From assembly GCA_046351515.1 (NCBI GenBank), contig JAXLYJ010000005.1, positions 120,318-184,317 on the forward strand: a stretch of 64,000 nt of DNA, in the 5' to 3' direction. The position numbers were made by a program, and so were the translations under genes. Positions 1 to 64,000 of the stretch are shown here, in pieces. Numbering within the stretch: the stretch's first letter is position 1; each line of letters begins with the position of its first letter. The notes below the pieces were generated by a model. The model was given only the letters and a program-made list of their open reading frames with translations, did no database searches and was not told where the DNA came from. Origin of the DNA: Polyangiales bacterium (GTDB lineage Bacteria; Myxococcota_A; Polyangia; Polyangiales; Ga0077539).

Positions 1-126
1 GGGCGCCTGCGGGTCGCCGACGGCGACGGTGCGGCGCCAGCGCTGGCGACCGGACGGCGGGGCGGAGTACGGGGCGCCTTCGGCGAGGACCGTGGCGAGG
101 GCGAGGGCAGCGGGAACCTGTTCCAT
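1..126 (-). CDS. N-terminal end of an unidentified gene running off the left edge (partial)
   Basis: ATG at 126-124 (minus) opens a stop-free, GC3-rich frame to position 1 (MEQVPAALALATVLAEGAPYSAPPSGRQRW...). It is absent from the ORF track because it has no stop in the window. No family recognised. Confidence 0.3.
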   Translation of the reverse strand, partial: MEQVPAALALATVLAEGAPYSAPPSGRQRWRRTVAVGDPQAP

Positions 127-197
127 GCTCAGCGTTTTCGAGAAAGACTGTGCGGGTCTACAACGGGTCTTCCGTCGCGACCGCGAGAGAACGTAGG

Positions 198-735
198 ATG
201 CCGACGCCTGATTCTGCACCGCAACGGGCGGACGGCATCGGACCAAAGGGACAGAGAGACGTGTACGAGCGGCTGTTGCGCCCCGACCGACCTCGGCTCG
301 CCGAGGCCTTGAAGATCGTCGAGAACCTCTATGACGCGAAAGAAGCGTGGGAGACGCTCTCGACGCGTGGTCTCGTTCCGCGTGAGTGGTTGAGCCGCGA
401 CGATCGTTCGTATGTGCTCGACGCGCCCGACGGATCGCGCCGCGGATATTTTCCGCCGAGCATCCGGATGGCTGTCGCTCGCGTGCGACATGAGCAACAT
501 CCTCGCGGCCGAAGAGATCGCGCGGCGAAACGCGAAGGACATCCGCAATCCGCAGCGGGTCGTGTGGCGTTGCCTTCGCGCAGAGACCGTCAACGCGTAC
601 CGCGACTCGCTCACACGTTCGCTCAAAGACGGCAACGTGACGATGCCCGCGGACCTCATCGCGACGGGGTACGTGCAGGATCCGTATCACACCGAGTCGC
701 TCATGCTGCTCGTGCCCGAAGCGCCGCAGTCCTGA
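198..735 (+). pseudogene. hypothetical protein with an apparent frameshift near 465-475
   Basis: The frame from ATG 198 (MPTPDSAPQ...GYFPPSIRM) looks coding up to ~470. The GC3 signal then moves to the +1 frame, which ends at TGA 733-735 (..LSLACDMSNILAAEEIARRNAKDIRNPQRVVW..LLVPEAPQS). This fits a 1-nt insertion. Alternatively a separate gene starts at ATG 490. No family recognised. Confidence 0.4.
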
Positions 736-843
736 ACGGCGCGCGGCTGATCGAGTGCGGCAGCCTCAGCCGCGCATGGTGCGTCGCGCTCTCGCTGCCG
801 CGCCTCACCGTCGCTCGCTCACCGCGCGCCGCCCGTCGCTCGC

Positions 844-1488
844 TCAGCGCGCCGCCAGGCCCAGTCTCGCGCGGCAGCGATTGCAGAGCCGCCCGCTGCT
901 CTGGTCGATCGTGCGCACCGTGCCTCGCGCGTCGGTCATCAGGCAGCGCGTGTCGGGACAGTGGTCGAGCCCGAGCGTGTGACCCACCTCGTGAACGCAC
1001 GTCGTCACCATGCGAAAGCGCACCTGCGCTTCGTCGCGCGCGTTGCGACGACAGCGAAACATCGAGATCACGCACGCAGGCCCCGGCAGATCGCCCAGCC
1101 CCAGGATGCCCCAGTCGTACACGCCATGCGCGCTCGTCGAGATGTCGACCTCGGTCACGCCCAAGATGCGATTGACCGGAGCGCGCACGCGGCCTCGAAG
1201 AAAATCGAGCAGACGCTCGGCGCGATACCGTCGATTGCGCGCGTAGTACGCGGCGCGCGGCAGGTCCACGGAGCTCTCTCGCTGCACCGCCACGCCGAAC
1301 TCGGCCGTCAGTCCGTTGGCGATCTGGTCGAACAGCGCCGAGTCGAACGAGCCGAGCGGCTGCACGGCGACCCGCGCGTCCTGCGGGCGAATCGCCATCG
1401 ACTCGTACGATTGTGAGCGCGCGATCGACGGCGTCGCGACGAGCGCGAGCGACCCGAGCGCCGCGCGGCGAGAGAGCGTGATGGCCAT
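844..1488 (-). CDS. archaemetzincin-like zinc metalloprotease (M54-type signature), secreted
   Basis: Start ATG at 1488 gives MAITLSRRAALGSLALVATPSIARS (signal or Tat-like). The C-terminus carries HEVGHTLGLDHC-PDTR-C-LM-X17-CNRC, which is the complete HEXXHXXGXXHCX4CXMX17CXXC signature. The upstream 280 codons of track ORF 844..2328 are non-coding shadow. Confidence 0.8.
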   Translation of the reverse strand: MAITLSRRAALGSLALVATPSIARSQSYESMAIRPQDARVAVQPLGSFDSALFDQIANGLTAEFGVAVQRESSVDLPRAAYYARNRRYRAERLLDFLRGRVRAPVNRILGVTEVDISTSAHGVYDWGILGLGDLPGPACVISMFRCRRNARDEAQVRFRMVTTCVHEVGHTLGLDHCPDTRCLMTDARGTVRTIDQSSGRLCNRCRARLGLAAR

Positions 1489-1518
1489 GGGCTGCCGCTG
1501 AGCGTACCGCGTTCGGAA

Positions 1519-1577
1519 CGCGCATCCCCGAACCGCCGCCCCCCACGACGTCACGGTGGAGGCTCTCTGCATCAACC
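1519..1577. repeat. short dispersed repeat, copy A (copy B at 24731-24790)
   Basis: cgcgcatccccgaaccgc (18/18 identical in both copies) is followed ~25 nt later by the 16-mer gctctctgcatcaacc. In copy B that 16-mer is present as its reverse complement inside a perfect hairpin. Confidence 0.7.
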
Positions 1578-1738
1578 TATGCCGCGCGCAGTGCTTCGGC
1601 GATGCAGCGCTCCGTGGGGCCGTCGTGCGCGAGCCTCGCGCTGGCGCTACCATCGGAAGCGCTGTGCCTGTGGACAACGATGCGCGCGCTGAGGCGCGGA
1701 CCCTGTTGCGAGCGCTGTGGACGCGCACTCGCATTCCG

Positions 1739-2297
1739 ATGAACCGAGGCAACGCGCTCGCGTACGGCGAGCTCATCCTCGGGCTCGCTCCCGATCGCCT
1801 TCGCCCCGCGATCGAAGAGCTCGTCGCAGACGGAACGGTGATCGCCGACGGCGCCGCGGACGACGCGCTGCTTCTGTGGCCCGGCGAGAACCGCCCGTCG
1901 CTCGGGCCCAAGACCGTGCAAGAAGCGCAGACCCTCGAGCGGCTGAACCAAGAGGCGTCCGTTCCGGTCCCGACCAAGACGCCGCAGTGGATGCTCGCGA
2001 AGCGCGAGCCCGATCCCGTGGTGATCGACAAGAAGAGCGTCGTGGCCTCGGCGCGCTCTCGTTTCTCTTCGGCCCGCTCGGTTGGCTCTACGCCGCGCCG
2101 CTCAAAGACGTAGCCGTGGGCTTCTTCGCGTTCAGCGCGATCACCACCCTCGCGGCTCTTCTGCTGCCTGGATCGCTCGCGACCCTGGTGGGCGCGCTCG
2201 CCTCGTTCGGCTCGGGCGTGCTCGGGATGTCCTACGCGCACCAGTACAACAAGCGCGGAAAGCGCACGCGCTGCTCGACGCCAAGACCGGCGAGTGA
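1739..2297 (+). pseudogene. hypothetical protein with a C-terminal transmembrane region and two apparent 1-nt deletions (~2045 and ~2262)
   Basis: The GC3-rich reading passes through three frames. First: MNRGNALAYGELILG...VIDKKSVVA. Second: GALSFLFGPLGWLYAAPLKDVAVGFFAFSAITTLAALLLPGSLATLVGALASFGSGVLGMSYAHQYNKRGK. Third: ..LLDAKTGE, with stop at 2295-2297. The start is uncertain (an upstream in-frame start at 1556 is possible). Confidence 0.4.
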
Positions 2298-2361
2298 GCG
2301 CGCACGGCGGCTGAGAGCGCTCGCCCACACAATCAAGCGGTCAGAGAAAATACCGTCGATT

Positions 2362-3515
2362 TCACCGTTCGCATCGCTCGCGGATGACCGCTGCGATCCG
2401 GCGCCACAGCGCGTTGAAGTGGTCCGTGGCGAACCCCGAGTTCGACCGCATGAAGGTCATCCCCGCGCCGTCGTAATGGCCGATCACGTCGAGGTGGTCC
2501 GCCGAAATGAGCCCCGCCGCGCGGCCGTCGATCGTCTGCGACCACGCGGGGACGATCCCGTCGTTCGACCGCGCTTCGTCCGCGCGCAGGCCGTTGGGGC
2601 GGCCGAGGATCCACGGGCCGACCGGCCAGCGGGCGATCGAGGGGGCGTTCCGCGCGTGAGTCGTTGCGTGAGCAGAAAGAGCGCGCGACGCACGGGATCG
2701 CGCGCGATCGCGGTGAGGTCCGCGAGCGCGCGGCCCGGCTGCGGAGCGACGGTGACGAAGCAGTGCAAGTGCTTGTGATCGTGGCCGCTGATCGCTCGGT
2801 CGAGGTCGGTCATCGCCGCCACCGTCAGGTCGCCCACGAGCCGATGATCGCGAACGACCTCGTCGAGAAAGCGCCGAATATCCCTGGCCGTCTGCGTGTC
2901 GACGTCCGCGAGCCTCGCGATGAGCTCGGCCTCCGGCGTGGACTTGCGCACGATGATCTCTTCGATCGTCTCGATGATGGCGCCGACGTGCCCGGCGACC
3001 GTGAGCGCGTCGCGCGAGGCGATGATGCTCCCGAGCCAAAGACCGGGGATCGCGACGGCCATCGTGGGAGACAGGTTCGACGCGAGCGGCGTCCCGCGGT
3101 GCGGCGCGGACACGGTGAGCACCGAGCGAACTCGGTCGATCACCGCGCGGCGCTGTGACGCCTCTGGAGCTCCGGGCCAGAGATAGCGCGGATTGGTGAC
3201 GAGCCGCGCGTCCACGCCGCCGGTCGAGTGCCCCACGAGGTGCACGTCGGTGATGGGCTGTCCGTCGATCCCGTCGCGCAGGATCGCCTCGATCGCGCGA
3301 TACAACGACGCAGCGCGAGCGCTGAGCGGGCCGGTCGGCGGCGGCTGGTGAACGATCACCGGCGTGCGCGCGCCGAGCTCTGTGCGAAGCACCGAACGCG
3401 CGAACTTCACGTACTCGATGATGGGCGCGCCCGTTGGACCAAACGATCCGAAGCCGAAGAAGCCAGGGACGAAGACGATCGCGTGTGTGGGTGTCATTGC
3501 GTGGGCATCACTCAT
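2362..3515 (-). pseudogene. alpha/beta-hydrolase lipase with an apparent 1-nt frameshift near 2650-2665
   Basis: The N-terminal part (track ORF 2484..3515) has IVFVPGFFGFG and the nucleophile elbow HLVGHSTGG. The C-terminal part continues in another frame (end of track ORF 2362..3039): ..NDGIVPAWSQ..ADHLDVIGHYDG.. (catalytic Asp and His), with stop at 2362. The two frames join in a GC run. Confidence 0.7.
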
Positions 3516-3571
3516 GGCGTGCGCAGGGATGGAGGGGCGCGCGAGAGGCTGAGCGAAACTGCGCGCGAGGT

Positions 3572-4648
3572 ATGTTACGAGAGGACCGAGGTGTCTCTGT
3601 GATCGGCGTGGTGATCAACCCGTTTTCTCGGCGCAATCGTGGACAGACCGGACTGAAGCGCAGGCTCGAAAAGCTGCTCGGCTCGCACGGACGAGTGGTC
3701 GAGACCTACAGCACGGACGCGATCATCCCCGCGCTCAAGCAATTCGCAGACGAGGGGCGAAAGTACTGGGTGGCCGACGGCGGTGACGGCGCGCTGCACT
3801 GGATGATCAACGGCGCTGCACGATACTTCGGGCCGCAGCAGGCGACGAAGATCGCGCGCTACGTTCCCACCGGAGGCGGCTCGGTGGACTTCGTCGCCAA
3901 AGGGCTCGGGATCGATCGCGATCCGAGCGCCGTGCTCGCGCGGCTGGTGGCCACGATCTCCAAGGGCGGCGAGCCCAAGTACGTCCCGCTGCGCACGATG
4001 GAGTGCGACGGGACGCAGCTGCTCTACGGTGATTCGCGCGAGCACTTTCGGCGGTACGCGTTCGCGACGGCCTTCGCGGGGTACGGCGCGAATTTCTTCG
4101 GCCCGTTGCACGAGGGCAGCGGAGAGAAATCGCCCACGCGCATCGCGGGGTTGATGGGCCTCGCGTTCGGCGCCGCCGCGGGGCGCGCGGTGTTTCAAGG
4201 GCCCGCCGCGCGGTTCAAGCCGAAGACGCTGGCCAAGGCCGAGTACGATTTCTTGCATCCCTTGCGGGCCGAAGTGCTGATCGACGGAGAGCCGCAGCGC
4301 GACCGCAACGGCGCCGTGCTCGAGTCGTTCACCGTGCTGCAGTGCGCGGCGCTGCCGCTGTCGATCGCGGGGATTCTGCGGGTGTTTCCGCTGGCCAACA
4401 ACGAGCAGATGCACGTGCACGCAGGGATGGTCTCGGGCGTCGAGGCCGCCCGCGTCTGGCCGTCGCTCATGACCGGAAAGCGCGTGCAACACATGCTCCC
4501 CGACGCGTACGACGGTCCCGCGAAGCAGATCGAGATTCGCTGCCTGCACGGCGACGAGATGAACCCCGTTCTCGATGGCGAGGTGTTCTTTCGGCTCCAA
4601 TCGCTGACGGCGCGGCTCGGGCCGGTGTTCGAAATGGCCGTTCCGTAG
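3572..4648 (+). CDS. diacylglycerol/lipid kinase catalytic-domain family protein
   Basis: VIGVVINPFSRRN near the N-terminus and a WVADGGDGALHW (GGDG) motif. High GC3. Diverges from the lipase gene across a 56-nt gap. The start is uncertain (ATG 3572 chosen). Confidence 0.7.
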   Translation: MLREDRGVSVIGVVINPFSRRNRGQTGLKRRLEKLLGSHGRVVETYSTDAIIPALKQFADEGRKYWVADGGDGALHWMINGAARYFGPQQATKIARYVPTGGGSVDFVAKGLGIDRDPSAVLARLVATISKGGEPKYVPLRTMECDGTQLLYGDSREHFRRYAFATAFAGYGANFFGPLHEGSGEKSPTRIAGLMGLAFGAAAGRAVFQGPAARFKPKTLAKAEYDFLHPLRAEVLIDGEPQRDRNGAVLESFTVLQCAALPLSIAGILRVFPLANNEQMHVHAGMVSGVEAARVWPSLMTGKRVQHMLPDAYDGPAKQIEIRCLHGDEMNPVLDGEVFFRLQSLTARLGPVFEMAVP

Positions 4649-4726
4649 GCGCTCGCGGACAGCCGCCTCGTTGCTCGCCTGTGTAATGCGCCAGCGACGA
4701 TCGCCGGAGTACAGTCCGACGAACCG

Positions 4727-7863
<3,137 letters not shown>

Positions 7864-7867
<4 letters not shown>

Positions 7868-9294
7868 TCAAGTGCTGCGTTTCGTGTGCGCAACTCTTCA
7901 GTGACGGATCGAGCGCGTGTCCGCTGTGCGGCGCGGCGCTGTTGCCGTCGAGCGACGGGCCTCCGGTGGTGGACGGTCGCTACCTGGTCGAGAAAGAGCT
8001 CGGCCGCGGTGGGGCGGGACGGGTGCTGCTCGCGAGGGACGTTCCGCTGCGGCGAAAAGTGGCGCTGAAGGTGATGGCGAACTATCGGCCCGACCGCGAG
8101 TCGGTGCGCGGCTTCTATCGCGAGGCGAGCGCTCTCGCGAGCGTGCGCAGCGAGCACGTCGCGCAGGTGCACTCGTTTGGGTTGAGCGACGAGGGCTGCT
8201 TCTTCGCGATGGAGTTCATCGCGGGCAGCTCGCTCGCCTCGGTGATCGACGATCACCGAAGGGCAGCGGCGTTCATCCCGAGGCACCGAGGCATCAGCGT
8301 GCTCAAGCAAGTGGCCAACGGGCTCGCGGCCGTGCACGCGCAAGGAGTGATTCACCGCGACGTGAAGCCCTCCAACGTCGTGATCGAGCGCGACACCGGC
8401 CGCGCGGTGCTCGTGGACTTCGGCATCGCGATCCACAGCGCCGACGTCGATCAGCAAGACGAAGACGTCCTGCACGGAACGCCCGCGTACATGGCCCCCG
8501 AGCAGATCATCACCGAGAACGGGATCACCTCGCTCGCCGACGTGTACGCGCTCGGGTGCACGGCGTTCGAAGTGCTCACGGGGCAGCTCCCGTTCAAAGC
8601 CGAGAGCATCCAGATGCTGCTCGCGAAGCAAGTCAGCGAGGCGCCGCCGCTGGTGTCCTCGGTGCGTCCCGAGCTGGGATTTCTCGACTCGATCATCGCT
8701 CGCGCGATGGCCAAAGAGCCGAGCGAGCGCTTCGAGAGCGCGCAGGCGTTCGCCTCGGCCCTCGACCACGCGCTGTTCACGATGACGCAAGACGACCTCG
8801 CCGAAGCGCGCTCTGCGGTCGCTGCCGCCGCGCGAAAGCCCGACGTGTTGGGCGGCGCGGCGGTGCGCGTGCTCGTGATCGACGACGACCCTGTGTTCGG
8901 CGTCTTCGCCTCGCGCGCGGTCAAGGCCGCGTTCGGAAACAAGCCCGAGAGCGTCGCCGTCACCGTCGTGCGCTCGGGGGCCGACGCGCTGGCGCTCGAA
9001 GGGGCGCTGCCCAACCTCGTCTTGCTCGACTATCACATGCCCGGGATGAGCGGCGTCGAGGTGCTCTCTGTGCTGCGCGAGCGGCCGGGCGGGCGCGAGA
9101 TGCGCGTGATCGTCGCGAGCGGCAGCGCGGGGGCCGAGACGCTCGCGCGCTTCGCGCTGCTCGGCGTGACCGAGTTCGTGAAGAAGCCCGTCGACTTCGG
9201 CAGCTTCGTGCAGCGCCTGAAGGACATCGCGCGCGTCAACGGCTGGGTGCGCGCGCCGGACGAGACGATCATCGGACAGGCGAAGCCTGGCTGA
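7864..9294 (+). CDS. Hanks-type Ser/Thr protein kinase with an N-terminal zinc ribbon and a C-terminal receiver domain
   Basis: The GTG start at 7864 overlaps the kinase stop (GTGA). Contains CVSC..CPLC, GRGGAGRV..ALKVM, HRDVKPSNV, DFG and YMAPE. The C-terminal REC has VLVIDDD..LLDYHMPGMSG..VASGS..KKP. Confidence 0.87.
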
Positions 9295-9408
9295 GCCAGT
9301 ATTCAAGTCACCGCTGTTTCGATGGGTGAATGCGCGTCCTCGCGCCGCGCCGTGCCCCGCGGGCCGTCGGGCGCTGCGCGGCGGGCGCGAGAGTTGGTAT
9401 GAAGAGCC

Positions 9409-10068
9409 ATGACCACTGAGCACTACAAGCTGTACAGCTACTGGCGGTCGAGCGCGTCGTGGCGCGTTCGATGGGCGCTCGCGCACAAGGGGATCGCGTT
9501 CGACAAGGTGATCGTCAACCTGCTGAAGAGCGAGCAGCGCGCGGACGAGCATCGCGGGCGCAATCCGATCGGGCACGTTCCTGCGCTCGAAGTGACGCCG
9601 GGGAGGTTTCTGGCCGAGAGCGTGGCGATCATCGAGTGGCTCGAAGAGACGCACCCCGAGCCGCGGCTGTACCCGACGGACCCGTGGGCGAAGGCGCGCG
9701 TGCGACAGGTGGTCGAGCTCGTCAACGCGGGCATTCAGCCGCTGCAGAACCTCGTGGTGCTCGACAAGGTCTCGAGCGACCCCGAGGCGAAGAAGGCCTG
9801 GGCACACGATTTCAACTTGCGTGGTATTTCAGCGCTCGAATCGCTGCTGAAGTCGATCGATCACGAGCTCGGCGAGGGGCGCTTCGCCGTGGGCGACGCG
9901 CTCAGCGCGGCGGACTTGTTCGTGGTGCCGCAGGTGTATTCGGCGCGCAGGTTCGGCGTGGACGTGGCGCCCTTCGCGCGGGTGCTGCGCGCAGAGGCGA
10001 GCGCCCTCGCGACGCCGCACGCCGAGGGCGCGAAGCCCGAGTCGCAGCCGGACGCTCCGAAGAGCTGA
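9409..10068 (+). CDS. maiA: maleylacetoacetate isomerase / zeta-class glutathione S-transferase
   Basis: 219 aa. N-terminal LYSYWRSSASWRVRWALAHKG is typical of MaiA/GSTZ. It has the length and layout of a GST fold. Confidence 0.75.
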   Translation: MTTEHYKLYSYWRSSASWRVRWALAHKGIAFDKVIVNLLKSEQRADEHRGRNPIGHVPALEVTPGRFLAESVAIIEWLEETHPEPRLYPTDPWAKARVRQVVELVNAGIQPLQNLVVLDKVSSDPEAKKAWAHDFNLRGISALESLLKSIDHELGEGRFAVGDALSAADLFVVPQVYSARRFGVDVAPFARVLRAEASALATPHAEGAKPESQPDAPKS

Positions 10069-10086
10069 GCGGATCGCGTGCGGCCG

Positions 10087-10600
10087 CGCGGGTGAGGGCC
10101 CATCGGCGCTGCCAATTCGCAGGCCCCACCCGCGCTGCCGCGCGCCGGTTCGCAGGCCCCCACCCGCGCTACCGCGCGCCCGTCTTCGCAGCCCCCACCC
10201 GCGCTACCGCGCGCCCCGCCCCGCAGAGCGAGGGCGGCGGCTCTGCATTGGGAAAACAGCGACGGAATCGAGTTCGTTGATCGCACGGAGACCTTGCGCT
10301 GCAAGGTCTCTTCGGTGCGCGAAGCGGCTCGCGACACGGCGCAACACGACGCAACGCGAACGCTCGGCGCAAACCGTGATCAGCGGAGCCGCTTCGCTCC
10401 GTGAGTGGTCGCTATCGAGGCCATCGAAGCCCTTGCAGAGCAAGGGTTCCCTGCGATCAACGCCGTCAACTCCGTCACTGTTTTCCCAATGCAGAGCCGC
10501 CGCCCTCGCTATGCGGGGGCGGGGCGCGCGGCAGCGCGGGTGGGGGCTGCGAACCGGCAGCGCGGGTGGGGGCTGCGAACCGGCAGCGCGGGTGAAGGCT
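10087..10600. repeat. nested imperfect palindrome built from about seven copies of a 22-nt core plus ~130-bp inverted arms
   Basis: The left arm (10185-10312) and the reverse complement of the right arm (10421-10553) align at about 90% identity. The outer flanks carry tandem units: ttcgcag(g/c)ccccacccgcgc(t/a)(g/a)ccgcgcgcc x3 on the left (10116-10220), mirrored x3 on the right (10526-10600). Each arm contains its own 10-bp hairpin (gagaccttgc..gcaaggtctc). The centre is closed by gaagcggctc (10321)/gagccgcttc (10387). It fills the gap between convergent maiA and the DUF2330 gene. Confidence 0.85.
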
Positions 10601-10698
10601 TCGTCGCTTCGCTCGCTCGCACCAGCGCCGGTGGCGCGATTACTCACTGGGCAGCGCCGCTCGGGACCGCGCGTCCCCTCGTCCCCTCGTTGCGCTCG

Positions 10699-12269
10699 TC
10701 AGCGCTTCTTCGCTGCCTTGCGCACGATCAACGCGAGCGCTGCGAGCGCGCTCAAAGAGCCCAGCGCGAGCTTGCTCTTCGTCGCAGGAGTGACCTTGGG
10801 TTGAACTCTGCGCGGGCGCTGCACGGCGTTGCTCGCGGCGGGCGCGAGCGTCCCTGCGGGCCGACCGCGAATCCCGAGCTCGGCCACGGTCGTGCTCACC
10901 ACGCGCGGAAGCTCGACGGCCGCGCCCGTGCGCGTCGCGAGGTCGAGCGCGGGGCGCGTGGGCTGCGCTTGAGTCCCGCTCGGAGGGCCGCCCCAAACGC
11001 CGCGTCGCGGGTTTTGGCAGGTGATGGGACCGGTCCAAGCGTGGCGGATCGCGTAGCGCGCTTGAAAGTTGTTTCCTCCGTACTGCGCGGGCTGAGCGCC
11101 GGTCTCGATCGCGTGCGTCTGCGGGTCGATCACGTGCTCGCGTCCGCCGACGACCGCGCCTGCCTCGCGAAACACGAGGTCGGCGTTGAGCGACTGCGCG
11201 TTGTAGCGCGTGTGCATGCGCGTGACGGTCATGTTGTTCGCGAACTGCATGTTCGACCCGATCACGTCGGCGCCGAGCGTCGCGAGGTCCGCGGGCTGCA
11301 ATGGAGGCGTGGGGCACGGGTCGCACGAGCTCGTGGCCCACGAGTACTCCGTGACCACGGCGCGGCCGTTCATGCGCTCGAGCGTGCGATCGAAGAGCGT
11401 GGTGTAAAACGACCCGAAGCCCTCGCGCACCGAGTCAGTGACGTCGAGGTTGGTGGGGATGAAGACGTTGGGATAGTTGGCCACTTCGAAGCGCGAGGTC
11501 GGATGCAAGACGTACACGATGAGGTCTTGCTTCTCTGGCGCGTTGAGCAGCCCCAGGCGAACGGGGAGTCGAAAGTCCTGCGTGTCGTAGTGAAACCGCA
11601 GCGGAGAGAGCCTCGCGCCCCCGTCGGGCCTGCGCTGCACGCGGTGAATGTCCACGCGCGCGACGAAGAACTTCATCCCCTCGCGAATGTACGGCGCGAG
11701 CGCGCCGCAGCGCCGTTCGGAACGTTGTAGCGGTTCTGTCTCAGCCACGTCTCGAGCCCAGACGACTGCGTCGCGGACAAGATCAGGATTTGATACTCGC
11801 CCACGGTGAATCGCGCTTCGATGCGAACGCCGAGGTCTTGCTCGCGCATGCGAACGCTCGCCCCAGTTGCGGTCGGCATCGCGCGGGACGTTGGGGCGTC
11901 GGCATATCCGTAGGTCGGTTGAAAACAGGGGTCCTGCTCCCAGTACTCGACGAGCCTCGGCGCGGTCAGCGACTCGATCCGCGAGAACACGTCGTGCGGC
12001 AGCGTTCGCACGTTGGCTTGCTGAAGCACGATGGGGACGGGGACCACCATCGCGAAGTCCTGCGGCGGCCCGTCGTAGTCGTTGCTCATCGTGAGCACCG
12101 TGCGCTGGCCGTGGCGCATGAGCGCGACGCGCGTCGCTTTGTTCGTGAGCTGCTCGCTCGATCCCGAGACGTAGAAGCCGCAGAACGCGTCGGCGCTTCG
12201 CGCGTGGCCGAGCGCGGCGCTCGCGAGCGCGAGGGAGAGTGCGAGCGCGGTCGTGGTCGAGCGAGTCAC
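10699..12269 (-). pseudogene. DUF2330-family secreted protein with an apparent 1-nt deletion near 11700
   Basis: The GTG start at 12269 is preceded by GGAGGA. The N-terminal part has a signal peptide followed by AFCGFYVSGSSEQLTNKATRVALMRHGQRTVLTMSNDYDGPPQDFAMVVPVPIVL, as I recall for DUF2330. The reading continues in another frame after ..LETWLRQNRYNVPNGAA / ALAPYIREGMKFFVARVD... There is a C-terminal TM anchor. Confidence 0.75.
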
Positions 12270-12295
12270 GGTGAGTCCTCCGTCGATGAGTGGGT

Positions 12296-14203
12296 TTAGC
12301 GGGCGCGGAGCTTGCGCGCGTCGCCGATACGAATCGTGACCTTCTTCACGTCGAAGTACTCGGCGAGAGGAATGGTCCATTTGCGCGACGCGCCGGTGAT
12401 CGTCTTGAAACCCTGCGCGTCGATCGATCCTTGGGCCTCGATCCAGGCCACGAGCTTCTTTTCGAGCTCGAGCATGGACGCCGCGTCCGCGTAGAACTCG
12501 GGCGAAATCTTCACGATGTCCCCGCGCGCCACGAGGCGGTCGAGCGCCGGCGCGAGGGCCTTGGGCTCGACGCGCAGCGACTGCGCGACCTCGTCGACGC
12601 GCGGAGGCATCACGCCCGCGCTGCAAATCGCCTTGCGAACGGGCTCGAGGTGCGGGACGGCGTCGGGGTCCTTCGGCTTCCATCCGGCGCGGGCGTAGAC
12701 GTCTTGGTCGCGGCTCACCTTGCGATCGGCGACGAGCTTGGCGAGCAGGGCGTCCATCAGCGCGTCGTCCCCGAGGGCTTTGAGCGCGCTGCGCGTGAGC
12801 CCGCGCGAGGCGGGGTTGGCAGAGTGCTCGGCGGAGAGCGACTGAAGAATCTTCTGCGTCACCGGCGCCGCTGCGCTCGCGCTCACCCAGCGCTCTCGCG
12901 TGATCTGCACGAGCCCCGCGGTGGCCATCGCCGCCTCGTCGAGCGTCGCTCCGACGCGCGCCGAGAGCTGCTGGGGAGAGAGCCCTTTGAGCCCCGCGGC
13001 GTCGGACTCGGCGCGCAGTCGAGCGTCGCGATCGTCTGCGTTTTCAGCGACGGATTTCGCTCGCGCGAGCGCGGTGTCGCGCTTCTTCACGCGCTCGGCG
13101 ACCGGACGAATCACCACGCCGCCGCCGAGCGTCGAGCCGAAGCCCGCGAGCGAGGGCGGGCCGCGCAGGACGAAGCGCTCGTTGGGTCGAAGCGCGACGG
13201 CGCTCTCCGTGGTGATGCGCGCGATGGCCTTCGAGCCCGGCTCGAGCGACTCGCCTTCGAGCAGCGCGACCGCGCAGAGCGTGTGCGCGGCGCCGACGGC
13301 GAGCTCGAGCTTGCTGCGGCGTCCGAGCTCGTGACGCGTGCTCGCGAGCAGCGAGACCTCGGCGTCGAAGGCGTAGGTGAGCGCGACCTCTCCTTCGCGC
13401 ATGAGCCACGCGCCGCGCGGGACCTCGCCGCTCTCGATGCCGGCGATGTTGACCGCGACGCGCGTCCCCGCCGAGGCCTGTGTCACAGAATCGCCGTGAA
13501 TTTGCAGGGCGCGCACGCGCACCTCGCGCGCTTCGTCGTCGAGTCCCACCGGCGCGACCACGAGCGAGTCGCCCTCGCCAACGGCGCCGGAGACGAGCGT
13601 TCCGGTCACGACCGTGCCGAAGCCCTTGCGAACGAAGACGCGGTCGATCGGCAAGAGCGTCGGGCCGTCCGAGGCGCGCGGCGCGACCGCTGCGCGGGCG
13701 AGCGCTGCGCGAAGCTCGTCGAGTCCGCGGCCGGTGTGCGCGCTCACCGCGACGATCTCCGCGTTCTGCAAGAACGTCCCCGCCACGGTCTCGCGCACCT
13801 CTTCGATCGCGAGCTCGAGCACGTCGTCCGCGGCGAGGTCGGACTTGCTGAGCGCGATCACTCCCGCGCGAACGCCGACCAGCTCTGCCACCGCGAGGTG
13901 CTCTCGGGTCTGCGGCATCACGCCTTCGTTCGCCGCGACGACGAGCATGCAGAGGTCGAGGCCTCCGGCGCCGGCGATCATCGCGCGGATAAACCTCTCG
14001 TGGCCGGGCATGTCGACGATCGCGGCGCGTCGACCGCCGGGCAGCTCGAGGTGCGCGAAACCGAGCTCGATGGTGATTCCGCGGGATTTTTCTTCGGGCA
14101 AACGATCGGTGTCGACGCCGGTGAGCGCCTTCACGAGAGCGGTCTTGCCGTGATCGATGTGTCCTGCGACGCCGATCACGAGGTCCGAGGGACGAGCGGT
14201 CAT
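12296..14203 (-). CDS. selB: selenocysteine-specific translation elongation factor
   Basis: GTPase motifs [16 protein letters not shown] and SKSDL, followed by a long C-terminal winged-helix-like extension. About 635 aa from ATG 14203 (the track ORF begins at GTG 14233). Confidence 0.85.
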
Positions 14204-14224
14204 GTGCGTGTAGAGTATCTGCCC

Positions 14225-15958
14225 ATGGCACACCGATCGACGCAGTTCTGTCTCTGGATGGCTCCGTTGTTGGCGCTCGCGAGCGCCCGATGCTCACCGC
14301 CGCCGCCGTCGCCGGACGCTGAAGCGTCGGTGAGCGACGCGACCAGTGACATGAGCGCGCCGGACGGCGGCGAGCAGGACGGCTCGATGATCGCCGGTGA
14401 CGCTGGCGCAGACGCTTCTCCCGCGTGGCTCGAGCCGTGGGCGCCCGGGCCGCGAGCGCGTCCTCGACAGGGATTTCTCTGGGGAAGCGCGACGGCGGGC
14501 TATCAGATCGAGGGCCAGCTCGACAACACCGACTGGGCCATCTGGGAGTCGATGGGTCGCATCGTGAACAACGATCGGGCCAACGACGGGCCGCGCTCGT
14601 ACGAGCGATGGATGGACGACGTGAACGCGCTGCGCGAGAGCGGACAGACCGCGTATCGCTTCGGGATCGAGTGGGCGAGGCTGTTTCCGACGCGCGCGAG
14701 CTGGGAGGCGTGTCGCAACGCGACGGGCGACATGGCCGCGAAGGTCGCGACGTGCCGGATGCAAGCGAGCGCGACGGGCAAGGCGTACTACCACCAGCTC
14801 ATCGACGCGCTGCGCGCGAGCACGCCGAGGATCGTCCCGATGGTGACGCTCTATCACTGGACGATGCCGGACTACATCGCTGATCCCCGCATGGATTTTC
14901 GCACGCAGGGATGGATGAACATGCGGATGCGATCGGACATGGCGCTGTACGCCGCGGTCGTCGCGGCCGAGTACGGCGAGACGGTCGACTGGTACGTCAC
15001 GCTCAACGAGCCGATGGTGCACGTGCTCGCGGGCTACCTCGACGGGCGGTTTCCGCCTGGAAGAACGCTGGAGATCGACGGCGCGGTCACCGTGCTGACG
15101 AACATGGTCTACGCGCACGCGGCGATGTACGACGCGATCAAGCTGTTCGATCGCACGACCGCCGAGAGCACGGGGCCGATCAGCCCGACGCAGCCGTCGT
15201 ACGTCTCGATCGCGCATCACATTCGACGGATGTACGGCGCGAACCCCGCGAGCACGATGGACGCGCGCGCGGCGACGAAGGCCGACTGGCTCAATCACAA
15301 GCTCTTCTTCGAGGCGATCGTGCGCGGCAACCTCGATGCCAACGGCGACGGAACCGTGAGCGCCACCGAGCCCACCAACGACCCCGCGCTGCGCGGCCGC
15401 GTCGACTACCTCGGGATCAACTACTACGGGATGACCACGATCCGCGCGAACGCAGGGATTCCGCTGGTCGGAGGGCTGCCTGTGAACGAGGAGCTCGAGC
15501 GCGGGCTGCCCAAGACCGACTTCGGCTGGGACATCTATCCACGCGGCTTCGAAGAGGTGCTCGTCAACTACAGCCGCGAGTACATGCTGCCGATCGCGGT
15601 GACCGAGAACGGGATCGCCGACGCGCGCGACGTGAATCGTCCGCGGTTCATGCTCGAGCACTTCGCGGCGATGTTCTCTGCGATGCAGCGAGGAGCGAAC
15701 GTCGTCGGCTACTTCCACTGGTCGACGGTGGACAACTTCGAGTGGGTGGGAGGCTACTGCCCGCAGTTCGGCTTGTACTCGGTCGATCGAACGAACCCGA
15801 TGCGACCGCGAACGGCGCGTCCGAGCGCGATGCTCTATCGCGACGTGATTCGCTCGGGCGAAGTGACGGACGCGCAGCTCACGATGGCCGCGGCGTACCA
15901 GCATCCTTCGCGCTTCTGCCCGAGCACTGTCATGGCCACCGCCGACGCAGGAATGTAG
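14225..15958 (+). CDS. glycoside hydrolase family 1 beta-glucosidase with a signal peptide and low-complexity linker
   Basis: FLWGSATAGYQIEG, the acid/base motif TLNEP and the nucleophile motif VTENG. The N-terminus MAHRSTQFCLWMAPLLALASARC looks like a signal. Only the last 578 codons of track ORF 12290..15958 are real. Confidence 0.85.
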   Translation: MAHRSTQFCLWMAPLLALASARCSPPPPSPDAEASVSDATSDMSAPDGGEQDGSMIAGDAGADASPAWLEPWAPGPRARPRQGFLWGSATAGYQIEGQLDNTDWAIWESMGRIVNNDRANDGPRSYERWMDDVNALRESGQTAYRFGIEWARLFPTRASWEACRNATGDMAAKVATCRMQASATGKAYYHQLIDALRASTPRIVPMVTLYHWTMPDYIADPRMDFRTQGWMNMRMRSDMALYAAVVAAEYGETVDWYVTLNEPMVHVLAGYLDGRFPPGRTLEIDGAVTVLTNMVYAHAAMYDAIKLFDRTTAESTGPISPTQPSYVSIAHHIRRMYGANPASTMDARAATKADWLNHKLFFEAIVRGNLDANGDGTVSATEPTNDPALRGRVDYLGINYYGMTTIRANAGIPLVGGLPVNEELERGLPKTDFGWDIYPRGFEEVLVNYSREYMLPIAVTENGIADARDVNRPRFMLEHFAAMFSAMQRGANVVGYFHWSTVDNFEWVGGYCPQFGLYSVDRTNPMRPRTARPSAMLYRDVIRSGEVTDAQLTMAAAYQHPSRFCPSTVMATADAGM

Positions 15959-15964
15959 CGCGCG

Positions 15965-16603
15965 ATGGACGAGCGCCGACCGTACGCGCCCGCTGAGCAG
16001 ACGGCGGCACCAACATTCAACGCGACGGCGAGCGGGCTCGCGACGGTCGATTCGGCGCGGGCTGCGAGCGACGTTCCAAAGGGCTTCTCGGCGAGCGAGC
16101 GTCGCGATGCGGCGGGGTACTCGCTCGAGTCGCAGCGAACGACGCGCTCGTTTGCTCTCTCGATGCTGTGGCCGTCGATCTTGCTGCTCTGGGTCATCGG
16201 GGGCGCGGTGGCTTCGCTGCGCACCCTGCTCGACGGCGAATGGGGCGGCGCGCTGGCGCTGATGTTGGTGCTGGTGGCGCCCGTCGTTCCGTTTGTGCAT
16301 CGGTTGGTGCGACGGTCGTTCGACGCAGCGCGCATCACGTTGAGCGCCGAAGGTGTGCGCGCGGATGGGGGTTTGTTGACCATCACCGACGTGGGCGTGA
16401 CGAGCGTCGCGCTGGGAGACATCTTCGGCTTCGCTGTGCAAAACGAGGGCAGCTCGAAGACCCGCGTGATGGTGCTCACGCGCGACGGCGAGGCGAAGCT
16501 CTTGCGCTGCAACGTCCTCGACCGCGCGCACGCGATCTTCGTCGTGACTCGCTTGAACCGCGAGCTGTCCGCGATGCGCGCGGCAGGCCACTACCGAGGG
16601 TGA
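15965..16603 (+). CDS. hypothetical two-TM membrane protein (paralogue 1)
   Basis: High GC3. Starts 6 nt after the GH1 stop. Two hydrophobic helices are followed by a ~100-aa domain ending VVTRLNRELSAM. Confidence 0.6.
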   Translation: MDERRPYAPAEQTAAPTFNATASGLATVDSARAASDVPKGFSASERRDAAGYSLESQRTTRSFALSMLWPSILLLWVIGGAVASLRTLLDGEWGGALALMLVLVAPVVPFVHRLVRRSFDAARITLSAEGVRADGGLLTITDVGVTSVALGDIFGFAVQNEGSSKTRVMVLTRDGEAKLLRCNVLDRAHAIFVVTRLNRELSAMRAAGHYRG

Positions 16604-16607
16604 TTCG

Positions 16608-17243
16608 ATGAGCGACGATCCGTTCGATCCTTCGGTGCTCACTGCTGCGCAGGACACCGCGTGGGCGGCGCCCGCAGCGGACGCGTCGATGGTCGTGCGC
16701 GACGTCGAGCAGACCATCGTGATGGAGGGCAGCAGCGAGCCTCCCTCGACGCTGAAGATGCAGGAGGCCACTCCGCTCGGAAAATTCCAGGCGATCATCG
16801 GTGCATCATCGCCCCGCGCGCGGTCGCTGTTCGCGGCGTTGGCCACGGTCGCGGCGCTCGGGCTCGCGCTGGCGATCGCGATGGACGGGCCGCGCGGCGA
16901 GCCGGTGTGCGCGGTGATGTCGCTCGTCGCGATGGCGTTGTTTCCGCTGCGCGCCGCGTGGTTGTGGGCGCTCTCGAAGCACGAGCTCGAGCTCAGCGCG
17001 ACGCGCTTCTCCGCGGTCTCGCGCGGCGTCTTGGGCCTGGTTCGCCACGAGTTCGACGCGCGCACGATCCACGGCTTCGGCTATCAGCGACACCCCACAC
17101 GCCCGTGGCGCTATCAGCTCGTCGTGGTGCTGCGCTCGGGATGGACCGCGGCGATCGACATCGCGTGCTCGCGTCGAGATGAAGTGCGGTTCGTCGCGCG
17201 TCGGCTCAACGCCGAGCTCGCGCTGCTGCAAGCGAAGAAGTGA
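16608..17243 (+). CDS. hypothetical two-TM membrane protein (paralogue 2)
   Basis: Starts 4 nt after the previous stop. Same architecture; the C-terminal motif FVARRLNAELALL parallels paralogue 1. Confidence 0.6.
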   Translation: MSDDPFDPSVLTAAQDTAWAAPAADASMVVRDVEQTIVMEGSSEPPSTLKMQEATPLGKFQAIIGASSPRARSLFAALATVAALGLALAIAMDGPRGEPVCAVMSLVAMALFPLRAAWLWALSKHELELSATRFSAVSRGVLGLVRHEFDARTIHGFGYQRHPTRPWRYQLVVVLRSGWTAAIDIACSRRDEVRFVARRLNAELALLQAKK

Positions 17244-17282
17244 GCGACGGTGCGCGCTCCGTCACTTCGGCGCGCTTCGCCC

Positions 17283-18440
17283 CTACCGCTCGGCCTTCTT
17301 GACGAACGCGCACACGTCCGAGGCGAGCACCTGCGGCTCGCCGTCTTCGTCGCGCACGCTGGTGACCGCGCGCGCGCAGGCAACGCAGAAGCGCGCTTCG
17401 CCGGCGGTGGGAGAGGCGACGGGCTGCAGCTCGTTCCACAGCATCGGGCAGAGGGTGAGGCGCTTGCCGGCGATGACGACGCTGCGCGTGCACGCCGCGG
17501 GATGCAGCGGAATCCACGTGGGCTCGAGCGGTCCGAGCAGCGCGTGCACCACTTTGTCGATCGCTCGATCGCGCACCGATCGCTCGCGCAGCGCCGCGCG
17601 CGCCGGCTCGAGAAGCGCGAGCAACGCCAGCACGTTCGAGTCGATGGGCCAGCGCTGCAGCCAACGCAGCAACGGCCCGGTGAGCGCGTCGGCCTCGGCG
17701 CTCTGGCGAAACTCGTCGTCGTCGATCGCGCGCTGCGCGAGCTGCGCCGCGGCGAGCGGGTGCTCGTCGAGCTGCGTTGCCCGAGAAAATGCTGGCAAAT
17801 CATCTCCACCAGCCGGCACTCCCGCGAGCGCGAGCGCCTCGTCGAGCGCGAGCACCGACCGAAACACCCCCGCTGCGGCGCGATCGAGCACCGCGTCGAT
17901 CGCTGGATCGCGCGGGAGCGAGGCGCTCATCGTGCGCGCGAGCGAGGCGAACTCCGCTGCCGCGACCGACGGCTCTTGCGGAAGCGACCCGACCGCGGTC
18001 ACGGGAAACGCGACGAACACCCTTCCGAGCGCGTCCACCTCGAGCGCGCTGTGAACGACCGCGTGTTCGACGGCGCGCGCCGCGAACCGCAGCGCCGAGA
18101 GCGCTTGTCGCTGATCGCGCCACACGCCCGAGGCGAGCGCGACCTCGATCGAGATCGACGCGACGAACTCGCTCACGACCGCCGGACACGGCTTGTTCGC
18201 GCTCAAGCAGTACGCCGTGTGAATCCCGTGCAGCGGGACGGTGCCCTCGACCGCCGAGCGCGCACGCACGCGCTCGATCACGTCCGTGCAGTCCACGTCG
18301 TGCTCGAACCTGTGCACCCAAACCAGCCGCTGCGCGACCTCGTCTCGGGCGAGCCAGCGCGACGCTGAAGGGCCACGCCACTGCGGGGCCACCATGGTGT
18401 ACGCGCCCCAACGGTGCGGGTCGTCCTTGCGGTTGGGCAT
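17283..18440 (-). CDS. hypothetical protein
   Basis: 385-aa ORF with an ATG start and good GC3. C-terminal Cys pairs (CPMLW..FCVACA..C). No family recognised. Confidence 0.55.
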   Translation of the reverse strand: MPNRKDDPHRWGAYTMVAPQWRGPSASRWLARDEVAQRLVWVHRFEHDVDCTDVIERVRARSAVEGTVPLHGIHTAYCLSANKPCPAVVSEFVASISIEVALASGVWRDQRQALSALRFAARAVEHAVVHSALEVDALGRVFVAFPVTAVGSLPQEPSVAAAEFASLARTMSASLPRDPAIDAVLDRAAAGVFRSVLALDEALALAGVPAGGDDLPAFSRATQLDEHPLAAAQLAQRAIDDDEFRQSAEADALTGPLLRWLQRWPIDSNVLALLALLEPARAALRERSVRDRAIDKVVHALLGPLEPTWIPLHPAACTRSVVIAGKRLTLCPMLWNELQPVASPTAGEARFCVACARAVTSVRDEDGEPQVLASDVCAFVKKAER

Positions 18441-18545
18441 GATCTCGAACCCCCGGCAGCATACGCGCTTCTGTGCAAAGTATGAAAAACACGCAAGCTT
18501 CGTTGGCGCCGCGGGGGGCGAGCGGTGCTACACCCTCGGGTCTCG

Positions 18546-19250
18546 ATGAGCGATTTCTACGAAGACGAGGTCGAGCTGCGTCGGTTCGACAGCGCGTTCG
18601 ATGCTGAGTTGGCCTTGGAGTTCGTGCGCGAACACGGCGTGCGCGCGAGGCTCAAGGGCTCTGGAACGACGCACATCCTCGATCGGTTCACGACGGTGGT
18701 GGACCTGCGGCTCATGGTTCCTGCCGGTGAGCGCGAGGCGGGGATGGCCGCGCTCGAAGCGATGGAGCTCGATGAAGACTCCGCCGACGAAGCCGCGCAG
18801 AAGCGGCTCGACGACGAGGCTCGCGGCGGAGCAGCCTACCGTGAACGCCGTGCCAACACGCAGGACGACGCGCCTTCTCCCAAGGATTTTCGCTACCGAA
18901 GCGGCGCGGTGGTGGGCGTCGCGTGGTTCGGCGGAGCGCATTTGAACGCCCGGCAGTCCGTGCTCGGCTGGTTCTTGTTCGCCGTCATGTGGACCTTGCT
19001 GCTCGCCGCTGTGACCACCGGAAAGCCCTGGCTCATCGTGACCTTCACGATGCTCTGGATCTACGACATCGCGCACGGAATTCTGGCGGTGGATCTGCAC
19101 AACGCCGGCAAGCGCGTCGAGCCCAAGATCCAGCTGTTGCACGGCCTGGCGGTGCTGCTCGTCGCCTCGCTCGCGTCGATGGCGCTCGTCGCTGTGCGTC
19201 CTCCACGCAGGCCCGCAGAAGACGCGATGGCTCCGGCGCCGGTCGGGTGA
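18546..19250 (+). CDS. hypothetical membrane protein (soluble N-terminal domain plus TM2-like C-terminal helices)
   Basis: ATG at 18546 (MSDFYEDEVELRRFDS..). The C-terminal part GVAWFGGAHLNARQSVLGWFLFAV.. has 3-4 hydrophobic helices. It ends 53 nt before the radical SAM gene on the same strand. Confidence 0.55.
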   Translation: MSDFYEDEVELRRFDSAFDAELALEFVREHGVRARLKGSGTTHILDRFTTVVDLRLMVPAGEREAGMAALEAMELDEDSADEAAQKRLDDEARGGAAYRERRANTQDDAPSPKDFRYRSGAVVGVAWFGGAHLNARQSVLGWFLFAVMWTLLLAAVTTGKPWLIVTFTMLWIYDIAHGILAVDLHNAGKRVEPKIQLLHGLAVLLVASLASMALVAVRPPRRPAEDAMAPAPVG

Positions 19251-19303
19251 TCGCCGCCTGTCGCGGTAGCGCCCGCGCGTAGGGTCTGCGAAGCTTGCGC
19301 CCG

Positions 19304-20407
19304 ATGGCAACAGCACGGCCCAAGCGATATGCGCTCGCGATCGAACTCACGAGCTACTGCAATCAGAAGTGCGGCTACTGCTACAACGACTTTCGCGAGG
19401 ACGGGGGCAAGTCCGTCGGCGCGCTTCCGACGGAGCAATTGCTCGCGGTCGTGGACAAAGCGCTGACCGAGGTCGAGTTCGATCACGTCACGCTCACCGG
19501 CGGAGAGCCCTTCGCGCGCTCGGACATCTTCGAGGTCATGGACCTCGTGAAGAAGCACGGCGTGGGTCTGCAGATCATTTCGAACGGCGGGATGATCACC
19601 GAGGCGATCGCCAAGCGCCTCGCGCCGTACAAGCCGAGCTTCGTGCAGGTCACGCTCGACGGAGCGAGCAAAGAGCAGCACGAAGCGCACGTGGGCGAGG
19701 GGCACTACGACAAGACCCTGCGCGGCATCGCGCTGCTGAAAATGCACGGCGTCACGGTGTGCGGCTGCATCGTGATCTCTCGAAAGAACGCGAAGGACGT
19801 CGGCGAGATCCTCGATCAGTTTCGGCGGCTCGGGATCAAGAGCGTCGCGCTCTCGCGGTTTTCTCCGTCGGGGTACGCCGCGGCCAACGTCGCTGAGCTG
19901 CTCCCGTCTCGCTCGGAGATGATCACCGCGCTCGAGCAGGCCGAGGCGCGCGGCCGAGACAACAAGATGGACCTGCAAGTGACGATGCCGATGCCGCCGT
20001 GCGTGATCGAGCACAAGGACTATCCGCACGTCCGCTTCGGCGGCTGCCCGATCGGGACCGAGATGCAGGAGTTTGCGCTCGGGCCGAAGGGCGAGCTTCG
20101 CAACTGCACGCTGCACACGGACGTGATCGGCGACGGACAGAGCGAGTCGTTCGCCGCGCTCGTCGAGAGCCCCGCGGTGATGCAGTACCGCGACGTGACG
20201 CCAGAGTTCTGCGAGCCGTGCCCGCACAAGCGATCGTGCGTCGGCGGCTGCGGCGCCTCTGGGGTCGCGGTGCTCGGAAAGCAGAACCCGCTCGATCCCT
20301 TCGTCGCGCAGCACGTGGACGACGCGTTTCGCGCGCAGCTCAAAGCGGCGCGGCGGGGCGAATCGCCGGTGATTCCGGCCAATCGTCTGCGGCGCGCCGC
20401 GGTCTGA
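19304..20407 (+). CDS. radical SAM/SPASM-domain maturase (anSME-like architecture, no RRE)
   Basis: CNQKCGYC (CX3CX2C) at residues ~19-26 and a TGGEP SAM-binding motif. C-terminal auxiliary-cluster region: C-X14-G-X4-C followed by CEPCPHKRSCVGGC (CX2CX5CX3C). The track start at 19295 is TTG; ATG 19304 is preferred. Confidence 0.9.
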   Translation: MATARPKRYALAIELTSYCNQKCGYCYNDFREDGGKSVGALPTEQLLAVVDKALTEVEFDHVTLTGGEPFARSDIFEVMDLVKKHGVGLQIISNGGMITEAIAKRLAPYKPSFVQVTLDGASKEQHEAHVGEGHYDKTLRGIALLKMHGVTVCGCIVISRKNAKDVGEILDQFRRLGIKSVALSRFSPSGYAAANVAELLPSRSEMITALEQAEARGRDNKMDLQVTMPMPPCVIEHKDYPHVRFGGCPIGTEMQEFALGPKGELRNCTLHTDVIGDGQSESFAALVESPAVMQYRDVTPEFCEPCPHKRSCVGGCGASGVAVLGKQNPLDPFVAQHVDDAFRAQLKAARRGESPVIPANRLRRAAV

Positions 20408-20450
20408 GCGAGCGGATCGAGAGCGGACAACGCGAAGGGAGCAGCGGGCG

Positions 20451-20975
20451 ATGAGCGAAGACGAGAGCAAACGCGAGCCGAGCGACGAGGGCGAGCGCGA
20501 CGAGGACAGCGAGGATCGCTCGATGATCTTCGCGCGACGCAAGATGCTCGTCTCCGCGGCGCTCGCGGGCGTCGCGATGAGCACGGCGGGGTGCGATCAG
20601 CTCAAGCGCGCGATCGGGATCGGGGCCGACCCGCAGCCGTGTCTCTCTCCACCGGAGCCGCCTCCGCAGGTGTGCCTCGCGTATCGGCCGACCGAGCCGC
20701 AGGCGTGTCTGAGCGTCCCCATTCAGCCGCAGGTGTGCCTGTCGCCGCGCGTCGAAGAGCCGCCTCCCGACGCGGGCGGCGCAGCGGTCGATCCGCTCTC
20801 GGGGATGCGCGACCCCAACGCGATGCCGTGCCTCGCCGCGATGGACCCGCGTCGCGACCCGCCGCGACCACGGGTGTGTTTGTCGCGCGTGCCCTCGCGC
20901 CCTCGCGCCTGTCTCGGAGCGACGCAGAGCGACAACATGTTCAAGGACACCAACGAGTCCGACGACGAGTCGTGA
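20451..20975 (+). CDS. Cys-repeat protein with a Tat-like/lipobox signal; putative substrate of the flanking radical SAM enzymes
   Basis: 174 aa. Acidic N-terminus (residues 1-24), then FARRKMLVSAALAGVAMSTAGC (RR, h-region, lipobox Cys48). Seven P-x-x-C-L-[SAG] motifs follow (Cys64, 75, 86, 96, 127, 143, 154), then an acidic tail QSDNMFKDTNESDDES. GAAGGGAG lies 9 nt upstream of ATG 20451. Alternative start ATG 20523 (M25). Confidence 0.7.
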   Translation: MSEDESKREPSDEGERDEDSEDRSMIFARRKMLVSAALAGVAMSTAGCDQLKRAIGIGADPQPCLSPPEPPPQVCLAYRPTEPQACLSVPIQPQVCLSPRVEEPPPDAGGAAVDPLSGMRDPNAMPCLAAMDPRRDPPRPRVCLSRVPSRPRACLGATQSDNMFKDTNESDDES

Positions 20976-21034
20976 CCGCGCCGCGCGCTCGGCGCTCTGC
21001 CGCTCGCGCGCTCGATGCACTACGCTACCGGTCG

Positions 21035-23281
21035 ATGACCCGTCCCGTGCGTGTGCTGCTCTTGTGGCCAGGAACCGACGGCGCCGCCGCCGGCAACTTC
21101 GGCGTCCCGCAGCTCGTGTTGCTCGCGACCTACGCGCGCTCGAAGACTGGCGCCAAGATCGACATTCGCGACATCGAGACCGAGCGCGCGTTCGGCGCCG
21201 TCTCGCTGCCTGCGCTGCTCGCGGGCGATCACGGCAGCGGCTACGACGTCATCGCGCTCGGAGTGTATTCGAGCTTCGATTACTTGAAGTGCGTCGCGCT
21301 CGCCGAAGTGGCGCGGCAGCTCTACCCCGAAGCGGTGATTGTTGCGGGCGGCTATCACGCGAGCGCTCGACCGGGCGACATCGTGTACGACGGCTCTCCG
21401 TTCGACGTGTGCATCGTGGGCGAGGGCGAGAAGCCCTTGGTGACCGTGATCGAATCGGTCGCGGGCGGCGCGCCGTTGCGTGGAGAAATCCTCGGCCCCG
21501 AGCCGGTCGACGTGCTCGACGATCTTCCGCCGAGCGACTGGAGCTTTCTCGCTCGCTACCGGTCCATCGCGCGCAAGGTCAACTCGCAAGCGCAGGTGTA
21601 CTTCTCGCGCGGCTGCCCCTTCGACTGCGCGTTCTGCATGGAGCGCGCGAAGCGCGAGGTCTCGTGGCGCGCGCTGTCCATCGAGCGCGCGGTGCAAGAG
21701 ATCCGCTCGCTGCACGAGTTTCTCGATCTGCGAACGTGGACCGTCTACATCGCCGACGCGCTGTTCGGGATGAAGGTCTCGTGGCGCAGGCAGTTTCTCG
21801 AAGCGCTCGCGCGCGAGGCGATTCCGGTCGACAAGTTCTGGCTGCTCATCCGCGTCGACCTCATCGACGAGGTGGATCTCTCGCTGTTTCACCAGGCCAA
21901 CTGCGGGCTCGGATTCGGGCTCGAGTCCGGCGACCCTGCGCACCTCGCGACCATTCGCAAAGCCGGCCGCCTCGACGAGTACCTCGATCGCATGCGCAAC
22001 GTGTCCGCGTGGGCGAGGGAGCACCAGGTCCCTTGGGGAGCGAACGTGATCGTCGGGCACCCGGGCGAGACGCCCTCGTCGATCGAGCGCAGCGCCGCGT
22101 ATTTGAGCGAGCTGTTTCTCGACCCGAAGGGCGTGACGGGATTTCTCTCGGTCGATCCGTTTCGGCTGTATCCCGGCTCGCCGATCGACTCCGAGCGCGG
22201 ACAGTGGGAGGCACGCTTCGGCTGCGTGTTTCATCGGCCGGACTGGTGGCACGACGGCGATCAAGAGTTTCTCGCCGAGTGGGTCGATCCCTCGCGCGAG
22301 CTGACGTACCTCGAGCGCGCGCGCCTGCAGCACCAACACTTCGGTCCCATCCTCTCGCGCATCGAGGACAACTTCGTCTACCGCGGAAAAGCCCGCGAGT
22401 ACTTCGTTCGCGCCATCCGCGATCAGGTCCGCCAGGACCGCGCGGGCATGCGCATGCACTACCTCGATCGCTACTACGCGTGGCACCGCTACCTCGGTCG
22501 AAGCAGCAAGGGGGACGCGCATCGCCGCGCGGATCGCCACCTCGCGCAGACCGCGCGCGAGCTGCGAGAGCGGCACCGCGCCTCGCTCTTGGAGTACGCG
22601 TCTCGACCGGGCGCCGAGCCATCGCGCGCCGCCGTCGTCGTGAGCGCGGTGCTCGACGCGCGCCGCGAGCTCTTCGTTCCGCTCGATCGCGTGATCGAGA
22701 GCGTGAAGGACGAGCCCGTCGCGCTCGACGCGAGCGGCGAGAGCACGGTGAGCGCGATGCACGCGTACGCTAGGACCTTCGCGCTCGCGGACATCACCGA
22801 GGGCGATCGTGTCTTGGATCTCGGCTCGGGCACCGGCTACGGCTGCGCTGTCCTCCGATCGCTCGTCGGCGAGGACGGAGCCGTGTGGGGCGTCGAGGTG
22901 GACCCCGCGCTCGCCGCGAAAGCGCAGAAAAACTGCGGCGAATTCGCCAACGTCGCCGTGCGCGCGGGCGACGCGATCGACCCCGCGCACTGGGGCGTCG
23001 AGCCCTCGCAGCTCACCAAAGTGTGCGGCGGATTCGCGCTCGAAGACATCCCCGAGGCGTGGTCGGTCCTGCCCGAGGGCTGCGTGATCGTCGCGCCGAT
23101 CGGCGGGTCGGACGAGCAGCGATTGGTGCGCGCGACCAAGCGTGGGCAGCGGTGGTTGCGCGAGCCGTTCGACGCCGTGGTGTACGTGCGTCGACGAACC
23201 TCGGACGAAGTGCAGCCCGCGGTCGCCGCGGCCACGCGCGTCGAGCAGAGCGCGCGCAAGCACCTGCCGATCGCGACGTGA
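21035..23281 (+). CDS. fusion protein: B12-binding domain, radical SAM core and protein-L-isoaspartate O-methyltransferase-like domain
   Basis: 748 aa from ATG 21035. The N-terminal VRVLLLWPG..VIALGVYSS..VIVAGGYHAS resembles a B12-binding Rossmann domain. CPFDCAFC lies at residues 194-201. The C-terminal ~190 aa (RRELFVP..STVSAMHAYARTFALADITEGDRVLDLGSGTGYGCAVL..VWGVEVDP..VIVAPIG) match the PCMT/PIMT pattern. Confidence 0.85.
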   Translation: MTRPVRVLLLWPGTDGAAAGNFGVPQLVLLATYARSKTGAKIDIRDIETERAFGAVSLPALLAGDHGSGYDVIALGVYSSFDYLKCVALAEVARQLYPEAVIVAGGYHASARPGDIVYDGSPFDVCIVGEGEKPLVTVIESVAGGAPLRGEILGPEPVDVLDDLPPSDWSFLARYRSIARKVNSQAQVYFSRGCPFDCAFCMERAKREVSWRALSIERAVQEIRSLHEFLDLRTWTVYIADALFGMKVSWRRQFLEALAREAIPVDKFWLLIRVDLIDEVDLSLFHQANCGLGFGLESGDPAHLATIRKAGRLDEYLDRMRNVSAWAREHQVPWGANVIVGHPGETPSSIERSAAYLSELFLDPKGVTGFLSVDPFRLYPGSPIDSERGQWEARFGCVFHRPDWWHDGDQEFLAEWVDPSRELTYLERARLQHQHFGPILSRIEDNFVYRGKAREYFVRAIRDQVRQDRAGMRMHYLDRYYAWHRYLGRSSKGDAHRRADRHLAQTARELRERHRASLLEYASRPGAEPSRAAVVVSAVLDARRELFVPLDRVIESVKDEPVALDASGESTVSAMHAYARTFALADITEGDRVLDLGSGTGYGCAVLRSLVGEDGAVWGVEVDPALAAKAQKNCGEFANVAVRAGDAIDPAHWGVEPSQLTKVCGGFALEDIPEAWSVLPEGCVIVAPIGGSDEQRLVRATKRGQRWLREPFDAVVYVRRRTSDEVQPAVAAATRVEQSARKHLPIAT

Positions 23282-23293
23282 AAGGGCGCTGGC

Positions 23294-24751
23294 GTGTCGC
23301 AGGACGAGTTCTCGCTGAGTGCGCTGCTCGATGACGAGACCGATGGCGCGCGCGACGGCCTCGTCTTCGAGGGCGAGCGGCTTCGATGGAGCGAGGTCGC
23401 GACGCGCGCCCTGCGGCTCGGAGCCAAGATCGAGCGCGCCAACGGCGGTCGCGCGCGGCGAGTGGCGCTACGCGCGAGCAATCGACTCGAGACCGCGCTC
23501 GCGCTGTACGCGATGTTCGACCGGGGGATCACCGTCGTTCCGCTGCACCCGCGGCTGACGGACGCCGAGGCCGCGGCGCTCGCCGACGACGCCGAGTGCG
23601 CGCTCCGGCTCGACGACGCCTCGCTCGACGCGCTCATTCGAAGCGACGAAGCGCCGCTCGACCCTCGATGGACACACGAAATCAAGATCGACCCCGAGGC
23701 GCCGCTCGCCGTGCTGTACACCTCGGGCACCACCGGTCGGCCCAAGGGCGCGGTGCTCTCGCGCCGCGCGTTCGTCGCCAGCGCCCGCGCGAGCGAGGTG
23801 AACCTGCCGTGGAGCGCGCGGGACCGTTGGCTCTTGTGCCTCCCGCTCTGCCACGTCGGCGGCCTCTCGGTGCTCACGCGGTGCTTGTTCGCGAGGCAAG
23901 GCGTGGTGCTGCAGCGAAAGTTCGACGAGCGCGCGGTGCTCGACGCGATCGAGCGCGAGGGGGTGACGATCGCGAGCTTCGTTCCGACGATGATGCATCG
24001 GCTGCTCGAGGCGGACTCGCGCGGCGCGCTCGCGGCGTTGCGCGCGGCGCTCTTGGGCGGGGCCGCGACGTCGACCGCGCTGCTGCGCGCGTGCGCCGAG
24101 CGCTCGATCCACGCGCGAACGACGTACGGGCTCACCGAAGCGTGCTCGCAAGTGAGCACGCAGGGCGAGCGCGATTGGAGCACGGTCGAGCTCGGCAGCG
24201 GCGCACCGCTCGCGGCGACAGAGCTCTGCGCGCTGCGCGAAGACGGGACTCGGTGCGAGCACGACGAGGTCGGCGCGCTCGTCCTGCGCGGACCGACGCT
24301 CTTCTCGGGCTATCTGCACCACGAGCCTCGGGCGCGCGAGAGCTGGTTTTCGACCGGCGATTTCGGGTTCTTCGACGAGCGAGGACGCCTGCACGTCGTG
24401 GCGCGCAGGACCGACCTGATCGTGACGGGCGGCGAAAACGTCTACCCCCTCGAGGTCGAGCGCGCGCTCGACGGGATCGAAGGCGTGCGCGCCTCACTCG
24501 TGTTCGGCGTCGATGATCCGCGCTGGGGGCAGGTCGTGGCGTGCGCCCTGGTGATCGATGAGCGATTCTGTCCCGACCGTTTCGCGGTGAAATGCGCGGA
24601 GATGCTCGCGCCCCACAAGCGACCGCGGCTGTTCGCGCCGTGCGAGGCGCTGCCGCTGACCGCGGCGAACAAGCCCGATCGGCGCGCGGCGCGAGAGCGG
24701 TTTTCCTCGCAGCTCGAGCCGGTCCGCTATCGCGCATCCCCGAACCGCTGA
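23294..24751 (+). CDS. AMP-dependent synthetase/ligase (o-succinylbenzoate-CoA ligase MenE-like)
   Basis: YTSGTTGRPKGAV, TTYGLTEACSQV, FSTGDFG and GGENVYPLEVE. About 485 aa. GTG start 12 nt after the preceding stop. Confidence 0.8.
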   Translation: MSQDEFSLSALLDDETDGARDGLVFEGERLRWSEVATRALRLGAKIERANGGRARRVALRASNRLETALALYAMFDRGITVVPLHPRLTDAEAAALADDAECALRLDDASLDALIRSDEAPLDPRWTHEIKIDPEAPLAVLYTSGTTGRPKGAVLSRRAFVASARASEVNLPWSARDRWLLCLPLCHVGGLSVLTRCLFARQGVVLQRKFDERAVLDAIEREGVTIASFVPTMMHRLLEADSRGALAALRAALLGGAATSTALLRACAERSIHARTTYGLTEACSQVSTQGERDWSTVELGSGAPLAATELCALREDGTRCEHDEVGALVLRGPTLFSGYLHHEPRARESWFSTGDFGFFDERGRLHVVARRTDLIVTGGENVYPLEVERALDGIEGVRASLVFGVDDPRWGQVVACALVIDERFCPDRFAVKCAEMLAPHKRPRLFAPCEALPLTAANKPDRRAARERFSSQLEPVRYRASPNR

Positions 24752-24790
24752 CGCCCCGATGACGTGATGGTTGATGCAGAGAGCATCAAC
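24731..24790. repeat. short dispersed repeat, copy B (copy A at 1519-1577)
   Basis: Same 18-mer cgcgcatccccgaaccgc, overlapping the last codons and stop of the ligase gene. It is followed by the perfect hairpin gttgatgc-agaga-gcatcaac (24771-24790). Confidence 0.7.
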
Positions 24791-24861
24791 TCGCGCCGCG
24801 CCAGTGGTTCGGCGCCGCGGCGTACAAGCGCTGTGCGCGCCGTGCGATCGAGCAGCGGAGT

Positions 24862-24945
24862 GAGCGGCTACCGAGCTGTGTTGGACAAAGGGGGAGGAAC
24901 CAACAACGGGGAGGGAGGGACGATGGATGCTCTCGGTAGCCGCTC
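24862..24945 (+). other. 14-bp perfect stem enclosing a purine/G-run-rich 56-nt loop (candidate structured RNA or 5' UTR element)
   Basis: gagcggctaccgag (24862-24875) pairs with ctcggtagccgctc (24932-24945). The loop contains GGGGGAGGAACCAACAACGGGGAGGGAGGG and an inner gttgg/ccaac stem. It lies in a 398-nt non-coding gap with locally reduced GC. Confidence 0.4.
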
Positions 24946-25149
24946 GCTTCGTCGCTCGATTTGCAGGGCGAATCGTCGGCGTTGCTTTCACTCTGGCACG
25001 CGCGGGCGAAGCGTCAAGTCGAGAGGGAAGCATTCTGCTCTCTCGATGGGTTACAACGGTGCGCGCGTTCGGTCGTCGTCCGCTGCGAGGGCAGCGATGA
25101 TGGGCGAGCGCGGATCGCAGCGCCTCTCAGACTCTCAAGGAATCTCCTC

Positions 25150-26253
25150 GTGGATCGTCGTCGTATCGCCATCACTCTCGCTCGCGTGCTCGCGCTCGTC
25201 GGGCTCGTGGTCTCCGCGGCGCTCATCATCGAGTACGCGATGCCCGAGCCCACGCTCTGCGGTCCCGGCGGCGGGTGCACCGCCGTCCGCGCGTGCTGGG
25301 AGCAGCGCGTGAAGTGGTTTTCTCTTCCGTGGTTCGGGCTCGTCTCGTTCGGCGCCGCGCTGAGCGCGCTGCTGCTCGTGCCCAAAGACAAGGCGAGCAA
25401 GCTCTTGCCTGCGCTGGGGGCGCTCTCTGCGCTCGGCGGCGCGACGCTGATCGCGCTGCAGCTCGGGATGTGCCACTCGTGGTGCAAGTTCTGTATGGTG
25501 ACGGATTCGAGCGCGATTTTGCTGGGCGCGGCGCTCTTGTTCGGCCGCGACGCGTACGAGCCCGCCTCGCCGACGCAGCGGTGGCTCTTCGGCGGCGGCG
25601 CGGTGCTGACCGCGTGCGTGGCGATGTTGAGCGCGCCCCCTGCGAGCACGGGCGGCGGCGGGACGGGCGGCGATTCGTCGCGCGGACCGCGCGCTCAGTA
25701 CGTCGCGGTCTTGCCGGGGCCGGTCGCGCGCGAGCAGCGCGACGGCGTGGTGACCATCGTCGAGTTCGCTGACTTCGAGTGTCCGTTTTGTCGCAGGCAA
25801 CACGCGGTGCTCTCGTCGGTGATCGAGCGCTATCACGGACGCGTGCGGCTCGTGCGCAAGCAGCTCCCGTTGACGGGGATTCACCCGCACGCCGAAGACG
25901 CGGCGAAGGCCGCGCTGTGCGCAGAGGAGCTCGGTCGCGGCGAAGCGATGGCCGATCGACTCTTTCGCGCGGAGGCAGAGCAGCTCACGGCCGACGGGAC
26001 GACGGCGATCGCGCGCGAGCTCGGCCTGGACGAACGCGCGTTTCGCGAGTGCGTCGCCAACGATCGAACGCGCAGTCACATCGCGAGCGACCGCAACGCC
26101 GCGCACGAGTGCGGCGTGCAGGGGCTGCCGACGATGTTCATCGGGCACGAGCGGTTCGACGGCCTCGTGGACGAAGAGGCGCTTCGCGAGAGCATCGAGC
26201 ACGCGCTGCACCCCGATGCAGGCGCGGGCGTGAGCAGCGCGGACGGGGGCTGA
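25150..26253 (+). CDS. VKOR-domain membrane protein fused to a DsbA-like thioredoxin domain
   Basis: GTG at 25150 is preceded by AAGGAA. The VKOR cysteines CGPGGGC and CKFC sit within four or five TM helices. The C-terminal periplasmic domain has FECPFC plus LPTMFIG. Confidence 0.85.
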   Translation: MDRRRIAITLARVLALVGLVVSAALIIEYAMPEPTLCGPGGGCTAVRACWEQRVKWFSLPWFGLVSFGAALSALLLVPKDKASKLLPALGALSALGGATLIALQLGMCHSWCKFCMVTDSSAILLGAALLFGRDAYEPASPTQRWLFGGGAVLTACVAMLSAPPASTGGGGTGGDSSRGPRAQYVAVLPGPVAREQRDGVVTIVEFADFECPFCRRQHAVLSSVIERYHGRVRLVRKQLPLTGIHPHAEDAAKAALCAEELGRGEAMADRLFRAEAEQLTADGTTAIARELGLDERAFRECVANDRTRSHIASDRNAAHECGVQGLPTMFIGHERFDGLVDEEALRESIEHALHPDAGAGVSSADGG

Positions 26254-26298
26254 GCGGAGGCGCTCGGGCGCTGCGAGGGCGATCGCTCGCCGCGGGGA

Positions 26299-27792
26299 TC
26301 AGCGGTCGGTTGCAGCGAGGGTTCGATCGGATCGCGATCGGCGGCGCGCCACGAGCGCGGCGGCTGCGGCGAGGGTGAGGGCCGCGAGGGGAGCGCGGGA
26401 GCGACCGCGAGCGGGCGTGCTGCACGCGCAGCCGTCGCCGGTGATGAACTGCGATGTGGCTGCGTCGCGAGCGGCGTCGCGGGCGCTGTCGGGCGCGCTC
26501 GCGTCGCTCGCATCGACGACGCCCGAGTCCATCACGACCGGCCGCGCGACGCCCCGGCCGCGCGCGGTGACGTACACCGTCGGGGTGTCGGGGTCCGACG
26601 TGACGAGCGGAACGCGGGTTTCGAACGCGCCCTCGCTGCTCGGCGCAAAGCGCATCTCGACCGCGCGCATCGCTCGAACGGGCACGGCGATGCGCGGCTC
26701 GACCCAGGCGAAGGGCGCGCTGTCGATGTCCGTCGATCGCAGCACGTCGAGCGTGGCGCCGCCGCGATTGTCGATGGTGACCGAGCGCGTCGCGCTCTCG
26801 CCGACGAAGACGTCGCCGAACTCGATGACCGACGGGAGCGGCGCGATGTCGGGCAGCTCGAAGCGCACGCGCTGCGGGTCGAAGAGCCACGGCCGCGCAG
26901 GGGTGTTGATGGGCACGGGAACATCGACGATGGGGATGTCCCAGCGACGGCCGAGCAACGAGACGTAGAGCGACGGCGTGACGGTGATCGTGACGCTCTG
27001 ATCGACCAGGCCTTCGAGCCGCGGAGCGAGCTCGACGAACGGGCCGCCTTCGAAGGGGAGGGTGATGCGCTCGACGCTCTCGGTGATGGCGTCGGGGGCG
27101 GGCGCGAAGGAGATGCGCGTCGAGCGGTAGCCGGTCTCGAGCGAGGCCGAGGCGGCGAAGCTGAGCCCGCCGGAGATTCCTGGGATGGGGATGAGCGAGT
27201 CGGTGAGCGAGACGTCGGCGATGCGCTGACGCATGGTGCTGCCGCGGACGCTCGTGCGCGCCCAGCCCCAAGGGTCGAAGTTGCCGCGCGCGGTCGAGCG
27301 AAAGTCCACCTGCGGAACGAAGGGGATGTTTCCTTCCCAATCGTAGGTCGTCGCGCCGATCACGAGGTGCAGTCGGACGCTCGAGCGAAAGACGATCCCG
27401 TAGTCCGACTCGATCGAGGCGCTCTGCGCCGGTCCTGGCGGCGCGGCGACGGACATCGCGCGAGGCCACGAAGCAGCGAGCGATCCTCCCGCGCGAATCT
27501 CCGTGTGCCCGACGAACGCCGCTCGAAGCCGCACTTGCACGGGCGATCCGGCGGGGATCCACGACGTGTCGTAGTCGAACTCGACCGGCAGCCCCTCGCG
27601 CTTGACGAACTGAATCGGCGCGACCTGACAGCCGAGCGCGCTCGCGACGCACGCTCTCGCAGGGATCGCCGCGTCTGCTCCCGCGTCGGCTCCCGCGTCC
27701 TGCGCAGCCGCGCTCTGCGCGACGCACAGAGTGCCCACCAGCGTGAGCGCGGTGATCGCGCCTCGCAGCGAAGAAAGCGACGCAACGTGCAT
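26299..27792 (-). CDS. secreted protein with a MYXO-CTERM-type C-terminal sorting tail
   Basis: Signal peptide MHVASLSSLRGAITALTLVGTLCVAQSAAAQ. The C-terminus GDGCACSTPARGRSRAPLAALTLAAAAALVARRRS has the layout Gly/Cys motif, TM helix, basic tail. Confidence 0.7.
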   Translation of the reverse strand: MHVASLSSLRGAITALTLVGTLCVAQSAAAQDAGADAGADAAIPARACVASALGCQVAPIQFVKREGLPVEFDYDTSWIPAGSPVQVRLRAAFVGHTEIRAGGSLAASWPRAMSVAAPPGPAQSASIESDYGIVFRSSVRLHLVIGATTYDWEGNIPFVPQVDFRSTARGNFDPWGWARTSVRGSTMRQRIADVSLTDSLIPIPGISGGLSFAASASLETGYRSTRISFAPAPDAITESVERITLPFEGGPFVELAPRLEGLVDQSVTITVTPSLYVSLLGRRWDIPIVDVPVPINTPARPWLFDPQRVRFELPDIAPLPSVIEFGDVFVGESATRSVTIDNRGGATLDVLRSTDIDSAPFAWVEPRIAVPVRAMRAVEMRFAPSSEGAFETRVPLVTSDPDTPTVYVTARGRGVARPVVMDSGVVDASDASAPDSARDAARDAATSQFITGDGCACSTPARGRSRAPLAALTLAAAAALVARRRSRSDRTLAATDR

Positions 27793-27830
27793 GGGCTCGA
27801 CGCTACCAGAAGAGCCGCGCGCTTCGCCGA

Positions 27831-28241
27831 CTACAGCTCTGCCGCGCGCTCGTCGAACCACGCGAGCACCGCGGACAGGTCGCGATGCTTGTCGAACACG
27901 GGCCCGAGGTGCGCGAGCTGTCGCGCCCGCTCGTCGCTCTTCTCAGCGGTGAAGAACGCGATTTTCACCGACGAAATCGCCGCTCGAAGCCGCTCGGCCA
28001 CCGCGGGCCCGTCGACCGCTCCGCCCAGGTCGACGTCGAGCAGGACCGCGTGCAGGGGAGGATCCGCGCCCATTCGGCCAACAAACAAGTCGAGGTCGCT
28101 GAAGCACTCGACCAAGACCCCTCGCAACCCCGCTTGTTTGCGTACCTGACGAAGCGCGACGACGCTGTCATCGAGGTACGCCAATCCGCTGCGAATCTGC
28201 AGTTCGGAGGGCGTGATGGTCGAGTCGTCGGCAGCGGACAT
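27831..28241 (-). CDS. single-domain response regulator (receiver only)
   Basis: YLDDS..VLLDVDL..FFTAE..FDK matches the spacing of REC acidic-pocket, phospho-acceptor, Thr and Lys positions. The start is uncertain (ATG 28241 vs 28355). Confidence 0.6.
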   Translation of the reverse strand: MSAADDSTITPSELQIRSGLAYLDDSVVALRQVRKQAGLRGVLVECFSDLDLFVGRMGADPPLHAVLLDVDLGGAVDGPAVAERLRAAISSVKIAFFTAEKSDERARQLAHLGPVFDKHRDLSAVLAWFDERAAEL

Positions 28242-28360
28242 CGGAGTCGGTGAGATTGTTGTCCGAATCGCCTCGTTGTCGACGCGAAAAAACAGCAGCC
28301 GCCTCGATCCCTCGTTTGTGTGATGGCTGACGTTTGCGGTATCGGCCATCGCCACGAACC

Positions 28361-29875
28361 GTGAGCGACAAGAGCATTGCAGAGCGCGCGAGGCGAGGCG
28401 TCGCGGTCATCACCTTCGCAAAAGCCTGGTTTTTGCTGACTGGATTCGCGCAGCCCGTCTTGCTCACGCGGGCGCTCGGCCGCGAGAACTACGGCGTATA
28501 CGGAGCGGTTTTGTCCGCGGTCTCGATCCTCAACAACGTGGTGGTAGCGGGGTCGATCCAGGCGATGTCCAAGAGCGTGACGAGCTACGGGACGGCGTCG
28601 ATCCGTCGCGGGCTCGCGCTGCACGCGCTGCTCGGGCTGGTGCTCGCGGGGGGATTCGCGGCGCTCGCCGGCCCGATCGGCGCCGATCTTCTGCGCGATC
28701 CAGGGCTGCCCCCGCTGCTGCGCATCGCCTCGATCGTGACGGGGATGTACTGCGTGTACGCCGCGCTCGTCGGCTCGCTGAACGGAACGCAGCGCTTCGT
28801 CGCCCAAGCCTCGCTCGACGTCTTGTTCGCCACGCTGCGCACGGGGCTCATCGTCGGCCTCGCGTTCGTGGGAATGGGCGTCCGCGGGGCGCTCATGGGC
28901 TTCGCTGCCGCGAGCGTCGCGATCACCCTCGTGGCGAGCGCGGTCGTCCTTCGGTCACCCAAGAGCGAGAGCGAGCGCGACGCTCCGTTGGGGCTCGCGT
29001 TTGCCAGAGAATATGCAGGTTTTTTCGCGCCCGTCCTGGTCTATCAGCTCGCGCTCAACATGGTCCTTCAGGCGGACGTGCTCGTGATGCAAGCGGTGCT
29101 CGCGCGACAAGCGGGCGCGACGCTCGAGGCGGTCAAGGGCCTGGTGGGCGTGTACAAGAGCGTGCAGAACTTCGCGTTCTTGCCGTACCAGCTGTTGATC
29201 GCAGTGACGTTCGTGCTGTTTCCCGTCGTGTCCAAGGCCGCTGCGGAGGGCGACGTCGAGACCACTCGCTCGATGCTGCGCGGGGCGCTGCGGTTCGCGT
29301 TCGTCGTGCTCGGCATGATGCTCTCGGTGATCGCCGGCGCGCCGCACGCGGTCTTGCGCATCGCCTATCGCCCCGAGTTCGCGGTCGGGGCGGGCGCGCT
29401 GCGGTGGCTCTCGCTCGGGCAGGGCTCGTTTACGTTGGCGGTGATCGGTCTCACCGTGGTGCTCGCGTCCAAGCGCGTCGCTGCGGCGACGATGCTCATG
29501 CTCGCGATGCTCGCCTTCGTCTTCGTCGGCGATGTGATCGCGCTCTCGGTCGTGGGCTTCGGCGAGCGAGCGCTCAGCGCGGCGGCGATCGGCACCGCGC
29601 TCGGCTCGACCGCGGGCATGCTCGGCGTCGCGATCTTTGTCCTGCGCATCTACGGCGCGATCGTCCCGTGGAAGACCGCGATGCGCGCATCGATCGCCGC
29701 GTCCGTCGCGGGCCTCGTGGGCGCGCTAGCGCCGGTGCACTCGAAGGTGGCCGCGCTCGGAGTGTCCGTGGTGATCGCGACGGTCTTCGCGCTCGTGTTG
29801 CTCGCCAGCGGCGAGGTCAGCGCTGAAGAGCGCGCGAAGCTGCTCGCGCGCGTGCGGCGCCCTCGCGCTCAGTGA
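28361..29875 (+). CDS. MOP-superfamily polysaccharide/oligosaccharide flippase (Wzx/MurJ-like)
   Basis: About 504 aa with 12-14 predicted hydrophobic helices. The N-terminal motif AERARRGVAVITFAKAWFLLTGF is typical of polysaccharide biosynthesis proteins. GTG 28361 is preferred over TTG 28334. Confidence 0.7.
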   Translation: MSDKSIAERARRGVAVITFAKAWFLLTGFAQPVLLTRALGRENYGVYGAVLSAVSILNNVVVAGSIQAMSKSVTSYGTASIRRGLALHALLGLVLAGGFAALAGPIGADLLRDPGLPPLLRIASIVTGMYCVYAALVGSLNGTQRFVAQASLDVLFATLRTGLIVGLAFVGMGVRGALMGFAAASVAITLVASAVVLRSPKSESERDAPLGLAFAREYAGFFAPVLVYQLALNMVLQADVLVMQAVLARQAGATLEAVKGLVGVYKSVQNFAFLPYQLLIAVTFVLFPVVSKAAAEGDVETTRSMLRGALRFAFVVLGMMLSVIAGAPHAVLRIAYRPEFAVGAGALRWLSLGQGSFTLAVIGLTVVLASKRVAAATMLMLAMLAFVFVGDVIALSVVGFGERALSAAAIGTALGSTAGMLGVAIFVLRIYGAIVPWKTAMRASIAASVAGLVGALAPVHSKVAALGVSVVIATVFALVLLASGEVSAEERAKLLARVRRPRAQ

Positions 29876-32800
29876 TGGCAGCGGCCCACGTATCCGCAGC
29901 GAACGCGCTCGCACAACGACCGCGGGCGTCCTGGCCACTCGCCGCTCTCTCTCGCCGACGCGAAGTTCGCTGCGCTCTCGGCGAGCTGCGCCCTCGCGCG
30001 CTCGGGCTCGCTCGCATCGAGCCAGAGCACCGTCGATCGCTCGGGGTCCACGAGCCACACCGCGCCGCGCACGTCCGCGCCTTCGCCGAGGCGCGTGGCG
30101 AGCGCGAGCCGCGCGGACTCGAGCTCTTCGCGCCACCACGCGGCGTCGTTGGCGCTGCCGTCGAGCGCGACGCGGACGAGCGCGATCGCTCCTTCGGCGC
30201 CGCCGATCGCCTCGGCGCGCGCGACGATGTCCACCGAGCACTCGAGCGCGACGGTCTGCGTTTCTCCCTGCAGTTCGAGTGCTGAAGCGAGCCCTGTCGC
30301 GTTGAGCGCCGCCTCTTGAGAGAGCGCGCGGCCCACGCTCATGGCCAGCGCGGCGCGCGCGATCTTCGCCGCGTGCTCGCGAACGAGCGCGTCGTCTTCG
30401 CTCTCTGCTGCGAGCGCCGAGTGAACCGAGGCGCCCTCCTCGCCAGCGACGCACGGCAGCGTCGCTCGCAGCAGCGCGCGAACGAGGTCTTCGACCCGCT
30501 GCCTCGGCGGAGCTCCAGTGGTCCTCTGCTCGGGCACGCCGAACTCGTACCGCAGCGAACACCGCCGCGGGCATCGCGCGAACTCCGTGAGCGCCTCGGC
30601 GTGCAATTGCAGCCGCGCCGCGCGCTTGCGAGCCGGCTGCGTCGGCGGCGCCTCGGTCGTCGATACGCTCGCCGTCGCGAGGGCTGGCGTCGGCGCGCTC
30701 GACGCGGCGCGAACGCCGATGCTCGGACCGTCGAGGCCTGGTTTGATCACGCGAACGCTCGCGGGCGCGAGGCGCATGAGCGCGGTCGAGAGCGTGCGCC
30801 ACTCGCCGTCGCCTTCGTGGGCCGGCCCCGAGACCACGGCGAGGTCTCTCGCCCGCGTGAGCGCGACATAGAGCAAGCGGCGCTGGTCGTCTTCTTCTGA
30901 AGCGTGCGCGTCCCGACGCAGCTCTTGAAACGCGGGCGGCGCGTCGTAGTCCGCGGGCAGCGCGACCACGCGCTTTCGAGCGTCGATGAGCACGCGTTCG
31001 GCGTGGATCTTTCTGCGGCGGGAGGTCTGTGCCACGAAGACCACGGGCCACTCGAGGCCCTTGGCCGCGTGGATCGAGAGCAGCTGCACCGCGCCCGAGC
31101 TCACGTCGGCGACGTCGACCTCGGTCTCGTGTTCGGACGCGGCGCGCATGCGATCGACGTAGCGAACGAAGCCCGCGACCGAGCCGTCTTCGCCGCCGCG
31201 CCGCGCGGCTTCTTGCGCGAGGCCGACGAGCTTGTCGACGTTGGCCGCGCGCTGCGCGCCGAACGGAAGCGCCGCGAGGACCGCGGCGTAGTTGCGCTCG
31301 GCGAGGGCGATGCGAAGGACCTCGTCGGGCGGCAGCGAGCCGCCTGCGCGCACGAGGCGCTTGAGCGACGGGCGCGCTTCATCGAGCCGCGCGCGGTCGT
31401 CTTCTTCGAGCGCCTCGCGCACGGATGCTGGGGGATCGAGCGCGTCGTCGAGCGTCGCGTGTCGACCGAGCACGTGCGCGAGGGCGGCGTCCGAGAGGGC
31501 CACCAGCGGACCGCGCAACACCGAGGCGAGCGCGAGGCGATCCGCGGGATCGGCGACGAGGCGCAAGAGCGCGACGAGGTCGTCGACCTCGCGACGCTCC
31601 CAAAATCCCGGTCCTCCGAGCTGCGCGTAAGGAATCCCCTCTCGCTGCAGCGCCTTCTTCACCGGCTCGGTGTGCGACCACGTCGGGACCAGCACCGCGA
31701 TCTCATCGAGCCGCGGCGCGCGCCAGCCCGCCGCGTGCCGCGCGAACGGATCGACGAGCTTCTTGATCCGTCGCGCGATCGCCTGCGCTTCGAGCTCGCG
31801 GATCTCGTCGGCGCTGTCTCCCGAGACGAGCACGAGCTCGACGCGCGCTTCTCCGTCGCCGCCGGCTTCAGCGACGAGCGCGTCGCGCTTGGGGTCGTAG
31901 ATGCGCTCTCCGTGCGCGGTCAGGCCCATCCCGAGCAGCGCCTCGGCGACGGGGTTGATCGCGTCGAGCACCGCGTCGACCGATCGATGACTCTCGACGA
32001 GCTCGCGCGAGACCCCGCCTGCGTGGACGATGTCGCGCTCGGTCTCGAGAAACACTCCGACGTCGGCGCTTCGAAAGGCATAGATCGACTGTTTGGCGTC
32101 GCCGACCAACAGCAGGCCCGAAGGCTCGAGCTCGCTCGCGTCTGGGACGCGCGGCTTGTGCTCAGCGTCCTTGCGCTCGCGCAGGAGATAGAGCAGGTCG
32201 CGCTGCAGTCGGTTGGTGTCCTGAAATTCGTCGACCAGGACCGCGTCGAAGCGGCGCTTCCACGCGCGGCGAAGGCGGGCGTCGTCGCGCATTCCGTCGC
32301 GCAGCCGGCGGAGAAGATCGGCGAAGTCGAGCACGTGTCGCCGGCGTTTTGCAGCGCGAAACCGCGCGCGCGCGTCGACGAGCACGCGGCGGGCGGCGCG
32401 GGCGAGCCACGCGGAGTGCACCGCGAGCGCGGCGTCGTGCAGCGACTCGACGGTGTCCCTCGCGGCGCGGGCCTCGGCTTCGATCGAGCGCGTGCGGTTC
32501 TTCGAGGGCAGCGGCGTGGCGCGCAGCAGCGCGACGCACGCGCGGGCGCGGCGAGGATCGTCGACGACGCCGAGCGACGAGAGCGCGCGAGAGAGCTTGA
32601 GCAATCGCGCGGGCCACAACTCGCTGGCGAGGGCTGCGCTCGTCTCGCACGCGCGCGCGAAGCGCTCGATCGCGTCCGCGGCGATGAAGGGCTGCGGAGG
32701 GGTCGCTTCGAGCACCGAGCCGTCGCTCACCTCGTCGTCGCTCACGCCCGCTTCGTCGAGCGAGTGGACCATCGAGACGAAGCGCACGACGACGCCGCGA

Positions 32801-33456
32801 TCACCTTCGGGGTCCAAGCCGCCCGCGGCGGCCATGAGGTCCGCGACCGCGTCGAGCTCGCCGCGCGCCGCGTTCGAGAGCGCCTCGGTGATCGCTTCGC
32901 GCAAGAGGCGGTCCGCTTCTTCGGGCTCGGTCACGCGAAAGGTCGGGTCGATCCCGAGGTCGAGCGCGGCGGCGCGCAGGACGCCGGCGGCGAAGCCGTG
33001 AAACGTTCCGATCCGAGCGTTGCCGAGGGCGAAGCCGACGCGCTGCCACGTGGCGCGGTCGGGCAGCGCGCGACCTTGCCGCGCCGCGCTCTCACCGAGC
33101 GCCATCAATCGCGCTTGCGCCGCGCGATCGAGCCCACGCGAGGCGGCCCACTGCTTCGCCGCGCGCTCACGGGCGCGAGCGTCGGCGCTGTCGATCCCCG
33201 CGGGAGGGTTCTCGTACGAGAGCACTCGAACGGCCTCCGAAATACGCTCGCGCATCTCGACCGCGGCCTTCTCGGTGAACGTCAGCGCGACGACACGGTC
33301 TCCGAGAACGCCTTGCTTCGACCACACCTCGGGGTCGCACAGCCCGCCCACCAGGTGCAGGTAGAGCGTCGCGAGGGCCTCTGTCTTCCCTGTGCCGGCG
33401 CCGGCGCGCAGGAGGGTGTTCTTCGAGAACGCAAAGAGCTCTGCGCGGTCAGTCAT
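29869..33456 (-). CDS. AddA-like UvrD/Rep-family helicase with a C-terminal PD-(D/E)XK nuclease
   Basis: 1195 aa. Walker A AGAGTGKT, the helicase motifs VDEFQDTN and TIHAAKGLEW, and YVALTRAR. The C-terminal nuclease region has Cys residues (ARCPRRC ... CERVRCGYVGRC). Confidence 0.8.
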   Translation of the reverse strand: MTDRAELFAFSKNTLLRAGAGTGKTEALATLYLHLVGGLCDPEVWSKQGVLGDRVVALTFTEKAAVEMRERISEAVRVLSYENPPAGIDSADARARERAAKQWAASRGLDRAAQARLMALGESAARQGRALPDRATWQRVGFALGNARIGTFHGFAAGVLRAAALDLGIDPTFRVTEPEEADRLLREAITEALSNAARGELDAVADLMAAAGGLDPEGDRGVVVRFVSMVHSLDEAGVSDDEVSDGSVLEATPPQPFIAADAIERFARACETSAALASELWPARLLKLSRALSSLGVVDDPRRARACVALLRATPLPSKNRTRSIEAEARAARDTVESLHDAALAVHSAWLARAARRVLVDARARFRAAKRRRHVLDFADLLRRLRDGMRDDARLRRAWKRRFDAVLVDEFQDTNRLQRDLLYLLRERKDAEHKPRVPDASELEPSGLLLVGDAKQSIYAFRSADVGVFLETERDIVHAGGVSRELVESHRSVDAVLDAINPVAEALLGMGLTAHGERIYDPKRDALVAEAGGDGEARVELVLVSGDSADEIRELEAQAIARRIKKLVDPFARHAAGWRAPRLDEIAVLVPTWSHTEPVKKALQREGIPYAQLGGPGFWERREVDDLVALLRLVADPADRLALASVLRGPLVALSDAALAHVLGRHATLDDALDPPASVREALEEDDRARLDEARPSLKRLVRAGGSLPPDEVLRIALAERNYAAVLAALPFGAQRAANVDKLVGLAQEAARRGGEDGSVAGFVRYVDRMRAASEHETEVDVADVSSGAVQLLSIHAAKGLEWPVVFVAQTSRRRKIHAERVLIDARKRVVALPADYDAPPAFQELRRDAHASEEDDQRRLLYVALTRARDLAVVSGPAHEGDGEWRTLSTALMRLAPASVRVIKPGLDGPSIGVRAASSAPTPALATASVSTTEAPPTQPARKRAARLQLHAEALTEFARCPRRCSLRYEFGVPEQRTTGAPPRQRVEDLVRALLRATLPCVAGEEGASVHSALAAESEDDALVREHAAKIARAALAMSVGRALSQEAALNATGLASALELQGETQTVALECSVDIVARAEAIGGAEGAIALVRVALDGSANDAAWWREELESARLALATRLGEGADVRGAVWLVDPERSTVLWLDASEPERARAQLAESAANFASARESGEWPGRPRSLCERVRCGYVGRCHH

Positions 33457-33504
33457 CGGCGGGCTTCACACTGTGAATCCTCCGCGCAAATCGCGCCACA
33501 AGGA

Positions 33505-33523
33505 AGTGACAGGAAATGTCACT
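33505..33523 (-). promoter_or_regulatory. perfect inverted repeat AGTGACA-N5-TGTCACT upstream of the AddA-like gene (candidate operator)
   Basis: agtgacaggaaatgtcact lies 49-67 nt upstream of ATG 33456. A related half-conserved copy sits upstream of the AddB-like gene (36827-36845). Confidence 0.3.
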
Positions 33524-33550
33524 GTGACGCGCTGCCCGCCCTCGCTCTTC

Positions 33551-33588
33551 GCGCTCATCGCGCACAAGCGCGCTCATCGCGCACGAGC
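33551..33588. repeat. tandem direct repeat, 19 nt x2
   Basis: gcgctcatcgcgcacaagc / gcgctcatcgcgcacgagc (18/19 identical), located between the AddB-like stop and the AddA-like start. Confidence 0.7.
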
Positions 33589-33601
33589 GCGCGCTTGCCG
33601 C

Positions 33602-36600
33602 TCAACCGCGCTCGTCTCGGCCGCGCTCGATTCGGCAGAGCGACTGCGCGTTGCAGAACTCGCAGTCGCGCGGGCGCGGCGCGAACACGCCCTGTCGCAC
33701 CGGCAACACCGCTTTGCGAACGGCCTCTCCGAGCGCGCCCTTTCCCTGAGAGCCTTCGCGCACGAGCGCGTCCACGTCGACGATCGGCGCCTCTCCGCCG
33801 CCGCGTCGCGGCTTGGCGAGCGAGTCGCGCAGCCCGTGCTCGGTCTGGTCGCGAAAGCCGATGTACACGCCGTCCACGTCCACGCCCGTCGCGTCCACGC
33901 GGCCGTCCCGCACCGCGCGGTACAGCGCTGATGCGTAGACCACGAGTTGAAATTGTGTGTCGAGCGCGCCCTCGCGCAGCCGCTTGCGAAACCCGTCGCC
34001 GCGCCCGCTCTTGAACTCCACCGCGCGCACGCATTCGTCGAGCCGCTCGACGCCGTCGATCCTGCCGCGCAGCACGATCGGAACGTCTCCGTCCACCTCC
34101 ACCTCGAGCGCCGGCCACTCGCGCTCGGGTCCGAACGCGATCTCTGTCGCGACCACGGCCCATCGCGTATCCGCGTCCATGCGGCCTTCGAGAAAGCCCT
34201 CGATCGCGCGGCGAATCGCGACGGTGTCCGCGCGCAAGAGATCTGGGTCCGCGTGCGGAAGCTCGCTCGCGAACTTCTCCGCTGCTTGATCGAGCGACTG
34301 CTCGACGCGCTCCCAGCGAACCGCGCGCGGTCGACCCTGCGTCCCGTGCAGCGCCTTCTGCCCCGCCTCGAGCAAGGCGTGCAGCAGGTGTCCGCGCTCT
34401 TTCGCGTCGAGCGCGAGCGAGGGCAGGTCCTCGGGCTCGAGCTTGAGCACCTGCTGCGCAAACGCCTTGAACGCGCAGCGCGCCGTGCGCTCGAGCGAGG
34501 TCACGTCGAGCGGCCAGCTCGTCGTGGCGTACCGCGCGAGCTCGAGCGCCTGCAGCGCGCGCGCGTCGTGATCGATTCGCCCTGAAAATCTCCCGGGCTC
34601 TGCGCGCAGCCCCGCGAAGAACTCCGTTCGTTCGCGCTCGATCTCGGCGCGGCCGATCGCCGATCGAACGCGGTCGATCAGCGAGCGCGTCGCGCGGTCG
34701 TTGCGCGCCGCGGCCTCGGCGACGAGCGCCCGCGAAGGCCACCCCGCCCACGCGCGGGTGAGCCGCTCGGCGCCGCGCGCCGCGAGCTGCGCCGAGCGCG
34801 CGAGCGGGTCGTGCGTGAGCCACAGCGGCGCGCGATCGAGCACGCGACGCACGTCCACCATGAACGGCGAGGGCGCGAGCGCGCGACCGCTCGCGTCGTG
34901 CCGCGCTCCGACGAGGGCGAGGCGCTCGGTCGCGACCGAGCACGCCGCGAGAAACAGCTGCGTCTCGTCTTCTTTTGCGCCGCGTCGCGCGACGAGCACG
35001 CCCGCGCTCTTTTGCACGGCGCGCTTCTCGACGTCTCCGAGCAGCGCGTCGTCCTCGCCGTGCGCAGGAAACCGCCCGTCCTCGAGCCCCGCCACCACCA
35101 CCGCTCGAAACGAGAGCCCGGCGACCAGCTCGGCGCACGCCAAGCGCACGCCGCTCGCGCCCGAGTCCGCTGCGCCTTCGAGCGCGTCGCGCGACGAGTC
35201 GATCGCGTCCTCGAGCAGCGCGCTGAACGACTCTGCCGACAACAGCCCCGCGAGCCCCGCCCTGCGCGCGCGCGGCGCGATCTGCTCGATCGCGCGCTCG
35301 ATCGCGTCGATCGCTCGCTCTTCGCGGGCCGTCGCGCGCAGCATCGCGCGCTCGATCGAGGCGTCCTCGGCGGGCAACGTCGCGATCGATCGCGCCGCCT
35401 CTGCGTGCCGCACGCCCGCGCGCAGCTCTCGCAAGAACTTCGTCCATCGCCCCGTGTGCTGCTCCACCGTCCCGTCGTGCCCGAGCGGCGCGACGAGGTC
35501 GCGAAGCGCGCTCGCGGCCTGCGCGGTCGCCGGCGAGACGTGCCGGCCGAGGACCTCGAGCTTGGGGTCGAACACGGTCTTGGCCCGCACCGCGCGCGCG
35601 GCGTGCGCGAGGATCGTCGGCGACTTTCCGAGGATCGCGTTGGGGCCCGCGAGCGCCGCGAGCGCGAAGGTCACCCGCTCGACGTCGCCCCCCTCGGCGA
35701 GCGCGCGCGCGAGCGAGACGATCGCCGTCGCCGCGCCGCGCCGCTCGAAGCCCTGCGAGCACCGCGCGTCGAGCCTCGCGCGAACGCCCGCCTCTTCGAG
35801 CGCTCGCACGATCGGCTCGACCTCTTCAGCGTCGCCCGAGCGAACGATGATCGCGATCTCGTCAGGATCGACGCCGTCGTCGACCCATCGCTCGACCTGC
35901 GCGACCGCCCACCGCGCGCTCTCGTCGGGCCCGTGCGCCTCGGCGAAGTCCACCGGGGCGCCCTCGACGCGCCCGCCCGCGGCGATCGCCTGCACGAAAT
36001 CTCGCAGTCCCGCCGCGGCCAACGCGTCATCGTCGCTGCGCATCGCCAGCTCGAGCTCGACCGCGGACTGCTCGTCGTCCTCGATCACCTTCAGCGCGCG
36101 GTCGAGCGTCGTGCTCCATCGCTCGCGCGACGGCTCGACCAGGACGCGCAGCTGCAGCGAGCCGCCTCGCTTGTGAAGCGCGCGAGAGAGCGCCGCGATC
36201 AGCCGCGCCCTGGACTGATCGAAGCTGAAGCCCGTCACCTCCACCCGCATCGCGCACGGGCCCGGCCCCATCGGCGCAGGAAGCGCGTCGCCGGCCTCCA
36301 TTCCGTCGATCGCGCGCGCGAGCACCCACTCGATCGCCGCCCGCGCGACGAGCCCCTCGGCCTCGAGCCGCTCGTCGACCCACCGCGTCGCTTCGGCCAG
36401 CGCGTTGAGCCGCTTGCGCGCGCCCTCTTCGCTCGCGTTGACCTCCGCGAGCGCTCGCTCGAGCGCGTCCCCGTCGACCGCGTTGCGACGAAGCACGTCG
36501 AGCGCGCTCGCGAGCGCCGTCGCGCGCTGATAGCCCTCTCCGCCGCGGACCTTCTGCGCCGCCAGCGCCGCCGAGACCCGCTCGATCAACGGGTGCGCCA

Positions 36601-36754
36601 AGGACAAGTGCGGAAGCAACGCGCGATGCAGCGCGCGCACCATCGCGTCGAACGAGATCGTGGACGGCGCGATCGCCGCCCCGTCGCTGTGCGCCGCGCG
36701 CAACAGCCGCGCGCGACGATGCTCGTCCGTCGCAACGACGTGGACCGAGGTCAT
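33602..36754 (-). CDS. AddB-like PD-(D/E)XK nuclease/inactive-helicase subunit with C-terminal Fe-S cysteines
   Basis: About 1050 aa. The C-terminus has RGRIDGVE..EFKSG nuclease motifs and C..CEFCNAQSLC (C-Xn-CX2CX5C). It lies directly upstream of the AddA-like gene. The start is ATG 36754 or GTG 36784. Confidence 0.78.
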   Translation of the reverse strand: MTSVHVVATDEHRRARLLRAAHSDGAAIAPSTISFDAMVRALHRALLPHLSLAHPLIERVSAALAAQKVRGGEGYQRATALASALDVLRRNAVDGDALERALAEVNASEEGARKRLNALAEATRWVDERLEAEGLVARAAIEWVLARAIDGMEAGDALPAPMGPGPCAMRVEVTGFSFDQSRARLIAALSRALHKRGGSLQLRVLVEPSRERWSTTLDRALKVIEDDEQSAVELELAMRSDDDALAAAGLRDFVQAIAAGGRVEGAPVDFAEAHGPDESARWAVAQVERWVDDGVDPDEIAIIVRSGDAEEVEPIVRALEEAGVRARLDARCSQGFERRGAATAIVSLARALAEGGDVERVTFALAALAGPNAILGKSPTILAHAARAVRAKTVFDPKLEVLGRHVSPATAQAASALRDLVAPLGHDGTVEQHTGRWTKFLRELRAGVRHAEAARSIATLPAEDASIERAMLRATAREERAIDAIERAIEQIAPRARRAGLAGLLSAESFSALLEDAIDSSRDALEGAADSGASGVRLACAELVAGLSFRAVVVAGLEDGRFPAHGEDDALLGDVEKRAVQKSAGVLVARRGAKEDETQLFLAACSVATERLALVGARHDASGRALAPSPFMVDVRRVLDRAPLWLTHDPLARSAQLAARGAERLTRAWAGWPSRALVAEAAARNDRATRSLIDRVRSAIGRAEIERERTEFFAGLRAEPGRFSGRIDHDARALQALELARYATTSWPLDVTSLERTARCAFKAFAQQVLKLEPEDLPSLALDAKERGHLLHALLEAGQKALHGTQGRPRAVRWERVEQSLDQAAEKFASELPHADPDLLRADTVAIRRAIEGFLEGRMDADTRWAVVATEIAFGPEREWPALEVEVDGDVPIVLRGRIDGVERLDECVRAVEFKSGRGDGFRKRLREGALDTQFQLVVYASALYRAVRDGRVDATGVDVDGVYIGFRDQTEHGLRDSLAKPRRGGGEAPIVDVDALVREGSQGKGALGEAVRKAVLPVRQGVFAPRPRDCEFCNAQSLCRIERGRDERG

Positions 36755-36862
36755 CGAGCGCGGGGCGAGGGGGCGCGGCGGCACGACTGCATCCTGCGCA
36801 GCAACACCCGACCAGGCAAGCTAGCGACGGACATTGACTGTCACTCAGCCAGGCGCAGCCGC

Positions 36863-37696
36863 TCAGCCAAGAAACAGGTCCTGCAGCGGCTCGACGCTCG
36901 GGTCGTGCGAATACCCGCTGAAATCACGGACGCCCTCCTGCGCGAGCACCTCCTCGTCGATGAAGAAGTTGCCCGTGCACTCGCGCGAGGGCCGCGTGAG
37001 CACCGCGTGCGCCGCGTCCGCCATGATCGCCGGCGTGCGAGAGCGCTTGATCATCTCGTCGCCGCCCAAGAGGTTCTGCACCGCCGCCGTCGCGATGAGC
37101 GTGCGCGGCCAGAGCGCGTTGGCCGCGATCCCCTCCGAGCGAAACTCCTCGGCCCAGCCGAGCACGAGCAAGCTCATGTTCATCTTCGAAATCGTGTACG
37201 CCACGTGAGGGCCGTACCACTTCGGCTCGAGCGTGAGCGGAGGAGACAGCTCGAGCACGTGGGGATTGTCGCTCTTTCGCAGGTGCTCGACGCACGCCTG
37301 CATGCACACAAACGAGCCGCGCACGTTGATCCCGTGCATCAGGTCGTAGCGCTTCATCGACGTCCCCGTGGTGTTGGTGAGCGAGATCGCCGAGGCGTTG
37401 TTCACCAGAACGTCGATCGCGCCGAACACCCGCGCGGCCTCGTCCACCGCCGCCTTCACCTGCGCCTCGTCGCGCACGTCCACCACGAGCGGCAGCGCCC
37501 GTCCGCCAGCGTCCTCGATGTCCTTGGCCGCGGTGTAGATCGTTCCCGGTAGCTTCGCGTTGGGCTCGGCGGTCTTCGCCGCGATCACGATGTTCGCGCC
37601 GTCCTTCGCCGCGCGCATCGCGATCGCGTGGCCGATTCCTCGGCTCGCGCCGGTGATAAACAGCGTTCGTCCCTTGAGCGTCCTCGATGTCGTCAT
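36863..37696 (-). CDS. short-chain dehydrogenase/reductase (HSDL2-like)
   Basis: 277 aa from ATG 37696. TGASRGIG cofactor motif, NNAS, and YTISK (YxxxK). Confidence 0.85.
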   Translation of the reverse strand: MTTSRTLKGRTLFITGASRGIGHAIAMRAAKDGANIVIAAKTAEPNAKLPGTIYTAAKDIEDAGGRALPLVVDVRDEAQVKAAVDEAARVFGAIDVLVNNASAISLTNTTGTSMKRYDLMHGINVRGSFVCMQACVEHLRKSDNPHVLELSPPLTLEPKWYGPHVAYTISKMNMSLLVLGWAEEFRSEGIAANALWPRTLIATAAVQNLLGGDEMIKRSRTPAIMADAAHAVLTRPSRECTGNFFIDEEVLAQEGVRDFSGYSHDPSVEPLQDLFLG

Positions 37697-37749
37697 CGCG
37701 GCGAATCGTACCCTCGCCGCGCGCTCGCCGCTGCGGCCAACGCCCGCGC

Positions 37750-40700
37750 TCAGGGCTCGATTCGCGACCGCGTCCAATGCGCTCGCCCGCGGTCGAGCGC
37801 CGCCGCCAGCAGCCCGTTGCCCTCGGTGATCGCCGCGCGCAACGCGCGCTCTCGCCGGTCCAACGCGTCCGCAGCGCGTCCGAGCGCCTCGGCGATCGCT
37901 CCGTCGAGCGCCAACGCCATCGACTCGAAGCGCCTCGGACAGCGCTCGGCCCACACATGCATCCGCGCCGCCGTCGCGAGCACCGAGGCCATCGTCGACG
38001 CACGAGAGAGCCCGTGCTCTCCGCTCGCGCGCGCGTCGAGCATCGCTTGCAACCACCGTCGAACGATCGCGCTCACCATGCTCTCGTTCGCCACGCCCTC
38101 GTCGCCCGTCACCGTCGCGCGCGCGTCGTGCTCTCGCCCTTGCTCGAACAACAACAGCGCGCGCGCCGTTCGAGGAAGCGCCGAGAGCGCCTCTTCTCCG
38201 CCGCCGTGCACGAGCGCCCGCATCGGAGCCGCCCAACGAGACGCGTCCGCCAACCCTCGCTGCACGAGCACCGGCCACAGCCTCGCGATCAACGCCCGCA
38301 TGCTGTGCTCGTCGACGCCGCGAAGAAACGCGCTCTCGACCAGGGCGTCCGAGCACGCCACGATCCACGGCCGCTGATCGAGCATCGTCGCGCTCGTCAA
38401 CGCTCGCTCGAGCAGCGCCTCGCACTCGCTCGCGCTCGCCGCGCTCGAGAGGCACCGCTGCGCCACGACGAAGAGCACCGAGGTTCGCTCTGCGGTCGGC
38501 GTCGTCGCGTCGAGCGCAGCGAGCGCCGCGCGCCCCCACTCGTCAGGGTGAACCACGCCCATGAAATCAACTTGCGCCAGCGCCGCGCCCAAGATCGCGT
38601 ACAGCGCCGCGCGCGACCCGTCCGGCGCGTCGTTGGACCGAAGAAGCCCCGTCGCGGCGAGCCCCGCGGCCACGAGCGGCTCGCGGTGCAGCGCCCCTCG
38701 CGCCACCGCGATCAGCATTCGAAGCTCGTCCGCTCGCATCGCCCGCGGTAGCCCGAGCGGGCCGCGCCCGATCGAGACCTGCGCCGCCAGCGCCGCGACC
38801 GCTGCGTGCCCGAAGTCCATCGGAACGTCCGTCGTCCGCTGCGCGAGGGCGAGCGCGCCCCGAACGTCTCCGTCCTCGACGAGCGTCTCAGCGAGGATCG
38901 CCCGCGCTTCGCCGGCCGTGCTCTCTTCGCCGCTGTCCGCCGCTCGCTGCAGCGCGTGTCGCGCTTGCTCTCGATCGCCCGCGCGCAGCAACGCCTTGGC
39001 CGCGAGCAGCCACTGCTCGGCCGCGCGCGCGTCCGCTCCGGCTCGAGCCCAGTGCATCGCGAGCTCTTGGTGCTCGTGGCGCCCCGCCGCCTCCAGCGCG
39101 AGCGCGATGCGCTCGTGAGCGAGCGCCTTCGCTTCGGCGGGCATCGTGCGGAGCAGCCCGTCGCGCACGCGCTCGTGAAACGGCTCGACCACGTCGTCGA
39201 GCGTCGGGCCCGAGGTGCGCGCGAGCAGCGCCTTGCAGAGCACGGTCATCGCGTCCGGCGCGATTTGCTGGCCGAACGCCGCGTCGAACGCGACGCGCAC
39301 CCGCAGCGGCTGTCCCGCAACACAGATCACGTCGAGCAGCGTGCGCTCTTTCTCGGTGAGCGACTCGGCGCGGGCGCGGATCAACGCGTCCAAGCTCTGG
39401 CTCCGCGCGATCACGCCGAGCGATGCGTGCGACTCGACGAGCAGCTCGAGCAACCAGGGGCTGCCGGTGCTCCAGTCGACGATGCGCTCGATCCAGAGCT
39501 CGTCGTCGGCCGCCGAGCCCGCGCGCGCCACGAGCGCTTTGGCCAGCGCCCGCGCGTCGCTCGGGCTCATCGCGCCGACGTCGATCGTCGACTTCGAGAG
39601 CGCCGCGTGCACGTCTCGCTGTCGCGCGAGCTCGACGAGCGCCGCGCTCTCGGCCTCGAGGTCCGTGCGCGAGACCACGATCACCATCGCGCGCGCCGAG
39701 GGCTCGTCCCACAGCGTCGAGAGCATGCGCATCCCGTCGGCGTCGCCCCACTGCGCGTCGTCCACGACGAGCAAGCACGGACGCGCCGCGCTCAAGCGAA
39801 GCAGCAACGCGCGAAACGCTTGTTCTGCCTCGCGGTTGCGCTCGTCGATCGCGACGGGCGAGGGGTTTGTGCGAGCGACGCGCGCGACGATCGCTGATCG
39901 AGCCAGCACAGGGAAGAGCGCGCTCAGAGCGCCGATCGTGCTCGGGATCATCGGCTCGAGCTCTTCGCCGCGCAGCGTGAGCAGGTGCTTCACGAGCGCG
40001 TCGATCACTCCGTCCACGGTCTTGTACGGAACGGTCTCGTGCTCGAAGCACCGCCCGCGCAGCACGATCGCGCGCGCGGCGTCGACGCGGGTTCGGATGA
40101 AGTGGTCGACGAGGGCGGTCTTTCCCTCGCCGGTCGCGCCGCGCACGACGCACAGGGCGCTGCGTCCTTCGCCCGTCGCGCGCCAGCACGCCGAGAGCTC
40201 TTCGATGAACGCCGCGCGACCGACGAACGGCTTTCTCGCGCGATCATCGGGGTCGACCGCCACCATCTCGACGCTCTTCGCCTTGCGAAGGCCGTCGATG
40301 ATCGCCGCTGCCGGCGGACGAAGCGTCGGCTGAAGTTGCAGCAACGCCACGCACAGCGCGTCGAGGTCCGCTGGCATCGACGCGTTGATCAAGCGCGGCG
40401 CGAGCGGGACGGTGTTCACTTTGTTCGCGAGGATCTTCGAAGGAGCGCCCTCGTGGGGCAGTCGTCCGGTCGCGACTTGATAGAGCATGACGCCGACCGC
40501 GTACCAGTCGCACGCCGCGGTGAGCGGCTCGCCGGTGACTTGCTCGGGGGCCATGTACGGGACCGTTCCCGTGACGATCTCGTCCGAGAGGTTGGCGCGC
40601 GCGGCGTCGAAGCGAATCGCGTTGTCGAAGTGAGCGGGGTCGATCGGCGCGAGCTCGTCGGTGCGCTCGAGCTCGGCGACGAGCCCGAAGTCGAGCACGA

Positions 40701-41319
40701 CGACGCTTCCATCGGGGCGCACGAGCACGTTGGAAGGCTTGAGGTCTCGGTGCAGTCGATTCGCGTCGTGCAGCGCGCGCACCGCGGACGCGAGCTGCGC
40801 GAAGGTCCTTCGCACTCTGCGCCAGTCCACCTGCGACCAGTCGAACATGTCCGTCACGGACGACGGCCGCGCGACGGCGCCTTGCGCTCCCACGCGGTGA
40901 TTCGCGGTCACGGCTTCCACCGCGGGATCGCTCTCGGTCTTCGCCTCGAGGTCCGCGTTGGTCATCACGACGTCGAGCGCGACGCCGCTCGCGACCTTCG
41001 AGGGCGGACGAAGATAGCGCGCGAGGTCCGTGCCCTCGACGAGCTGCATCGTGAAGAACCACTGATCGCCGGTCGAGACGAGCTCGTACAGCGGAACGAG
41101 GTTGGGATGAACGATGTCCGCGAGCGCGCGAAACTCACGCTTGAAGCGAAAGATCGCCGTCGGATCGGGCTGCGTGATGCTCTTGAGGGCGACCGTGGTT
41201 CCGCGCTCGCAGTCGAGCGCCTCGTACACGATCCCCATCCCCCCTTCGCCAATGCGTCGCACGATCTCGAAGCGACCCGCGAGCAGCGAACCGTTTGGAT
41301 AAACAGGCGGTGGAGACAC
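37750..41319 (-). CDS. Ser/Thr protein kinase fused to an AAA/STAND ATPase and helical-repeat region
   Basis: 1189 aa. GEGGMGIVY..ALKS, HRDLKPSNV, DFG and YMAPE, then the P-loop GATGEGKTAL and a long alpha-helical (TPR-like) C-terminus. Confidence 0.85.
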   Translation of the reverse strand: MSPPPVYPNGSLLAGRFEIVRRIGEGGMGIVYEALDCERGTTVALKSITQPDPTAIFRFKREFRALADIVHPNLVPLYELVSTGDQWFFTMQLVEGTDLARYLRPPSKVASGVALDVVMTNADLEAKTESDPAVEAVTANHRVGAQGAVARPSSVTDMFDWSQVDWRRVRRTFAQLASAVRALHDANRLHRDLKPSNVLVRPDGSVVVLDFGLVAELERTDELAPIDPAHFDNAIRFDAARANLSDEIVTGTVPYMAPEQVTGEPLTAACDWYAVGVMLYQVATGRLPHEGAPSKILANKVNTVPLAPRLINASMPADLDALCVALLQLQPTLRPPAAAIIDGLRKAKSVEMVAVDPDDRARKPFVGRAAFIEELSACWRATGEGRSALCVVRGATGEGKTALVDHFIRTRVDAARAIVLRGRCFEHETVPYKTVDGVIDALVKHLLTLRGEELEPMIPSTIGALSALFPVLARSAIVARVARTNPSPVAIDERNREAEQAFRALLLRLSAARPCLLVVDDAQWGDADGMRMLSTLWDEPSARAMVIVVSRTDLEAESAALVELARQRDVHAALSKSTIDVGAMSPSDARALAKALVARAGSAADDELWIERIVDWSTGSPWLLELLVESHASLGVIARSQSLDALIRARAESLTEKERTLLDVICVAGQPLRVRVAFDAAFGQQIAPDAMTVLCKALLARTSGPTLDDVVEPFHERVRDGLLRTMPAEAKALAHERIALALEAAGRHEHQELAMHWARAGADARAAEQWLLAAKALLRAGDREQARHALQRAADSGEESTAGEARAILAETLVEDGDVRGALALAQRTTDVPMDFGHAAVAALAAQVSIGRGPLGLPRAMRADELRMLIAVARGALHREPLVAAGLAATGLLRSNDAPDGSRAALYAILGAALAQVDFMGVVHPDEWGRAALAALDATTPTAERTSVLFVVAQRCLSSAASASECEALLERALTSATMLDQRPWIVACSDALVESAFLRGVDEHSMRALIARLWPVLVQRGLADASRWAAPMRALVHGGGEEALSALPRTARALLLFEQGREHDARATVTGDEGVANESMVSAIVRRWLQAMLDARASGEHGLSRASTMASVLATAARMHVWAERCPRRFESMALALDGAIAEALGRAADALDRRERALRAAITEGNGLLAAALDRGRAHWTRSRIEP

Positions 41320-41391
41320 GTAAGAACTCGGTGGTTCTATACCGCCTCGCCGCGCTTCACGCTCGTCGCGATCGCGCGTTCGCCTGCAGAT

Positions 41392-42771
41392 TCACTCTGC
41401 AACGATGCGAAACTCGACGCGCCGATTCTGCGCGCGCGCGTCGCGGAGTGCGCGTCCGCGAATGCCGTCCACCGGTCGCAGCGGTCGCGTCTCGCCGAAG
41501 CCCTGCGCGCGAAGGCGCGAGGCCTCCACGCCGTGCGCGTGGATGTACTCCACGACGCTCCACGCGCGGCGCTGCGAGAGGTTCTGGTTGCGCTCGTCGT
41601 TGCCGACGTCGTCGGTGTGTCCCTCGACGCTCACGCGACGGATCTCGGGCGACGCGCGAATCGCGTCCACCACTGCGTCGAGGACTGGAAAGCTCCTGCG
41701 CAAAATCGTGTCGCGGTTGGTGGCGAAGTACACGGGCGCGAGGATCTGGATCATCCCGTTCTGCACGCGAACGAGCCCAGGGCAGCCGTTGCGATTGGGG
41801 TCGGGGCTCGGAGAGCCAGGCTGATCGGGGCAGTGATCGGTCGCGTCGGGGACCGAGTCGTTGTCGCGATCGGCGATCGGGCACCCAGGCCGCGCGGGGT
41901 CCGGGCGCTCTCCTTGCGGAACGTCCCTGCACTGGTCCTGCGCGTTGAGCACGGTGTCGCTGTCCGCGTCGCCGTCGGGGCATCCGCGACGCGCGGGATC
42001 GGGGTGCTCGCCCTGCGGCTCGTTCACGCACTGGTCGTCGGGATCGAGCACGCCGTCGCGATCGGCGTCGCCGATGGGGCATCCGCGACGCGCGGGATCG
42101 GGCCGCGCGCCTTGCGGAACCGTCGGGCACTGATCATCGGGGTCCATCACCGTGTCGCCGTCGGTGTCCGTCGGCTGCGTCGGTTGCGGAACCACCGGCG
42201 CCGCTTCTGCCGCAGGAACTCTCAGCGAAAACGAGACGCCCGCGCTCCAGTACATCGCGTCCTGCGGGTGCAGGTTCTGCGGGTCCTGCGTGACGTGATG
42301 ATAGCGAGCGAACGGGCCGATCCCGAGAAACCGCGCCGCTTGAAACTCGAAGCCGAGCCCCGCGTCCAGGCCGAACCGGCGATCGTCGCCGGTGAGAAAG
42401 AAGCCGAAGTTGCCATCGACCCAGAGGCGACCGACGCGGCCGATCATGGGCTCGAGTCGCAGCCCTCCTTGCAGCGCGAGCGTGCGACCCATCTCGAGGT
42501 TCGCGCGCGAGCTGAAGAAGAATCCGTTGCTCAGCGAGAGCTGCACCGAGAGCAGGTCGATGATGTTGAACGCGAGCCGCGCGTTCGCTTGAACGTGCGC
42601 CGAGTCGTAGCCGAGCACCGTGCGCTGGTGCTCGGAGATCATCGTTCCTGCGCCGAGCTCGCCGCGCAGGGCGAAGCGTTGAAGCACTTGCGCGTGCGCG
42701 CTGTGCGCAGAGAAGACAGCAGCCAGGAGCACCGGCGCTGCGACAGAGGCCTTGCGAATGGAAGAAGACAT
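41392..42771 (-). CDS. OmpA-family outer-membrane protein with thrombospondin type-3 repeats
   Basis: Signal peptide, an N-terminal beta-barrel-like region, and four DxDxDG/CP TSP3-like repeats (DTDGDTVMDPDDQCP..). The C-terminal OmpA domain has FATNRD..GHTDDVG..NLSQRRA. Confidence 0.85.
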   Translation of the reverse strand: MSSSIRKASVAAPVLLAAVFSAHSAHAQVLQRFALRGELGAGTMISEHQRTVLGYDSAHVQANARLAFNIIDLLSVQLSLSNGFFFSSRANLEMGRTLALQGGLRLEPMIGRVGRLWVDGNFGFFLTGDDRRFGLDAGLGFEFQAARFLGIGPFARYHHVTQDPQNLHPQDAMYWSAGVSFSLRVPAAEAAPVVPQPTQPTDTDGDTVMDPDDQCPTVPQGARPDPARRGCPIGDADRDGVLDPDDQCVNEPQGEHPDPARRGCPDGDADSDTVLNAQDQCRDVPQGERPDPARPGCPIADRDNDSVPDATDHCPDQPGSPSPDPNRNGCPGLVRVQNGMIQILAPVYFATNRDTILRRSFPVLDAVVDAIRASPEIRRVSVEGHTDDVGNDERNQNLSQRRAWSVVEYIHAHGVEASRLRAQGFGETRPLRPVDGIRGRALRDARAQNRRVEFRIVAE

Positions 42772-42792
42772 CAGTGACTCACCGCGCTCGGA

Positions 42793-45204
42793 TCAGAAAG
42801 TGAACGTGCCGAGGTACGACGGCGACGATGTGGTGCACGTTTGATTTCCGGTGCTCGCGGTGTACGTCCGCGTGAACGTGCGGACCGTGCTGGCGCCGCG
42901 CACGACGTTGACCGTCACCGTGTTGCTCCCGGTGATCGAGTACGGAACCGCGCACACCAGATACGGACCCGACGCCGCTCCCGTGGACCAGAACACGTTC
43001 TCGGGGCCCGTTCCCGTCGTGTCGTCGCGGTCCAGCGTCCCGCCGCACGCCGTGCGATTCGAGTAGTAGATCTCCGTCCCGCACGGCGGAACAATGTGCA
43101 AATCGACGTCCCCCGCGGTCGTCCACGTCGCCGTGAACCGCAGCTGTCCCGTCCCGATGCACGCGCCCATCACGCACGTTTGATCCACGGCGCACGTGCG
43201 CCCGCACGCGCCGCAGTTGCGCACGTCGTTCTGCGAGTCCACGCACGTCGTGCCGCACAGGATCTGCCCCGCAGGGCACTGGCACACGCCCGTCACGCAC
43301 GACTGTCCTGCCAGGCACGCGCGTCCGCACGCGCCGCAGTTGCGCACGTCCGTCGCCGTCGTCGTGCACACGCCCGCGCAGAGCGACTGCCCCGCGGGGC
43401 ACTGGCACGTCCCGCCGACGCACGACTGTCCGCCAGAGCAAACGTTGCCGCACATCCCGCAGTTCGAGTTGTTGCTCGCGAGCGTCACTTCGCAGCCGTT
43501 AGCCACGTTGCGATCGCAGTCCGCGAAGCCCGCGTTGCACGCGCCGATCCCGCACATCCCCACGGAGCAGCCCGAGCTCGCGTTGGGCAACGACGCGCAC
43601 ACGCGCCCGCACGCGCCGCAGTTGCGCGGGTCGTTCGCGATGTTGGTCTCACACCCGTCCGCGGGGTTCATGTTGCAGTCCGCGAAGCCCGCGTTGCACG
43701 CGCCGATGCCGCAGGTGCCGCCCATGCATCCCGCGGTCGCGTTCGCCGGACGCGCGCACGGAGCGTTGCACGCGCCGCAGTGATTCACGTTGGTGTCCGT
43801 GTTGACCTCGCACCCGTCCGCGGAGTTCATGTTGCAGTCCGCCAGCGGCCTCGCGCACATGCCCACGCCGCACACGCCCATGTTGCACGCCGCGCCTCCG
43901 CCCGGCGGAACAGGGCAAGAGTTTCCGCAGCGCCCGCAGTGATCGATGTCCGTGTTGATGTTGGTCTCGCACCCGTTCAGCGGGTTTCCGTCGCAGTCCG
44001 AGAAGCCCGGATTGCAGCGCACCAATCGACACGCGCCCGAAGTGCAGTCGCTCGTCGCGTTGGCCAGGTTGCACAGCCGTCCGCACGCGCCGCAGTGATT
44101 GACGCTCGTGCGCGTGTCGACCTCGCAGCCGTCCGCCGCGTTCATGTTGCAGTCCGCGAAGCCCGCGTTGCACGCGCCGATGCCGCACGTCCCGTTGCTG
44201 CAACCCGGCGTGCTGTTCGCGAGGATGCCGCACACGCGCGAGCAGCCGCCGCAGTTGTTGACGTCGCTGCGCGTGTTGACCTCGCAGCCGTTCGCGTCGT
44301 TGTTGTCGCAGTTGGCGAAGCCCATGTTGCACGCGGCGACGTTGCACACGCCCATCGCGCAGCCCGCCGTTCCGTTGGCGACCATGCACACGTTGCCGCA
44401 GCGACCGCAGCTGCTCACGGTGTTGCGAACGTCGACCTCGCACCCGTCGTTCGCGTTCATGTTGCAGTCGGCGAACCCGTCGTTGCAGCGAAAGCCGCAG
44501 GCGCCATCGGCGCACGTCGCCGTCGCGTTCGCGGGCGCCGAGCAGGGGTTTCCGCAGCGACCGCAGTGGTTCACGGACGACTGGGTGTCCGTCTCGCAGC
44601 CGTTCATCGCGTTGCTGTCGCAGTCACCGAAGCTGCCCGAGCACCGCCCGACCGCGCATCGGCCCATCGTGCACGTGGGCTCGGCGTTGGGGACGTTGCA
44701 CGCCATTCCGCAGCCGCCGCAGTTGGCTGGATTGGTGTTCGTGTCGATGCACGCGTCGGTGCAGCACATCTGCCCCATCGGGCACGGCTGCGTCGGAGAG
44801 CAGCCCGTCACGCAGCGATTGCCTCGACACAGATTGCCCGCGGGACAGTGCATGTCCGTCACGCAGACCACGCACGTGTGCGTCATCAAGTTGCAGCGCG
44901 GCGTGTCTCCCGAGCACGCTTCGTCCCGCGAACATCCCGGCGCGCACTGCCCCGTGCGCGTGTCGCAGAACTGATCGGCGCGGCACTGCATGTCCGACGT
45001 GCAGCCGGGGCGCGCGTCGGGCGGCATCGTCACGTCCGCTGCGTCCATGGACATCGTCGAGTCCATGTTGGACCCGCCGTCGTCTTCGATCGGGCCCCCG
45101 AGGACCGAGCGACCGACGGTGCAGCCAGTGGCAGTCGAGAGCAAAGCAACCGCGCATGCAGCGAACGCCGCGCTGCGCATTCGAATCAAGGGTCGAGGCA
45201 TCAT
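42793..45204 (-). CDS. Cys-rich-repeat lipoprotein (Myxococcus-type repeats) with a C-terminal DUF2135/YfaP-like domain
   Basis: Lipobox LLSTATGC. About 11 tandem ~40-aa units of the form C..G.C....C..GFADCN.N..DGCE........CG.CG..C. The C-terminus DVDLHIVPPCGTEIYYSNRTACGGTLDRDDTTGTGPENVFW resembles DUF2135. Confidence 0.8.
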   Translation of the reverse strand: MMPRPLIRMRSAAFAACAVALLSTATGCTVGRSVLGGPIEDDGGSNMDSTMSMDAADVTMPPDARPGCTSDMQCRADQFCDTRTGQCAPGCSRDEACSGDTPRCNLMTHTCVVCVTDMHCPAGNLCRGNRCVTGCSPTQPCPMGQMCCTDACIDTNTNPANCGGCGMACNVPNAEPTCTMGRCAVGRCSGSFGDCDSNAMNGCETDTQSSVNHCGRCGNPCSAPANATATCADGACGFRCNDGFADCNMNANDGCEVDVRNTVSSCGRCGNVCMVANGTAGCAMGVCNVAACNMGFANCDNNDANGCEVNTRSDVNNCGGCSRVCGILANSTPGCSNGTCGIGACNAGFADCNMNAADGCEVDTRTSVNHCGACGRLCNLANATSDCTSGACRLVRCNPGFSDCDGNPLNGCETNINTDIDHCGRCGNSCPVPPGGGAACNMGVCGVGMCARPLADCNMNSADGCEVNTDTNVNHCGACNAPCARPANATAGCMGGTCGIGACNAGFADCNMNPADGCETNIANDPRNCGACGRVCASLPNASSGCSVGMCGIGACNAGFADCDRNVANGCEVTLASNNSNCGMCGNVCSGGQSCVGGTCQCPAGQSLCAGVCTTTATDVRNCGACGRACLAGQSCVTGVCQCPAGQILCGTTCVDSQNDVRNCGACGRTCAVDQTCVMGACIGTGQLRFTATWTTAGDVDLHIVPPCGTEIYYSNRTACGGTLDRDDTTGTGPENVFWSTGAASGPYLVCAVPYSITGSNTVTVNVVRGASTVRTFTRTYTASTGNQTCTTSSPSYLGTFTF

Positions 45205-45217
45205 CGCGTGACGATTG

Positions 45218-47155
45218 TCACACGCGAAGAATCAACTCGGCTAGCGCGCCCTGAAACGGCGGAACGTCACGACACACGCCTCCGGTGCACAACCGCCCGC
45301 CCGCTGTCATCCCGCCGAACACCCGCAGCACGTTGCCCGGCGTGAACATCCAGCGCACTTCGCCGCCCGGAAACACGGTCGGCGGCGCCGTTCCGTCCGT
45401 CGGCTGCCCGTTCAAGAACTTGCCGGCGTTGGTCGTGTCGACGCGAAATAGACCGGAAATTTGCAGGCGATCTTGATACGAGTAGCTCGCCACCACGCCG
45501 CCACGAAAGAACGTGTAGTACCCCGCGCGCGTCCCCATGTCGTCGATGAGAAAGTCGTCCCATCGAGTCTCGATGCGGCCGTCGACCTTCACGTCGAGCG
45601 CGTGGTTGGGCGCGAGCGGAAACGCCACGTCGATGTCCGCGTGCGCGATGTGCCAGTCCGGCGCGTACGCGTCGCGGCATCCATCCCGCACGTTTCCTGT
45701 GCGACAGCCGGGGCCGCGGCGGTTTCCGATGAACTCCATGCGATAGCCAGCGTTGGCGACGAGCAGCCACGACGAGCCCGCCGGGCGCGCCGCGCTCGCC
45801 CCAGCCGTGCCGACGGTGGTGGGCGTAGCGTAGTCCGCTCCGTCGACGTTGCGTCGAAGCGTGAGGTATCCGTGCGCGACGCCGAAGCCCGACGGATCCC
45901 AAGGATCCGGTCCGTTGCTCTCGGTGAAGCCCGAGCCGACGAGCGTGAGTCCGCCGACCCACGGGCTCGGTCGAAACGCGTACTCCAAACGCGCGAGCGC
46001 GCCGCGCGTGTTCGAGTTCGAGCGAAACTGCACGTCTTCGCGCTCGAGCGGCGGAGCGTTGTTGTAGATGCGCCTCAGCGCCGCGCCGCCGCCGTCGGGC
46101 GAGAGCAAGAAGTTCACGTAGTCTTTGAACTCGACCTGCGCCGAGAGGTTTCCCACGTTGATCTGCGCGCTGAGATAAATCGCGCGACCGAACTGCAGCG
46201 GGCTGCGTCGCAGGTCTGCGCGCTGCACGTCGCCGTTGACCGTGCGCGTCGTGTATTCGTTGGTGGTGCGGCGAAGACCGACGACCTCACCGTAGAGCGA
46301 GAGCGCGCCGTCGAGCAGCGAGGGCACGGCCATGCGGTAGCCAAACGTGTCGACGAAGGCTTCGCCTGCCATGCTCTGCGGGTAGTGCACGCGCGCGGCG
46401 GCGAGTCCCGCTTCGACTTCGTTGTTCTCTCCGAGGCGCGCGAGGATGTCGAACGCGCCCATGCGATCGACGCCGCCGAGAAAATCGGGAGCGGTGCGCG
46501 CTGAGGCGTTTCCCAAGGCGATCGCGTCGCCGTAGTCGTGCACCGTGACGAGCGTGAGCGGATCGAGGTTCTGCGGGTTGAGGTAGCCCATCATTCCGCG
46601 GACGGTGAAGCGCTCGAGCTCGGCTTGCACGTTGGCGCCGCGCACGGTGGTGTCGGTCCCGAGCGGGTCGACCTTGCGCAGCGAGAGCACGAGCCCGCGG
46701 CCGATGGCTGCGTAGAAGTCGCCGATGTCGAAGCTGACGGTGTCGCCCGTGTACGACAGCGCGACGCGCTCGAGGCGCACGTCCCAGTGCAGCTGCCCCG
46801 TGCACGTGGGCATCGCCATCGCGCCCGTGTAGCAAAAGGTCGGCGCGAGCGTGGCGCCCATCGCGTTGCGCGGCGCGAGCAGCCCCGGAAGAAACGCGTC
46901 GAGCCGCACCTGCAAGCGCCACGGAGGCGCGGTGAACTGCGAGTCGAATCGCTCGGTAAACGACAGGAGATTGTCGTCCTCGGTGTTCGCGTCGAAGTTC
47001 GAGCGTCGCCAGGTGAGCAGGCTCGTGTTGGTGAACGTGAACGACGTCGGGCCGAGGCCCGGCAGTCGAAAGTTCACTTGTGCGTCCGCGGTGGACGCGA
47101 CCCCCATGATGGACGCGGCGGACAGAGCAGCGAGCGCGATGCGGCGAAGAGTCAC
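45218..47155 (-). CDS. putative outer-membrane beta-barrel protein
   Basis: GTG start; signal peptide ending ADAQ. 645 aa with alternating beta-strand-like segments and a C-terminal ..LAELILRV. Its stop is 13 nt before the next gene. Confidence 0.6.
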   Translation of the reverse strand: MTLRRIALAALSAASIMGVASTADAQVNFRLPGLGPTSFTFTNTSLLTWRRSNFDANTEDDNLLSFTERFDSQFTAPPWRLQVRLDAFLPGLLAPRNAMGATLAPTFCYTGAMAMPTCTGQLHWDVRLERVALSYTGDTVSFDIGDFYAAIGRGLVLSLRKVDPLGTDTTVRGANVQAELERFTVRGMMGYLNPQNLDPLTLVTVHDYGDAIALGNASARTAPDFLGGVDRMGAFDILARLGENNEVEAGLAAARVHYPQSMAGEAFVDTFGYRMAVPSLLDGALSLYGEVVGLRRTTNEYTTRTVNGDVQRADLRRSPLQFGRAIYLSAQINVGNLSAQVEFKDYVNFLLSPDGGGAALRRIYNNAPPLEREDVQFRSNSNTRGALARLEYAFRPSPWVGGLTLVGSGFTESNGPDPWDPSGFGVAHGYLTLRRNVDGADYATPTTVGTAGASAARPAGSSWLLVANAGYRMEFIGNRRGPGCRTGNVRDGCRDAYAPDWHIAHADIDVAFPLAPNHALDVKVDGRIETRWDDFLIDDMGTRAGYYTFFRGGVVASYSYQDRLQISGLFRVDTTNAGKFLNGQPTDGTAPPTVFPGGEVRWMFTPGNVLRVFGGMTAGGRLCTGGVCRDVPPFQGALAELILRV

Positions 47156-47195
47156 GGCAGGAGCGAACCTACCGCGTTCTTCGCGGCGACTGCAG

Positions 47196-47825
47196 CTACT
47201 GCAACAACCCGTCGATCTGGTCCTTGAGCGCCTGCAGACCCTGGCTCGTTCCGTACTCGCGGAACTGAATCACGCCGTTGCGGTCGACGATCATGTTCGC
47301 GGGGAAGGCCATGTTCGGGAAGTACCGCTGCGTGAGGCCCATCGGGTCGTAGACCATGTGGCTCTCGAGCGAGTAGCGGTTCTTCCACTGCATGCACTCC
47401 GCAGCGGTGGGCGCCACGCGGCTGACGTTCTGCCCGTAGACGGTCACGACGCGCACGCGGCCCTGGTAGCGCGCGATGATCTCGTCTTGCATCTGCGCCG
47501 CTTCCATCTGGCACGGGACGCACCAGCCAGCAGAGATCACCACGAGCGTGAGCTGGTTCGAGCAGTACGCCGTCTCGTAGAAGTTGAAGTTGCCCGAGCC
47601 GTCGCAGTACGGCAGCTGCAGCGACGCGAACTGGCAGCCCTGCATCGTGCACTCGTTGGTGAGCCGCGGCGGGGTGCACGCGGGCGTCGAGCTATCGGCG
47701 TTGCTCGAGGCGTCGGGGGTCATCGACGAGGCGTCGTCCTGCGGCTGAACCGCGGGCGGCGCGCAACCAACACCGACGGCAGCGCTGAGCGCGGCGCCGG
47801 CGAACATCAAACGGAGGGTCTTCAT
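47196..47825 (-). CDS. TlpA-like thiol:disulfide oxidoreductase lipoprotein
   Basis: MKTLRLMFAGAALSAAVGVGC lipobox. WCVPC active site in a thioredoxin-fold context. Confidence 0.8.
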   Translation of the reverse strand: MKTLRLMFAGAALSAAVGVGCAPPAVQPQDDASSMTPDASSNADSSTPACTPPRLTNECTMQGCQFASLQLPYCDGSGNFNFYETAYCSNQLTLVVISAGWCVPCQMEAAQMQDEIIARYQGRVRVVTVYGQNVSRVAPTAAECMQWKNRYSLESHMVYDPMGLTQRYFPNMAFPANMIVDRNGVIQFREYGTSQGLQALKDQIDGLLQ

Positions 47826-47944
47826 GGGGGGGTGGCGTCCTTCGCAGAGAGGGAGGAGGAGAGTGTACCGCGACAAGTGCGGGCGCGATCAATGCCCGCG
47901 GTCCATACGTCGGTGTGAAGCGGGTTGATACGGTGGGCGCGAAA

Positions 47945-49156
47945 TCAACCCATCGCGTCCATCGAGGCGTCGTCGCTCGACGCGTCGCTCGAGGCGTCGG
48001 GCGAGGCGTCCGATCCGGACTCCGCGGTCCCATCCGCCGGGGCGCCCGCTTCGGGCGTCGGCTCGGGTCCCGGCTCGACCGTCGGCTCGGGTCCGGGCTC
48101 CACCGTGGGCTCGGGGCGCGATCCGGGGCGGCACACACCCACGGTCACGCGCTGCGTGCCCTGCACGCGCACCTGCGCTTCGCAGTACATCCCGCTCGGG
48201 CAGGTGTTCATCGCGGTCGGCGCGGGGTCGCACGACGCGGGGACGCAGATGCCGTTCTGCCACGTGAAGGGGCGGCCGTTGCCGCGGTTGAACGTGCGGC
48301 GGCAGGTGTAGCCCTCGTTCATGCGGCAGTCCGCGTCGCTGCGGCACTCGTGGTAGCAAGTGCCCGGATCGCGCTCGGCGATACCGACGTCGCCGTCGGG
48401 GAAGCAAATCGATCCCATCGGGCAATTTCCACGGGGAAACGTGGTCTCGGGCCAGAGCGTCGAGTTGTTCCACCCCGAGGGGAGCGTGCACGCTGACGTG
48501 CAGTACCCGTTGTTCCACCCCGTGTAGACGCCGCGGGTGTTCTGCGCGGGCACGCAGTCGCCCGAACGACAGTTGTTCGTCATGCCGGTCTGCATGCACG
48601 ACTCGCCCACGTCCTGGCCCGTCGGCGGAAACGTCGCGCTCTGCGGCTGGCACTTGCCCGTCCACGGATTGCATCGCGTCCCAAACTCACACGACGTGTC
48701 CGTGCACGACGGGCGGCACACGCGCAGCGCCATCTCCCGCGTGTCCGTGGGGTCGTACTGAAGGCACGTGAAGCCCGCGCGGCCGCAGTCGTAGCCGTTG
48801 AGGCACTCTCGCAAGCAAATTTGCTCGCCGTCCTGCGATCCACAGAACCCCGCCGTGCCCGTCGCCGCGCCCGCTTCGCAGTCCGACGTCGTCGTGCACG
48901 TGCGCGTACAGAACCCGCCGGACCATCCCGCGGTGCCCTCGCTCTTGCAGGTCATTCCTTCCTGGCAGTCATCGTTGTTGCGGCAGCGGCCGAACAGCGC
49001 CGAGTTGTACGGCGGCTCGGGCGTGTCCACGACCACGTCCGCGGTAGAGCCATCTCCGCTCGCGTCGGGCATCGGAGGAGGCGGAGTCGTGCACGCGACG
49101 GCGAACACTGAAATCGAGGCTGCGATCAGCCCCAGCTGCAAAGAAAACCGATTCAT
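47945..49156 (-). CDS. Cys-rich secreted lipoprotein
   Basis: MNRFSLQLGLIAASISVFAVAC lipobox. About 36 Cys in irregular disulfide-knot-like spacing. The C-terminus has the tandem repeat EPTVEPGP EPTVEPGP EPTPEAG and an acidic D/S tail. Confidence 0.65.
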   Translation of the reverse strand: MNRFSLQLGLIAASISVFAVACTTPPPPMPDASGDGSTADVVVDTPEPPYNSALFGRCRNNDDCQEGMTCKSEGTAGWSGGFCTRTCTTTSDCEAGAATGTAGFCGSQDGEQICLRECLNGYDCGRAGFTCLQYDPTDTREMALRVCRPSCTDTSCEFGTRCNPWTGKCQPQSATFPPTGQDVGESCMQTGMTNNCRSGDCVPAQNTRGVYTGWNNGYCTSACTLPSGWNNSTLWPETTFPRGNCPMGSICFPDGDVGIAERDPGTCYHECRSDADCRMNEGYTCRRTFNRGNGRPFTWQNGICVPASCDPAPTAMNTCPSGMYCEAQVRVQGTQRVTVGVCRPGSRPEPTVEPGPEPTVEPGPEPTPEAGAPADGTAESGSDASPDASSDASSDDASMDAMG

Positions 49157-49331
49157 CGAACACCAGGCCTTGCTCAATGGACGTTGTCCATCGAGCGATA
49201 CCCCGAGACCTCGTGCCACTGCAACGATGCTCGCCTCGATCCCGCATCCTTGCTCAGCCGCGCTGCGCGACGCCGCAAATCACAGGGGCTTTGAATGCGC
49301 GAGGGGGTCTGCTACGTCAGCAGTGCCCGTG

Positions 49332-49862
49332 ATGAAGACGCTCGCTCGCTCGCTCATGTTCGCCGCCGCGATCTCTCTGTCGTTCTCCACGCCTTCCGCG
49401 CAGGCCGCGGTCGGCGCGCGCGCCCCGGCGTTCGCGCTGCGTCCGCCGACGGGAGTGCGCGGAAGCCTGTTTCGTCTGTCCGATCACGCCAATCGTCGCC
49501 CCGTGGTCATCCTGTTTTGGGAGACGACCTGCGCGCCGTGCCTCCAAGAGATGGCCTTCTACGAGCAGCTCTACCGCCGCTACCAAGGCCGACTGCAGGT
49601 CGTCGCCATCGCGATGGACAACGGGCAGAACATCGCCAACGCGCCCAACCGTGTGCGGACGCTCAACCTCACGTTTCCGGTGGTGTGGGACGAGAACTCG
49701 TCGGTGAAGAACCAGTTTCAGGTGCCCGCCAGCCCGCCGTTCAGCGTCTGGGTCGACCGCACTGGCACCATCGTGCGCGAGCGCCAGGGCTATTCGGTGA
49801 GCGAGAATCAAGTGATCGAGCAGCAGATCGCGCGGCTCGTCGCGGGCCAGCGCGTGCAGTGA
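49332..49862 (+). CDS. TlpA/AhpC-TSA-family periplasmic thioredoxin
   Basis: Signal peptide MKTLARSLMFAAAISLSFSTPSAQA. FWETTCAPC active site. Confidence 0.8.
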   Translation: MKTLARSLMFAAAISLSFSTPSAQAAVGARAPAFALRPPTGVRGSLFRLSDHANRRPVVILFWETTCAPCLQEMAFYEQLYRRYQGRLQVVAIAMDNGQNIANAPNRVRTLNLTFPVVWDENSSVKNQFQVPASPPFSVWVDRTGTIVRERQGYSVSENQVIEQQIARLVAGQRVQ

Positions 49863-49926
49863 CCGAGCCTCGCTTGTAAGAAATTCGCGGCGCGAACGCG
49901 CTCTCTGCTACCCGCGAGAGCAGCCC

Positions 49927-50598
49927 ATGTTTCGTCGCCTCGTCGCACTCGCGCTCGCCTCGAGCCTCACCCTCGCTGGATGCGAGCTGTTCACCGCGCC
50001 GCGCACCGGACACGGCGCGGTGTTCTCCGTGCGAGGCACGATGACGAACACGACGTGCGGGGTGGGCGCGCCGTCGACCGCGGCGATGCTCTCGTTCAAC
50101 GTCGAGGTTCGACTCGACCAGGCGCGGCTGCGATGGAGCGTGCCGACCGCAGGAATCACCGCGCAATCCACGCTCGACTCGTCGCGGCGCTTCACGCTCG
50201 TCGACGATCGAGTCATGCCCATCCGCGCCGCAAACTATCGTCTCGGACTCGGCGCGTGTTCGCTGCGTCGCTTCGACGTGCTCGAAGGGCGCGTGGGCGG
50301 AGCGTTTCCGCTGCTCGATCCCGTCGACGCCGCCGACGCCCACGCAGACGCAGAAGACCCGCTCGACGCGGCGATGTTCGACGCCGCTTCGATCACGGAC
50401 GCCTCGCTCGCGGACGCCGCGCCGTCTGGCCCTCCCGCGCTCGATTCGCTGCGCGAAACCGTGGGCTGGGCCGTCGTGCCCGGCGCGGATTGCCGGGACA
50501 TGATCGGCGTCGGTCCAGGGCAGTTCGTCACGCTTCCGTGCGAACAGCGCTGGACCTTCGACGCGCAGTACGAGCCCACCCTGCGCGTCACGCGCTGA
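49927..50598 (+). CDS. hypothetical lipoprotein
   Basis: MFRRLVALALASSLTLAGC lipobox. 223 aa with good GC3. Confidence 0.6.
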   Translation: MFRRLVALALASSLTLAGCELFTAPRTGHGAVFSVRGTMTNTTCGVGAPSTAAMLSFNVEVRLDQARLRWSVPTAGITAQSTLDSSRRFTLVDDRVMPIRAANYRLGLGACSLRRFDVLEGRVGGAFPLLDPVDAADAHADAEDPLDAAMFDAASITDASLADAAPSGPPALDSLRETVGWAVVPGADCRDMIGVGPGQFVTLPCEQRWTFDAQYEPTLRVTR

Positions 50599-50604
50599 GC
50601 GCGA

Positions 50605-52536
50605 TCACTCTTCGTCGGTGCGCTTTTGCGCGAGGATGATGAGCATCATCGAGGCCGCGCCGAAGAACGCGCCCGGTGTTTTTTGGTGGCCGGACACTTC
50701 GATCACGCGAAACCCGGCGTTGTGCAGGATCTTGCCGAGCTCGTGCAGCGAGTACATGCGCATCGAGAACTTCTGCTCGCGCTGACGGCCATCTTCGAGC
50801 AACAGCGTGCGCTTGCCCTCGAGCCGCGAGGTGAACCAATTGAAATTGGTCTCCTCCATGCACACGCAGCCGTCCGCTTCGTACCAGGTCATCGCTGGGT
50901 GCTGCTGCGCCGCGCAGTCGCGGTTGATCACCTCGAGCAGCAGCGTCCCGCCGGGCTTGAGCGCGCGATGCAAGCGCTGGATCACGTCCGCGTTCTTGTC
51001 GTCGTCGAAGAACCCGAACGTCGATCCCACGCAGTACGCCGCGTCGAACAGCTCGGTGAACTCCATCTCGAGCATGTCGCTCTGCAAGAAGTTCAGCTTT
51101 GCGCCGCGGTTCTGCGCGTTGTCCGACGCGCGCGAGAGCATCGCCAACGAAAGATCCAACCCGAGCACTTCGTACCCGCGCGTCGCGAGCTCGACCGCCT
51201 GGCGACCGATGCCGCAGCCGACGTCGAGCACCGAGGCGCCCTTCTCGACGCCGAGCGAGGCCTCGATGAAGTTTCCCTCGGACGTGACTTGCTCGGACGT
51301 GTAGCGCCGCTGCGTGCGCAGGTAGTCGTCGTTGAAGATCTCCTCCCACCAGTGTCGACGGCGCGGCTTGGACTCGGCCGTCACCACCGTGGGACGATCG
51401 TTGGGCTTGGGCGAGTCTGCCGCTTGCGCGGGCGTCGCGCGAGGCGGAGGCGGAGGACGGCTCGCGTCCGGCGCGCTCGTGCGAGGCGGAGGCGTCGGCG
51501 CCGCCGACGGACGCGCGGCGATCTCATCGGGAATCGAGATCTCTTCCGTTGGCTCTTCGACTTCGACTTCGCTGTCGGCGTCGGCGCTCGTCTCGACTTC
51601 AGCGTCAGCGACGGCCTCGACCGACGGAGCGTCGTCTTCGTCATCGTGCTCCGGCGCAGGTTCGGACTTCGCCTCGACGCTCTCGAGCGCTTCGGGCTCG
51701 GCTTCGCTCTTCGCGGGCGCCGCGGCGATCGGCGGCGGTGGCGGAAGCGAGCGCGGGCGCGCAACTTCGACGACGACGGCGTTCGCATCGTCATCGTCCT
51801 CGGCCGAGTCGACTTCGACCTCTTCGGCCGACGCTTCGTGCACTTCGTCGATCGACGGCGGAGGCGTCGAGGGGACGGGCAACGGAGCGAGCTTGGGCTT
51901 GGTCTCGAGCGGGATCGGCGGCTCGCTCGGCTTGTTCGCCGAGGACTTCTCGAGCGAGGCGACGATGGGGCTCGCCTCATCGACCTCGTCGACGACCGCG
52001 TCTTCGAGCTGGGACAGGTCCGGACCGTCGTCGGTGACGGCTTGGGGCATCGGCTCGTCGCTGCCGATCGAGCGAATCTTGCGGCGAACTTGCCGCACGA
52101 CCGACGTGTTCTCGTCGCTGATCGCGATGAGCTTGTTCGCGCCGGACGGCCGTCGCTTCGGCTCGTCCGTGCTCGGCGCGGCAGGGGCCGCCTCGAGCGC
52201 GCCCGACTCGATCTCGTGATCGGCCACGGTGGGAGCGTGCTCGTTGTCCTTCACGGCCTCGACGTCCAGCGCCACGACGGGCGCGATCGGCGCGGGCACG
52301 TCGCTGGCGGCGATGATCTGCGCGGCCTCGCTCGAAGCGCGCTCGACCTGCGTCACGCGATCGCCGAACTCGTCGATCTCGCGATCGTCCGCGATGGACA
52401 CTCGCGCGACGTCGGGCGAGCTCGGGCGGGGCACCGGGTCGTTGGGCACACGAAGGCCGCGCGAGGCTTTTCGCTTTCGATTCACCGAAGCGAGGTCCGG
52501 CGAGCTGCGTCGGTCTGGGCCGCGTTCGTCGTCCAT
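50605..52536 (-). CDS. class I SAM-dependent methyltransferase with a ~390-aa disordered acidic/Pro-rich N-terminal region
   Basis: The C-terminal ~250 aa contain VLDVGCGIGRQAVELA..VLGLDLS..LKPGG. The ATG at 52536 shares one base with the psd stop (TGATG). The N-terminus is low-complexity (E/D/A/P/S). Confidence 0.75.
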   Translation of the reverse strand: MDDERGPDRRSSPDLASVNRKRKASRGLRVPNDPVPRPSSPDVARVSIADDREIDEFGDRVTQVERASSEAAQIIAASDVPAPIAPVVALDVEAVKDNEHAPTVADHEIESGALEAAPAAPSTDEPKRRPSGANKLIAISDENTSVVRQVRRKIRSIGSDEPMPQAVTDDGPDLSQLEDAVVDEVDEASPIVASLEKSSANKPSEPPIPLETKPKLAPLPVPSTPPPSIDEVHEASAEEVEVDSAEDDDDANAVVVEVARPRSLPPPPPIAAAPAKSEAEPEALESVEAKSEPAPEHDDEDDAPSVEAVADAEVETSADADSEVEVEEPTEEISIPDEIAARPSAAPTPPPRTSAPDASRPPPPPRATPAQAADSPKPNDRPTVVTAESKPRRRHWWEEIFNDDYLRTQRRYTSEQVTSEGNFIEASLGVEKGASVLDVGCGIGRQAVELATRGYEVLGLDLSLAMLSRASDNAQNRGAKLNFLQSDMLEMEFTELFDAAYCVGSTFGFFDDDKNADVIQRLHRALKPGGTLLLEVINRDCAAQQHPAMTWYEADGCVCMEETNFNWFTSRLEGKRTLLLEDGRQREQKFSMRMYSLHELGKILHNAGFRVIEVSGHQKTPGAFFGAASMMLIILAQKRTDEE

Positions 52537-53411
52537 CACGTGCTCCTGCGGCGAAGGATCGCTTCGCCCATTCGGACCGCTGTTCCCAAGCGTTCGGTCG
52601 ACCACTCGTCGCGCTGAGCGTCCGGCGCGCGCTCGATGAGCATCACCACCGTCGAGCCGAGCGAAAACGAGCCGAGCTCGTCGCCTCGCGCGACGGACGG
52701 GTGCGCCACGTCGAACGCGCGCTCGGCGATCGGTCCTCCGATGGGAGGGCGATCCGGCGCGGGAATATACAGGTTGATTCTCCCCACGATCATCGCGCCC
52801 ACGAACACGACGGCGACGCGGCCGAAGACCGGCGAGCGGCCGATCACCACGACGCGCTCGTTTCTCGCGAACAGTCCGGGCACGTGGCGCACGCCAAAAT
52901 CATTGACCGGGTAGAGAACCCCCGGGACGTGGCGCACCAGGTCGATCTCGAGCGCTTCGGGCGCGTGCACGCGGTGATAGTCCCGCGGCGAGAGATAGAC
53001 GATCGCGAACTGTCCGCCGCTGAAGGTCTGCGCGTCCGTCGCGCTCGCGAGCAACGACTCGGCCGAGTACTCGCGGCCCTTGATGAAGAACTTCGTGCGC
53101 TCGTCGATGGCGCCCGCGTCGTCGAGTCGGCCGTCGGCTGGCGAGACGAGCGCGCCCTCCGTCGTGTCGACGCTGCGCGCTCCGTCCCTCAATCGGCGCG
53201 TGAAGAACTCGTTGAACGATCGGTAGCCGCCGTCCGGCACCACAGCCTCGTCCATGTTGACCTTGTACGCTTTGGAGTAAGCGCCGAGGACCGGGTCGAG
53301 GATGGGCTTGGGGACGTGCGCTTCCGTTAGCTTTCCGATCGCGCGCGTGATGCGCTCTCGCGGAAGCAGGTGCAGCAGCCGGGCGGCGGTGCGTTCTGTG
53401 GGGCTCTGCAT
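52536..53411 (-). CDS. psd: phosphatidylserine decarboxylase proenzyme
   Basis: 291 aa. YHRVHAP and the self-cleavage motif FSLGSTVV. Confidence 0.9.
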   Translation of the reverse strand: MQSPTERTAARLLHLLPRERITRAIGKLTEAHVPKPILDPVLGAYSKAYKVNMDEAVVPDGGYRSFNEFFTRRLRDGARSVDTTEGALVSPADGRLDDAGAIDERTKFFIKGREYSAESLLASATDAQTFSGGQFAIVYLSPRDYHRVHAPEALEIDLVRHVPGVLYPVNDFGVRHVPGLFARNERVVVIGRSPVFGRVAVVFVGAMIVGRINLYIPAPDRPPIGGPIAERAFDVAHPSVARGDELGSFSLGSTVVMLIERAPDAQRDEWSTERLGTAVRMGEAILRRRST

Positions 53412-53577
53412 GAGAATTGCGCGAAAAAACCGCGCCTTCGTGAGCGTAGATCGCGGCGAGAAACGGCGTCAACACCGCATTCACGTCGCCGCGGCCCCGA
53501 CGCGCGTTTCGTTCATTGTGCTTGCGTTCTTGCGGCGCGTTGCGCGGGCACAGTTGCCTACCAAGGACGACCCGCGC

Positions 53578-54687
53578 TCAGCGCGCGGCGGTGCGCACAA
53601 AGCCCGTCACGCGCTGGCCGGCGACGAGCCCGTCGCGCTCGTCGAGGGCCACGACCACCTCGAGCACTTTGGTGTCCACGCGCTCTGCGGGGTCGTCGGT
53701 GCGAACGTTGCGTCGCCCGAAGCGCCGAGCGACCTCGACGACGCGCCCGCGAAACCGCCGCTCGCCGAACGCTTCCGCGGACACGGCGGCCTCTGCACCC
53801 ACGGTCACCGCCGCGAAATCTCGCTCGTCCACGTCGATGCGCGCCCGCATCGAGCGCGTGTCGCCCAAGACCACCACCGGCTCACCGCTCGGCGTCGAGT
53901 ACTCGCCGGCGCGGACCTTGAGCTGCAGCACCTCGCCGTCGCTCGGGGCTCGCACGATCAGCCGCTCGAGCTGCGCTGCCGCTTGCTCTTGCCGCGCTTG
54001 CGCCGCGCGCAGCCGCGCGAGGGCGAGGGCGATGTCCTCCGCGCGCGATCCGCGTACGGTCGCGTCCCGTCGCGCTTGGATCTGTCGCAACGAGGCCTCG
54101 TCGATCGAGGCTTGCGCGCGCGCGCGGTCGAGCTCGTCGCGCGTGGCGTTGCCTCCATCGCTGAGCGCGCGGGTCCGCTCGAGAAGCGCCGTCGAGAGCT
54201 CGGCGCGGCCGCGAGCGACCTCGACCTCCGCCTGGGCAGCCGCGCGATCTTCTCGGCGATTTCCGCGCTGGGTGCGGGTGAGCTCGGCGCGAGAGACGGC
54301 CACGTCCGCGCTCGCCGCGGACAGGGCCGCGTGCTCGACGGCGCTCTCGAGCTCGACGAGCACGTCGCCCGCATGCACGAACTGCCCCTCGCGAACGGCG
54401 ATGCGCGCGACGCGACCGGCGACGCCCACGGCGACGCGCACCTCGCGATCGGCGGGCTCGATGATGGCGTTGCCCGCGACCCACCCGGCGGCGACCGTGG
54501 CTGCGCGAACGTCTCGCTGGCCCGGTCGCGGGGCGAGCTCTTCGCGCGCGGCGCGGACGTCGGCGGCGCGAGGCCGGTTTCCGGCCGGCTGCTGCGCTGC
54601 GCGGACGACGGTGAAGGCGACGAGCGCGAACCCGGCGGCCGCGAGCGAAGATCGCCAGGGAAACTTGGGTTTCTCGATGTGAGTCAT
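53578..54687 (-). CDS. HlyD/MacA-type periplasmic adaptor (membrane fusion protein)
   Basis: N-terminal TM helix, a coiled-coil Ala/Arg-rich hairpin, and barrel segments (IVRAPSDGEV..). Its ATG overlaps the ABC ATPase stop (ATGA). Confidence 0.85.
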   Translation of the reverse strand: MTHIEKPKFPWRSSLAAAGFALVAFTVVRAAQQPAGNRPRAADVRAAREELAPRPGQRDVRAATVAAGWVAGNAIIEPADREVRVAVGVAGRVARIAVREGQFVHAGDVLVELESAVEHAALSAASADVAVSRAELTRTQRGNRREDRAAAQAEVEVARGRAELSTALLERTRALSDGGNATRDELDRARAQASIDEASLRQIQARRDATVRGSRAEDIALALARLRAAQARQEQAAAQLERLIVRAPSDGEVLQLKVRAGEYSTPSGEPVVVLGDTRSMRARIDVDERDFAAVTVGAEAAVSAEAFGERRFRGRVVEVARRFGRRNVRTDDPAERVDTKVLEVVVALDERDGLVAGQRVTGFVRTAAR

Positions 54688-55397
54688 GGCTGTGTGCTCT
54701 GCGTTGAAGGAGCGTCGGTCGCCGCGCGAATGAGCCCGTCTTCGATGCGGACGATGCGATCGGCGAGGTGATAGATGCGGTTGTCGTGGGTGACGACGAC
54801 GACGGTGTGACCGCGCTCGGTCGCGAGTCGTCGAAGCAGCTCGGTCACGCTGAGCCCCGACTGCGCGTCGAGGCTCGCGGTGGGCTCGTCCGCGAGGATG
54901 AGCGGCGGACTGGCGGCGAGGGCCCTGGCGATCGCGACGCGCTGCCGCTGTCCGCCGGACAATTCGCTGGGCTTTCGATGGGCGCGGTCCGCGAGCCCCA
55001 CCGCGTCGAGCAGCTCGAGCGCCTCGCGCTTCGCGTGGGTGTGCGCGCGGCCGCGAAGCTCGAGGAGCAGCTCGACGTTCTCGAGCGCCGTGAGGCCAGC
55101 GACGAGGTTGTGGCCCTGAAAGATGAAGCCGATGTTCGAGAGTCGGAGCTCTGGGAGCTTGCGCCGCGACGTTCGCGTCACGTCCTGACCGAAGAGCGAG
55201 AGCGATCCGGCCGAGGGCTCGAGGACGCAGCCGATGATCGAGAGGAGCGTGGTTTTTCCGCTGCCGGAGGGGCCGACGAGCATGACGAACTCCCCGCGTT
55301 CGACGACGAAATCAACGCCTTTGAGCGCGGTGAACGCGAGCGTTCCGTCGCCGTAGGTCTTGCGGATCCCCCGCGCTTCAATCGCGAGCGTGGTCAT
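54684..55397 (-). CDS. ABC transporter ATP-binding protein (MacB/DevA/LolD-like)
   Basis: GPSGSGKTT, the LSGGQRQR signature, and ILADEPT Walker B. Confidence 0.9.
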
Positions 55398-56578
55398 CGA
55401 AACACCATCCCTGGTTCGACCTTTCGAACGCGGTTGAGGGCCAGCGACGAGGCGAGCACGCAGAGCACCACCATCGCCACGAACGTCGAGACAAAGAGCG
55501 TCGGCGACAGGACCAACGCGAGGTTGGCCGAGCGAATCGCCGCGGCGATCCGCGTCACCGCTCCGAGCCCGAGCACCGAGCCGATGAGCGCGAACAAGAG
55601 CGACTGCACGAGCAGGATGAGCGCGAGGTCCGCGTCCGACGCGCCGATGGCCTTGAGCGTCCCGAACTCGCGGAGGTTGTCGATCACCGCCGAGAACATC
55701 GTGAGCGCGACGATCACGAAGCCGACGAGCAGGCCGAAGAAGGTGCTCGTCCCGAAGGACACGCCGATGGACGTTTGCGTGAGAATATAGCGGCGAATCT
55801 TCTGCTCGAACTGCGTCGAGGTGAGCACCTGCGCCTCGGGGATGCGCCGCGCGAGCTCGCGCCGGACGACCTCGGGATCGCGCCCCGGCTCGACGCCGAC
55901 GAGCACGAAGCTGCAGTGGCTTCGGTCGAGCCCGACGAGCTCGGCCGCCGTGTCGTACTCGGCAAACGCGTACGCGGGCCCGAAGGGGATCAGTCCCCAC
56001 GTGAACCCCACCGCGCGCACGCTGCGACCGTTGACCTCGCGAAGCGAGCGGAGGTTGAGCGCGCCGTACTTCTTTCGCTCGGCGTTCTCGAAGAAGAACG
56101 CGCCGGGCTCAGAGAGAGAGCGAGGGTCGCCGGCGACGACGTTCCACGGGCCGCCCGCGAGGCGAGGAAGGCGCGCGCCGACGATGGTGATCGCCTCGGT
56201 CCCTCCGCCGGGGACCTTCATCGATCCGCCTCCGTACGCGAGGGGCTCGGCCCACGAGACTCCCTCGGTGACCGAAGCGCGGTGCAGCGTCGAGATCGAC
56301 ATCGGCGCGCTCGCTTGCAGCGTCGGAAGCGACGCAGGGACGATCCAAATGTCCGCCCGCGTGTTGGTCACGAGCATCGTGTTCTTGTCGATCAGCCCCA
56401 TGAACGTCCCCGCCTGTTGGTTGGCGAGGAGCGTCGCGAAGATCACTCCGAAGAGCGTCCCCAAGCTCTTGAGCCGATCGTGCAACATCATGCGCACGGC
56501 GACCGCCGCCATCACTCGCACGCGCGTGACGAACGAGGCCTTCGTCGCGATCGGCTCTGCCAGGGCGCGCGCGGTCAC
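55394..56578 (-). CDS. ABC transporter permease, FtsX/DevC-like
   Basis: 394 aa. One N-terminal TM helix, a large periplasmic domain, and three C-terminal TM helices with LREFGTLKAIGA. The GTG start overlaps the TolC-like stop (GTGA). Confidence 0.85.
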   Translation of the reverse strand: MTARALAEPIATKASFVTRVRVMAAVAVRMMLHDRLKSLGTLFGVIFATLLANQQAGTFMGLIDKNTMLVTNTRADIWIVPASLPTLQASAPMSISTLHRASVTEGVSWAEPLAYGGGSMKVPGGGTEAITIVGARLPRLAGGPWNVVAGDPRSLSEPGAFFFENAERKKYGALNLRSLREVNGRSVRAVGFTWGLIPFGPAYAFAEYDTAAELVGLDRSHCSFVLVGVEPGRDPEVVRRELARRIPEAQVLTSTQFEQKIRRYILTQTSIGVSFGTSTFFGLLVGFVIVALTMFSAVIDNLREFGTLKAIGASDADLALILLVQSLLFALIGSVLGLGAVTRIAAAIRSANLALVLSPTLFVSTFVAMVVLCVLASSLALNRVRKVEPGMVFR

Positions 56579-57864
56579 GGCGCACCTCCCGGCGTCGCGC
56601 GGCCCGCGGCGATCCGCAGCGCGACGCGCGCGTACGCGAGCTCTGCGTCCGCTTGGATCACCGAGCTTCTCGCGTCGAACTCGTCGCGTTGCGCGGTGAG
56701 CACTTCGAACTCCGTCGCGCCGCCTTGCGCGAGCCGCGCGAGTGCGCTCTGCGTGGCGATCGCGCTCGCGTCGAGCCGCGCCCTGGCGGCCGTGGCCCTC
56801 GCGATCCCCGAGTGCACTTGCCACCAGGCCGAGTGGATCTCGTCGCGCGCGCGCGCGATCGCTCGCTCGACGCGAACTCCGGCGATCGCGGTGCTCGTCG
56901 CGCTCGCTCGCGCGTTGGCGATCGAGGTCGCATCGAGCCTCCACGAGAGCGAGAAGCCCGCGGCGAGGTTCGCGGGCTGGCCGAAGCCCGCGGCGTTGGT
57001 CACGCGCTCGGTCGCCGTGGCGTTGATCGTCGGGCTGAGCGCCCACCACGCTGCGTTGCTCTGCGCGCGCGCGGCGCGCTCTTCAGCGAACGCCTGCTGC
57101 ACGGCTGGCGTCTGCGAAGCGAGCGTTAGCCACTGGGCGAGGGGAGCTTCTTCATCGAGCGTCGCTTGGCCGAGCGCTGGCTGCGAAGGGCGCAGGCCCG
57201 AGAGGGTCTCGAGCGATCGCGCGGCGGTCTCTGCGCTCAGCTGCGCGTCGATGAGCGACTGCTCCGCGCGGGCGATCTCGGCGCGCGCGCGATGGACGTC
57301 CAGGGCAACAGCGGCGCCCTGCGCTTGTCGCGCTCGCGCGCGGTCGAGCGAGCGCTGGGCGACGGTGAGGGCGGCGCGCGCCGAGTCGACGAGGGCGAGG
57401 GCGCCGGCCCATTGAAAGTAGCTGCGCGCAGCGGAGCGTTGCGCGTCGGTTAGCGAGACCGCGATTCTCGCGCGCGCGGCGTCAGTGCTCGAGCGCGCGG
57501 CGCGCACCCGCGCCCATCCGGCGGGGTCGACCAGCGGAACGTCGAGCGTCACCGACGCCTCGACCTGATCGTGCGGCGTGATGGTGATGGTGTTCGACGA
57601 GCTCGCGCCGGTGGGGAGCGTGAGCGAGACCTCGTGTTGATTTCGTGTGTATGCAGCGCGGGCCGAGAGCGAGGGCAGAAGCCTTCCGAGCGCCTGCCAC
57701 TCGTCTTCGCGTCGCGACTGCGCGGACAGCTCGCTCTCGCGGACGTCGACCGCCGAGCTCGCGGCGGCTTCGACGAACCGCTCGACGGGCTGAGCCCGGA
57801 CCGTTGAAGCTCCGGCCAACACGGCGGCGAAGCAGAGGACGGGTATTATTGATGAAGTGCTCAC
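56575..57864 (-). CDS. TolC-family outer-membrane efflux protein
   Basis: Signal peptide ..STVRAQ. Two-fold repeated helical/beta pattern. 429 aa. GTG start. Confidence 0.85.
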   Translation of the reverse strand: MSTSSIIPVLCFAAVLAGASTVRAQPVERFVEAAASSAVDVRESELSAQSRREDEWQALGRLLPSLSARAAYTRNQHEVSLTLPTGASSSNTITITPHDQVEASVTLDVPLVDPAGWARVRAARSSTDAARARIAVSLTDAQRSAARSYFQWAGALALVDSARAALTVAQRSLDRARARQAQGAAVALDVHRARAEIARAEQSLIDAQLSAETAARSLETLSGLRPSQPALGQATLDEEAPLAQWLTLASQTPAVQQAFAEERAARAQSNAAWWALSPTINATATERVTNAAGFGQPANLAAGFSLSWRLDATSIANARASATSTAIAGVRVERAIARARDEIHSAWWQVHSGIARATAARARLDASAIATQSALARLAQGGATEFEVLTAQRDEFDARSSVIQADAELAYARVALRIAAGRATPGGAP

Positions 57865-57870
57865 TCAATT

Positions 57871-57886
57871 ATTCTCCGTGCAGAAT
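57871..57886 (-). promoter_or_regulatory. short inverted repeat ATTCT-N6-AGAAT overlapping the TolC-like RBS (weak operator candidate)
   Basis: attctccgtgcagaat lies 7-22 nt upstream of GTG 57864, in the 77-nt gap after the TetR gene. The arms are only 5 bp. Confidence 0.2.
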
Positions 57887-57941
57887 GTCAGTCCGAGCCG
57901 GGCGGCGCTCAACGATCGCCGGTCCCTGCGGTCGGGGGGGA

Positions 57942-58559
57942 TCAGTCCCGTTGTGCGCGGGCTCTGTGCGCGGGCTTGGGCGGCTCGAGTCCGCCGCGCA
58001 ACAGCTGGATCAACCCGCGGACGAAGGTCGCTTCGGGAAGCGACATCGCGCGGGGGTCGGGCTGCATGTAGCGATTGAACGCGTAGTTGTGGATCGCGCC
58101 GAGAAACGTGTACGCGAGCACCTCGGCGTCCGTCGGGGCGATACGGCCGAGCCGCGCTTCGGCCTCGAAATACGCGGCGAGCGCGCGCTCGGTCTGGCGC
58201 TTTCCGTCGATGCCTTCGCCGTGCGAGCGCTGCTCTTCGCTGCGGTTGGCGGCGAACATGAGCAGCGGCATCAGCTCGTGCATGAACTCGAGGATCTCGT
58301 GCGCGAGCGACGTGAGCTCGTCGAACACGTCGCCGCGGCCCACGCGCGCTTCGAGCCGCTCTCTCCAAACGGGGCGCAAGGTCAGCAGCGCCGCGCGAAA
58401 CAGCTTCTGCTTGGTGCCGAAGCGGTGAAACAGCGTCCCTTCGCTCACGCCCGCGCGCTCGGCGATCTCTGCGGTCGTCGTGGACGCGCCGCGCTCGCGG
58501 ATCACCGCGCGCGTCGCGTCGAGCAACGTCTCGTCAGCGATGGATTGCGGTCTTGCCAT
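57942..58559 (-). CDS. TetR-family transcriptional regulator
   Basis: N-terminal HTH region: TTAEIAERAGVSEGTLFHRFGTK. Confidence 0.85.
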   Translation of the reverse strand: MARPQSIADETLLDATRAVIRERGASTTTAEIAERAGVSEGTLFHRFGTKQKLFRAALLTLRPVWRERLEARVGRGDVFDELTSLAHEILEFMHELMPLLMFAANRSEEQRSHGEGIDGKRQTERALAAYFEAEARLGRIAPTDAEVLAYTFLGAIHNYAFNRYMQPDPRAMSLPEATFVRGLIQLLRGGLEPPKPAHRARAQRD

Positions 58560-58660
58560 GAGCGACCTCGAGCGTACGACACCCCGCGCGGCGACGAACA
58601 CGCCGCCACGCAACGCCCGCGCAGCGACGACGGGCGAGATGTGTAATTAAGTGAAGACTC

Positions 58661-58689
58661 GATAATGGTCGACGCGAGCCAACCCGTCA
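58661..58689 (-). promoter_or_regulatory. sigma-70-like promoter candidate for the TetR-efflux operon
   Basis: On the minus strand: TTGACG (58689-58684), a 17-nt spacer, then CATTAT (58666-58661). This is about 100 nt upstream of ATG 58559, in a locally AT-richer stretch. Confidence 0.3.
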
Positions 58690-58708
58690 AGACCGCGAGC
58701 GGCGATGC

Positions 58709-59488
58709 TCACTCTTTCTTGGGCTCGATCTCGTCGATGCGGACCGCCTGCATGGTGCTGAGGCTCGGTCGCATGCGATTGGCGCGGGACATGCGCAGGT
58801 ACATCGAGGCGTAGCGATCGTTGGGGTCGATCTCGAGCGCCTCTTGCCAGGCGCCCTCGGCGCCCAGGCGATCGCCGCGCGAATAGCGCGTGACGCCGAG
58901 CTGAATCCGCGGCGGAAGAAAGCGCGGGTTGCTCGCGATCGCCTCGCGGTAGGTCGCCTCGGCTTCTTCGAGCTGACCGCTGTCGCGCAGGACGTTGCCG
59001 AGTCGCGTGCGCAGGTCGGCGAACGACGGGCACAGCGCCAGGGCCTTTCGGTACTCGTCCACGGCGTGTCCGAGCAGGCCGAGGTCCGCGTAGGCCTCGG
59101 CGACGGCGGCGTGGAGGTTGGCGAGCTTTCCTTTCGCGAACGGCTCGATGTCGTCGGGCGTGCGAGAGAGCGCGCCGACGCCCTTGGCCGACAATCGCTG
59201 GTGAATCGCTCGCGCCTCGGCGAACTGGCCGAGCTCGTTGAGCGTCACCGAGAGGTTGATCAGCGCCTCGGTGTAGTTCGGGTTGAGCGCCACCGCGGCC
59301 TCGAAGTGCTTGCGCGCCTCGGTGAACTCTCCGCGCGAGTGCTCGATGAACCCGAGCATGTTGCGCACGTCGGCGTAGTCCAAGCCGCTCTCGATGAGCG
59401 ATCGCAGCAGCGGCGCCGCCTTGTCGTACTCGCGCTGCGCGTAGTGCTCGCGCGCGAGGAGCAGCTGCTGCTTGAGCGCTTCGTCCAC
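58709..59488 (-). CDS. TPR-repeat protein
   Basis: GTG at 59488 is preceded by GAGGGGGAG. There are 5-6 TPR-like units (..AEAYADLGLLGHAVDEYRKALALCP..). Confidence 0.75.
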   Translation of the reverse strand: MDEALKQQLLLAREHYAQREYDKAAPLLRSLIESGLDYADVRNMLGFIEHSRGEFTEARKHFEAAVALNPNYTEALINLSVTLNELGQFAEARAIHQRLSAKGVGALSRTPDDIEPFAKGKLANLHAAVAEAYADLGLLGHAVDEYRKALALCPSFADLRTRLGNVLRDSGQLEEAEATYREAIASNPRFLPPRIQLGVTRYSRGDRLGAEGAWQEALEIDPNDRYASMYLRMSRANRMRPSLSTMQAVRIDEIEPKKE

Positions 59489-59502
59489 GACCGCTCCCCC
59501 TC

Positions 59503-60309
59503 TCAAGTGCGCCCGATGTGCGCGAGATAGCGCCGCGCCGACGGGACGTACTCGCTCTCGCCGAAGTTCTCGATCAACGACTGAAACGCCTCGCGCGCCT
59601 CCCGCGGACGGCCCTGCGAGAGGTACACCTCGCCGATCTTGAGCAGCGCTTGCGCCTCGAGCCCCGAGCCCGAGAAGCTCTCGAGCACCGTGCGCAGCCG
59701 CGCGATGGCCGCGTCGTGATGGCCGCGCGCGAGATAGAAATCCGCCACGTGGATCTCTCCCCGCGCGAGCACCGCGCGCGTCTGCTGCAGCAGCCTTCGC
59801 GCCTCGTCGCCGAACTCGCTCTGGCCGTTGTCGCGGATAAACGCCCGCAGCGAGTCCTGCGCGTCGAGCGCCGTCCCGAGGTCTCGCTCCCACGCCGACG
59901 GGACCAGCGCCCAGTCCTGCGGAATCTGCTGAAAGTGCGACTTCGCGATCATGAACCGCGCGTACGTCACCTCGGGCTGCGTCGGGTGGTAGCGGATCCA
60001 GTTGCGATACGAGCTGACCGCCTCGGGGTAGCGCTCGCTGCGAAAATCAATGTCCGCCAGGCGAAGCTCCGCCAGCCATCCCCAGCGCGAGACGCCGAAC
60101 TCGCGCTTCACGCGGTTCATCGCCTCCTGCGCGTCCGTCCATTCGCCCGCGTCGAAGAGCGTCATCGCTTGCTCGTACTCGCGCCGCGCGCGATCGGAGT
60201 AGTTCAGCGTCGTGCGCCGCTGCTGCGAGGCGCACCCACTGGCTACCGTCGTAGCCATCAGCGCGAGCGAAAGAATCGAGGGGAGGGCGAACAAACGTCG
60301 GCGTAGCAT
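59503..60309 (-). CDS. bamD: outer-membrane protein assembly factor BamD-like lipoprotein
   Basis: Lipobox TTVASGC. 268 aa of TPR-like helices with the typical EYEQAMTLFDAGEW..A...F pattern. Confidence 0.7.
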   Translation of the reverse strand: MLRRRLFALPSILSLALMATTVASGCASQQRRTTLNYSDRARREYEQAMTLFDAGEWTDAQEAMNRVKREFGVSRWGWLAELRLADIDFRSERYPEAVSSYRNWIRYHPTQPEVTYARFMIAKSHFQQIPQDWALVPSAWERDLGTALDAQDSLRAFIRDNGQSEFGDEARRLLQQTRAVLARGEIHVADFYLARGHHDAAIARLRTVLESFSGSGLEAQALLKIGEVYLSQGRPREAREAFQSLIENFGESEYVPSARRYLAHIGRT

Positions 60310-60494
60310 CGTCGGTAGAGTGCGTTCGACCCGATGTTGAAAGTGTTCGGATCGTCGGTCGCGCGCAAGATAGACAAGAGTCGGGCTCGAGGCCACCGCC
60401 GCTCGGATCAAATGTCGCAAACTCGCGATACCTTCTCTCCGCGCTCGTCGATCTTCGAGCTCTCCCCGCGCTCACGAAAGGAAACACTCTCCCC

Positions 60495-60866
60495 ATGAAT
60501 CGTTGGCTCGCTTCTGTTCTCTGTGCGCTCGTGTTGCCTGGCTGCTTCGTCTACACGCGGCCCGATCCGTACACGGTCAACACGGGAGCTACCGTGAGCA
60601 CCAACGTTCAGACCACCGGCGCGCAGTGCACCTGCATGCAGGGCGCCGCCGAGGTCTGCAACGGCTGCGATGACAACTGCAACGGCTCGGTCGACGAGGG
60701 ATGCTCGGGCGGCTCGGTCGTCACCACCAGCGTCGCGACCCCCACGGGCGGCGTCGTCGTCAACAACCCGCCCCCGCGCCAGTGCACCTGCGTGCAGGGC
60801 GCCCAAGAAATCTGCGGCAACGGCTGCGACGACAACTGCAACGGCTCGATCGACGAGGGCTGCTGA
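60495..60866 (+). CDS. small lipoprotein with two MopE-type putative metal-binding motifs
   Basis: Lipobox VLPGC. Two copies of CTC(M/V)QGA.E(V/I)C(N)GCDDNCNGS(V/I)DEGC. Confidence 0.7.
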   Translation: MNRWLASVLCALVLPGCFVYTRPDPYTVNTGATVSTNVQTTGAQCTCMQGAAEVCNGCDDNCNGSVDEGCSGGSVVTTSVATPTGGVVVNNPPPRQCTCVQGAQEICGNGCDDNCNGSIDEGC

Positions 60867-60911
60867 TCGCCGCGACTTGCGCGCGCTGTCCCGCCCTGCG
60901 CGACGCCGCGC

Positions 60912-62552
60912 TCAGACCGAGATCGCGCCCTTTCTGAACTCGCTCGACGCGATCTTCACGTTGACGACCGCGGGGCGCTTCTCGGCCTCGGCCGCGCGAA
61001 ACGCCGCTTCGAACGCGGGCCTCAAGTCCGAGGCCTTCTCGACCCACGCGCCGAAGCAGCCGAGCGCCTCGGCGACCTTCTCGTAGCGCGTGTATTCGAG
61101 GGCCGTCGCGACGGCGCGGTCTTCGCCGTACATCTCGACCTGCCCGCGTCGGATCTGCGTCCATCCCGCGTCGTTGCCGATGACGCACACGACGGGAATC
61201 TTCTGGCGATACATCGCTTCGAGCTCCATCGCGTGGAGCCCGAACGAGCCGTCGCCGAACACGAGCACCACGCGCGAGTCGGGCCTGGCGAGCTTGGCGG
61301 CCATGGCGTAGCCGGGGCCGACGCCCAGCGTCCCGAGCGGTCCGGGGTCCATCCAGAAGCCCTTGGGCTTGACGTTGAGCACGTACGCCGCGGTCGCGAC
61401 GAAGTCACCGCCGTCGCCGACGACGATGCTGTCCTCCTGCAAGAACTTGTCGAGCTCGGCGCACACGCGCAGCGGGTTGGGCGGATCGGAGTCGAGCTCC
61501 ATCTCAGCGCGCATCTTCGCCTTGCGCTTGTCCTCGTCGCGACGAATCGCCGCGATCCAATCGCCCGCTTCGCGCTTGGGCAGCGCCGTCGTGAGCGCGC
61601 TCAGCATCAAGCCCGTGTCCGAGACGATGCCGACGTCGACGCCCTTGTTGTGGCCGATCTGCGCGGCGTCGCGGTCGACCTTGATGATCTTGGTGCCCGG
61701 GCTCCACGTGGGGGCGCGGCCGTAGTCGACGCGAAAATCAAAGGGCGTCCCGCACATGAGCACGACGTCCGCTTGCTCGAGCGCGGCGCGGCGCGAGCGC
61801 GTGAAGAGGCACGGGTGGTCGGGCGGGAGCGAGGCGCGGGCCATTCCGTTGCAGAAGGTCGGCATCGGAAAGTGCGCGAGGAGCGAGGCGAGCGAGTCGC
61901 GATCGGAGCTCCAGCGGAGCTGCGAGCCGATGATCGCGACGGGGCGCTCTGCTTCGGCGAGGAGATTCACAGCCTTCGAGAGGTAGTACGGGTCTGGCGC
62001 CGGCTGCGCTGCGGTGCGCGCCGTCGCAGGGTCGGGCCACTCTTCGACCGCGGCGAAGTTCATGAGAACGTCGAGCGGAAGCTCGAGGTACGTCGGGCCG
62101 GGGACGCCCGTGGTCGCGACGCGAAACGCCATACTCACGTACTCAGCGAGCCGGTCGGTGTGGATCACGCGCCAGCAGCCCTTCGTGATCGGCTTGATCA
62201 AATCCAGGTGATTCATGTCCTGCAGCGACCCGCGATCCGCGAGCAGTGCGGGCCCTGCGCCGCCGATGCACACCATCGGAACGCCCGCGCGCTGCGCGTT
62301 CGCGAGCGCCGTCACCACGTCGGTCACGCCCGGCCCCGCCGTCACCGCGACCACGCCCGGGACGCCCGTCACCCGCGCCCACCCGTCCGCGCAGTGCCCC
62401 GCCGTCTGCTCGTGGCGCACGTCCACCACGCGGATCCCCGTGTCCAAACAGCCGTCGTAGATGGACTGGATGTGCCCGCCGCAGAGCGTGAACAAGTGCG
62501 TCACGCCTTCGCGCTTCAGTTGCTCCGCGACGATTCGACCGCCGTGCATCAT
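60912..62552 (-). CDS. thiamine-diphosphate-dependent enzyme (acetolactate synthase / 2-hydroxyacyl-CoA lyase-like)
   Basis: 546 aa. The N-terminal Pyr domain has [15 protein letters not shown]. The C-terminal PP domain has the GDGSFG..NDAGW ThDP-binding motif. Confidence 0.85.
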
Positions 62553-62639
62553 GGTGCGTCTTCTCTCCTGTCGTCGCGGATCGTGGGCGCGAACGACGCG
62601 CGCGAGCGTACCTCAACGGGATACAGTCACGTCCCTCTC

Positions 62640-63392
62640 ATGTGGCACCGGCATCGATCTGCTCCTGCGTCGGCGTGGTTCGCCGCTTCGCTCGGGCTCA
62701 TCGCCGGGCTCGCGGTCTTCGTCACGCTCGACGCGACGGTCGTTCGGCCGGCGCTCGAACAGAGCGCGTTTACCGCAGGGATTCCGCGGGCAAAGCTCTC
62801 GAGTCCGTCCCGCGAGCGCGCGGTGTACCGCGTCGTCCTGCGCCCCCGCGAGCGCTCACAGAGCCCCTCGGGCGCCGAGGTCGTCGCGCATCGTTGGACC
62901 CTTCGCAGGCCCGCTTTGCGTGCGAGCGACGGCGCGCCTCCGCCCATCGTCGGCGAGGACACCACGTGCGTCGCCGAGGCCGATGGAGCGCGGGTCGAAG
63001 TCGCCCTCCCGCTGCGCAACAACGAGTGGGGCGAGGGCCGCGTGCGCGAGGTTCCTTCGAGGCTGCGCGCGGTGTTGCCCGAAGCGAGCGAGCCGGGCGC
63101 GGTGTACACCGAGTGGCGCGTGCTCGACGGGCAGCGCGCGGACGTCGTCGGGTGCGTGCGCGACGCGGGCGACCAAGATCCCTCGCGCGCCGATCGCCCA
63201 GCGCCGCGCGTGCTCGGAGACTGCGGCGACGGCGCTCCGTCGCGCGTGTTCTTGCTGCCCTCGCGCGCGGTCGCGCGGGCTCGATCGATGATCGCGCTCG
63301 AGCGCGTCTCCGCTGCGTCCGGCGCCTTCGCCATCGCCTGCGTGCTCGCGGGCTTCGGCGCGCTTCGCTCGTGGAAGAGCCGCGCGCCATGA
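62640..63392 (+). CDS. hypothetical membrane-anchored protein
   Basis: ATG at 62640. N-terminal and C-terminal hydrophobic helices. High GC3. Only the last 251 codons of track ORF 61233..63392 are plausible. Confidence 0.55.
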   Translation: MWHRHRSAPASAWFAASLGLIAGLAVFVTLDATVVRPALEQSAFTAGIPRAKLSSPSRERAVYRVVLRPRERSQSPSGAEVVAHRWTLRRPALRASDGAPPPIVGEDTTCVAEADGARVEVALPLRNNEWGEGRVREVPSRLRAVLPEASEPGAVYTEWRVLDGQRADVVGCVRDAGDQDPSRADRPAPRVLGDCGDGAPSRVFLLPSRAVARARSMIALERVSAASGAFAIACVLAGFGALRSWKSRAP

Positions 63393-64000
63393 TGCTCTTC
63401 GGCCTGCTCGTCGCCCTCGCGTGCCTCTGCGTCGCGCTCTTGCTCGCGATCCGCGCGGCGCGCGCGCTGTGGTCGCGCTCGGGCTGGGTCATCGCGCGCA
63501 CTCCGTGGGGCTCGCGAACGCACGCGGGGCTCGCGATCGCCTCGAGCGAAGAGACCGTCACCGCGCCCTTCAGCGGCCGGCCCGCGCTCTGGGTGCGCGC
63601 GCGCGTGATCGGCCCGCCGCCCGAAGGTGGGCCGCCGCGCGAGCTGTGGAGCCGCGTGCTCTCGGCGCCCGCAACGGTTCGCACCCGCAACGGTCGCGCC
63701 GCGATTCAGTGGGAGAAAACCACGGTGATCGCGCGCGTCGAGTATCGCCGCGGGACCGAGAAGGTGCTCGAGCGCGAGGCTCCTGTGCTCTCGCGCGTCC
63801 TCGCGCGGGCCGGATACAAAGAGCGCCCCAAGGGATCGACGTTCTTCGAGCTCGAAGAAGAGATCCTCGCGCCCAACGCCCGCGTGATCGTGCGCGGCGA
63901 GCTCGGCGAGTCGTTCGAGCCCGTCGTCAGCGAGCCGAGCGTCGTCGTCTCGACGCTCGATCCGCTGCGGCTCGTGGCGCGGCAATCGTGGGGCGCCGTG
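63389..64000 (+). CDS. hypothetical membrane-anchored protein (partial, runs off the right edge)
   Basis: ATG at 63389 overlaps the previous stop (ATGA). MMLFGLLVALACLCVALLLAIRAA is followed by a stop-free GC3-rich frame to 64000. It is not in the track because no stop is present. Confidence 0.5.
   Translation, partial: MMLFGLLVALACLCVALLLAIRAARALWSRSGWVIARTPWGSRTHAGLAIASSEETVTAPFSGRPALWVRARVIGPPPEGGPPRELWSRVLSAPATVRTRNGRAAIQWEKTTVIARVEYRRGTEKVLEREAPVLSRVLARAGYKERPKGSTFFELEEEILAPNARVIVRGELGESFEPVVSEPSVVVSTLDPLRLVARQSWGAV

Follow-up and report, generated by a model that had tools for sequence, protein, structure and literature searches.

What is the function of a compact gene cluster in which two radical SAM enzymes are encoded on either side of a small protein with a repeated Cys-Leu motif? 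The cluster lies within the window, a 64,000-nucleotide stretch of DNA from a Polyangiales bacterium, and a sequence-only reading had proposed that it is an undescribed radical-SAM maturation system made up of four co-directional genes, with a membrane-protein gene immediately upstream. The open reading frames agree with this layout: four same-strand genes occupy positions 19304-24751, separated by gaps of 43, 59 and 12 nt, and the membrane-protein gene precedes them (Table 1). All five genes, from the membrane protein through to the ligase, have the high GC3 of coding DNA, and on the + strand no terminator-like site was found between them, the one weak match lying inside the membrane gene. 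The observation of the four-gene set was confirmed as real, and the analysis supports its interpretation as an undescribed maturation system. We consider it probable that three of the components work together, such that the SPASM enzyme and the fusion enzyme would modify the small Cys-Leu protein, which would then be exported and lipidated. Neither the presumed substrate nor either enzyme is named by a Pfam or NCBIfam model above cut-off, and a full-text literature search found no description of the cassette, in keeping with the earlier failure to recognise any named family.

Table 1. Positions of the genes and sequence features of the cluster within the window.
Feature	Position	Strand	Details
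Membrane protein gene	18525..19250	+	241 aa; 53-nt gap to SPASM gene
Radical SAM/SPASM enzyme	19304..20407	+	367 aa; core component
Shine-Dalgarno-like GAAGGGAG	20434..20441	+	9 nt before the repeat-protein ATG at 20451; read from sequence
Cys-Leu repeat protein, presumed substrate	20451..20975	+	174 aa; core component
Leader/signal region of repeat protein, aa 1-48	20451..20594	+	Acidic N-terminus to lipobox-like Cys
Repeat region, seven Cys-Leu sites	20625..20921	+	Motif reading and family logo
B12-binding/radical SAM/PIMT-like fusion	21035..23281	+	748 aa; core component
PIMT-like carboxyl methyltransferase domain of fusion, aa 534-718	22634..23188	+	Residue-level alignment
MenE-like adenylate-forming ligase	23294..24751	+	485 aa; outside the core, an accessory or passenger found in the window's clade
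VKOR-DsbA fusion (periplasmic thiol oxidation)	24961..26253	+	PF07884, PF13462, PF01323; neighbour in part of clade

The SPASM enzyme carries the cysteine motifs that had been claimed for it: C19x3C23x2C26, C248-x14-G263-x4-C268 and C303x2C306x5C312x3C316. Across 23 homologues (62-87% identity) no change is seen in C19, C23 and C26 or in the seven cysteines of the SPASM region (C233, C248, C268, C303, C306, C312 and C316), and the best 120 database matches are 62-91% identical to the window protein. Pfam reported PF04055 (Radical_SAM) at 89.5 bits against a cut-off of 29.5, together with Fer4_12; the Pfam SPASM model was not reported at E<0.01, and the C-terminal Cys region is covered by full-length alignments to the PqqE, ACGX-system, GeoRSP and DynA SPASM models and to the PqqE structure. 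With CX3CX2C in a partial TIM barrel plus the seven-Cys region that serves two auxiliary clusters in this subfamily, the enzyme meets the definition of the radical SAM/SPASM subfamily. The NCBIfam equivalogs all scored far under their cut-offs, the best being ScmE at 106 against 400. The AlphaFold model (pLDDT 78.5 overall, above 90 in the barrel) lies nearest to the folds of anSME, SkfB and SuiB, which fits the anSME-like architecture inferred earlier, and the reported absence of an N-terminal RRE extension held, with the first strand of the barrel beginning at residue 7 and the radical SAM motif at residue 19.

The fusion enzyme had been read as a B12-binding domain, a radical SAM core and an isoaspartyl-methyltransferase-like domain, and all three were recovered above cut-off (PF02310, 34.2 against 32.1; PF04055, 50.6 against 29.5; PF01135, 79.8 against 20.3). 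This architecture is common to 926 homologues, the best 120 of which are 59-100% identical to the window protein, and in the homologues C194x3C198x2C201 and D-L-G-x-G-x-G are invariant. In Foldseek searches with the AlphaFold model (pLDDT 84.7) the N-terminal part matched TokK, CysS, TsrM, AprD4, MgmA and OxsB at E 1e-14 to 1e-17, and the best sequence match among cobalamin radical SAM structures was 9ccb, the MCR glutamine methylase MgmA, which, as its name indicates, is a protein-modifying C-methylase. An N-terminal B12-binding Rossmann domain followed by the radical SAM core places the enzyme in class B of the cobalamin radical SAM enzymes. The C-terminal part superposes on PIMTs (TM 0.82, 2.7 A for 2yxe), and residue-level alignment of this domain to 2yxe and 3lbf showed that it keeps the SAM motif (VLDLGSGTGYG), VIVAPIGG near the C-terminus and, as TVSAMH, T-[IV]-S-[AQ], which is the substrate-binding (peptide-binding) motif of PIMTs. 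With its SAM and T-[IV]-S motifs intact, the domain qualifies as a PCMT-fold carboxyl methyltransferase. It is not a housekeeping PIMT, because it scored 84.5 with TIGR00080, under the cut-off of 159 (NF001453, 67 against 188). As for the SPASM enzyme, no RRE-type leader-binding domain was found in the fusion; neither enzyme has a signal peptide, which marks both as cytoplasmic.

The protein encoded between them contains eight cysteines, namely C48 in a lipobox-like T-A-G-C and seven others, each followed by Leu (Cys 64, 75, 86, 96, 127, 143 and 154, with the Cys codons starting at 20640, 20673, 20706, 20736, 20829, 20877 and 20910). Seven P-x-x-C-L-[SAG] motifs had been counted; six of the sites fit this form strictly, but the seventh, AMPCLA, is a variant with Pro at -1 only. 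The motif density is unique among 513 six-frame ORFs of the window. Ahead of the repeats, the leader consists of the acidic N-terminus, the segment I-F-A-R-R-K-M-L-V, a mildly hydrophobic stretch and the lipobox-like sequence. The N-terminus MSEDE[ST]KR is kept in orthologues, and the number of repeats differs between close orthologues (5 versus 7). The window protein is 100% identical to a hypothetical protein of a Polyangiales MAG and has no Pfam or NCBIfam match.

It belongs to a family of at least 509 representative clusters at 50% identity, with a common architecture of acidic N-terminus, D-R-x-A-I-L-A-R-R-x-x-F-[VI]-A leader, lipobox-like Cys and then 2-9 motifs. Across the family the Cys-Leu pair and its accompanying Pro persist (P at -3 in 93%, P/V/A at -1 in 98%, C in 100%, L at +1 in 98%), and Leu comes after 661 of the 677 later Cys in the best matches of the representative library. 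What follows this Leu varies, however (Ser, Lys, Glu or Asp at +2, not Pro, with no Arg at +4), the family-wide form being P-x-[PVA]-C-L rather than the motif first described. Outside the motif the chain is free to vary in length and sequence, and a near-invariant motif in an otherwise free region is the pattern expected of a modification site. In the family logos the repeat unit shows no conserved Asp or Asn, nor any other conserved carboxylate, which leaves the PIMT-like domain without an obvious target.

The leader has a signature of its own (D at -7 in 76%, R at -6 in 71%, I at -3 in 89%, L at -2 in 84% and RR in 98%, followed by [FL][VI]A[SA]ALAG), with a median RR-to-Cys distance of 17 (range 14-24) and G/A/S preceding the lipobox-like Cys in 95% of the family. 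The RR and lipobox-like Cys, read earlier as a twin-arginine/lipobox signal, are family-wide features. Assignment to Tat export and to a lipobox nevertheless remains soft, because Phe often sits one place further on (RR-x-x-F) than in the Tat consensus (RR-x-F-L), and because position -2 of the lipobox is Glu in 16% of members and Asp in some sequences. Some members run on into a folded TonB_C-like domain, an extension more in keeping with an exported protein than with a small secreted peptide.

In Polyangia, which are soil myxobacteria, comparison of related loci supports a conserved core cassette of three genes: the two radical-SAM enzymes and the small P-x-P-C-L protein. In 66 of 69 related loci the SPASM gene is followed directly by the fusion gene. 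Of the 46 loci with full flanks, 32 have a repeat gene within 8 kb; the remaining 14 (~30%), among them the close relatives L006 and L007, have none within that distance. Of the repeat genes, 29 sit between the genes for the two enzymes, 24 lie convergently just after the pair and 7 just before it, and 13 loci carry 2-4 copies. The repeat gene shares stop/start overlaps with both enzyme genes in L001 and L083, and in a Victivallales MAG, where the enzymes are only 41% identical and the motif is the same, its start overlaps the stop of the SPASM gene. Because repeat genes are found also far from any radical SAM gene, the linkage is strong but not obligatory. Loss of synteny with the repeat gene, or a repeat protein lacking conserved homologues, would have spoken against the sequence-only reading, and it withstood both checks.

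The closest parallels are the ACGX (TIGR04340) and HxsA/B/C (TIGR03977) systems of the Haft type, in which, as here, a SPASM enzyme is encoded beside a small protein repeating a 3-5 residue motif; the ACGX motif also includes Cys, and Hxs also uses two radical SAM enzymes. Residues 9-323 of the window SPASM enzyme, almost its whole length, align to the ACGX-system model, but its scores are far under the cut-offs (82.4 against 400 for TIGR04340 and 73.5 against 268 for Hxs). Identity as an ACGX-repeat maturase was rejected on that score and on the repeat, which is P-x-P-C-L; the RR/lipobox signal and the B12/radical-SAM/PIMT fusion as second enzyme are further differences from both systems. The ACGX and Hxs systems are themselves not known to have been characterised. 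Among solved structures the best sequence match is PqqE (6c8v, full length, E=2e-16). The enzyme is not PqqE (TIGR02109, 96.1 against 381): it stands beside the genes for the repeat protein and the fusion, the surroundings of the cassette hold neither pqq nor qhp genes, and substrates of the PqqA/QhpC type are a single-site peptide or subunit, unlike the repeat protein.

A small periplasmic subunit acquires its Cys thioethers from the SPASM enzyme QhpD before it is exported. AlbA, SkfB, CteB and PapB, all of the SPASM or twitch type, link Cys sulfur to carbon, PapB on repeated Cys-containing motifs. The sactipeptide maturase SkfB is the second-nearest fold to the window enzyme. Sactipeptide and ranthipeptide maturases, however, carry an N-terminal RRE (PqqD-like) that the window enzyme lacks, and with their models it scored far under cut-off (AlbA, 68 against 850; StsB, 91 against 625). 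Thioether chemistry in the window system is unproven. The fusion resembles two sets of enzymes in domain content and fold: its cobalamin half matches class B methylases of peptides and proteins (MgmA, PoyC and the bottromycin methylases), and its PIMT-like half matches the PIMT-like RiPP methyltransferases of the FxLD and ATP-grasp systems, although the window substrate is without the conserved Asp needed for their usual aspartimide chemistry. The two activities are not joined in any matched NCBIfam family or solved structure, and we know of no described example of such a fusion.

Several other explanations were weighed against protein maturation. That the small ORF is a chance frame in GC-rich DNA, its motif a product of composition, is scarcely credible: long spurious ORFs are many in high-GC genomes and occur in the window too, but this reading is refuted by a coding GC3 (0.85) and Shine-Dalgarno site, by the failure of all 200,000 shuffles of the protein to reach seven Cys-Leu dipeptides, by orthologues in the same gene position at 46-79% identity and by the size of the family. 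A chemical variant of the main explanation, which we regard as quite unlikely, is that the SPASM enzyme is a formylglycine-generating maturase of the anSME type, converting each Cys to an aldehyde. anSME, an RRE-less SPASM enzyme, modifies a Cys within a short motif of proteins that are exported only afterwards; the window enzyme shares the RRE-less architecture, anSMEcpe is its nearest solved fold (TM 0.67), and the service of several scattered substrate genes by one anSME is a further likeness. Yet the identity is 19-21%, the sequence match to anSME in the PDB is confined to the radical SAM core (35 bits) where PqqE matches over its full length, and no anSME model appears among the best 25 NCBIfam families, which also answers the concern that the enzyme might group with sulfatase-associated anSMEs. 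The anSME substrate motif (C/S-x-P-x-R) is absent, with Leu at +1 and neither the Pro nor the Arg in place, and the Cys-Leu sites, unlike those of anSME, recur 2-9 times along a disordered, proline-rich chain. The conserved neighbour clusters, grouped by sequence and annotated only in part, showed no sulfatase-like gene.

Two further alternatives were considered, and we hold each to be unlikely. The P-x-P-C-L units could be the cores of a multi-core RiPP cluster, modified and cut out as many small secreted peptides with the leader serving the enzymes only. Short repeats at variable spacing, several precursor genes per locus and variation in repeat number are typical of such precursors, and two companions of the cassette in many clades, an MBL-fold hydrolase and an unnamed protein whose His/Glu residues are invariant, could be processing enzymes; but the cassette has no conserved peptidase, ABC exporter or immunity gene alongside it, no conserved cleavage sites surround the units, the leader has the RR/lipobox form in 141 of 145 family representatives, some members have the folded C-terminal domain, and the enzymes are ~60% identical across the whole class, which we judge to be housekeeping-like rather than the mark of a sporadic natural-product cluster. 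Alternatively, the enzymes could act on a lipid, quinone or cofactor, with the Cys-Leu lipoprotein as a co-expressed carrier, receptor or sensor. The B12/radical-SAM half does match NCBIfam families of lipid and tetrapyrrole enzymes (ladderane lipid protein, HpnR and BchE), all below cut-off, a MenE-like ligase and, often, a quinone-dependent VKOR-DsbA follow the cassette in the window's clade, and a substantial share of loci has no nearby repeat gene. Against a non-protein substrate, ligase and VKOR are missing from most clades, and the repeat gene is wedged with stop/start overlaps between the enzyme genes, a classic arrangement for peptide substrates. The fusion, moreover, keeps T-V-S-A, the peptide-binding motif of protein isoaspartyl methyltransferases, and a near-invariant motif occurring 2-9 times in an unconstrained chain is hard to square with a mere binding partner.

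The maturation system that we favour starts from what is observed, namely the gene family, its motif, its tight and often overlapping linkage to both enzymes and their intact cofactor and SAM motifs, and adds the inference that the small protein is their substrate. The protein would be synthesised in the cytoplasm; its long leader would serve also as a lipoprotein signal of the twin-arginine type, the unusually well conserved D-R-x-A-I-L-A-R-R-x-x-F-[VI]-A segment probably being the handle recognised by the enzymes. In the inferred order of steps, the SPASM enzyme would, before export, abstract hydrogen at or beside each P-x-P-C-L site, most likely with a thioether-type bond from sulfur to carbon, or some other oxidation centred on Cys, as the outcome; the fusion would then methylate, its B12/radical-SAM half by cobalamin-dependent C-methylation and its PIMT-like half by carboxyl O-methylation. 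These chemical details are all inferred, there being no experiment or mass data on the Cys-Leu sites. Use of the Tat route, which would suit a cross-linked chain, and lipidation at the lipobox-like Cys, which would anchor the modified proline-rich rod in the envelope, are inferences likewise. Points against the scheme are the loci without a repeat gene within 8 kb, the repeat genes remote from any radical SAM gene, the missing carboxylate target, the soft export signals and the lack of an RRE-type domain in either enzyme.

A broader proposal is more doubtful, and we offer it only tentatively: that Polyangia and a few PVC-group bacteria share a near-universal housekeeping modification, which places a chemically new Cys-Leu structure at every P-x-P-C-L of envelope-anchored proline-rich proteins. 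A possible structure would combine a thioether within the motif, C-methylation and a methyl ester. If this is true, one member of the enzyme pair is the first cobalamin radical SAM enzyme fused to a PIMT-like one, and the product is a new class of modified structural or redox-active envelope protein, not a secreted peptide.

The remaining neighbours are, by the distribution of their homologues, specific to the window's clade and not part of the core. An adenylate-forming ligase had been included in the proposed system; its Pfam domains were found (PF00501 and PF13193), but it follows the fusion gene directly only in the window's clade (L006-L008, L088-L091) and is absent from the other ~70 loci. 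Assignment as MenE (o-succinylbenzoate-CoA ligase) was rejected (TIGR01923, 292 against 330; NF002966, 316 against 556), and no other men gene was found among the scanned window ORFs. The membrane protein belongs to no Pfam or NCBIfam family, and its homologues precede the SPASM gene in no loci other than L005-L008 and L088-L091. The VKOR-DsbA gene is present in L006, L007, L088 and L089 and is replaced by an FG-GAP gene in L090. In other clades these genes give way to an unnamed protein of ~290 aa and to one with an MBL fold.

The genes of the cassette lie within a run of five co-directional genes on the forward strand, with gaps of 53, 43, 59 and 12 nt in order, and the open reading frame positions match exactly the figures put forward in an earlier sequence-only reading. 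All five have the GC3 expected of true genes in DNA that is 69% G+C, and a ribosome-binding site, GAAGGGAG, is found 9 nt before the ATG of the gene for the Cys-Leu repeat protein, the presumed substrate. A tRNA scan and an Rfam scan of the window found no element.

Features of the window and of related loci (L numbers) in other genomes
Feature	Location	Strand	Remarks
Hybrid histidine kinase	4649-7867	+	two receiver-domain stretches and an Hpt domain
GST	9403-10068	+	
SelB, selenocysteine-specific elongation factor	12296-14293	-	5 kb upstream of cassette
ORF, ~212 aa	15965-16603	+	
ORF, ~212 aa	16608-17243	+	
ORF, 385 aa	17283-18440	-	
Membrane protein, 241 aa	18525-19250	+	no Pfam family
Radical SAM/SPASM enzyme, 367 aa	19304-20407	+	Pfam Radical_SAM
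Cys-Leu repeat protein, 174 aa	20451-20975	+	no Pfam family
Fusion enzyme, 748 aa	21035-23281	+	Pfam B12-binding, Radical_SAM and PCMT
MenE-like ligase, 485 aa	23294-24751	+	Pfam AMP-binding
VKOR-DsbA fusion, quinone-linked periplasmic disulfide oxidase	24961-26253	+	209 nt after MenE-like ligase
AddAB-like pair	29869-33465 and 33602-36820	-	UvrD-type helicase adjoining a PD-(D/E)XK nuclease
p299, unnamed accessory protein, ~290 aa	L001 11968-12867; L004 13929-14903	-	about 36 loci
MBL-fold (Lactamase_B_2/3) protein, 444 aa	L004 6591-7925	-	about 27 loci, mainly Nannocystaceae
Repeat protein P0002	L088/L089 6001-6459		orthologue of window protein
Repeat protein P0009	L086 8001-8621		
Cassette of Victivallales MAG	L083 7836-12249		SPASM enzyme, nine-motif repeat protein, fusion enzyme, part of p299

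The window's repeat protein, which matches a hypothetical protein from a Polyangiales MAG at 100% identity, contains eight cysteines. One is residue 48, within a lipobox-like T-A-G-C, and each of the other seven is followed by leucine; none of 200,000 shuffles reached seven Cys-Leu pairs, and among the window's six-frame ORFs this one alone holds the motif at such density. Seven P-x-x-C-L-[SAG] motifs had been claimed for this protein, of which six fit the pattern while the seventh reads A-M-P-C-L-A. Tandem repetition at the DNA level was considered and rejected: the DNA contains only short imperfect repeats of 17-26 nt, at the motif codons, indicating that the repeats are maintained at the level of the protein. 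Their number changes among close relatives, since the orthologue P0002 (79% identical, 152 versus 174 aa) carries five Cys-Leu motifs rather than seven.

By exhaustive profile search across 1.84 billion representative proteins, the repeat protein belongs to a family of 509 clusters (E<=0.001), and the best 145 of these were used for statistics on the leader and the cysteines. Among them 141 have an Arg-Arg leader with a subsequent cysteine, leucine directly follows 661 of the 677 later cysteines, and proteins carry two to nine Cys-Leu sites, a single member having just one. The repeat unit consists of proline at -3 (93%), any residue, P/V/A at -1 (98%), the cysteine, leucine at +1 (98%), a variable residue and [VPI][AP]PP; between units lie freely varying spacers with a high content of Pro, Glu, Lys and Asp. 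The leader reads D (-7, 76%), R (-6, 71%), x, A, I (89%), L (84%), A, R, R, x, x, [FL], [VI], A, [SA], A, L, A, G, with [GAS]-Cys 14-24 residues after the twin arginines, and is preceded by an acidic stretch (median net charge -4). Judged on sequence, it has the form of a twin-arginine lipoprotein signal. The segment preceding the arginine pair is conserved far beyond what we would expect of such signals, from which we infer that the enzymes probably recognise it as well. Three members (P0009, P0306 and P0334) end in an AgmX/PglI (TonB_C-like) domain that scores 30-35 bits, below the cut-off of 40, which suggests that the repeat region can be the tether of a larger exported envelope protein.

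Scanning one genome per species for the SPASM enzyme yielded 80 loci, nearly all from Polyangia (Polyangiaceae, Nannocystaceae, Sandaracinaceae and Labilithrix). This enzyme has hundreds of homologues, the best 120 being 62-91% identical, and throughout an entire class of soil and marine bacteria with large genomes the proteins of the cassette keep ~60% identity. In 66 of the 69 loci with enough sequence, the fusion gene follows the SPASM gene immediately and in the same orientation. A search combining leader and motif recovered 65 repeat-protein genes in 47 loci. Of the 46 loci flanked by 7 kb or more on each side, 32 had one or several. Twenty-nine lie between the enzyme genes, 24 closely follow the fusion gene in convergent orientation, and seven are just upstream; 13 loci contain two to four copies. 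In L001 and in the Victivallales locus L083 the start and stop of the repeat gene overlap those of the flanking enzyme genes, and, examined from the substrate side, the orthologues P0002 and P0005 occupy the same slot as the window gene. Two more distant family members (P0008 and P0009) are orphans, no radical SAM gene being closer than 8 kb, and the close relatives L006 and L007 have no repeat gene nearby. Within the 33 loci lacking a repeat gene, a relaxed motif search for hidden copies gave only L035, which is cut by a contig end. Linkage of the enzymes to the repeat gene is therefore very strong yet not obligatory, as most loci hold a copy while orphans and loci without one exist, and the pattern resembles, by analogy, one enzyme serving several substrate genes. 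Naive all-against-all clustering of neighbouring ORFs suffered heavily from antisense shadow ORFs, the DNA being GC-rich, and was treated as a lead only.

Outside Polyangia the scan found one Victivallales MAG, in which enzyme identity is 41% and the repeat protein has a more canonical signal (S-R-R-D-L-L), and one MAG labelled Planctomycetota (L039). Occurrence of the cassette outside Myxococcota points to horizontal transfer or, for L039, to mis-binning.

The SPASM enzyme has its radical SAM cysteines at residues 19, 23 and 26 and seven invariant cysteines in the SPASM region, and it has no signal peptide. With the first cysteine so near the N-terminus, the proposal that it lacks an RRE was borne out. 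None of its scores approached the cut-off of an NCBIfam equivalog (the highest were ScmE 106 against 400, mycofactocin maturase 97 against 265, PqqE 96 against 381, ACGX system 82 against 400). Among solved structures PqqE is the closest in sequence and aligns along the whole length, with anSME matching the core only; by fold, anSME, SkfB and SuiB lead.

The proposed three-part architecture of the fusion enzyme was upheld by Pfam assignments for every part. Searched alone, the fusion has 926 homologues of the same architecture, none specifically named, and its radical SAM cysteines and a D-L-G-x-G-x-G motif are invariant in 16 homologues. In a predicted structure (pLDDT 84.7, pTM 0.79) the first ~530 residues resemble TokK, CysS, TsrM, AprD4, the MCR glutamine methylase MgmA and OxsB, and the last ~200 residues of the model superpose on true PIMTs (TM 0.82). 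The PIMT-like domain scores under the housekeeping PIMT cut-offs; it retains the SAM motif, the C-terminal motif and a T-V-S-A-x-H segment, which we take to be the PIMT substrate-binding motif.

We consider it reasonably probable, as an inference, that the repeat protein and the two enzymes form a protein-maturation system in which they are related as substrate and enzymes; any specific chemistry at the Cys-Leu sites is inferred with far less confidence. According to this model, both enzymes would modify the repeat protein in the cytoplasm before export, because the enzymes are cytoplasmic, the substrate carries a signal for export and a short invariant site recurs in an otherwise unconstrained chain. 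Two outcomes are known for SPASM enzymes acting on Cys-containing motifs: sulfur-to-carbon bonds, as in sactipeptides, ranthipeptides and QhpC, and oxidation of cysteine to formylglycine. Our best guess for the SPASM enzyme would be a local thioether or other Cys/Leu-centred reaction, favoured because a sulfatase motif is absent and Leu(+1) is near-invariant; anSME-type chemistry, a sub-case of the same explanation, is improbable, the enzyme's fold likeness to anSME notwithstanding. We would expect C-methylation from the cobalamin half of the fusion and carboxylate methylation from the PIMT-like half; what the latter acts on is unexplained, because the repeat unit has no conserved acidic residue.

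Two other readings have to be set beside protein maturation. The enzymes could act on a non-protein substrate with the lipoprotein only a partner, which we think unlikely; the loci without a repeat gene speak for it, the frequent lodging of that gene between the enzyme genes against it. The repeat protein could also be a multi-core secreted RiPP, which the reiterated units favour and the lipoprotein form of the leader opposes, and to which we give slightly less credence again.

We class the cassette as a radical SAM peptide/protein maturation system in which the substrate family, the motif and the enzyme fusion are new. Conceptually it is like the ACGX and His-Xaa-Ser radical SAM systems, themselves uncharacterised, and like anSME/sulfatase and QhpD/QhpC; the membership tests for the named families all came out negative. 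It is unidentified in Pfam and NCBIfam (release of June 2026), source records name its proteins only 'radical SAM protein' or 'hypothetical protein', and full-text literature searches turned up no description of the system. With a very simple defined recognition motif (P-x-P-C-L), a substrate family whose members number in the hundreds and an unprecedented three-domain enzyme, the cassette offers a tractable way into new radical SAM cysteine chemistry. It also raises the question of why these bacteria would decorate envelope lipoproteins in the cytoplasm ahead of export. Should the modification prove to be a compact cross-link on a tag of five residues, peptide engineering could profit as well.

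Inclusion of the ligase and the upstream membrane gene in the system does not extend beyond the window's own clade: together with the VKOR-DsbA gene they accompany the cassette solely there (L005-L008, L088-L091), VKOR-DsbA being missing even from part of it, and so are not core. The ligase scores 292 bits against a MenE cut-off of 330, and this menaquinone-pathway-like ligase and the quinone-dependent oxidase may form an independent functional unit.

Other clades have different accessory genes. The p299 gene follows the fusion gene in convergent orientation and, in loci inspected (e.g. L024 and L026), comes immediately downstream of the repeat genes; its product has invariant His13, His212-Glu213, Glu236 and Trp259 and no Pfam, NCBIfam or PDB profile relative. 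The MBL-fold gene is directly upstream of the SPASM gene and divergently transcribed. Neither was detected in the window by tblastn, p299 was not found there with an HMM of 27 members run against all six-frame ORFs, and profile comparison with the 385-aa and 241-aa neighbours gave nothing.

As it encodes SelB, the organism makes selenoproteins; the gene for SelB also neighbours the cassette in the orthologous loci L088 and L089. Because SelB is encoded so close by, selenocysteine variants of the motif were sought and rejected: P-x-P-TGA-L occurred 8 times versus 351 for P-x-P-Cys-L, and never in repeat-gene context. The histidine kinase and GST genes are unrelated neighbours, and an AddAB-like pair lies further downstream. 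The two adjacent ~212-aa ORFs, whose C-termini are weakly similar (E=0.002), and the 385-aa ORF are without family assignment; at the same position L090 has genes of 213, 213 and 384 aa, lengths that match these three ORFs.

Follow-up and report, generated by a model that had tools for sequence, protein, structure and literature searches.

A Cys-Leu repeat protein encoded between two radical-SAM enzymes of a Polyangiales bacterium, a putative multi-site substrate

A gene for a 174-residue protein with seven P-x-x-C-L-[SAG] motifs lies between the genes for a SPASM radical-SAM enzyme and a fusion of B12-binding, radical-SAM and PCMT domains in a 64 kb stretch of DNA from a Polyangiales bacterium, which is referred to here as the window. 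Judging from the gene neighbourhood, the repeat protein may be considered, with a probability of about 0.55, an envelope lipoprotein that serves as a multi-site substrate of both flanking enzymes. The protein is one of a large group of small, envelope-targeted Myxococcota proteins that make up an undescribed family, and its Cys-Leu repeat pattern is far beyond chance. The genes of the cassette are closely packed and share a strand, separated by 53, 43, 59 and 12 nt, and a promoter and terminator scan placed no terminator-like site between them and was otherwise uninformative. The features considered are listed below; all but the last are in the window.

18525..19250, + strand: membrane protein (~235 aa, likely ATG 18546), a clade-restricted accessory 5' of the radical-SAM gene
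19304..20407, + strand: radical-SAM/SPASM enzyme, putative first maturase (367 aa; PF04055, 89.5 bits)
20451..20975, + strand: P-x-x-C-L repeat protein gene, putative substrate (174 aa, start M1; GC3 0.86)
20451..20522, + strand: acidic N-terminal extension, residues 1-24 (net charge -8)
20511..20594, + strand: conserved N-terminal module E21-C48, putative twin-arginine lipoprotein signal (EDRxxIxARR, hydrophobic segment, STAG-C48)
20631..20918, + strand: repeat region, seven P-x-x-C-L-[SAG] motifs in Pro-rich linkers (Cys 64, 75, 86, 96, 127, 143, 154)
20925..20972, + strand: acidic C-terminal tail ending DDES, conserved in the close clade
21035..23281, + strand: B12-binding, radical-SAM and PCMT fusion, putative second maturase (748 aa; PF02310, PF04055, PF01135)
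23294..24751, + strand: AMP-forming ligase, MenE-like, a clade-restricted accessory (PF00501, PF13193)
L183 15027-15470, - strand: family homologue in Nannocystaceae bacterium ST9 (GCA_048320885.1)

The repeat protein and its family

The open reading frame at 20451-20975 is a coding frame. The GC content at its codon positions 1/2/3 is 0.70/0.55/0.86, resembling that of the adjacent genes, and the overlapping frames have GC3 values of 0.60 and 0.71. A database protein that is 100% identical is annotated as 'hypothetical protein U0269_09230 [Polyangiales bacterium]', and scans of the 174-residue protein against Pfam and NCBIfam returned no family. An earlier sequence-only reading of this DNA had quoted the translation exactly, including M25 as the ATG at 20523, and had described the seven motifs, the positions and spacings of their Cys residues and the two acidic tails as they are found here.

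That reading had also offered M25 as a possible start, and there is some appeal in it, as GAGGA lies 7 nt upstream of that ATG and an acidic peptide preceding a signal sequence is unusual. The start at M1 has its own Shine-Dalgarno-like AAGGGAG 9 nt upstream of 20451, and conservation across homologues decides for it. The MSEDExKR...EDR amino terminus is kept in an alignment of relatives P0002-P0007, homologues carry V, S or L in place of M25, and the indels in the acidic extension relative to the L001, L015 and L004 copies are all multiples of three; the start is thus assigned to M1 and that at M25 is rejected. The acidic extension may instead be a recognition element for the maturases, which was the other option of that reading. 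With a GC3 of 0.875 over codons 1-24, a segment before the RR pair that is general in the family (RR begins at about residue 21 on average) and net negative in 79% of its members, and an architecture common to 509 cluster representatives, it is highly improbable that the gene was mis-called, either because it initiates at M25 or because it is not translated.

Apart from Cys48, the protein contains seven Cys residues, each followed by Leu (7/7). The motifs are, in order, PQPCLS, PQVCLA, PQACLS, PQVCLS, AMPCLA, PRVCLS and PRACLG, and their Cys residues are spaced by 11, 11, 10, 31, 16 and 11 residues. When residues 49-174 were shuffled 200,000 times, no shuffle contained seven Cys-Leu pairs (maximum five) and none contained six P-x-x-C-L motifs. 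No other open reading frame among the six frames of the window has three or more such motifs. Tandem Repeats Finder detected no DNA array at the period of the peptide motif in the repeat region. As a result, a recent expansion at the DNA level was ruled out and the repeats are maintained at the level of the protein. The AF2 model of the repeat region is coil with a pLDDT of ~50 (pTM = 0.19), which rules out a folded repeat domain. The region is therefore predicted to be disordered, a state that would suit a substrate needing to thread into a radical-SAM active site.

The family, which is uncurated, comprises 509 cluster representatives from Myxococcota. Its members present an acidic amino terminus, an (E)DRxAILxRRxxF[IV]AxALAG module, a lipobox-like Cys 17-22 residues past the RR pair (mode 19), and a repeat region of 2-9 P-x-[PVA]-C-L motifs within variable, disordered linkers. 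Among 666 repeat-region motifs from 142 cluster representatives, Leu follows Cys in 647 (97%), Pro occupies position -3 in 85%, and P, V or A occupies position -1 in 93%. The linkers vary freely in length and composition, with the 5-residue unit remaining fixed. This conservation of Cys-Leu and of the flanking Pro among homologues points to a real gene with a real repeat, and to a P-x-x-C-L motif that is under selection.

The regularity suggested by the window protein did not extend to its relatives. Instead of a conserved repeat number at a spacing of ~11 residues, members range from 2 to 9 repeats, and the median distance between motifs is 16 (5-95% range 8-45). A proposed echo of the formylglycine motif C-x-[PA]-x-R in two repeats was half correct for the window protein, where CLAYR fits and CLSPR does not because its Pro stands at +3. 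As only 1/7 motifs in the window protein and 8/710 in the family fit the pattern, the formylglycine motif was rejected on family statistics. From the motif logo of the family, there is no conserved Asp or Asn as a target of the PCMT type, and there are no conserved cleavage motifs flanking the repeat units.

Ten diverse relatives of the repeat protein were scanned against Pfam and NCBIfam with no significant family identified. In two members (P0094 and P0009), the family module makes up the N-terminal half of a larger envelope protein with a TonB_C-like AgmX/PglI domain. A DNA pattern of two QPCL units with a gap matched 120 metagenome loci, of which only L149 and L164 hold true members; the remaining matches were due to chance or to unrelated 'LPDNLLPQPCLW' repeats. 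Literature searches brought up no specific report on the P-x-x-C-L motif, on radical-SAM systems of Myxococcota or on lipoprotein precursors of radical-SAM enzymes. A cultured carrier of the family is Nannocystaceae bacterium ST9.

The N-terminal module E21-C48 contains the segment FARRKMLVSAALAGVAMSTAGC, which terminates at Cys48. Alignments A1 and A3 show no variation at R29, R30 and C48, and an HMM of the 34-residue module alone recovers relatives at E~1e-14. In the AF2 model, a single helix runs across residues 17-55. The sequence-only reading had proposed a Tat-like lipoprotein signal, which is partly supported: the RR pair is invariant, its distance to the Cys is fixed, and the segment after it is moderately hydrophobic (median Kyte-Doolittle hydropathy of 1.3), as expected of a Tat h-region. 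A PROSITE-type lipobox pattern is satisfied by the window protein (MSTAG-C48) and by 110/170 relatives. On the other side, the lipobox is non-canonical in the remaining 60/170, among them a subclade with AEGC or AEAC (Glu at -2), and the Tat HMM TIGR01409 did not match the window protein at E<=0.01, with two relatives scoring near its cutoff of 16.7 (P0055, 18.5; P0068, 16.2). The Pfam model UCR_Fe-S_N, which is also a Tat signal, matched 2/28 family members weakly. The N-terminal extension moves the lipobox-like Cys to position 48, beyond the usual range of 15-35. The module possibly doubles as a recognition element. At the opposite end of the protein, the last 16 residues carry a net charge of -5, and a DDES or DD..E ending is kept in the close clade (P0001-P0008, P0010-P0019) and not in the wider family.

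The enzyme pair and its coupling to the family

The 367-residue enzyme has a radical-SAM core that begins at about residue 10, with the CX3CX2C cluster motif present as CNQKCGYC. Its three Cys residues (C19, C23 and C26) are invariant in 36 homologues, as are the SPASM auxiliary Cys residues C233, C248, C268, C303, C306, C312 and C316, which include a CxxCx5Cx3C motif. A SPASM-type sequence, CEPCPHKRSCVGGC, is found in the enzyme; the Pfam SPASM model returned no score at E<=0.01. No curated NCBIfam family was reached at its cutoff, with ScmE the best (106 bits against a cutoff of 400), and the scores for MftC, PqqE and WgkB were no stronger than those for the tetrapyrrole enzymes NirJ and AhbD. 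A non-peptide substrate is therefore possible. The full SPASM Cys set suggests an enzyme of the peptide-modifying type, as do its closest solved relatives, PqqE by sequence (best PDB match, E=2e-16, full length) and anSME, SuiB and SkfB by fold, all of which have peptides or unfolded proteins as substrates. A search for an RRE or PqqD-like domain, covering the enzymes and the ORFs around them, gave no hit even when the E-value was relaxed.

The fusion protein scores above the Pfam cutoffs for all three domains (PF02310, 34.2 against 32.1; PF04055, 50.6; PF01135, 79.8 against 20.3). CPFDCAFC is present in its translation, in keeping with a B12-dependent radical-SAM domain. No curated NCBIfam subfamily reached its cutoff, and the middle region of the protein matched no significant family in Pfam or NCBIfam. 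A search against the PDB identified the PIMT 2yxe (E=9e-16), with which the PCMT domain aligns over its full length, and the B12 radical-SAM enzymes 9ccb, AprD4 and TokK. Since the score for the TIGR00080 equivalog is 84.5 bits against a cutoff of 159, the domain is considered PCMT-fold rather than housekeeping Pcm. At least 865 protein clusters of the fusion were found, and every organism name given was from Myxococcota or Deltaproteobacteria. The fusion has no described role.

Two further genes of the cassette appear to be accessories restricted to a clade. The MenE-like ligase begins 12 nt past the stop codon of the fusion and falls short of MenE itself (TIGR01923, 292 against 330; PRK03640, 316 against 556); it follows the fusion in L001, L004, L016 and L017 and is absent from that position in the other loci. 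The membrane protein at 18525-19250 has no Pfam or NCBIfam family at E<=0.01, with a weak DUF2007-like match at its amino terminus (E=0.073 over the entire profile). It has homologues at the equivalent position in L001 (70% identity), L004 (41%), L015, L016 and L017. A recurrent partner is a protein family of ~270 residues, called X270. The proteins u385 and u241 were considered as remote homologues of X270 and rejected (hhalign probability <1%), and none of the three matched a significant family in Pfam or NCBIfam.

The sequence-only reading had alluded to maturases of the repeat protein, and comparative genomics supports a link to the flanking enzymes. Across Polyangiales and Nannocystaceae, the SPASM radical-SAM and fusion genes are conserved as a pair. 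In nearly all loci with at least 55% radical-SAM identity and sufficient downstream sequence, the fusion gene follows the radical-SAM gene directly or with only target genes, i.e. members of the repeat family, in between; L049 is the exception. The radical-SAM gene led to 43 distinct loci; in 22 of these, a family member lies no more than 1.5 kb from the pair, and the number rises to 27 at 5 kb. The density of family members is 10.4 per 100 kb near the pair compared to 0.99 per 100 kb beyond 5 kb, an enrichment that overstates the number of independent events since common ancestry connects many of the 43 loci.

Several gene orders are represented. The target lies between both enzyme genes in the window, L001, L004, L011, L027, L038 and others, is convergent immediately downstream of the pair in L023, L026, L039, L044 and L184, and is present in four tandem copies at L036. 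The coupling is also found in Nannocystaceae bacterium ST9 and in an Enhygromyxa MAG. In a sister clade of the radical-SAM enzyme (48-49% identity) that has no fusion gene, a target-like gene adjoins (L047, L048). At these same two loci, the Pro at -3 is missing. Compared to the L004 and L001 copies, the window proteins are 84-92% identical for the radical-SAM enzyme, 73-85% for the fusion and ~51% for the target. Enzymes that evolve far more slowly than their target are what is usually seen with a maturase whose substrate carries short recognition motifs. About one third of the enzyme loci have no family member within 10 kb; L016 and L017 have none nearby despite 88% radical-SAM identity and an otherwise identical cassette. 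Conversely, P0008 (L006), P0009 (L007), P0028 (L186) and P0044 (L185) are family members far from any radical-SAM gene. With the enzymes linked to the family in this manner, it is reasonable to read the repeat protein as a substrate of maturases.

Proposed role and competing explanations

In the preferred reading, the SPASM radical-SAM enzyme would act in the cytoplasm on the invariant Cys-Leu of every motif. The likeliest chemistry would be abstraction of a hydrogen at or next to the Cys, resulting in a thioether, another cross-link or an oxidized Cys. The fusion would then methylate the repeat protein, its B12 domain by C-methylation, possibly at the Pro at -3, and its PCMT domain by O- or S-methylation. 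The N-terminal module would serve both as a handle for the maturation machinery and as a twin-arginine export signal. Once the protein is exported, cleavage at Cys48 would release the signal and a lipid anchor would be attached. Additional family members lie apart from the enzymes in many genomes, so the pair probably modifies paralogues in trans as well. A more ambitious form of this proposal is tentative: a phylum-restricted system in which the radical-SAM pair, with its undescribed fusion, would act in trans on a whole paralogue family of exported lipoproteins and place a modification of a new kind at every P-x-x-C-L. Candidate products are a Cys-Leu or Cys-Pro cross-link with C-methylation, or a reactive aldehyde that cross-links the envelope. 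The acidic DRxAILxRR module would be a handle for a maturase or chaperone as well as a Tat signal, and the machinery would include X270 and an MBL-fold protein, both recurrent partners.

The same genes could also be explained by an ordinary Pro-rich envelope lipoprotein or spacer whose Cys residues are free periplasmic thiols that form intermolecular disulfides, bind metal or buffer redox state. In that case, the radical-SAM pair would act on a small molecule, lipid or cofactor, and the neighbourhood would reflect co-regulation or a lipoprotein that carries or scaffolds the product. The many family members that are not beside the enzymes, and the third of enzyme loci without a nearby member, would be accommodated, as would members that head larger TonB_C-like AgmX/PglI envelope proteins, as expected of a linker module. 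The proximity of the radical-SAM enzyme to NirJ and AhbD and the MenE-like aryl/acyl-AMP ligase in the cassette of this clade point in the same direction. A VKOR-DsbA thiol oxidoreductase 4 kb downstream in the window is also in agreement, but it is not conserved beside the cassette in L001 or L004. This joint explanation is nevertheless unlikely. A tenfold local enrichment through at least four gene orders in two Myxococcota orders is hard to explain without a direct functional link, the strict Leu after Cys and Pro at -3 are unnecessary for disulfides or simple metal binding, and the PCMT domain is of a protein-modifying type.

Alternatively, the repeat protein may be a multi-core precursor from which modified P-x-x-C-L units are excised as a small Cys-Leu-derived molecule or cofactor, following the logic of PQQ and mycofactocin. 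Hypervariable linkers around a fixed 5-residue unit are typical of such precursors, and PqqE is the best PDB sequence match to the enzyme. An MBL-fold protein recurs beside the enzyme pair or orphan family members (L010, L013, L183, L184, L185), and PqqB is of the same fold class; the MBL gene is, however, absent from the window. It would be odd for a precursor destined for excision to keep a signal for export and lipid anchoring, and no protease is conserved among the cassettes compared. Together with the lack of conserved cleavage motifs around the units and the folded C-terminal domain on some members, this renders excision improbable. Very unlikely is a formylglycine-type system, where an anSME-like enzyme oxidizes each motif Cys to a C-alpha-formylglycine aldehyde. 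It would agree with the presumed target, a Cys within a short linear motif of an export-signal protein, and with an enzyme that matches anSME in length (~370 residues) and in lacking an N-terminal RRE domain. The AF2 model of the enzyme, whose C-terminal 55 residues are of low confidence, is also closest in the PDB to anSME (4k36-4k39, E~2e-15, TM 0.67-0.68), but SuiB and SkfB are nearly as close with E-values within 100-fold. The sequence match to anSME is restricted to the radical-SAM core (residues 15-179, E~8e-8), and anSME is not among the best 25 NCBIfam matches. The C/S-x-P/A-x-R motif is nearly absent as noted, no sulfatase domain was found by Pfam or NCBIfam, and the B12 and PCMT domains would be left without a role.

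Comparison with known systems and significance

The preferred reading, modification of a lipoprotein at repeated Cys motifs, has parallels among systems that depend on multinuclear non-heme iron oxidases (MNIO enzymes). In DAG-RiPPs, which are RiPP-lipoprotein hybrids, modification occurs in the cytoplasm and is followed by lipidation, and in oxazolins, a lipoprotein is modified at the individual sites of its repeated EGKCG Cys motifs (PMC13056109, PMC11252979). As the modifying enzymes carry no signal, in DAG-RiPPs and in the window alike, modification would precede export as well as lipidation. DAG-RiPPs have, as the window protein putatively does, a lipoprotein-type signal with a conserved Cys in place of a classical leader, and oxazolins have a short Cys motif repeated along the protein, of which each copy is modified. 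The concept agrees and the enzyme class does not. DAG-RiPPs use MNIO enzymes and the window cassette has a SPASM radical-SAM enzyme with a B12 radical-SAM/PCMT fusion, the motif is P-x-x-C-L as opposed to EGKCG or CPxCGxG, and the signal has an invariant RR pair with a long acidic extension, unlike that of DAG-RiPPs. Radical SAM is not mentioned in the cited paper on MNIO lipoprotein RiPPs.

From an enzymatic perspective, the nearest parallels are SPASM maturases. Those that act on repeated short motifs include PapB (CX3D), NxxcB (NxxC), TvgB (TVGG) and the triceptide cyclophane synthases, as well as the radical-SAM/SPASM maturases of Haft's ACGX-repeat and CXXX-repeat systems. As in the window, one enzyme is encoded beside a substrate with several motifs of 3-5 residues in which one residue is invariant, and in NxxC the partner residue at -3 from Cys has the register of the conserved Pro in P-x-x-C-L. 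Neither Pro nor Leu, the conserved partners of the motif Cys, is a known thioether acceptor. The models of these systems score below cutoff for the window enzyme (ACGX, 82 against 400; StsB, 91 against 625; AlbA, 68 against 850), which also differs by the lack of an RRE domain. The substrate is different as well, in that it has 100-250 residues and a putative export signal and that each genome encodes many paralogues, and the B12-dependent radical-SAM/PCMT fusion is an almost constant partner. PapB, NxxcB and the TvgB-type enzyme are named in PMC12373016, PMC11851443 and PMC9062424.

The window enzyme is similar in size to anSME, which has the closest solved fold (TM 0.67, a resemblance only), and an RRE domain is likewise absent from anSME and from some other enzymes. 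Furthermore, anSME works in trans on several proteins, each at a linear-motif Cys and before the protein is exported. Its substrate motif is absent here, there is no sulfatase and the sequence similarity is confined to the radical-SAM core. The PqqE/PqqA and MftC/MftA systems provide the best PDB sequence match (PqqE) and two of the top NCBIfam matches, with scores well below cutoff (MftC, 97.5 against 265; PqqE, 96 against 381). In contrast to those systems, a PqqD- or MftB-like partner is missing, the substrate is putatively exported and the repeated motif is different. Regarding the fusion, FxLD lanthipeptide and ATP-grasp/graspetide systems also encode a PCMT-fold methyltransferase with a peptide-modifying enzyme. 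The RiPP PCMT models TIGR04364 and TIGR04188 score 56.8 and 45 bits, both far below their cutoffs, and the PCMT domain of the fusion is joined to a B12 radical-SAM enzyme and is nearer to housekeeping PIMT (TIGR00080, 84.5 bits) than to the RiPP PCMTs. Unlike the substrates of those systems, the P-x-x-C-L protein has no visible conserved Asp or Asn.

If the coupling between the family and the enzyme pair is real, it would represent a widespread and uncharacterized protein-modification system, with hundreds of substrate clusters and at least 690 and at least 865 clusters of the two enzymes, in hosts (Polyangiales and Nannocystaceae) that are known for complex envelopes and natural products. With seven sites in 174 residues, the window protein would be a clean multi-site substrate for new radical-SAM chemistry on Cys-Leu. 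If the proposed role is true, it would extend RiPP-lipoprotein hybrids from iron oxidases to radical-SAM chemistry and provide a function for the B12 radical-SAM/isoaspartate-methyltransferase fusion.

The repeat-protein gene and its cassette

The repeat protein is encoded in a cassette of five genes separated by intergenic gaps of 53, 43, 59 and 12 nt, with no terminator-like site found between them in the window:

18525-19250 (+): membrane protein with a DUF2007-like domain (weak match), first gene of the cassette
19304-20407 (+): radical-SAM enzyme, 367 aa, upstream of the repeat-protein gene
20451-20975 (+): repeat-protein gene
21035-23281 (+): fusion of B12-binding, radical-SAM and full-length PCMT domains, 748 aa, downstream of the repeat-protein gene
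23294-24751 (+): MenE-like AMP ligase, next after the fusion, scoring under the MenE cutoffs

The translation of the repeat-protein ORF matches the sequence quoted in the sequence-only reading exactly and is 100% identical to 'hypothetical protein U0269_09230 [Polyangiales bacterium]'. In a window of 69% GC, the GC content at codon positions 1, 2 and 3 is 0.70, 0.55 and 0.86, like that of adjoining genes. Since the two overlapping frames have GC3 values of 0.60 and 0.71, the ORF is the coding frame, and together with its conserved homologues this supports a real gene. Cysteines are found at positions 48, 64, 75, 86, 96, 127, 143 and 154. All seven beyond position 48 are followed directly by Leu, and six of them are preceded by Pro at -3. 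Neither seven Cys-Leu pairs (maximum five) nor six P-x-x-C-L motifs arose in 200,000 composition-preserving shuffles of residues 49-174. No further six-frame ORF of the window carries three P-x-x-C-L motifs. A DNA-level tandem repeat was not found in the gene; thus, the periodicity is maintained on the level of the protein. The AF2 model presents a single helix (residues 17-55) and is otherwise coil (mean pLDDT 54, pTM 0.19), as expected of a disordered chain and not of a folded repeat domain.

The 367-aa radical-SAM enzyme is of SPASM type because it has a CX3CX2C motif and seven invariant C-terminal Cys including CX2CX5CX3C. It reached no curated family cutoff, the best matches (ScmE, MftC, PqqE, WgkB, StsB and NirJ) scoring ~85-106 bits versus cutoffs of 265-650. 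The nearest solved sequence is PqqE (E=2e-16), and the AF2 model (pLDDT 79.6) is nearest to anSME (TM 0.67), followed by SuiB and SkfB.

The same five-gene cassette is present in locus L001 and, with different flanks, in the more distant MAG locus L004. Identity to these is 84-92% for the radical-SAM enzyme, 73-85% for the B12-PCMT fusion and about 51% for the repeat protein. The conserved core of the cassette consists of the two enzyme genes. A gene for SelB, the selenocysteine-specific elongation factor (12296-14233, -), is 86% identical to its L001 copy, making the 92% of the radical-SAM enzyme notable. A VKOR-DsbA fusion, a thiol-disulfide oxidoreductase (24961-26253, +), lies 200 nt past the AMP ligase. 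Since it is not conserved beside the cassette in L001 or L004, a tie to the Cys-rich repeat protein is doubtful. A choice-of-anchor D domain protein with a weak MYXO-CTERM sorting signal (26299-27861, -) fits the Myxococcota origin of the window.

Architecture of the family

No Pfam or NCBIfam model matched the repeat protein or ten diverse relatives. A profile search of 1.84 billion cluster representatives recovered 509 at E<=1e-3, 37 of them at E<=1e-10. The members are 80-250 aa in length and share one plan: an acidic N-terminus, the conserved module '(E)DRxAILxRRxxF[IV]AxALAG', a Cys located 17-22 residues past the RR (mode 19), and two to nine copies of P-x-[P/V/A]-C-L. The linkers are Pro-rich, Asp/Ala/Gly-rich or Gly-rich and highly variable in length. 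Among 666 repeat-region Cys from 142 family representatives, Leu follows 647 (97%), Pro occupies -3 in 85%, P, V or A occupies -1 in 93%, Gln occupies -2 in 41% and Ser occupies +2 in 43%. The conservation of Cys-Leu and its flanking Pro points to selection on the motif. The seven repeats at ~11-residue spacing emphasized in the sequence-only reading did not hold as a family character, as copy number varies and the median spacing is 16 residues (5-95% range 8-45). The alignments indicate that the conserved unit is the five-residue motif, not the period or the number seven.

Two relatives, P0094 and P0009 (L007 8001-8621), carry a C-terminal TonB_C-like AgmX/PglI domain after the repeats; thus, the repeat region can form the N-terminal part of larger envelope proteins. 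A DNA pattern scan also returned metagenome contigs L120, L155 and L182 with long tandem 'LPDNLLPQPCLW' repeats. None has the N-terminal module and they look unrelated to the family.

R29, R30 and C48 are invariant in the family alignments, and a PROSITE-type lipobox pattern fits the repeat protein (…AMSTAG-C) and 110 of 170 relatives. One subclade has the non-canonical AEGCDW in place of the lipobox, with Glu at -2. The curated Tat-signal model did not match the repeat protein, placed one relative just above its cutoff and another just below, and Pfam gave weak hints at most. The twin-arginine lipoprotein signal proposed earlier is thus a reasonable but unproven reading. A 34-residue HMM of the module reaches distant members at E~1e-14. 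Conservation well above that of ordinary signal peptides suggests that the module may also be recognised by something specific.

Translation from M25 had been considered as one explanation for the odd acidic extension. All close homologues (46-79% identity) start with MSEDE[ST]KR and carry the acidic stretch, V or S stands in place of M25, and indels of 12 and 9 nt in the DNA alignment keep the frame. In the wider family, the RR begins at a median of ~ residue 21, and the preceding segment is net negative in 79% of members (median charge -4). Translation from M1 is well supported by these comparisons, and the extension is a family feature, not an annotation artefact.

Coupling to the enzyme pair

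Both enzymes are very widespread in Myxococcota: the radical-SAM enzyme forms at least 690 clusters and the fusion at least 865. Polyangiaceae, Nannocystaceae, Enhygromyxa and the cultured Nannocystaceae bacterium ST9 are among the named sources. Nearly all loci that reach >=55% radical-SAM identity and extend far enough downstream carry the fusion gene behind the radical-SAM gene, and the two often overlap; the exception is L049, where the radical-SAM gene is split. When 43 distinct enzyme loci were scanned with the module HMM, a family member was found <=1.5 kb from the pair in 22 and <=5 kb in 27. Gene density per 100 kb fell from 10.4 near the pair to 2.6 between 1.5 and 5 kb and to 0.99 at greater distances. 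Shared ancestry inflates the counts. Some loci have one or two family genes between the enzyme genes and others have one convergent gene directly downstream. In L036, four tandem P-x-x-C-L genes (6335-7941, -) directly follow the B12-PCMT gene. Tandem genes in two copies were also observed in L030, L035 and L184. Even so, that the coupling persists through several gene orders and in two orders of the phylum argues for a direct functional link, in line with the sequence-only reading.

A sister radical-SAM clade (48-49% identity) occurs without the fusion gene and still adjoins a target-like gene (L047 2451-2738, +; L048 5538-6230, +). These targets keep C-L-S, lack Pro at -3 (GYCLS, RVCLS, SFCLS, RQCLS) and have Gly-rich linkers. 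These two loci hint at a possible link between Pro at -3 and the B12-PCMT enzyme.

The coupling has limits. About one-third of enzyme loci lack any family member out to 10 kb. Among these, the close relatives L016 and L017 (~9950-15000; 88% radical-SAM identity) keep the cassette as u385-u241-radical-SAM-B12-PCMT-AMP ligase, u385 and u241 being the ORFs that precede the radical-SAM gene, with no repeat-protein gene found between the enzymes or within 10 kb. Conversely, L006, L007, L185 and L186 hold members distant from any radical-SAM gene, and in a single MAG P0007 lies in a cassette and P0044 is an orphan. The latter adjoins an MBL-fold gene whose family flanks the enzyme pair elsewhere. 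These observations would be most simply reconciled if the enzymes served a family of paralogues in trans, as anSME serves sulfatases.

Two partner genes recur, both absent from the window. In Nannocystaceae-type loci, one or two family genes are co-transcribed with an unnamed family of about 257-299 aa, here X270. Across the loci (L010 12926-13801, -; L011 10968-11867, -; L183 14246-15019, -; L184 12207-13067, -; L048 6233-6985, -; L051 5603-6487, +), X270 is repeatedly co-transcribed with P-x-x-C-L genes or sits directly behind the enzyme pair. It has no Pfam or NCBIfam match and no relation to u385 or u241 by hhalign, and a role as dedicated chaperone or partner is conceivable. The other recurring gene encodes an MBL-fold protein (Lactamase_B_3, about 455 aa), which in Nannocystaceae-type loci is divergent from the adjacent enzyme pair (L010 5591-6925, -; L013 3654-5039, -; L183 7506-8867, -; L184 6431-7816, -). 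The L185 copy (6505-7884, -) instead adjoins an orphan family member, and its MAG is the one with the L004 cassette.

Putative chemistry and relation to known systems

In the proposed pathway, the SPASM enzyme would modify the disordered repeat region in the cytoplasm at each Cys-Leu and the B12 radical-SAM and PCMT domains would add methyl groups. The RR signal would then direct export of the product, and Cys48 would carry the lipid anchor. The leading guess for the chemistry is a thioether or other cross-link within the motif, whose Pro-to-Cys register is that of the NxxC ranthipeptides; anSME-type Cys oxidation is a weaker alternative. The formylglycine motif, which two repeats had seemed to echo, fits one of seven here and 8 of 710 in the family and was rejected. 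The family motif statistics contain no conserved Asp or Asn that would explain the PCMT domain.

PapB, NxxcB and TvgB are well-known examples of radical-SAM/SPASM enzymes that act on repeated short motifs; the enzyme described here matched none of their family models. The nearest concept is the RiPP-lipoprotein hybrid or 'DAG-RiPP', described in 2026 for MNIO enzymes. The oxazolins come close to it: there a lipoprotein carries repeated EGKCG motifs and every copy is modified (PMC13056109, PMC11252979). The DAG-RiPP work concerns MNIO enzymes and 'radical SAM' is absent from its text, whereas the present cassette encodes radical-SAM enzymes. No report of the P-x-x-C-L motif or of the SPASM and B12/PCMT enzyme pair was found in the literature searched. 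Thus, the family appears to be an undescribed, radical-SAM-linked group of lipoprotein-like putative multi-site substrates, with the B12 radical-SAM/PCMT fusion as an apparently undescribed, almost constant partner. As a widespread system that has no name yet and can be tested directly with three neighbouring genes, it should be of high interest to radical-SAM and RiPP specialists.

Follow-up and report, generated by a model that had tools for sequence, protein, structure and literature searches.

The stretch of DNA analysed here (the window, 64,000 nucleotides from a Polyangiales bacterium) carries a cassette of three genes on its forward strand. The gene at 19295..20407 encodes a radical-SAM/SPASM enzyme of 370 amino acids, the gene at 20451..20975 a putative substrate of 174 amino acids, and the gene at 21035..23281 a fusion enzyme of 748 amino acids made of a B12-binding domain, a radical-SAM core, a helical extension and a PIMT-like methyltransferase. 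A preliminary description had proposed that the last of these is a three-domain fusion and that it directly follows the gene for its putative substrate. Both points hold, since PF02310, PF04055 and PF01135 all score above gathering in one protein and only 59 bp separate the two genes. The SPASM partner, the likely signal peptide and lipobox of the putative substrate, and the wide conservation of the fusion family are observations that go beyond that description.

Two other neighbours on the same strand are doubtful members of the system. A MenE-like acyl-CoA ligase (23294..24751; TIGR01923 menE, 292 bits against a cut-off of 330) begins 0-12 bp after the fusion gene in the window and in two related loci, L086 and L087, and is absent from all other loci. 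A membrane protein of 241 amino acids (18525..19250) lies upstream of the SPASM gene in the window's subclade only. It has no family match in Pfam or NCBIfam, and its counterparts in L086 and L087, genes of 233-235 amino acids without a Pfam match upstream of the SPASM gene, were matched to it by position.

The fusion enzyme

The B12-binding (Rossmann-like) domain covers residues 27-138 (21113..21448; PF02310, E 2.5e-8, 34.2 bits against a cut-off of 32.1), the radical-SAM core residues 189-355 (21599..22099; PF04055, E 3.2e-13), and the PIMT/PCMT-fold methyltransferase residues 534-718 (22634..23188; PF01135, E 3.1e-22, profile positions 20-203 of 210). Between the last two lies the helical C-terminal extension of the radical-SAM module together with a linker (residues 356-533, 22100..22633). 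This part is defined by conserved columns and the model: the homologue alignment has many invariant columns here, from W404, W405 and D409 to Y480 and W483, and AlphaFold places helices at residues 425-541. The cluster motif CPFDCAFC (CxxxCxxC) does lie at residues 194-201, where the preliminary description had read it (21614-21637), and C194, C198 and C201 are invariant among homologues, as are the GGYHxSA.P and GE.E motifs of the B12-binding domain. The start at ATG 21035 is consistent with the N-termini of aligned homologues. GC at third codon positions is 0.87 in the fusion and 0.86 (0.863) in the 174-residue frame, higher than in the competing frames (0.60 and 0.71), which shows both to be genuine coding frames.

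The AlphaFold model of the fusion has a pLDDT of 93.2 and a pTM of 0.89. Foldseek matches its N-terminal part to TsrM, TokK, AprD4, CysS, OxsB and MgmA and its C-terminal part to PIMT. AprD4 is a diol dehydratase, not a methylase, and although it has the same fold it is not known to use cobalamin. Cobalamin binding by the fusion is accordingly a prediction.

The preliminary description had assigned the C-terminal domain to the PIMT-like O-methyltransferases. The profile search bears this out with 79.8 bits against a cut-off of 20.3, and the solved structure PDB 2yxe agrees by sequence (E 2.5e-16) and by fold (TM 0.84, rmsd 2.6 Å, 30% identity). Structure prediction had been suggested as a check on whether the SAM-binding residues survive; the AlphaFold model, Foldseek and the alignment together confirm a PIMT fold in which they are intact. 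The PIMT signature reads TVSAMHAYA (22745-22771), SAM motif I reads VLDLGSGTGYG (22811-22843), the acidic residue after beta-2 is E621, and the GDA motif ends in D646. In PIMT structures the serine of the T-[IV]-S-A-x-H pre-motif holds the substrate carboxylate. S573, D595, G597, G599, G601, E621 and D646 are invariant in the window's clade to about 59% identity, and down to 42% they stay the same or change only conservatively. Likeness to the repair enzyme at the equivalog level was not found (TIGR00080, 84.5 bits against 159; NF010549, 72.7 against 282; NF001453, 67.2 against 188), nor was likeness to the RiPP-type models TIGR04188 (45 bits against 380) and TIGR04364 (56.8 against 320). The fusion ends about 30 residues beyond this domain.

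A conserved family in the myxobacteria

The three-Pfam-domain architecture recurs in more than 120 sequence clusters, at 59-88% identity, and every cluster that carries an organism name comes from a polyangial or nannocystal myxobacterium. The architecture is also present in at least 23 GTDB species-representative genomes, all labelled myxobacteria or deltaproteobacteria. By this comparison of sequences the fusion is no isolated case but a conserved family. It is also a family of its own, because all 45 NCBIfam matches fall below their cut-offs; the best is TIGR04013 (62.6 bits against 251), and the partial matches to MJ_1487, BchE, HpnR, ApyD, MJ_0865 and rSAM_ocin_1 are far below. The suggestion that the fusion had not been described stands as well, for we found no paper and no curated model that describes it. 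Of the possibility that this is a common annotated family with a known unrelated substrate, only the word common is correct; the family has neither an annotation nor a known substrate.

Assembly and gene-calling errors are generally frequent enough in MAGs that one must ask whether an adjacent B12 radical-SAM gene and a repair PIMT gene have simply been read as one. The frequency of such errors is the sole argument for this idea. The reading frame is uninterrupted with uniform third-position GC, the linker is conserved, the pTM is high across the domains, and the PIMT-like part falls well below the repair equivalog TIGR00080. The idea is refuted by the homologue alignment and by the recurrence of the architecture in over 120 independent clusters of diverse origin, and we give it practically no chance of being right.

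The more distant relatives are informative about which parts matter. Fusions at 36-41% identity keep the SPASM gene and genes for Cys-Leu-repeat lipoproteins, with a different leader architecture in the latter. A divergent clade (P0133, P0135, P0137, P0140 and P0141) has lost both the Gly-rich SAM motif and the T-x-S-A-x-H signature; the PCMT domain of Pfam is matched at E 1e-10 to 4e-13 in three members, at 3e-5 in P0135 and not at all in P0141. Two relatives, P0134 and P0125, have no PCMT domain altogether and carry an 'HVLAH' accessory domain in its place. An accessory protein of 288 amino acids that otherwise stands free forms part of the enzyme itself in P0124 (36% identity, E 1e-17) and, by visual comparison of sequences, in P0137 and P0140 also. 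Judged from these sequences, such fusions are a Rosetta-stone link between the accessory protein and the enzyme. The methyltransferase is thus not essential to the conserved chemistry: Cys-Leu precursors are retained in a sister clade whose PCMT domain is degenerate, and P0134 and P0125 do without the domain. The core chemistry probably rests on the two radical-SAM modules, given that the precursors persist in the sister clade despite its degenerate PCMT domain.

The SPASM partner

The SPASM gene lies directly upstream of the fusion gene in all 23 loci that show that side, and in 8 further loci (among L083-L092). On this strict linkage the SPASM enzyme is an obligatory companion of the fusion. 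It has the motif CNQKCGYC and a C-terminal CX2CX5CX3C in the Cys-rich region CEPCPHKRSCVGGC, where C306, C309, C315 and C319 are invariant in the alignment; Pfam does not report PF13186 for the protein of the window. Its NCBIfam matches to ScmE, MftC and PqqE are partial and all below cut-off. By sequence the closest solved structure is PqqE (6c8v, full length, E 6e-23). By fold, anSME, SuiB, SkfB and PqqE all score a TM of about 0.65, the best being anSME 4k39 (TM 0.66, E 1.8e-15), in a model whose pLDDT is below 50 at residues 300-306 and 313-338, much of the SPASM region. The radical-SAM core starts at residue 16, so there is no room for an N-terminal RRE and none is present, and the loci examined showed no separate PqqD-like gene.

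The Cys-Leu-repeat proteins

The 174-residue frame is, on the evidence of its sequence, a real gene. An SD-like GGGAG stands 9 nt upstream, and its orthologues are P0320 (91%), P0332 (65%) and the gene at 7596-7967 of L087. Its product begins with an unusually long acidic extension before the n-region, followed by the signal-peptide-like segment MIFARRKMLVSAALAGVAMSTAGC (20523..20594), which has a twin Arg, a hydrophobic core and a lipobox Cys48. The sequence LAGVAMSTAGC fits the PROSITE-type lipobox core, and the spacing of the twin Arg (RRKML) is canonical for Tat. The region at 20631..20915 carries seven P-x-x-C-L repeats (PQPCL, PQVCL, PQACL, PQVCL, AMPCL, PRVCL and PRACL) with their cysteines at residues 64, 75, 86, 96, 127, 143 and 154. 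Not one of 100,000 shuffles reaches seven Cys-Leu pairs, the maximum being five.

The protein belongs to a family of at least 370 members with a predicted lipoprotein-type signal peptide, in which P-x-[PVA]-C-L occurs 2-7 times. In 30 precursors every Cys after the signal is followed by Leu (126 of 126), and Pro stands at -3 of the Cys in 110 of 119 repeats. The logo of these 119 motifs reads P-x-[PVA]-C-L-x-[PVI]-[AP], with no Asp, Asn or Glu position conserved. The PROSITE-type lipobox core is present in 22 of the 30 and fails in the other 8, and most members have a twin Arg of the form RR-x-x-F, which is non-canonical for Tat.

The preliminary description had named the product of the neighbouring small gene as the substrate, and the wider survey supports this choice. 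Of 22 well-flanked loci, 17 have such a gene no more than 10 kb from the enzyme pair, and of three look-ups that start from a precursor, two end beside the pair. As far as sequence and gene order can tell, the 174-residue protein is therefore very probably the substrate. The genes occur in up to five tandem copies, between the two enzyme genes or just downstream. Some loci count against the model: five of the 22 have no precursor within 10 kb, the precursor in L091 is not adjacent to the enzymes, and L086, which at 81% identity is the nearest relative with flanking sequence, shows none within 8 kb.

The reason first given for the choice fares less well. It had been that the small protein is rich in Asp-Pro, Asp-Asn and Asn-Glu sites. 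The rationale is unsupported because no acidic residue is conserved in the repeat and five of the nine Asp residues after the signal are in Asp-Pro; no Asn is conserved either, and the named sites differ in the orthologues.

Comparison with known systems

The fusion has the B12 domain, CxxxCxxC core and helical extension of the class B radical-SAM methylases (MgmA/QCMT, ApyD, PoyB/PoyC, TmoD). MgmA (PDB 9ccb) is its closest PDB sequence (6.7e-10), and TsrM, TokK, CysS, OxsB and MgmA are structural relatives at Foldseek E 1e-15 to 1e-18. Unlike these methylases, it carries a fused PIMT-fold domain and is always paired with a SPASM enzyme, and its candidate substrate motif is Cys-Leu in a protein with a signal peptide.

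The PIMT-like domain shares with PIMT/PCMT the full-length fold, T-[VI]-S-A-x-H, motif I, the acid after beta-2 and GDA. It differs from PIMT and from the PAMTs (LanS, TceM, ThfM, the imiditide and pamtide enzymes) in being fused to a radical-SAM enzyme, and from the repair PIMT and the FxLD/graspetide methyltransferases in falling below their equivalog cut-offs. In the sister clade it is degenerate. Aspartimide or isoaspartate is formed in the imiditide, pamtide, lassimiditide and graspimiditide pathways. The precursors here, unlike those of PAMT pathways, have no conserved Asp; Asp stands at -6 in only 39% of the 119 motifs. The PAMTs also have an extra C-terminal domain (PMC10787088), for which the fusion has no room because it ends so soon after the PIMT-like domain.

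The SPASM partner resembles anSME (AtsB) in its length of about 370 residues, the lack of an RRE, the SPASM cluster motif and the best fold match, 4k39. The anSME enzymes act in the cytoplasm on a Cys or Ser in a short linear Pro-containing motif of a sulfatase that bears a signal peptide. The sulfatase motif C/S-x-P/A-x-R is absent here, however; the repeat continues as C-L-x-[PVI]-[AP] and keeps no Arg at +4, and there is no sulfatase domain. The fold score for anSME is also barely above those for SuiB, SkfB and PqqE, and by sequence PqqE is closer.

Other systems show parts of the same logic. In TvgA/TvgB (TVGG) and TigB/TigE (TIGSVS), SPASM enzymes act iteratively on short repeats (PMC10878394). 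The Cys-Leu precursors likewise carry one short motif several times, but they conserve Cys-Leu where the TvgA/TigB repeats conserve Val or Ile, and the SPASM partner has no GYW, which by the criterion of the same paper sets it apart from the cyclopropyl synthases TvgB/TigE. The precursors of the bufferins, which are Cys-rich RiPPs, bear a Sec or lipoprotein signal peptide and receive their modifications in the cytoplasm, ahead of export (PMC12452194). The Cys-Leu precursors have signal peptides and conserved Cys as well, but their enzymes are radical-SAM, not MNIO. The motif and the taxon differ from both the Tvg/Tig systems and the bufferins, and the B12 radical-SAM-PIMT fusion is additional. 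In TmoS/TmoD a SAM methyltransferase and then a B12 radical-SAM enzyme act on one peptide site, a Cys-derived thiol (PMC9303977). TmoS/TmoD and CysS share a logic in which a polar methyltransferase first methylates a heteroatom and a B12 radical-SAM enzyme then builds on that methyl. The fusion is predicted to unite these two functions in one protein, whereas in TmoS/TmoD and CysS they are separate and the methyltransferase belongs to a type other than PIMT. The domains of the fusion may act on different atoms.

What the cassette may do

We believe the fusion is rather probably one half of a two-enzyme maturation machine for small exported proteins; what the cassette most likely does, going by motifs and linkage, is modify the Cys-Leu-repeat proteins before export. 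The substrate would be made in the cytoplasm; its acidic extension and lipoprotein-type signal peptide are followed by a body rich in proline and probably disordered. The SPASM enzyme and the B12/radical-SAM module of the fusion would then act repeatedly on each Cys-Leu motif, still in the cytoplasm. The SPASM step could be an oxidation or cross-link at Cys initiated by H-abstraction, and the B12 step a cobalamin-mediated C-methylation or related radical alkylation. In the window's clade the PIMT-like domain would transfer a SAM-derived methyl onto a carboxylate of the same substrate; that no carboxylate is conserved in or near the repeat motif counts against this step. The modified protein would then be exported and probably lipid-anchored.

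Another assignment for the PIMT-like domain, in line with the preliminary description, is that it esterifies Asp, or isoAsp arising from Asn, in the 174-residue protein, giving aspartimide or isoaspartate, with the B12 module C-methylating the same peptide. The PF01135 match and the conserved signature Ser and SAM motifs agree with this, and RiPP-associated PIMT homologues do methylate Asp (PMC10787088; PMC13001092). Asp makes up about 10% of the region after the signal and is enriched at -6 of the Cys (46 of 119 repeats), and many members have D-[TS]-G, which is imide-prone. Yet the motif has no conserved Asp or Asn position, the Asp and Asn sites named for the protein vary among orthologues, and in Nannocystaceae-type precursors the linkers are rich in Lys, Glu and Pro and contain hardly any Asp close to the motifs. 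The five Asp-Pro among the nine Asp cannot cyclise to succinimide; the proline nitrogen has no proton. The scores against TIGR04188 and TIGR04364 are far too low, and the sister clade has the same precursors but a degenerate domain. We give this reading little weight.

The PCMT-fold domain might mainly be a docking site or scaffold for the substrate or its leader, with methyl transfer secondary or absent. The divergent clade keeps the fold without the SAM motif and signature while Cys-Leu precursors still adjoin, the 'HVLAH' domain takes the same position in P0134 and P0125, the pTM suggests a fixed arrangement of domains, and, as the SPASM partner lacks an RRE, recognition of the substrate must fall to another element. 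The invariance of S573, D595, G597, G599, G601, E621 and D646 is hard to explain without SAM binding and catalysis, and for that reason a scaffold seems quite unlikely to us. A similarly slim chance goes to the enzyme pair acting on a lipid, cofactor or envelope component, with the lipoproteins as co-located clients, carriers or co-regulated genes. There is weak NCBIfam likeness to BchE, a ladderane lipid enzyme, HpnR and HpnJ; the enzymes are very strongly conserved, at about 60% identity between families, as one would sooner expect of housekeeping functions; and some loci have no nearby precursor. Against this, the SPASM partner resembles the peptide- and protein-modifying PqqE, anSME, SuiB and SkfB over its full length, the PIMT fold acts on polypeptides, and the linkage persists across clades with different precursor leaders. 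An exact Cys-Leu motif, repeated and under strong constraint in proteins that are otherwise hypervariable and of low complexity, bears the mark of a modification site.

Maturation of the Cys-Leu proteins also has a bolder version, to which we attach some credence while thinking it unlikely: an undescribed modification of Cys or Cys-Leu at many sites of exported lipoproteins, in which the PIMT-like and B12 domains act sequentially on the same site; such chemical coupling would be why they are fused. By analogy with TmoS/TmoD and CysS, a polar methyltransferase may place a methyl on a heteroatom, which radical methylation then extends. Alternatively, the anSME-like partner may oxidise Cys to a formylglycine- or aminomalonate-type residue, whose alpha-carboxylate may mimic isoaspartate and be esterified by the PIMT-like domain.

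Significance

Radical-SAM maturation of ribosomal peptides and proteins is a kind of system already known. What is new is the covalent union of a B12 radical-SAM enzyme with a PIMT-fold methyltransferase, its obligatory SPASM partner, which has no recognition domain, and a candidate substrate family of proline-rich, probably lipid-anchored proteins with signal peptides whose sole conserved feature is a repeated Cys-Leu. The cassette offers a natural experiment on a PIMT fold without a conserved Asp target, and after bufferins it would be a further case of cytoplasmic modification of export-bound proteins. The three genes are a defined target for new cysteine or leucine chemistry. Because the system, going by every match with an organism name, spreads across a whole branch of the myxobacteria, with the enzymes at about 60% identity between families, we favour a physiological role in the cell envelope over a strain-specific antibiotic. 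If the coupled-site version is true, it would mean a new enzyme logic and a new class of ribosomal, lipid-anchored modified proteins.

Architecture of the fusion enzyme

The open reading frame at 21035-23281 (+) encodes 748 aa without interruption. Pfam places three domains in it above their gathering scores: B12-binding (residues 27-138), Radical_SAM (189-355) and PCMT (534-718). This bears out the preliminary description, which had proposed a fusion of B12-binding, radical-SAM and PIMT-like domains with CPFDCAFC at residues 194-201, and its details were correct wherever we checked them. The third-codon-position GC of the frame is 0.87, equal to that of the neighbouring genes, against 0.60-0.71 in the competing frames. 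An in-frame upstream extension to a GTG at 20591 would overlap the precursor gene, and its third-codon-position GC of 0.60 marks it as non-coding.

The first 470 residues are closest by sequence to the MCR glutamine methylase MgmA (9ccb), AprD4 and TokK, while archaeal and bacterial PIMTs align end to end with the last 278 (2yxe, E 2.5e-16). An AlphaFold model built with 46 homologues as input (pLDDT 93.2, pTM 0.89) gives the same picture in Foldseek: its N-terminal two thirds match TsrM, TokK, AprD4, CysS, OxsB and MgmA, and its last domain matches PIMT structures with a target-normalised TM of 0.84, an rmsd of 2.6 A and 30% identity. Within the clade the three cluster cysteines, the B12-domain motifs GGYHxSA.P and GE.E, S573 in the PIMT signature T-V-S-A-x-H-A-Y, motif I (D595, G597, G599, G601), E621 and D646 are all invariant or near-invariant; the stretch TVSAMHAYA...VLDLGSGTGYG lies at nt 22745-22843. 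The SAM-binding residues of the C-terminal domain, whose retention had been left as a point to check, are thus in place. Because the signature, motif I, E621 and D646 are kept, the domain appears equipped with what a SAM-dependent carboxyl methyltransferase requires, and we predict that it is active as one. It is neither an ordinary repair PIMT nor one of the curated RiPP-type PIMT relatives, since all NCBIfam equivalog scores for these fall far below cut-off. Pfam and NCBIfam recognise generic domains only, and no curated family, in both the fusion and its SPASM partner.

Distribution of the fusion

The fusion is a family rather than a singular event. At least 120 clusters (the number listed by a search among 5.8 billion proteins) match it at 59-88% identity, and PF02310, PF04055 and PF01135 occur together in every one listed. 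They are labelled only 'radical SAM protein' or 'protein-L-isoaspartate O-methyltransferase', and their named sources are all myxobacteria: Polyangiales, Polyangiaceae, Nannocystaceae, Enhygromyxa or 'Myxococcales'. A profile-free search of 1.84 billion representatives finds about 30 fusion clusters at the 50% level, with ordinary unfused B12 radical-SAM enzymes appearing beneath them at about 33% identity. In a GTDB scan of one genome per species, at least 23 species representatives (loci L003-L025) carry the fusion, including Labilithrix, Sandaracinaceae and the cultured Paraliomyxa miuraensis.

The SPASM partner

The gene at 19295-20407 (+) encodes a 370-aa radical-SAM/SPASM enzyme with CNQKCGYC near its N-terminus and CEPCPHKRSCVGGC near its C-terminus. 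It has no N-terminal RRE domain, because the radical-SAM core begins at residue 16. Every locus that shows the upstream side of the fusion, 23 in all, has a homologue directly adjacent there, and so do eight additional loci. The enzyme is also as conserved as the fusion (61-91% identity, at least 120 clusters). The SPASM enzyme is an obligatory partner of the fusion.

None of its NCBIfam matches (ScmE, MftC, PqqE, WgkB and StsB) reaches the cut-off. A profile of the enzyme aligns end to end with PqqE. In structural comparisons of its model (pLDDT 79) an anaerobic sulfatase-maturating enzyme (anSME) is marginally closest, followed by SuiB, SkfB and PqqE, all with a TM of about 0.65, and this modelled ranking is too flat for assigning chemistry. 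We considered anSME-type and cyclopropyl-synthase-type chemistry and reject both, since the precursors lack the substrate motif of the former, the partner lacks the GYW motif of the latter, and the structural ranking is not discriminating.

The putative Cys-Leu repeat precursors

The gap between the two enzyme genes ranges from 0 to 2 kb across loci and, where present, contains one to five tandem small genes. Loci without a gap usually have a homologous small gene just downstream on the opposite strand. Of 22 well-flanked loci, 17 yielded 30 such proteins, which share a common plan. A short acidic extension with an Asp is followed by (I/V)-L-A-R-R-x-x-F, a hydrophobic stretch and a Cys that comes after Gly, Ala or Ser, where the PROSITE-type lipobox core is satisfied in 22 of the 30. 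The body is compositionally simple and proline-rich (21% Pro), and every one of its 126 cysteines is directly followed by Leu. The repeat consensus is P(-3)-x-[P/V/A]-C-L-x-[P/V/I]-[A/P] (119 repeats, 110 of them with Pro at -3), spaced by 9 to 85 residues. We do not claim Tat export: the window protein fits RR-x-hydrophobic-hydrophobic, but most members have RR-x-x-F.

A profile of this family retrieves at least 370 proteins of 89-216 aa, all 'hypothetical' and, where named, all myxobacterial. None of those retrieved carries a Pfam domain, and we found no NCBIfam or Pfam model that recognises the precursors. The association also holds in reverse: of three precursors picked solely for their location on long contigs, two adjoin a SPASM gene and a fusion gene. 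Some genomes have four or five tandem paralogues (L025, 4034-5895; L017, 7162-10004; L085, 4278-6793) whose linkers differ, being Asp/Thr/Gly-rich or Pro/Lys/Glu-rich, which suggests that the unmodified parts may be diversifying.

The window precursor (20451-20975 (+), 174 aa) is a typical member: MSEDES...DRSMIFARRKMLVSAALAGVAMSTAGC is followed by seven P-x-x-C-L motifs. Its third-codon-position GC is of the coding type and it has a Shine-Dalgarno-like GGGAG. None of 100,000 shuffles of the part after the signal attains seven Cys-Leu pairs. Orthologues at 91%, 65% and 52% identity retain the motifs and vary in repeat number, linkers and the acidic C-terminal tail. The closest, P0320 (91% over aligned residues), is without two of the seven repeats, so the number of repeats turns over rapidly through deletions or duplications, and the motifs that remain are each preserved.

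The preliminary description had taken this gene, adjacent to the fusion and rich in Asp-Pro, Asp-Asn and Asn-Glu sites, as the putative substrate. The fusion stands and the choice of gene is very probably right, but the Asp/Asn rationale must be given up. There is no conserved acidic or amide residue in the motif among the 119 repeats (Asp is at -6 in 39%), and five of the nine Asp residues after the signal peptide of the window protein are in Asp-Pro, where succinimide formation is impossible. The cassette differs in this from the aspartimide-forming PIMT homologues, which act on a conserved Asp.

Divergent relatives

Fusions at 36-41% identity (P0133, P0137) retain the gene order of small genes, SPASM and fusion, and the products of the small genes are once more proteins with a lipobox and G-P-C-L or A-C-L repeats. 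At L083 (5950-6846) and L085 (4278-6793) the G-P-C-L repeats are separated by (DTGTGSGS)n-type linkers. The signal here is of a plain, Lys-containing lipoprotein type (MNLRKLPPSMLLALGLAC), and the C-terminus carries a conserved helix-like motif, (A)L(D/E)R(V)L(A/D)RG(T)LPxDVAxRLR, which may be a follower-type recognition element. An Asp of this motif is invariant in the L083 and L085 precursors. The recognition elements have been wholly rearranged, yet the Cys-Leu repeats and the lipobox survive, and we regard this as the strongest argument that these are the probable functional core.

Pfam still detects the PCMT fold in four of five members of this clade, but the glycine-rich SAM motif and the T-x-S-A-x-H signature are lost. 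Two relatives, P0134 and P0125, have no PCMT domain and carry an 'HVLAH' domain in its place.

Accessory and neighbouring genes

The 'HVLAH' domain is found in the C-termini of P0124, P0125, P0134, P0137 and P0140, and also as a free-standing 288-aa protein, whose gene lies downstream of the fusion and convergent with it in 14 loci (257-291 aa across loci, with the '..HVLAH..' motif N-terminal). Occurrences include L002 (12227-13093 (-)), L001 (14246-15019 (-)) and L085 (10229-10654 (+)). In P0124 it is fused behind the PCMT-like domain and is 36% identical to the L002 protein (E 1e-17). For P0137 and P0140 the fusion was judged by eye; BLASTP of the L002 protein against P0137 gives no significant match. 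The divergent-clade domain has HEEVH or HEEIH, that is HExxH, which suggests a metallopeptidase ancestry. In loci of the Nannocystaceae type and in divergent ones, a frequent neighbour is the gene of a Lactamase_B_3 protein (metallo-hydrolase fold, 426-454 aa), transcribed away from the SPASM gene (L001, 7506-8867 (-); L002, 7516-8880 (-); L083, 3700-4980 (-); L092, 5591-6925 (-)). The 64-kb window has no homologue of the 288-aa protein or of Lactamase_B_3 even at E = 10.

In the window the fusion is separated by 12 bp from a MenE-like acyl-CoA ligase (23294-24751; TIGR01923, 292 bits vs a cut-off of 330), and next comes a VKOR-DsbA fusion protein (24961-26253), a quinone-dependent periplasmic disulfide oxidase. 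Neither is a family-wide component: the ligase adjoins the fusion in the window's subclade alone, where its place directly after the fusion is conserved in L086 and L087, the nearest relatives, and VKOR-DsbA is a neighbour in just the window and L086. The same subclade has a 233-241-aa gene, with no family hits, before the SPASM gene. The membership of this gene and the ligase in the system is doubtful. No Pfam or NCBIfam family matches the 241-aa window gene or the 288-aa accessory protein.

Further downstream, a 520-aa protein (26299-27861 (-)) has an ASH/HYDIN Ig-like or 'choice-of-anchor D' domain and a C-terminal GDGCACS...hydrophobic...RRRSR tail, with a weak, sub-threshold MYXO-CTERM match (16.5 bits vs 20). 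Very long spurious ORFs occur on both strands of the window because of its 69% G+C. Just the final 585 aa of a 1222-aa ORF at 12290-15958 (+) are real, a GH1 glycosidase.

A proposed maturation system

We think the cassette is somewhat more probably than otherwise a maturation system for secreted, probably lipid-anchored, Cys-Leu-repeat proteins. Each P-x-P-C-L motif would be worked on iteratively by the two radical-SAM modules while the protein is still in the cytoplasm, in the window's clade the fused PIMT-like domain would add a SAM-dependent methyl esterification, and export would come after modification. We infer which protein is the substrate, which residue is modified and in what order the steps occur. 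There are precedents for the separate steps: the SPASM enzymes TvgB and TigE act along short repeats (PMC10878394), bufferins start as Cys-bearing precursors with a Sec or lipoprotein signal peptide and receive their modification before export (PMC12452194), and in the TmoS and TmoD pair a polar methyltransferase acts first and a B12 radical-SAM enzyme second at one peptide-bound sulfur (PMC9303977). We consider it unlikely that the two fused domains work one after the other on a single site.

The puzzle is what the PIMT-like domain acts on: its catalytic residues are conserved, yet the candidate substrates have no conserved carboxylate. The target could be an Asp in the leader extension or in a linker, a carboxylate produced by the radical chemistry, or a non-carboxyl nucleophile, or the domain could have a mainly structural role. 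The sister clade, with its degenerate PCMT domains, implies that the conserved Cys-Leu chemistry can do without methyl transfer. Within the window's clade, strict conservation argues that methyl transfer does take place.

The cassette works like the radical-SAM RiPP and protein maturation systems, and its parts belong at the superfamily level to the class B radical-SAM enzymes, the SPASM maturases and the PCMT fold. It lies outside every named subfamily tested, as judged by the anSME and GYW motifs, the NCBIfam cut-offs and the conserved Asp expected for aspartimide-forming PIMT homologues. As the preliminary description had supposed, the fusion seems to be undescribed: we found no account of it or of the Cys-Leu-repeat precursors in the full-text literature. 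The sole possible allusion that we found is the 249 unexplained two-gene 'rSAM + PAMT' clusters without precursors of the pamtide paper (PMC10787088; PAMT, RiPP-associated PIMT-type methyltransferase), in whose supplementary text we found no myxobacterial names. This myxobacterial cassette could prove to be new chemistry.
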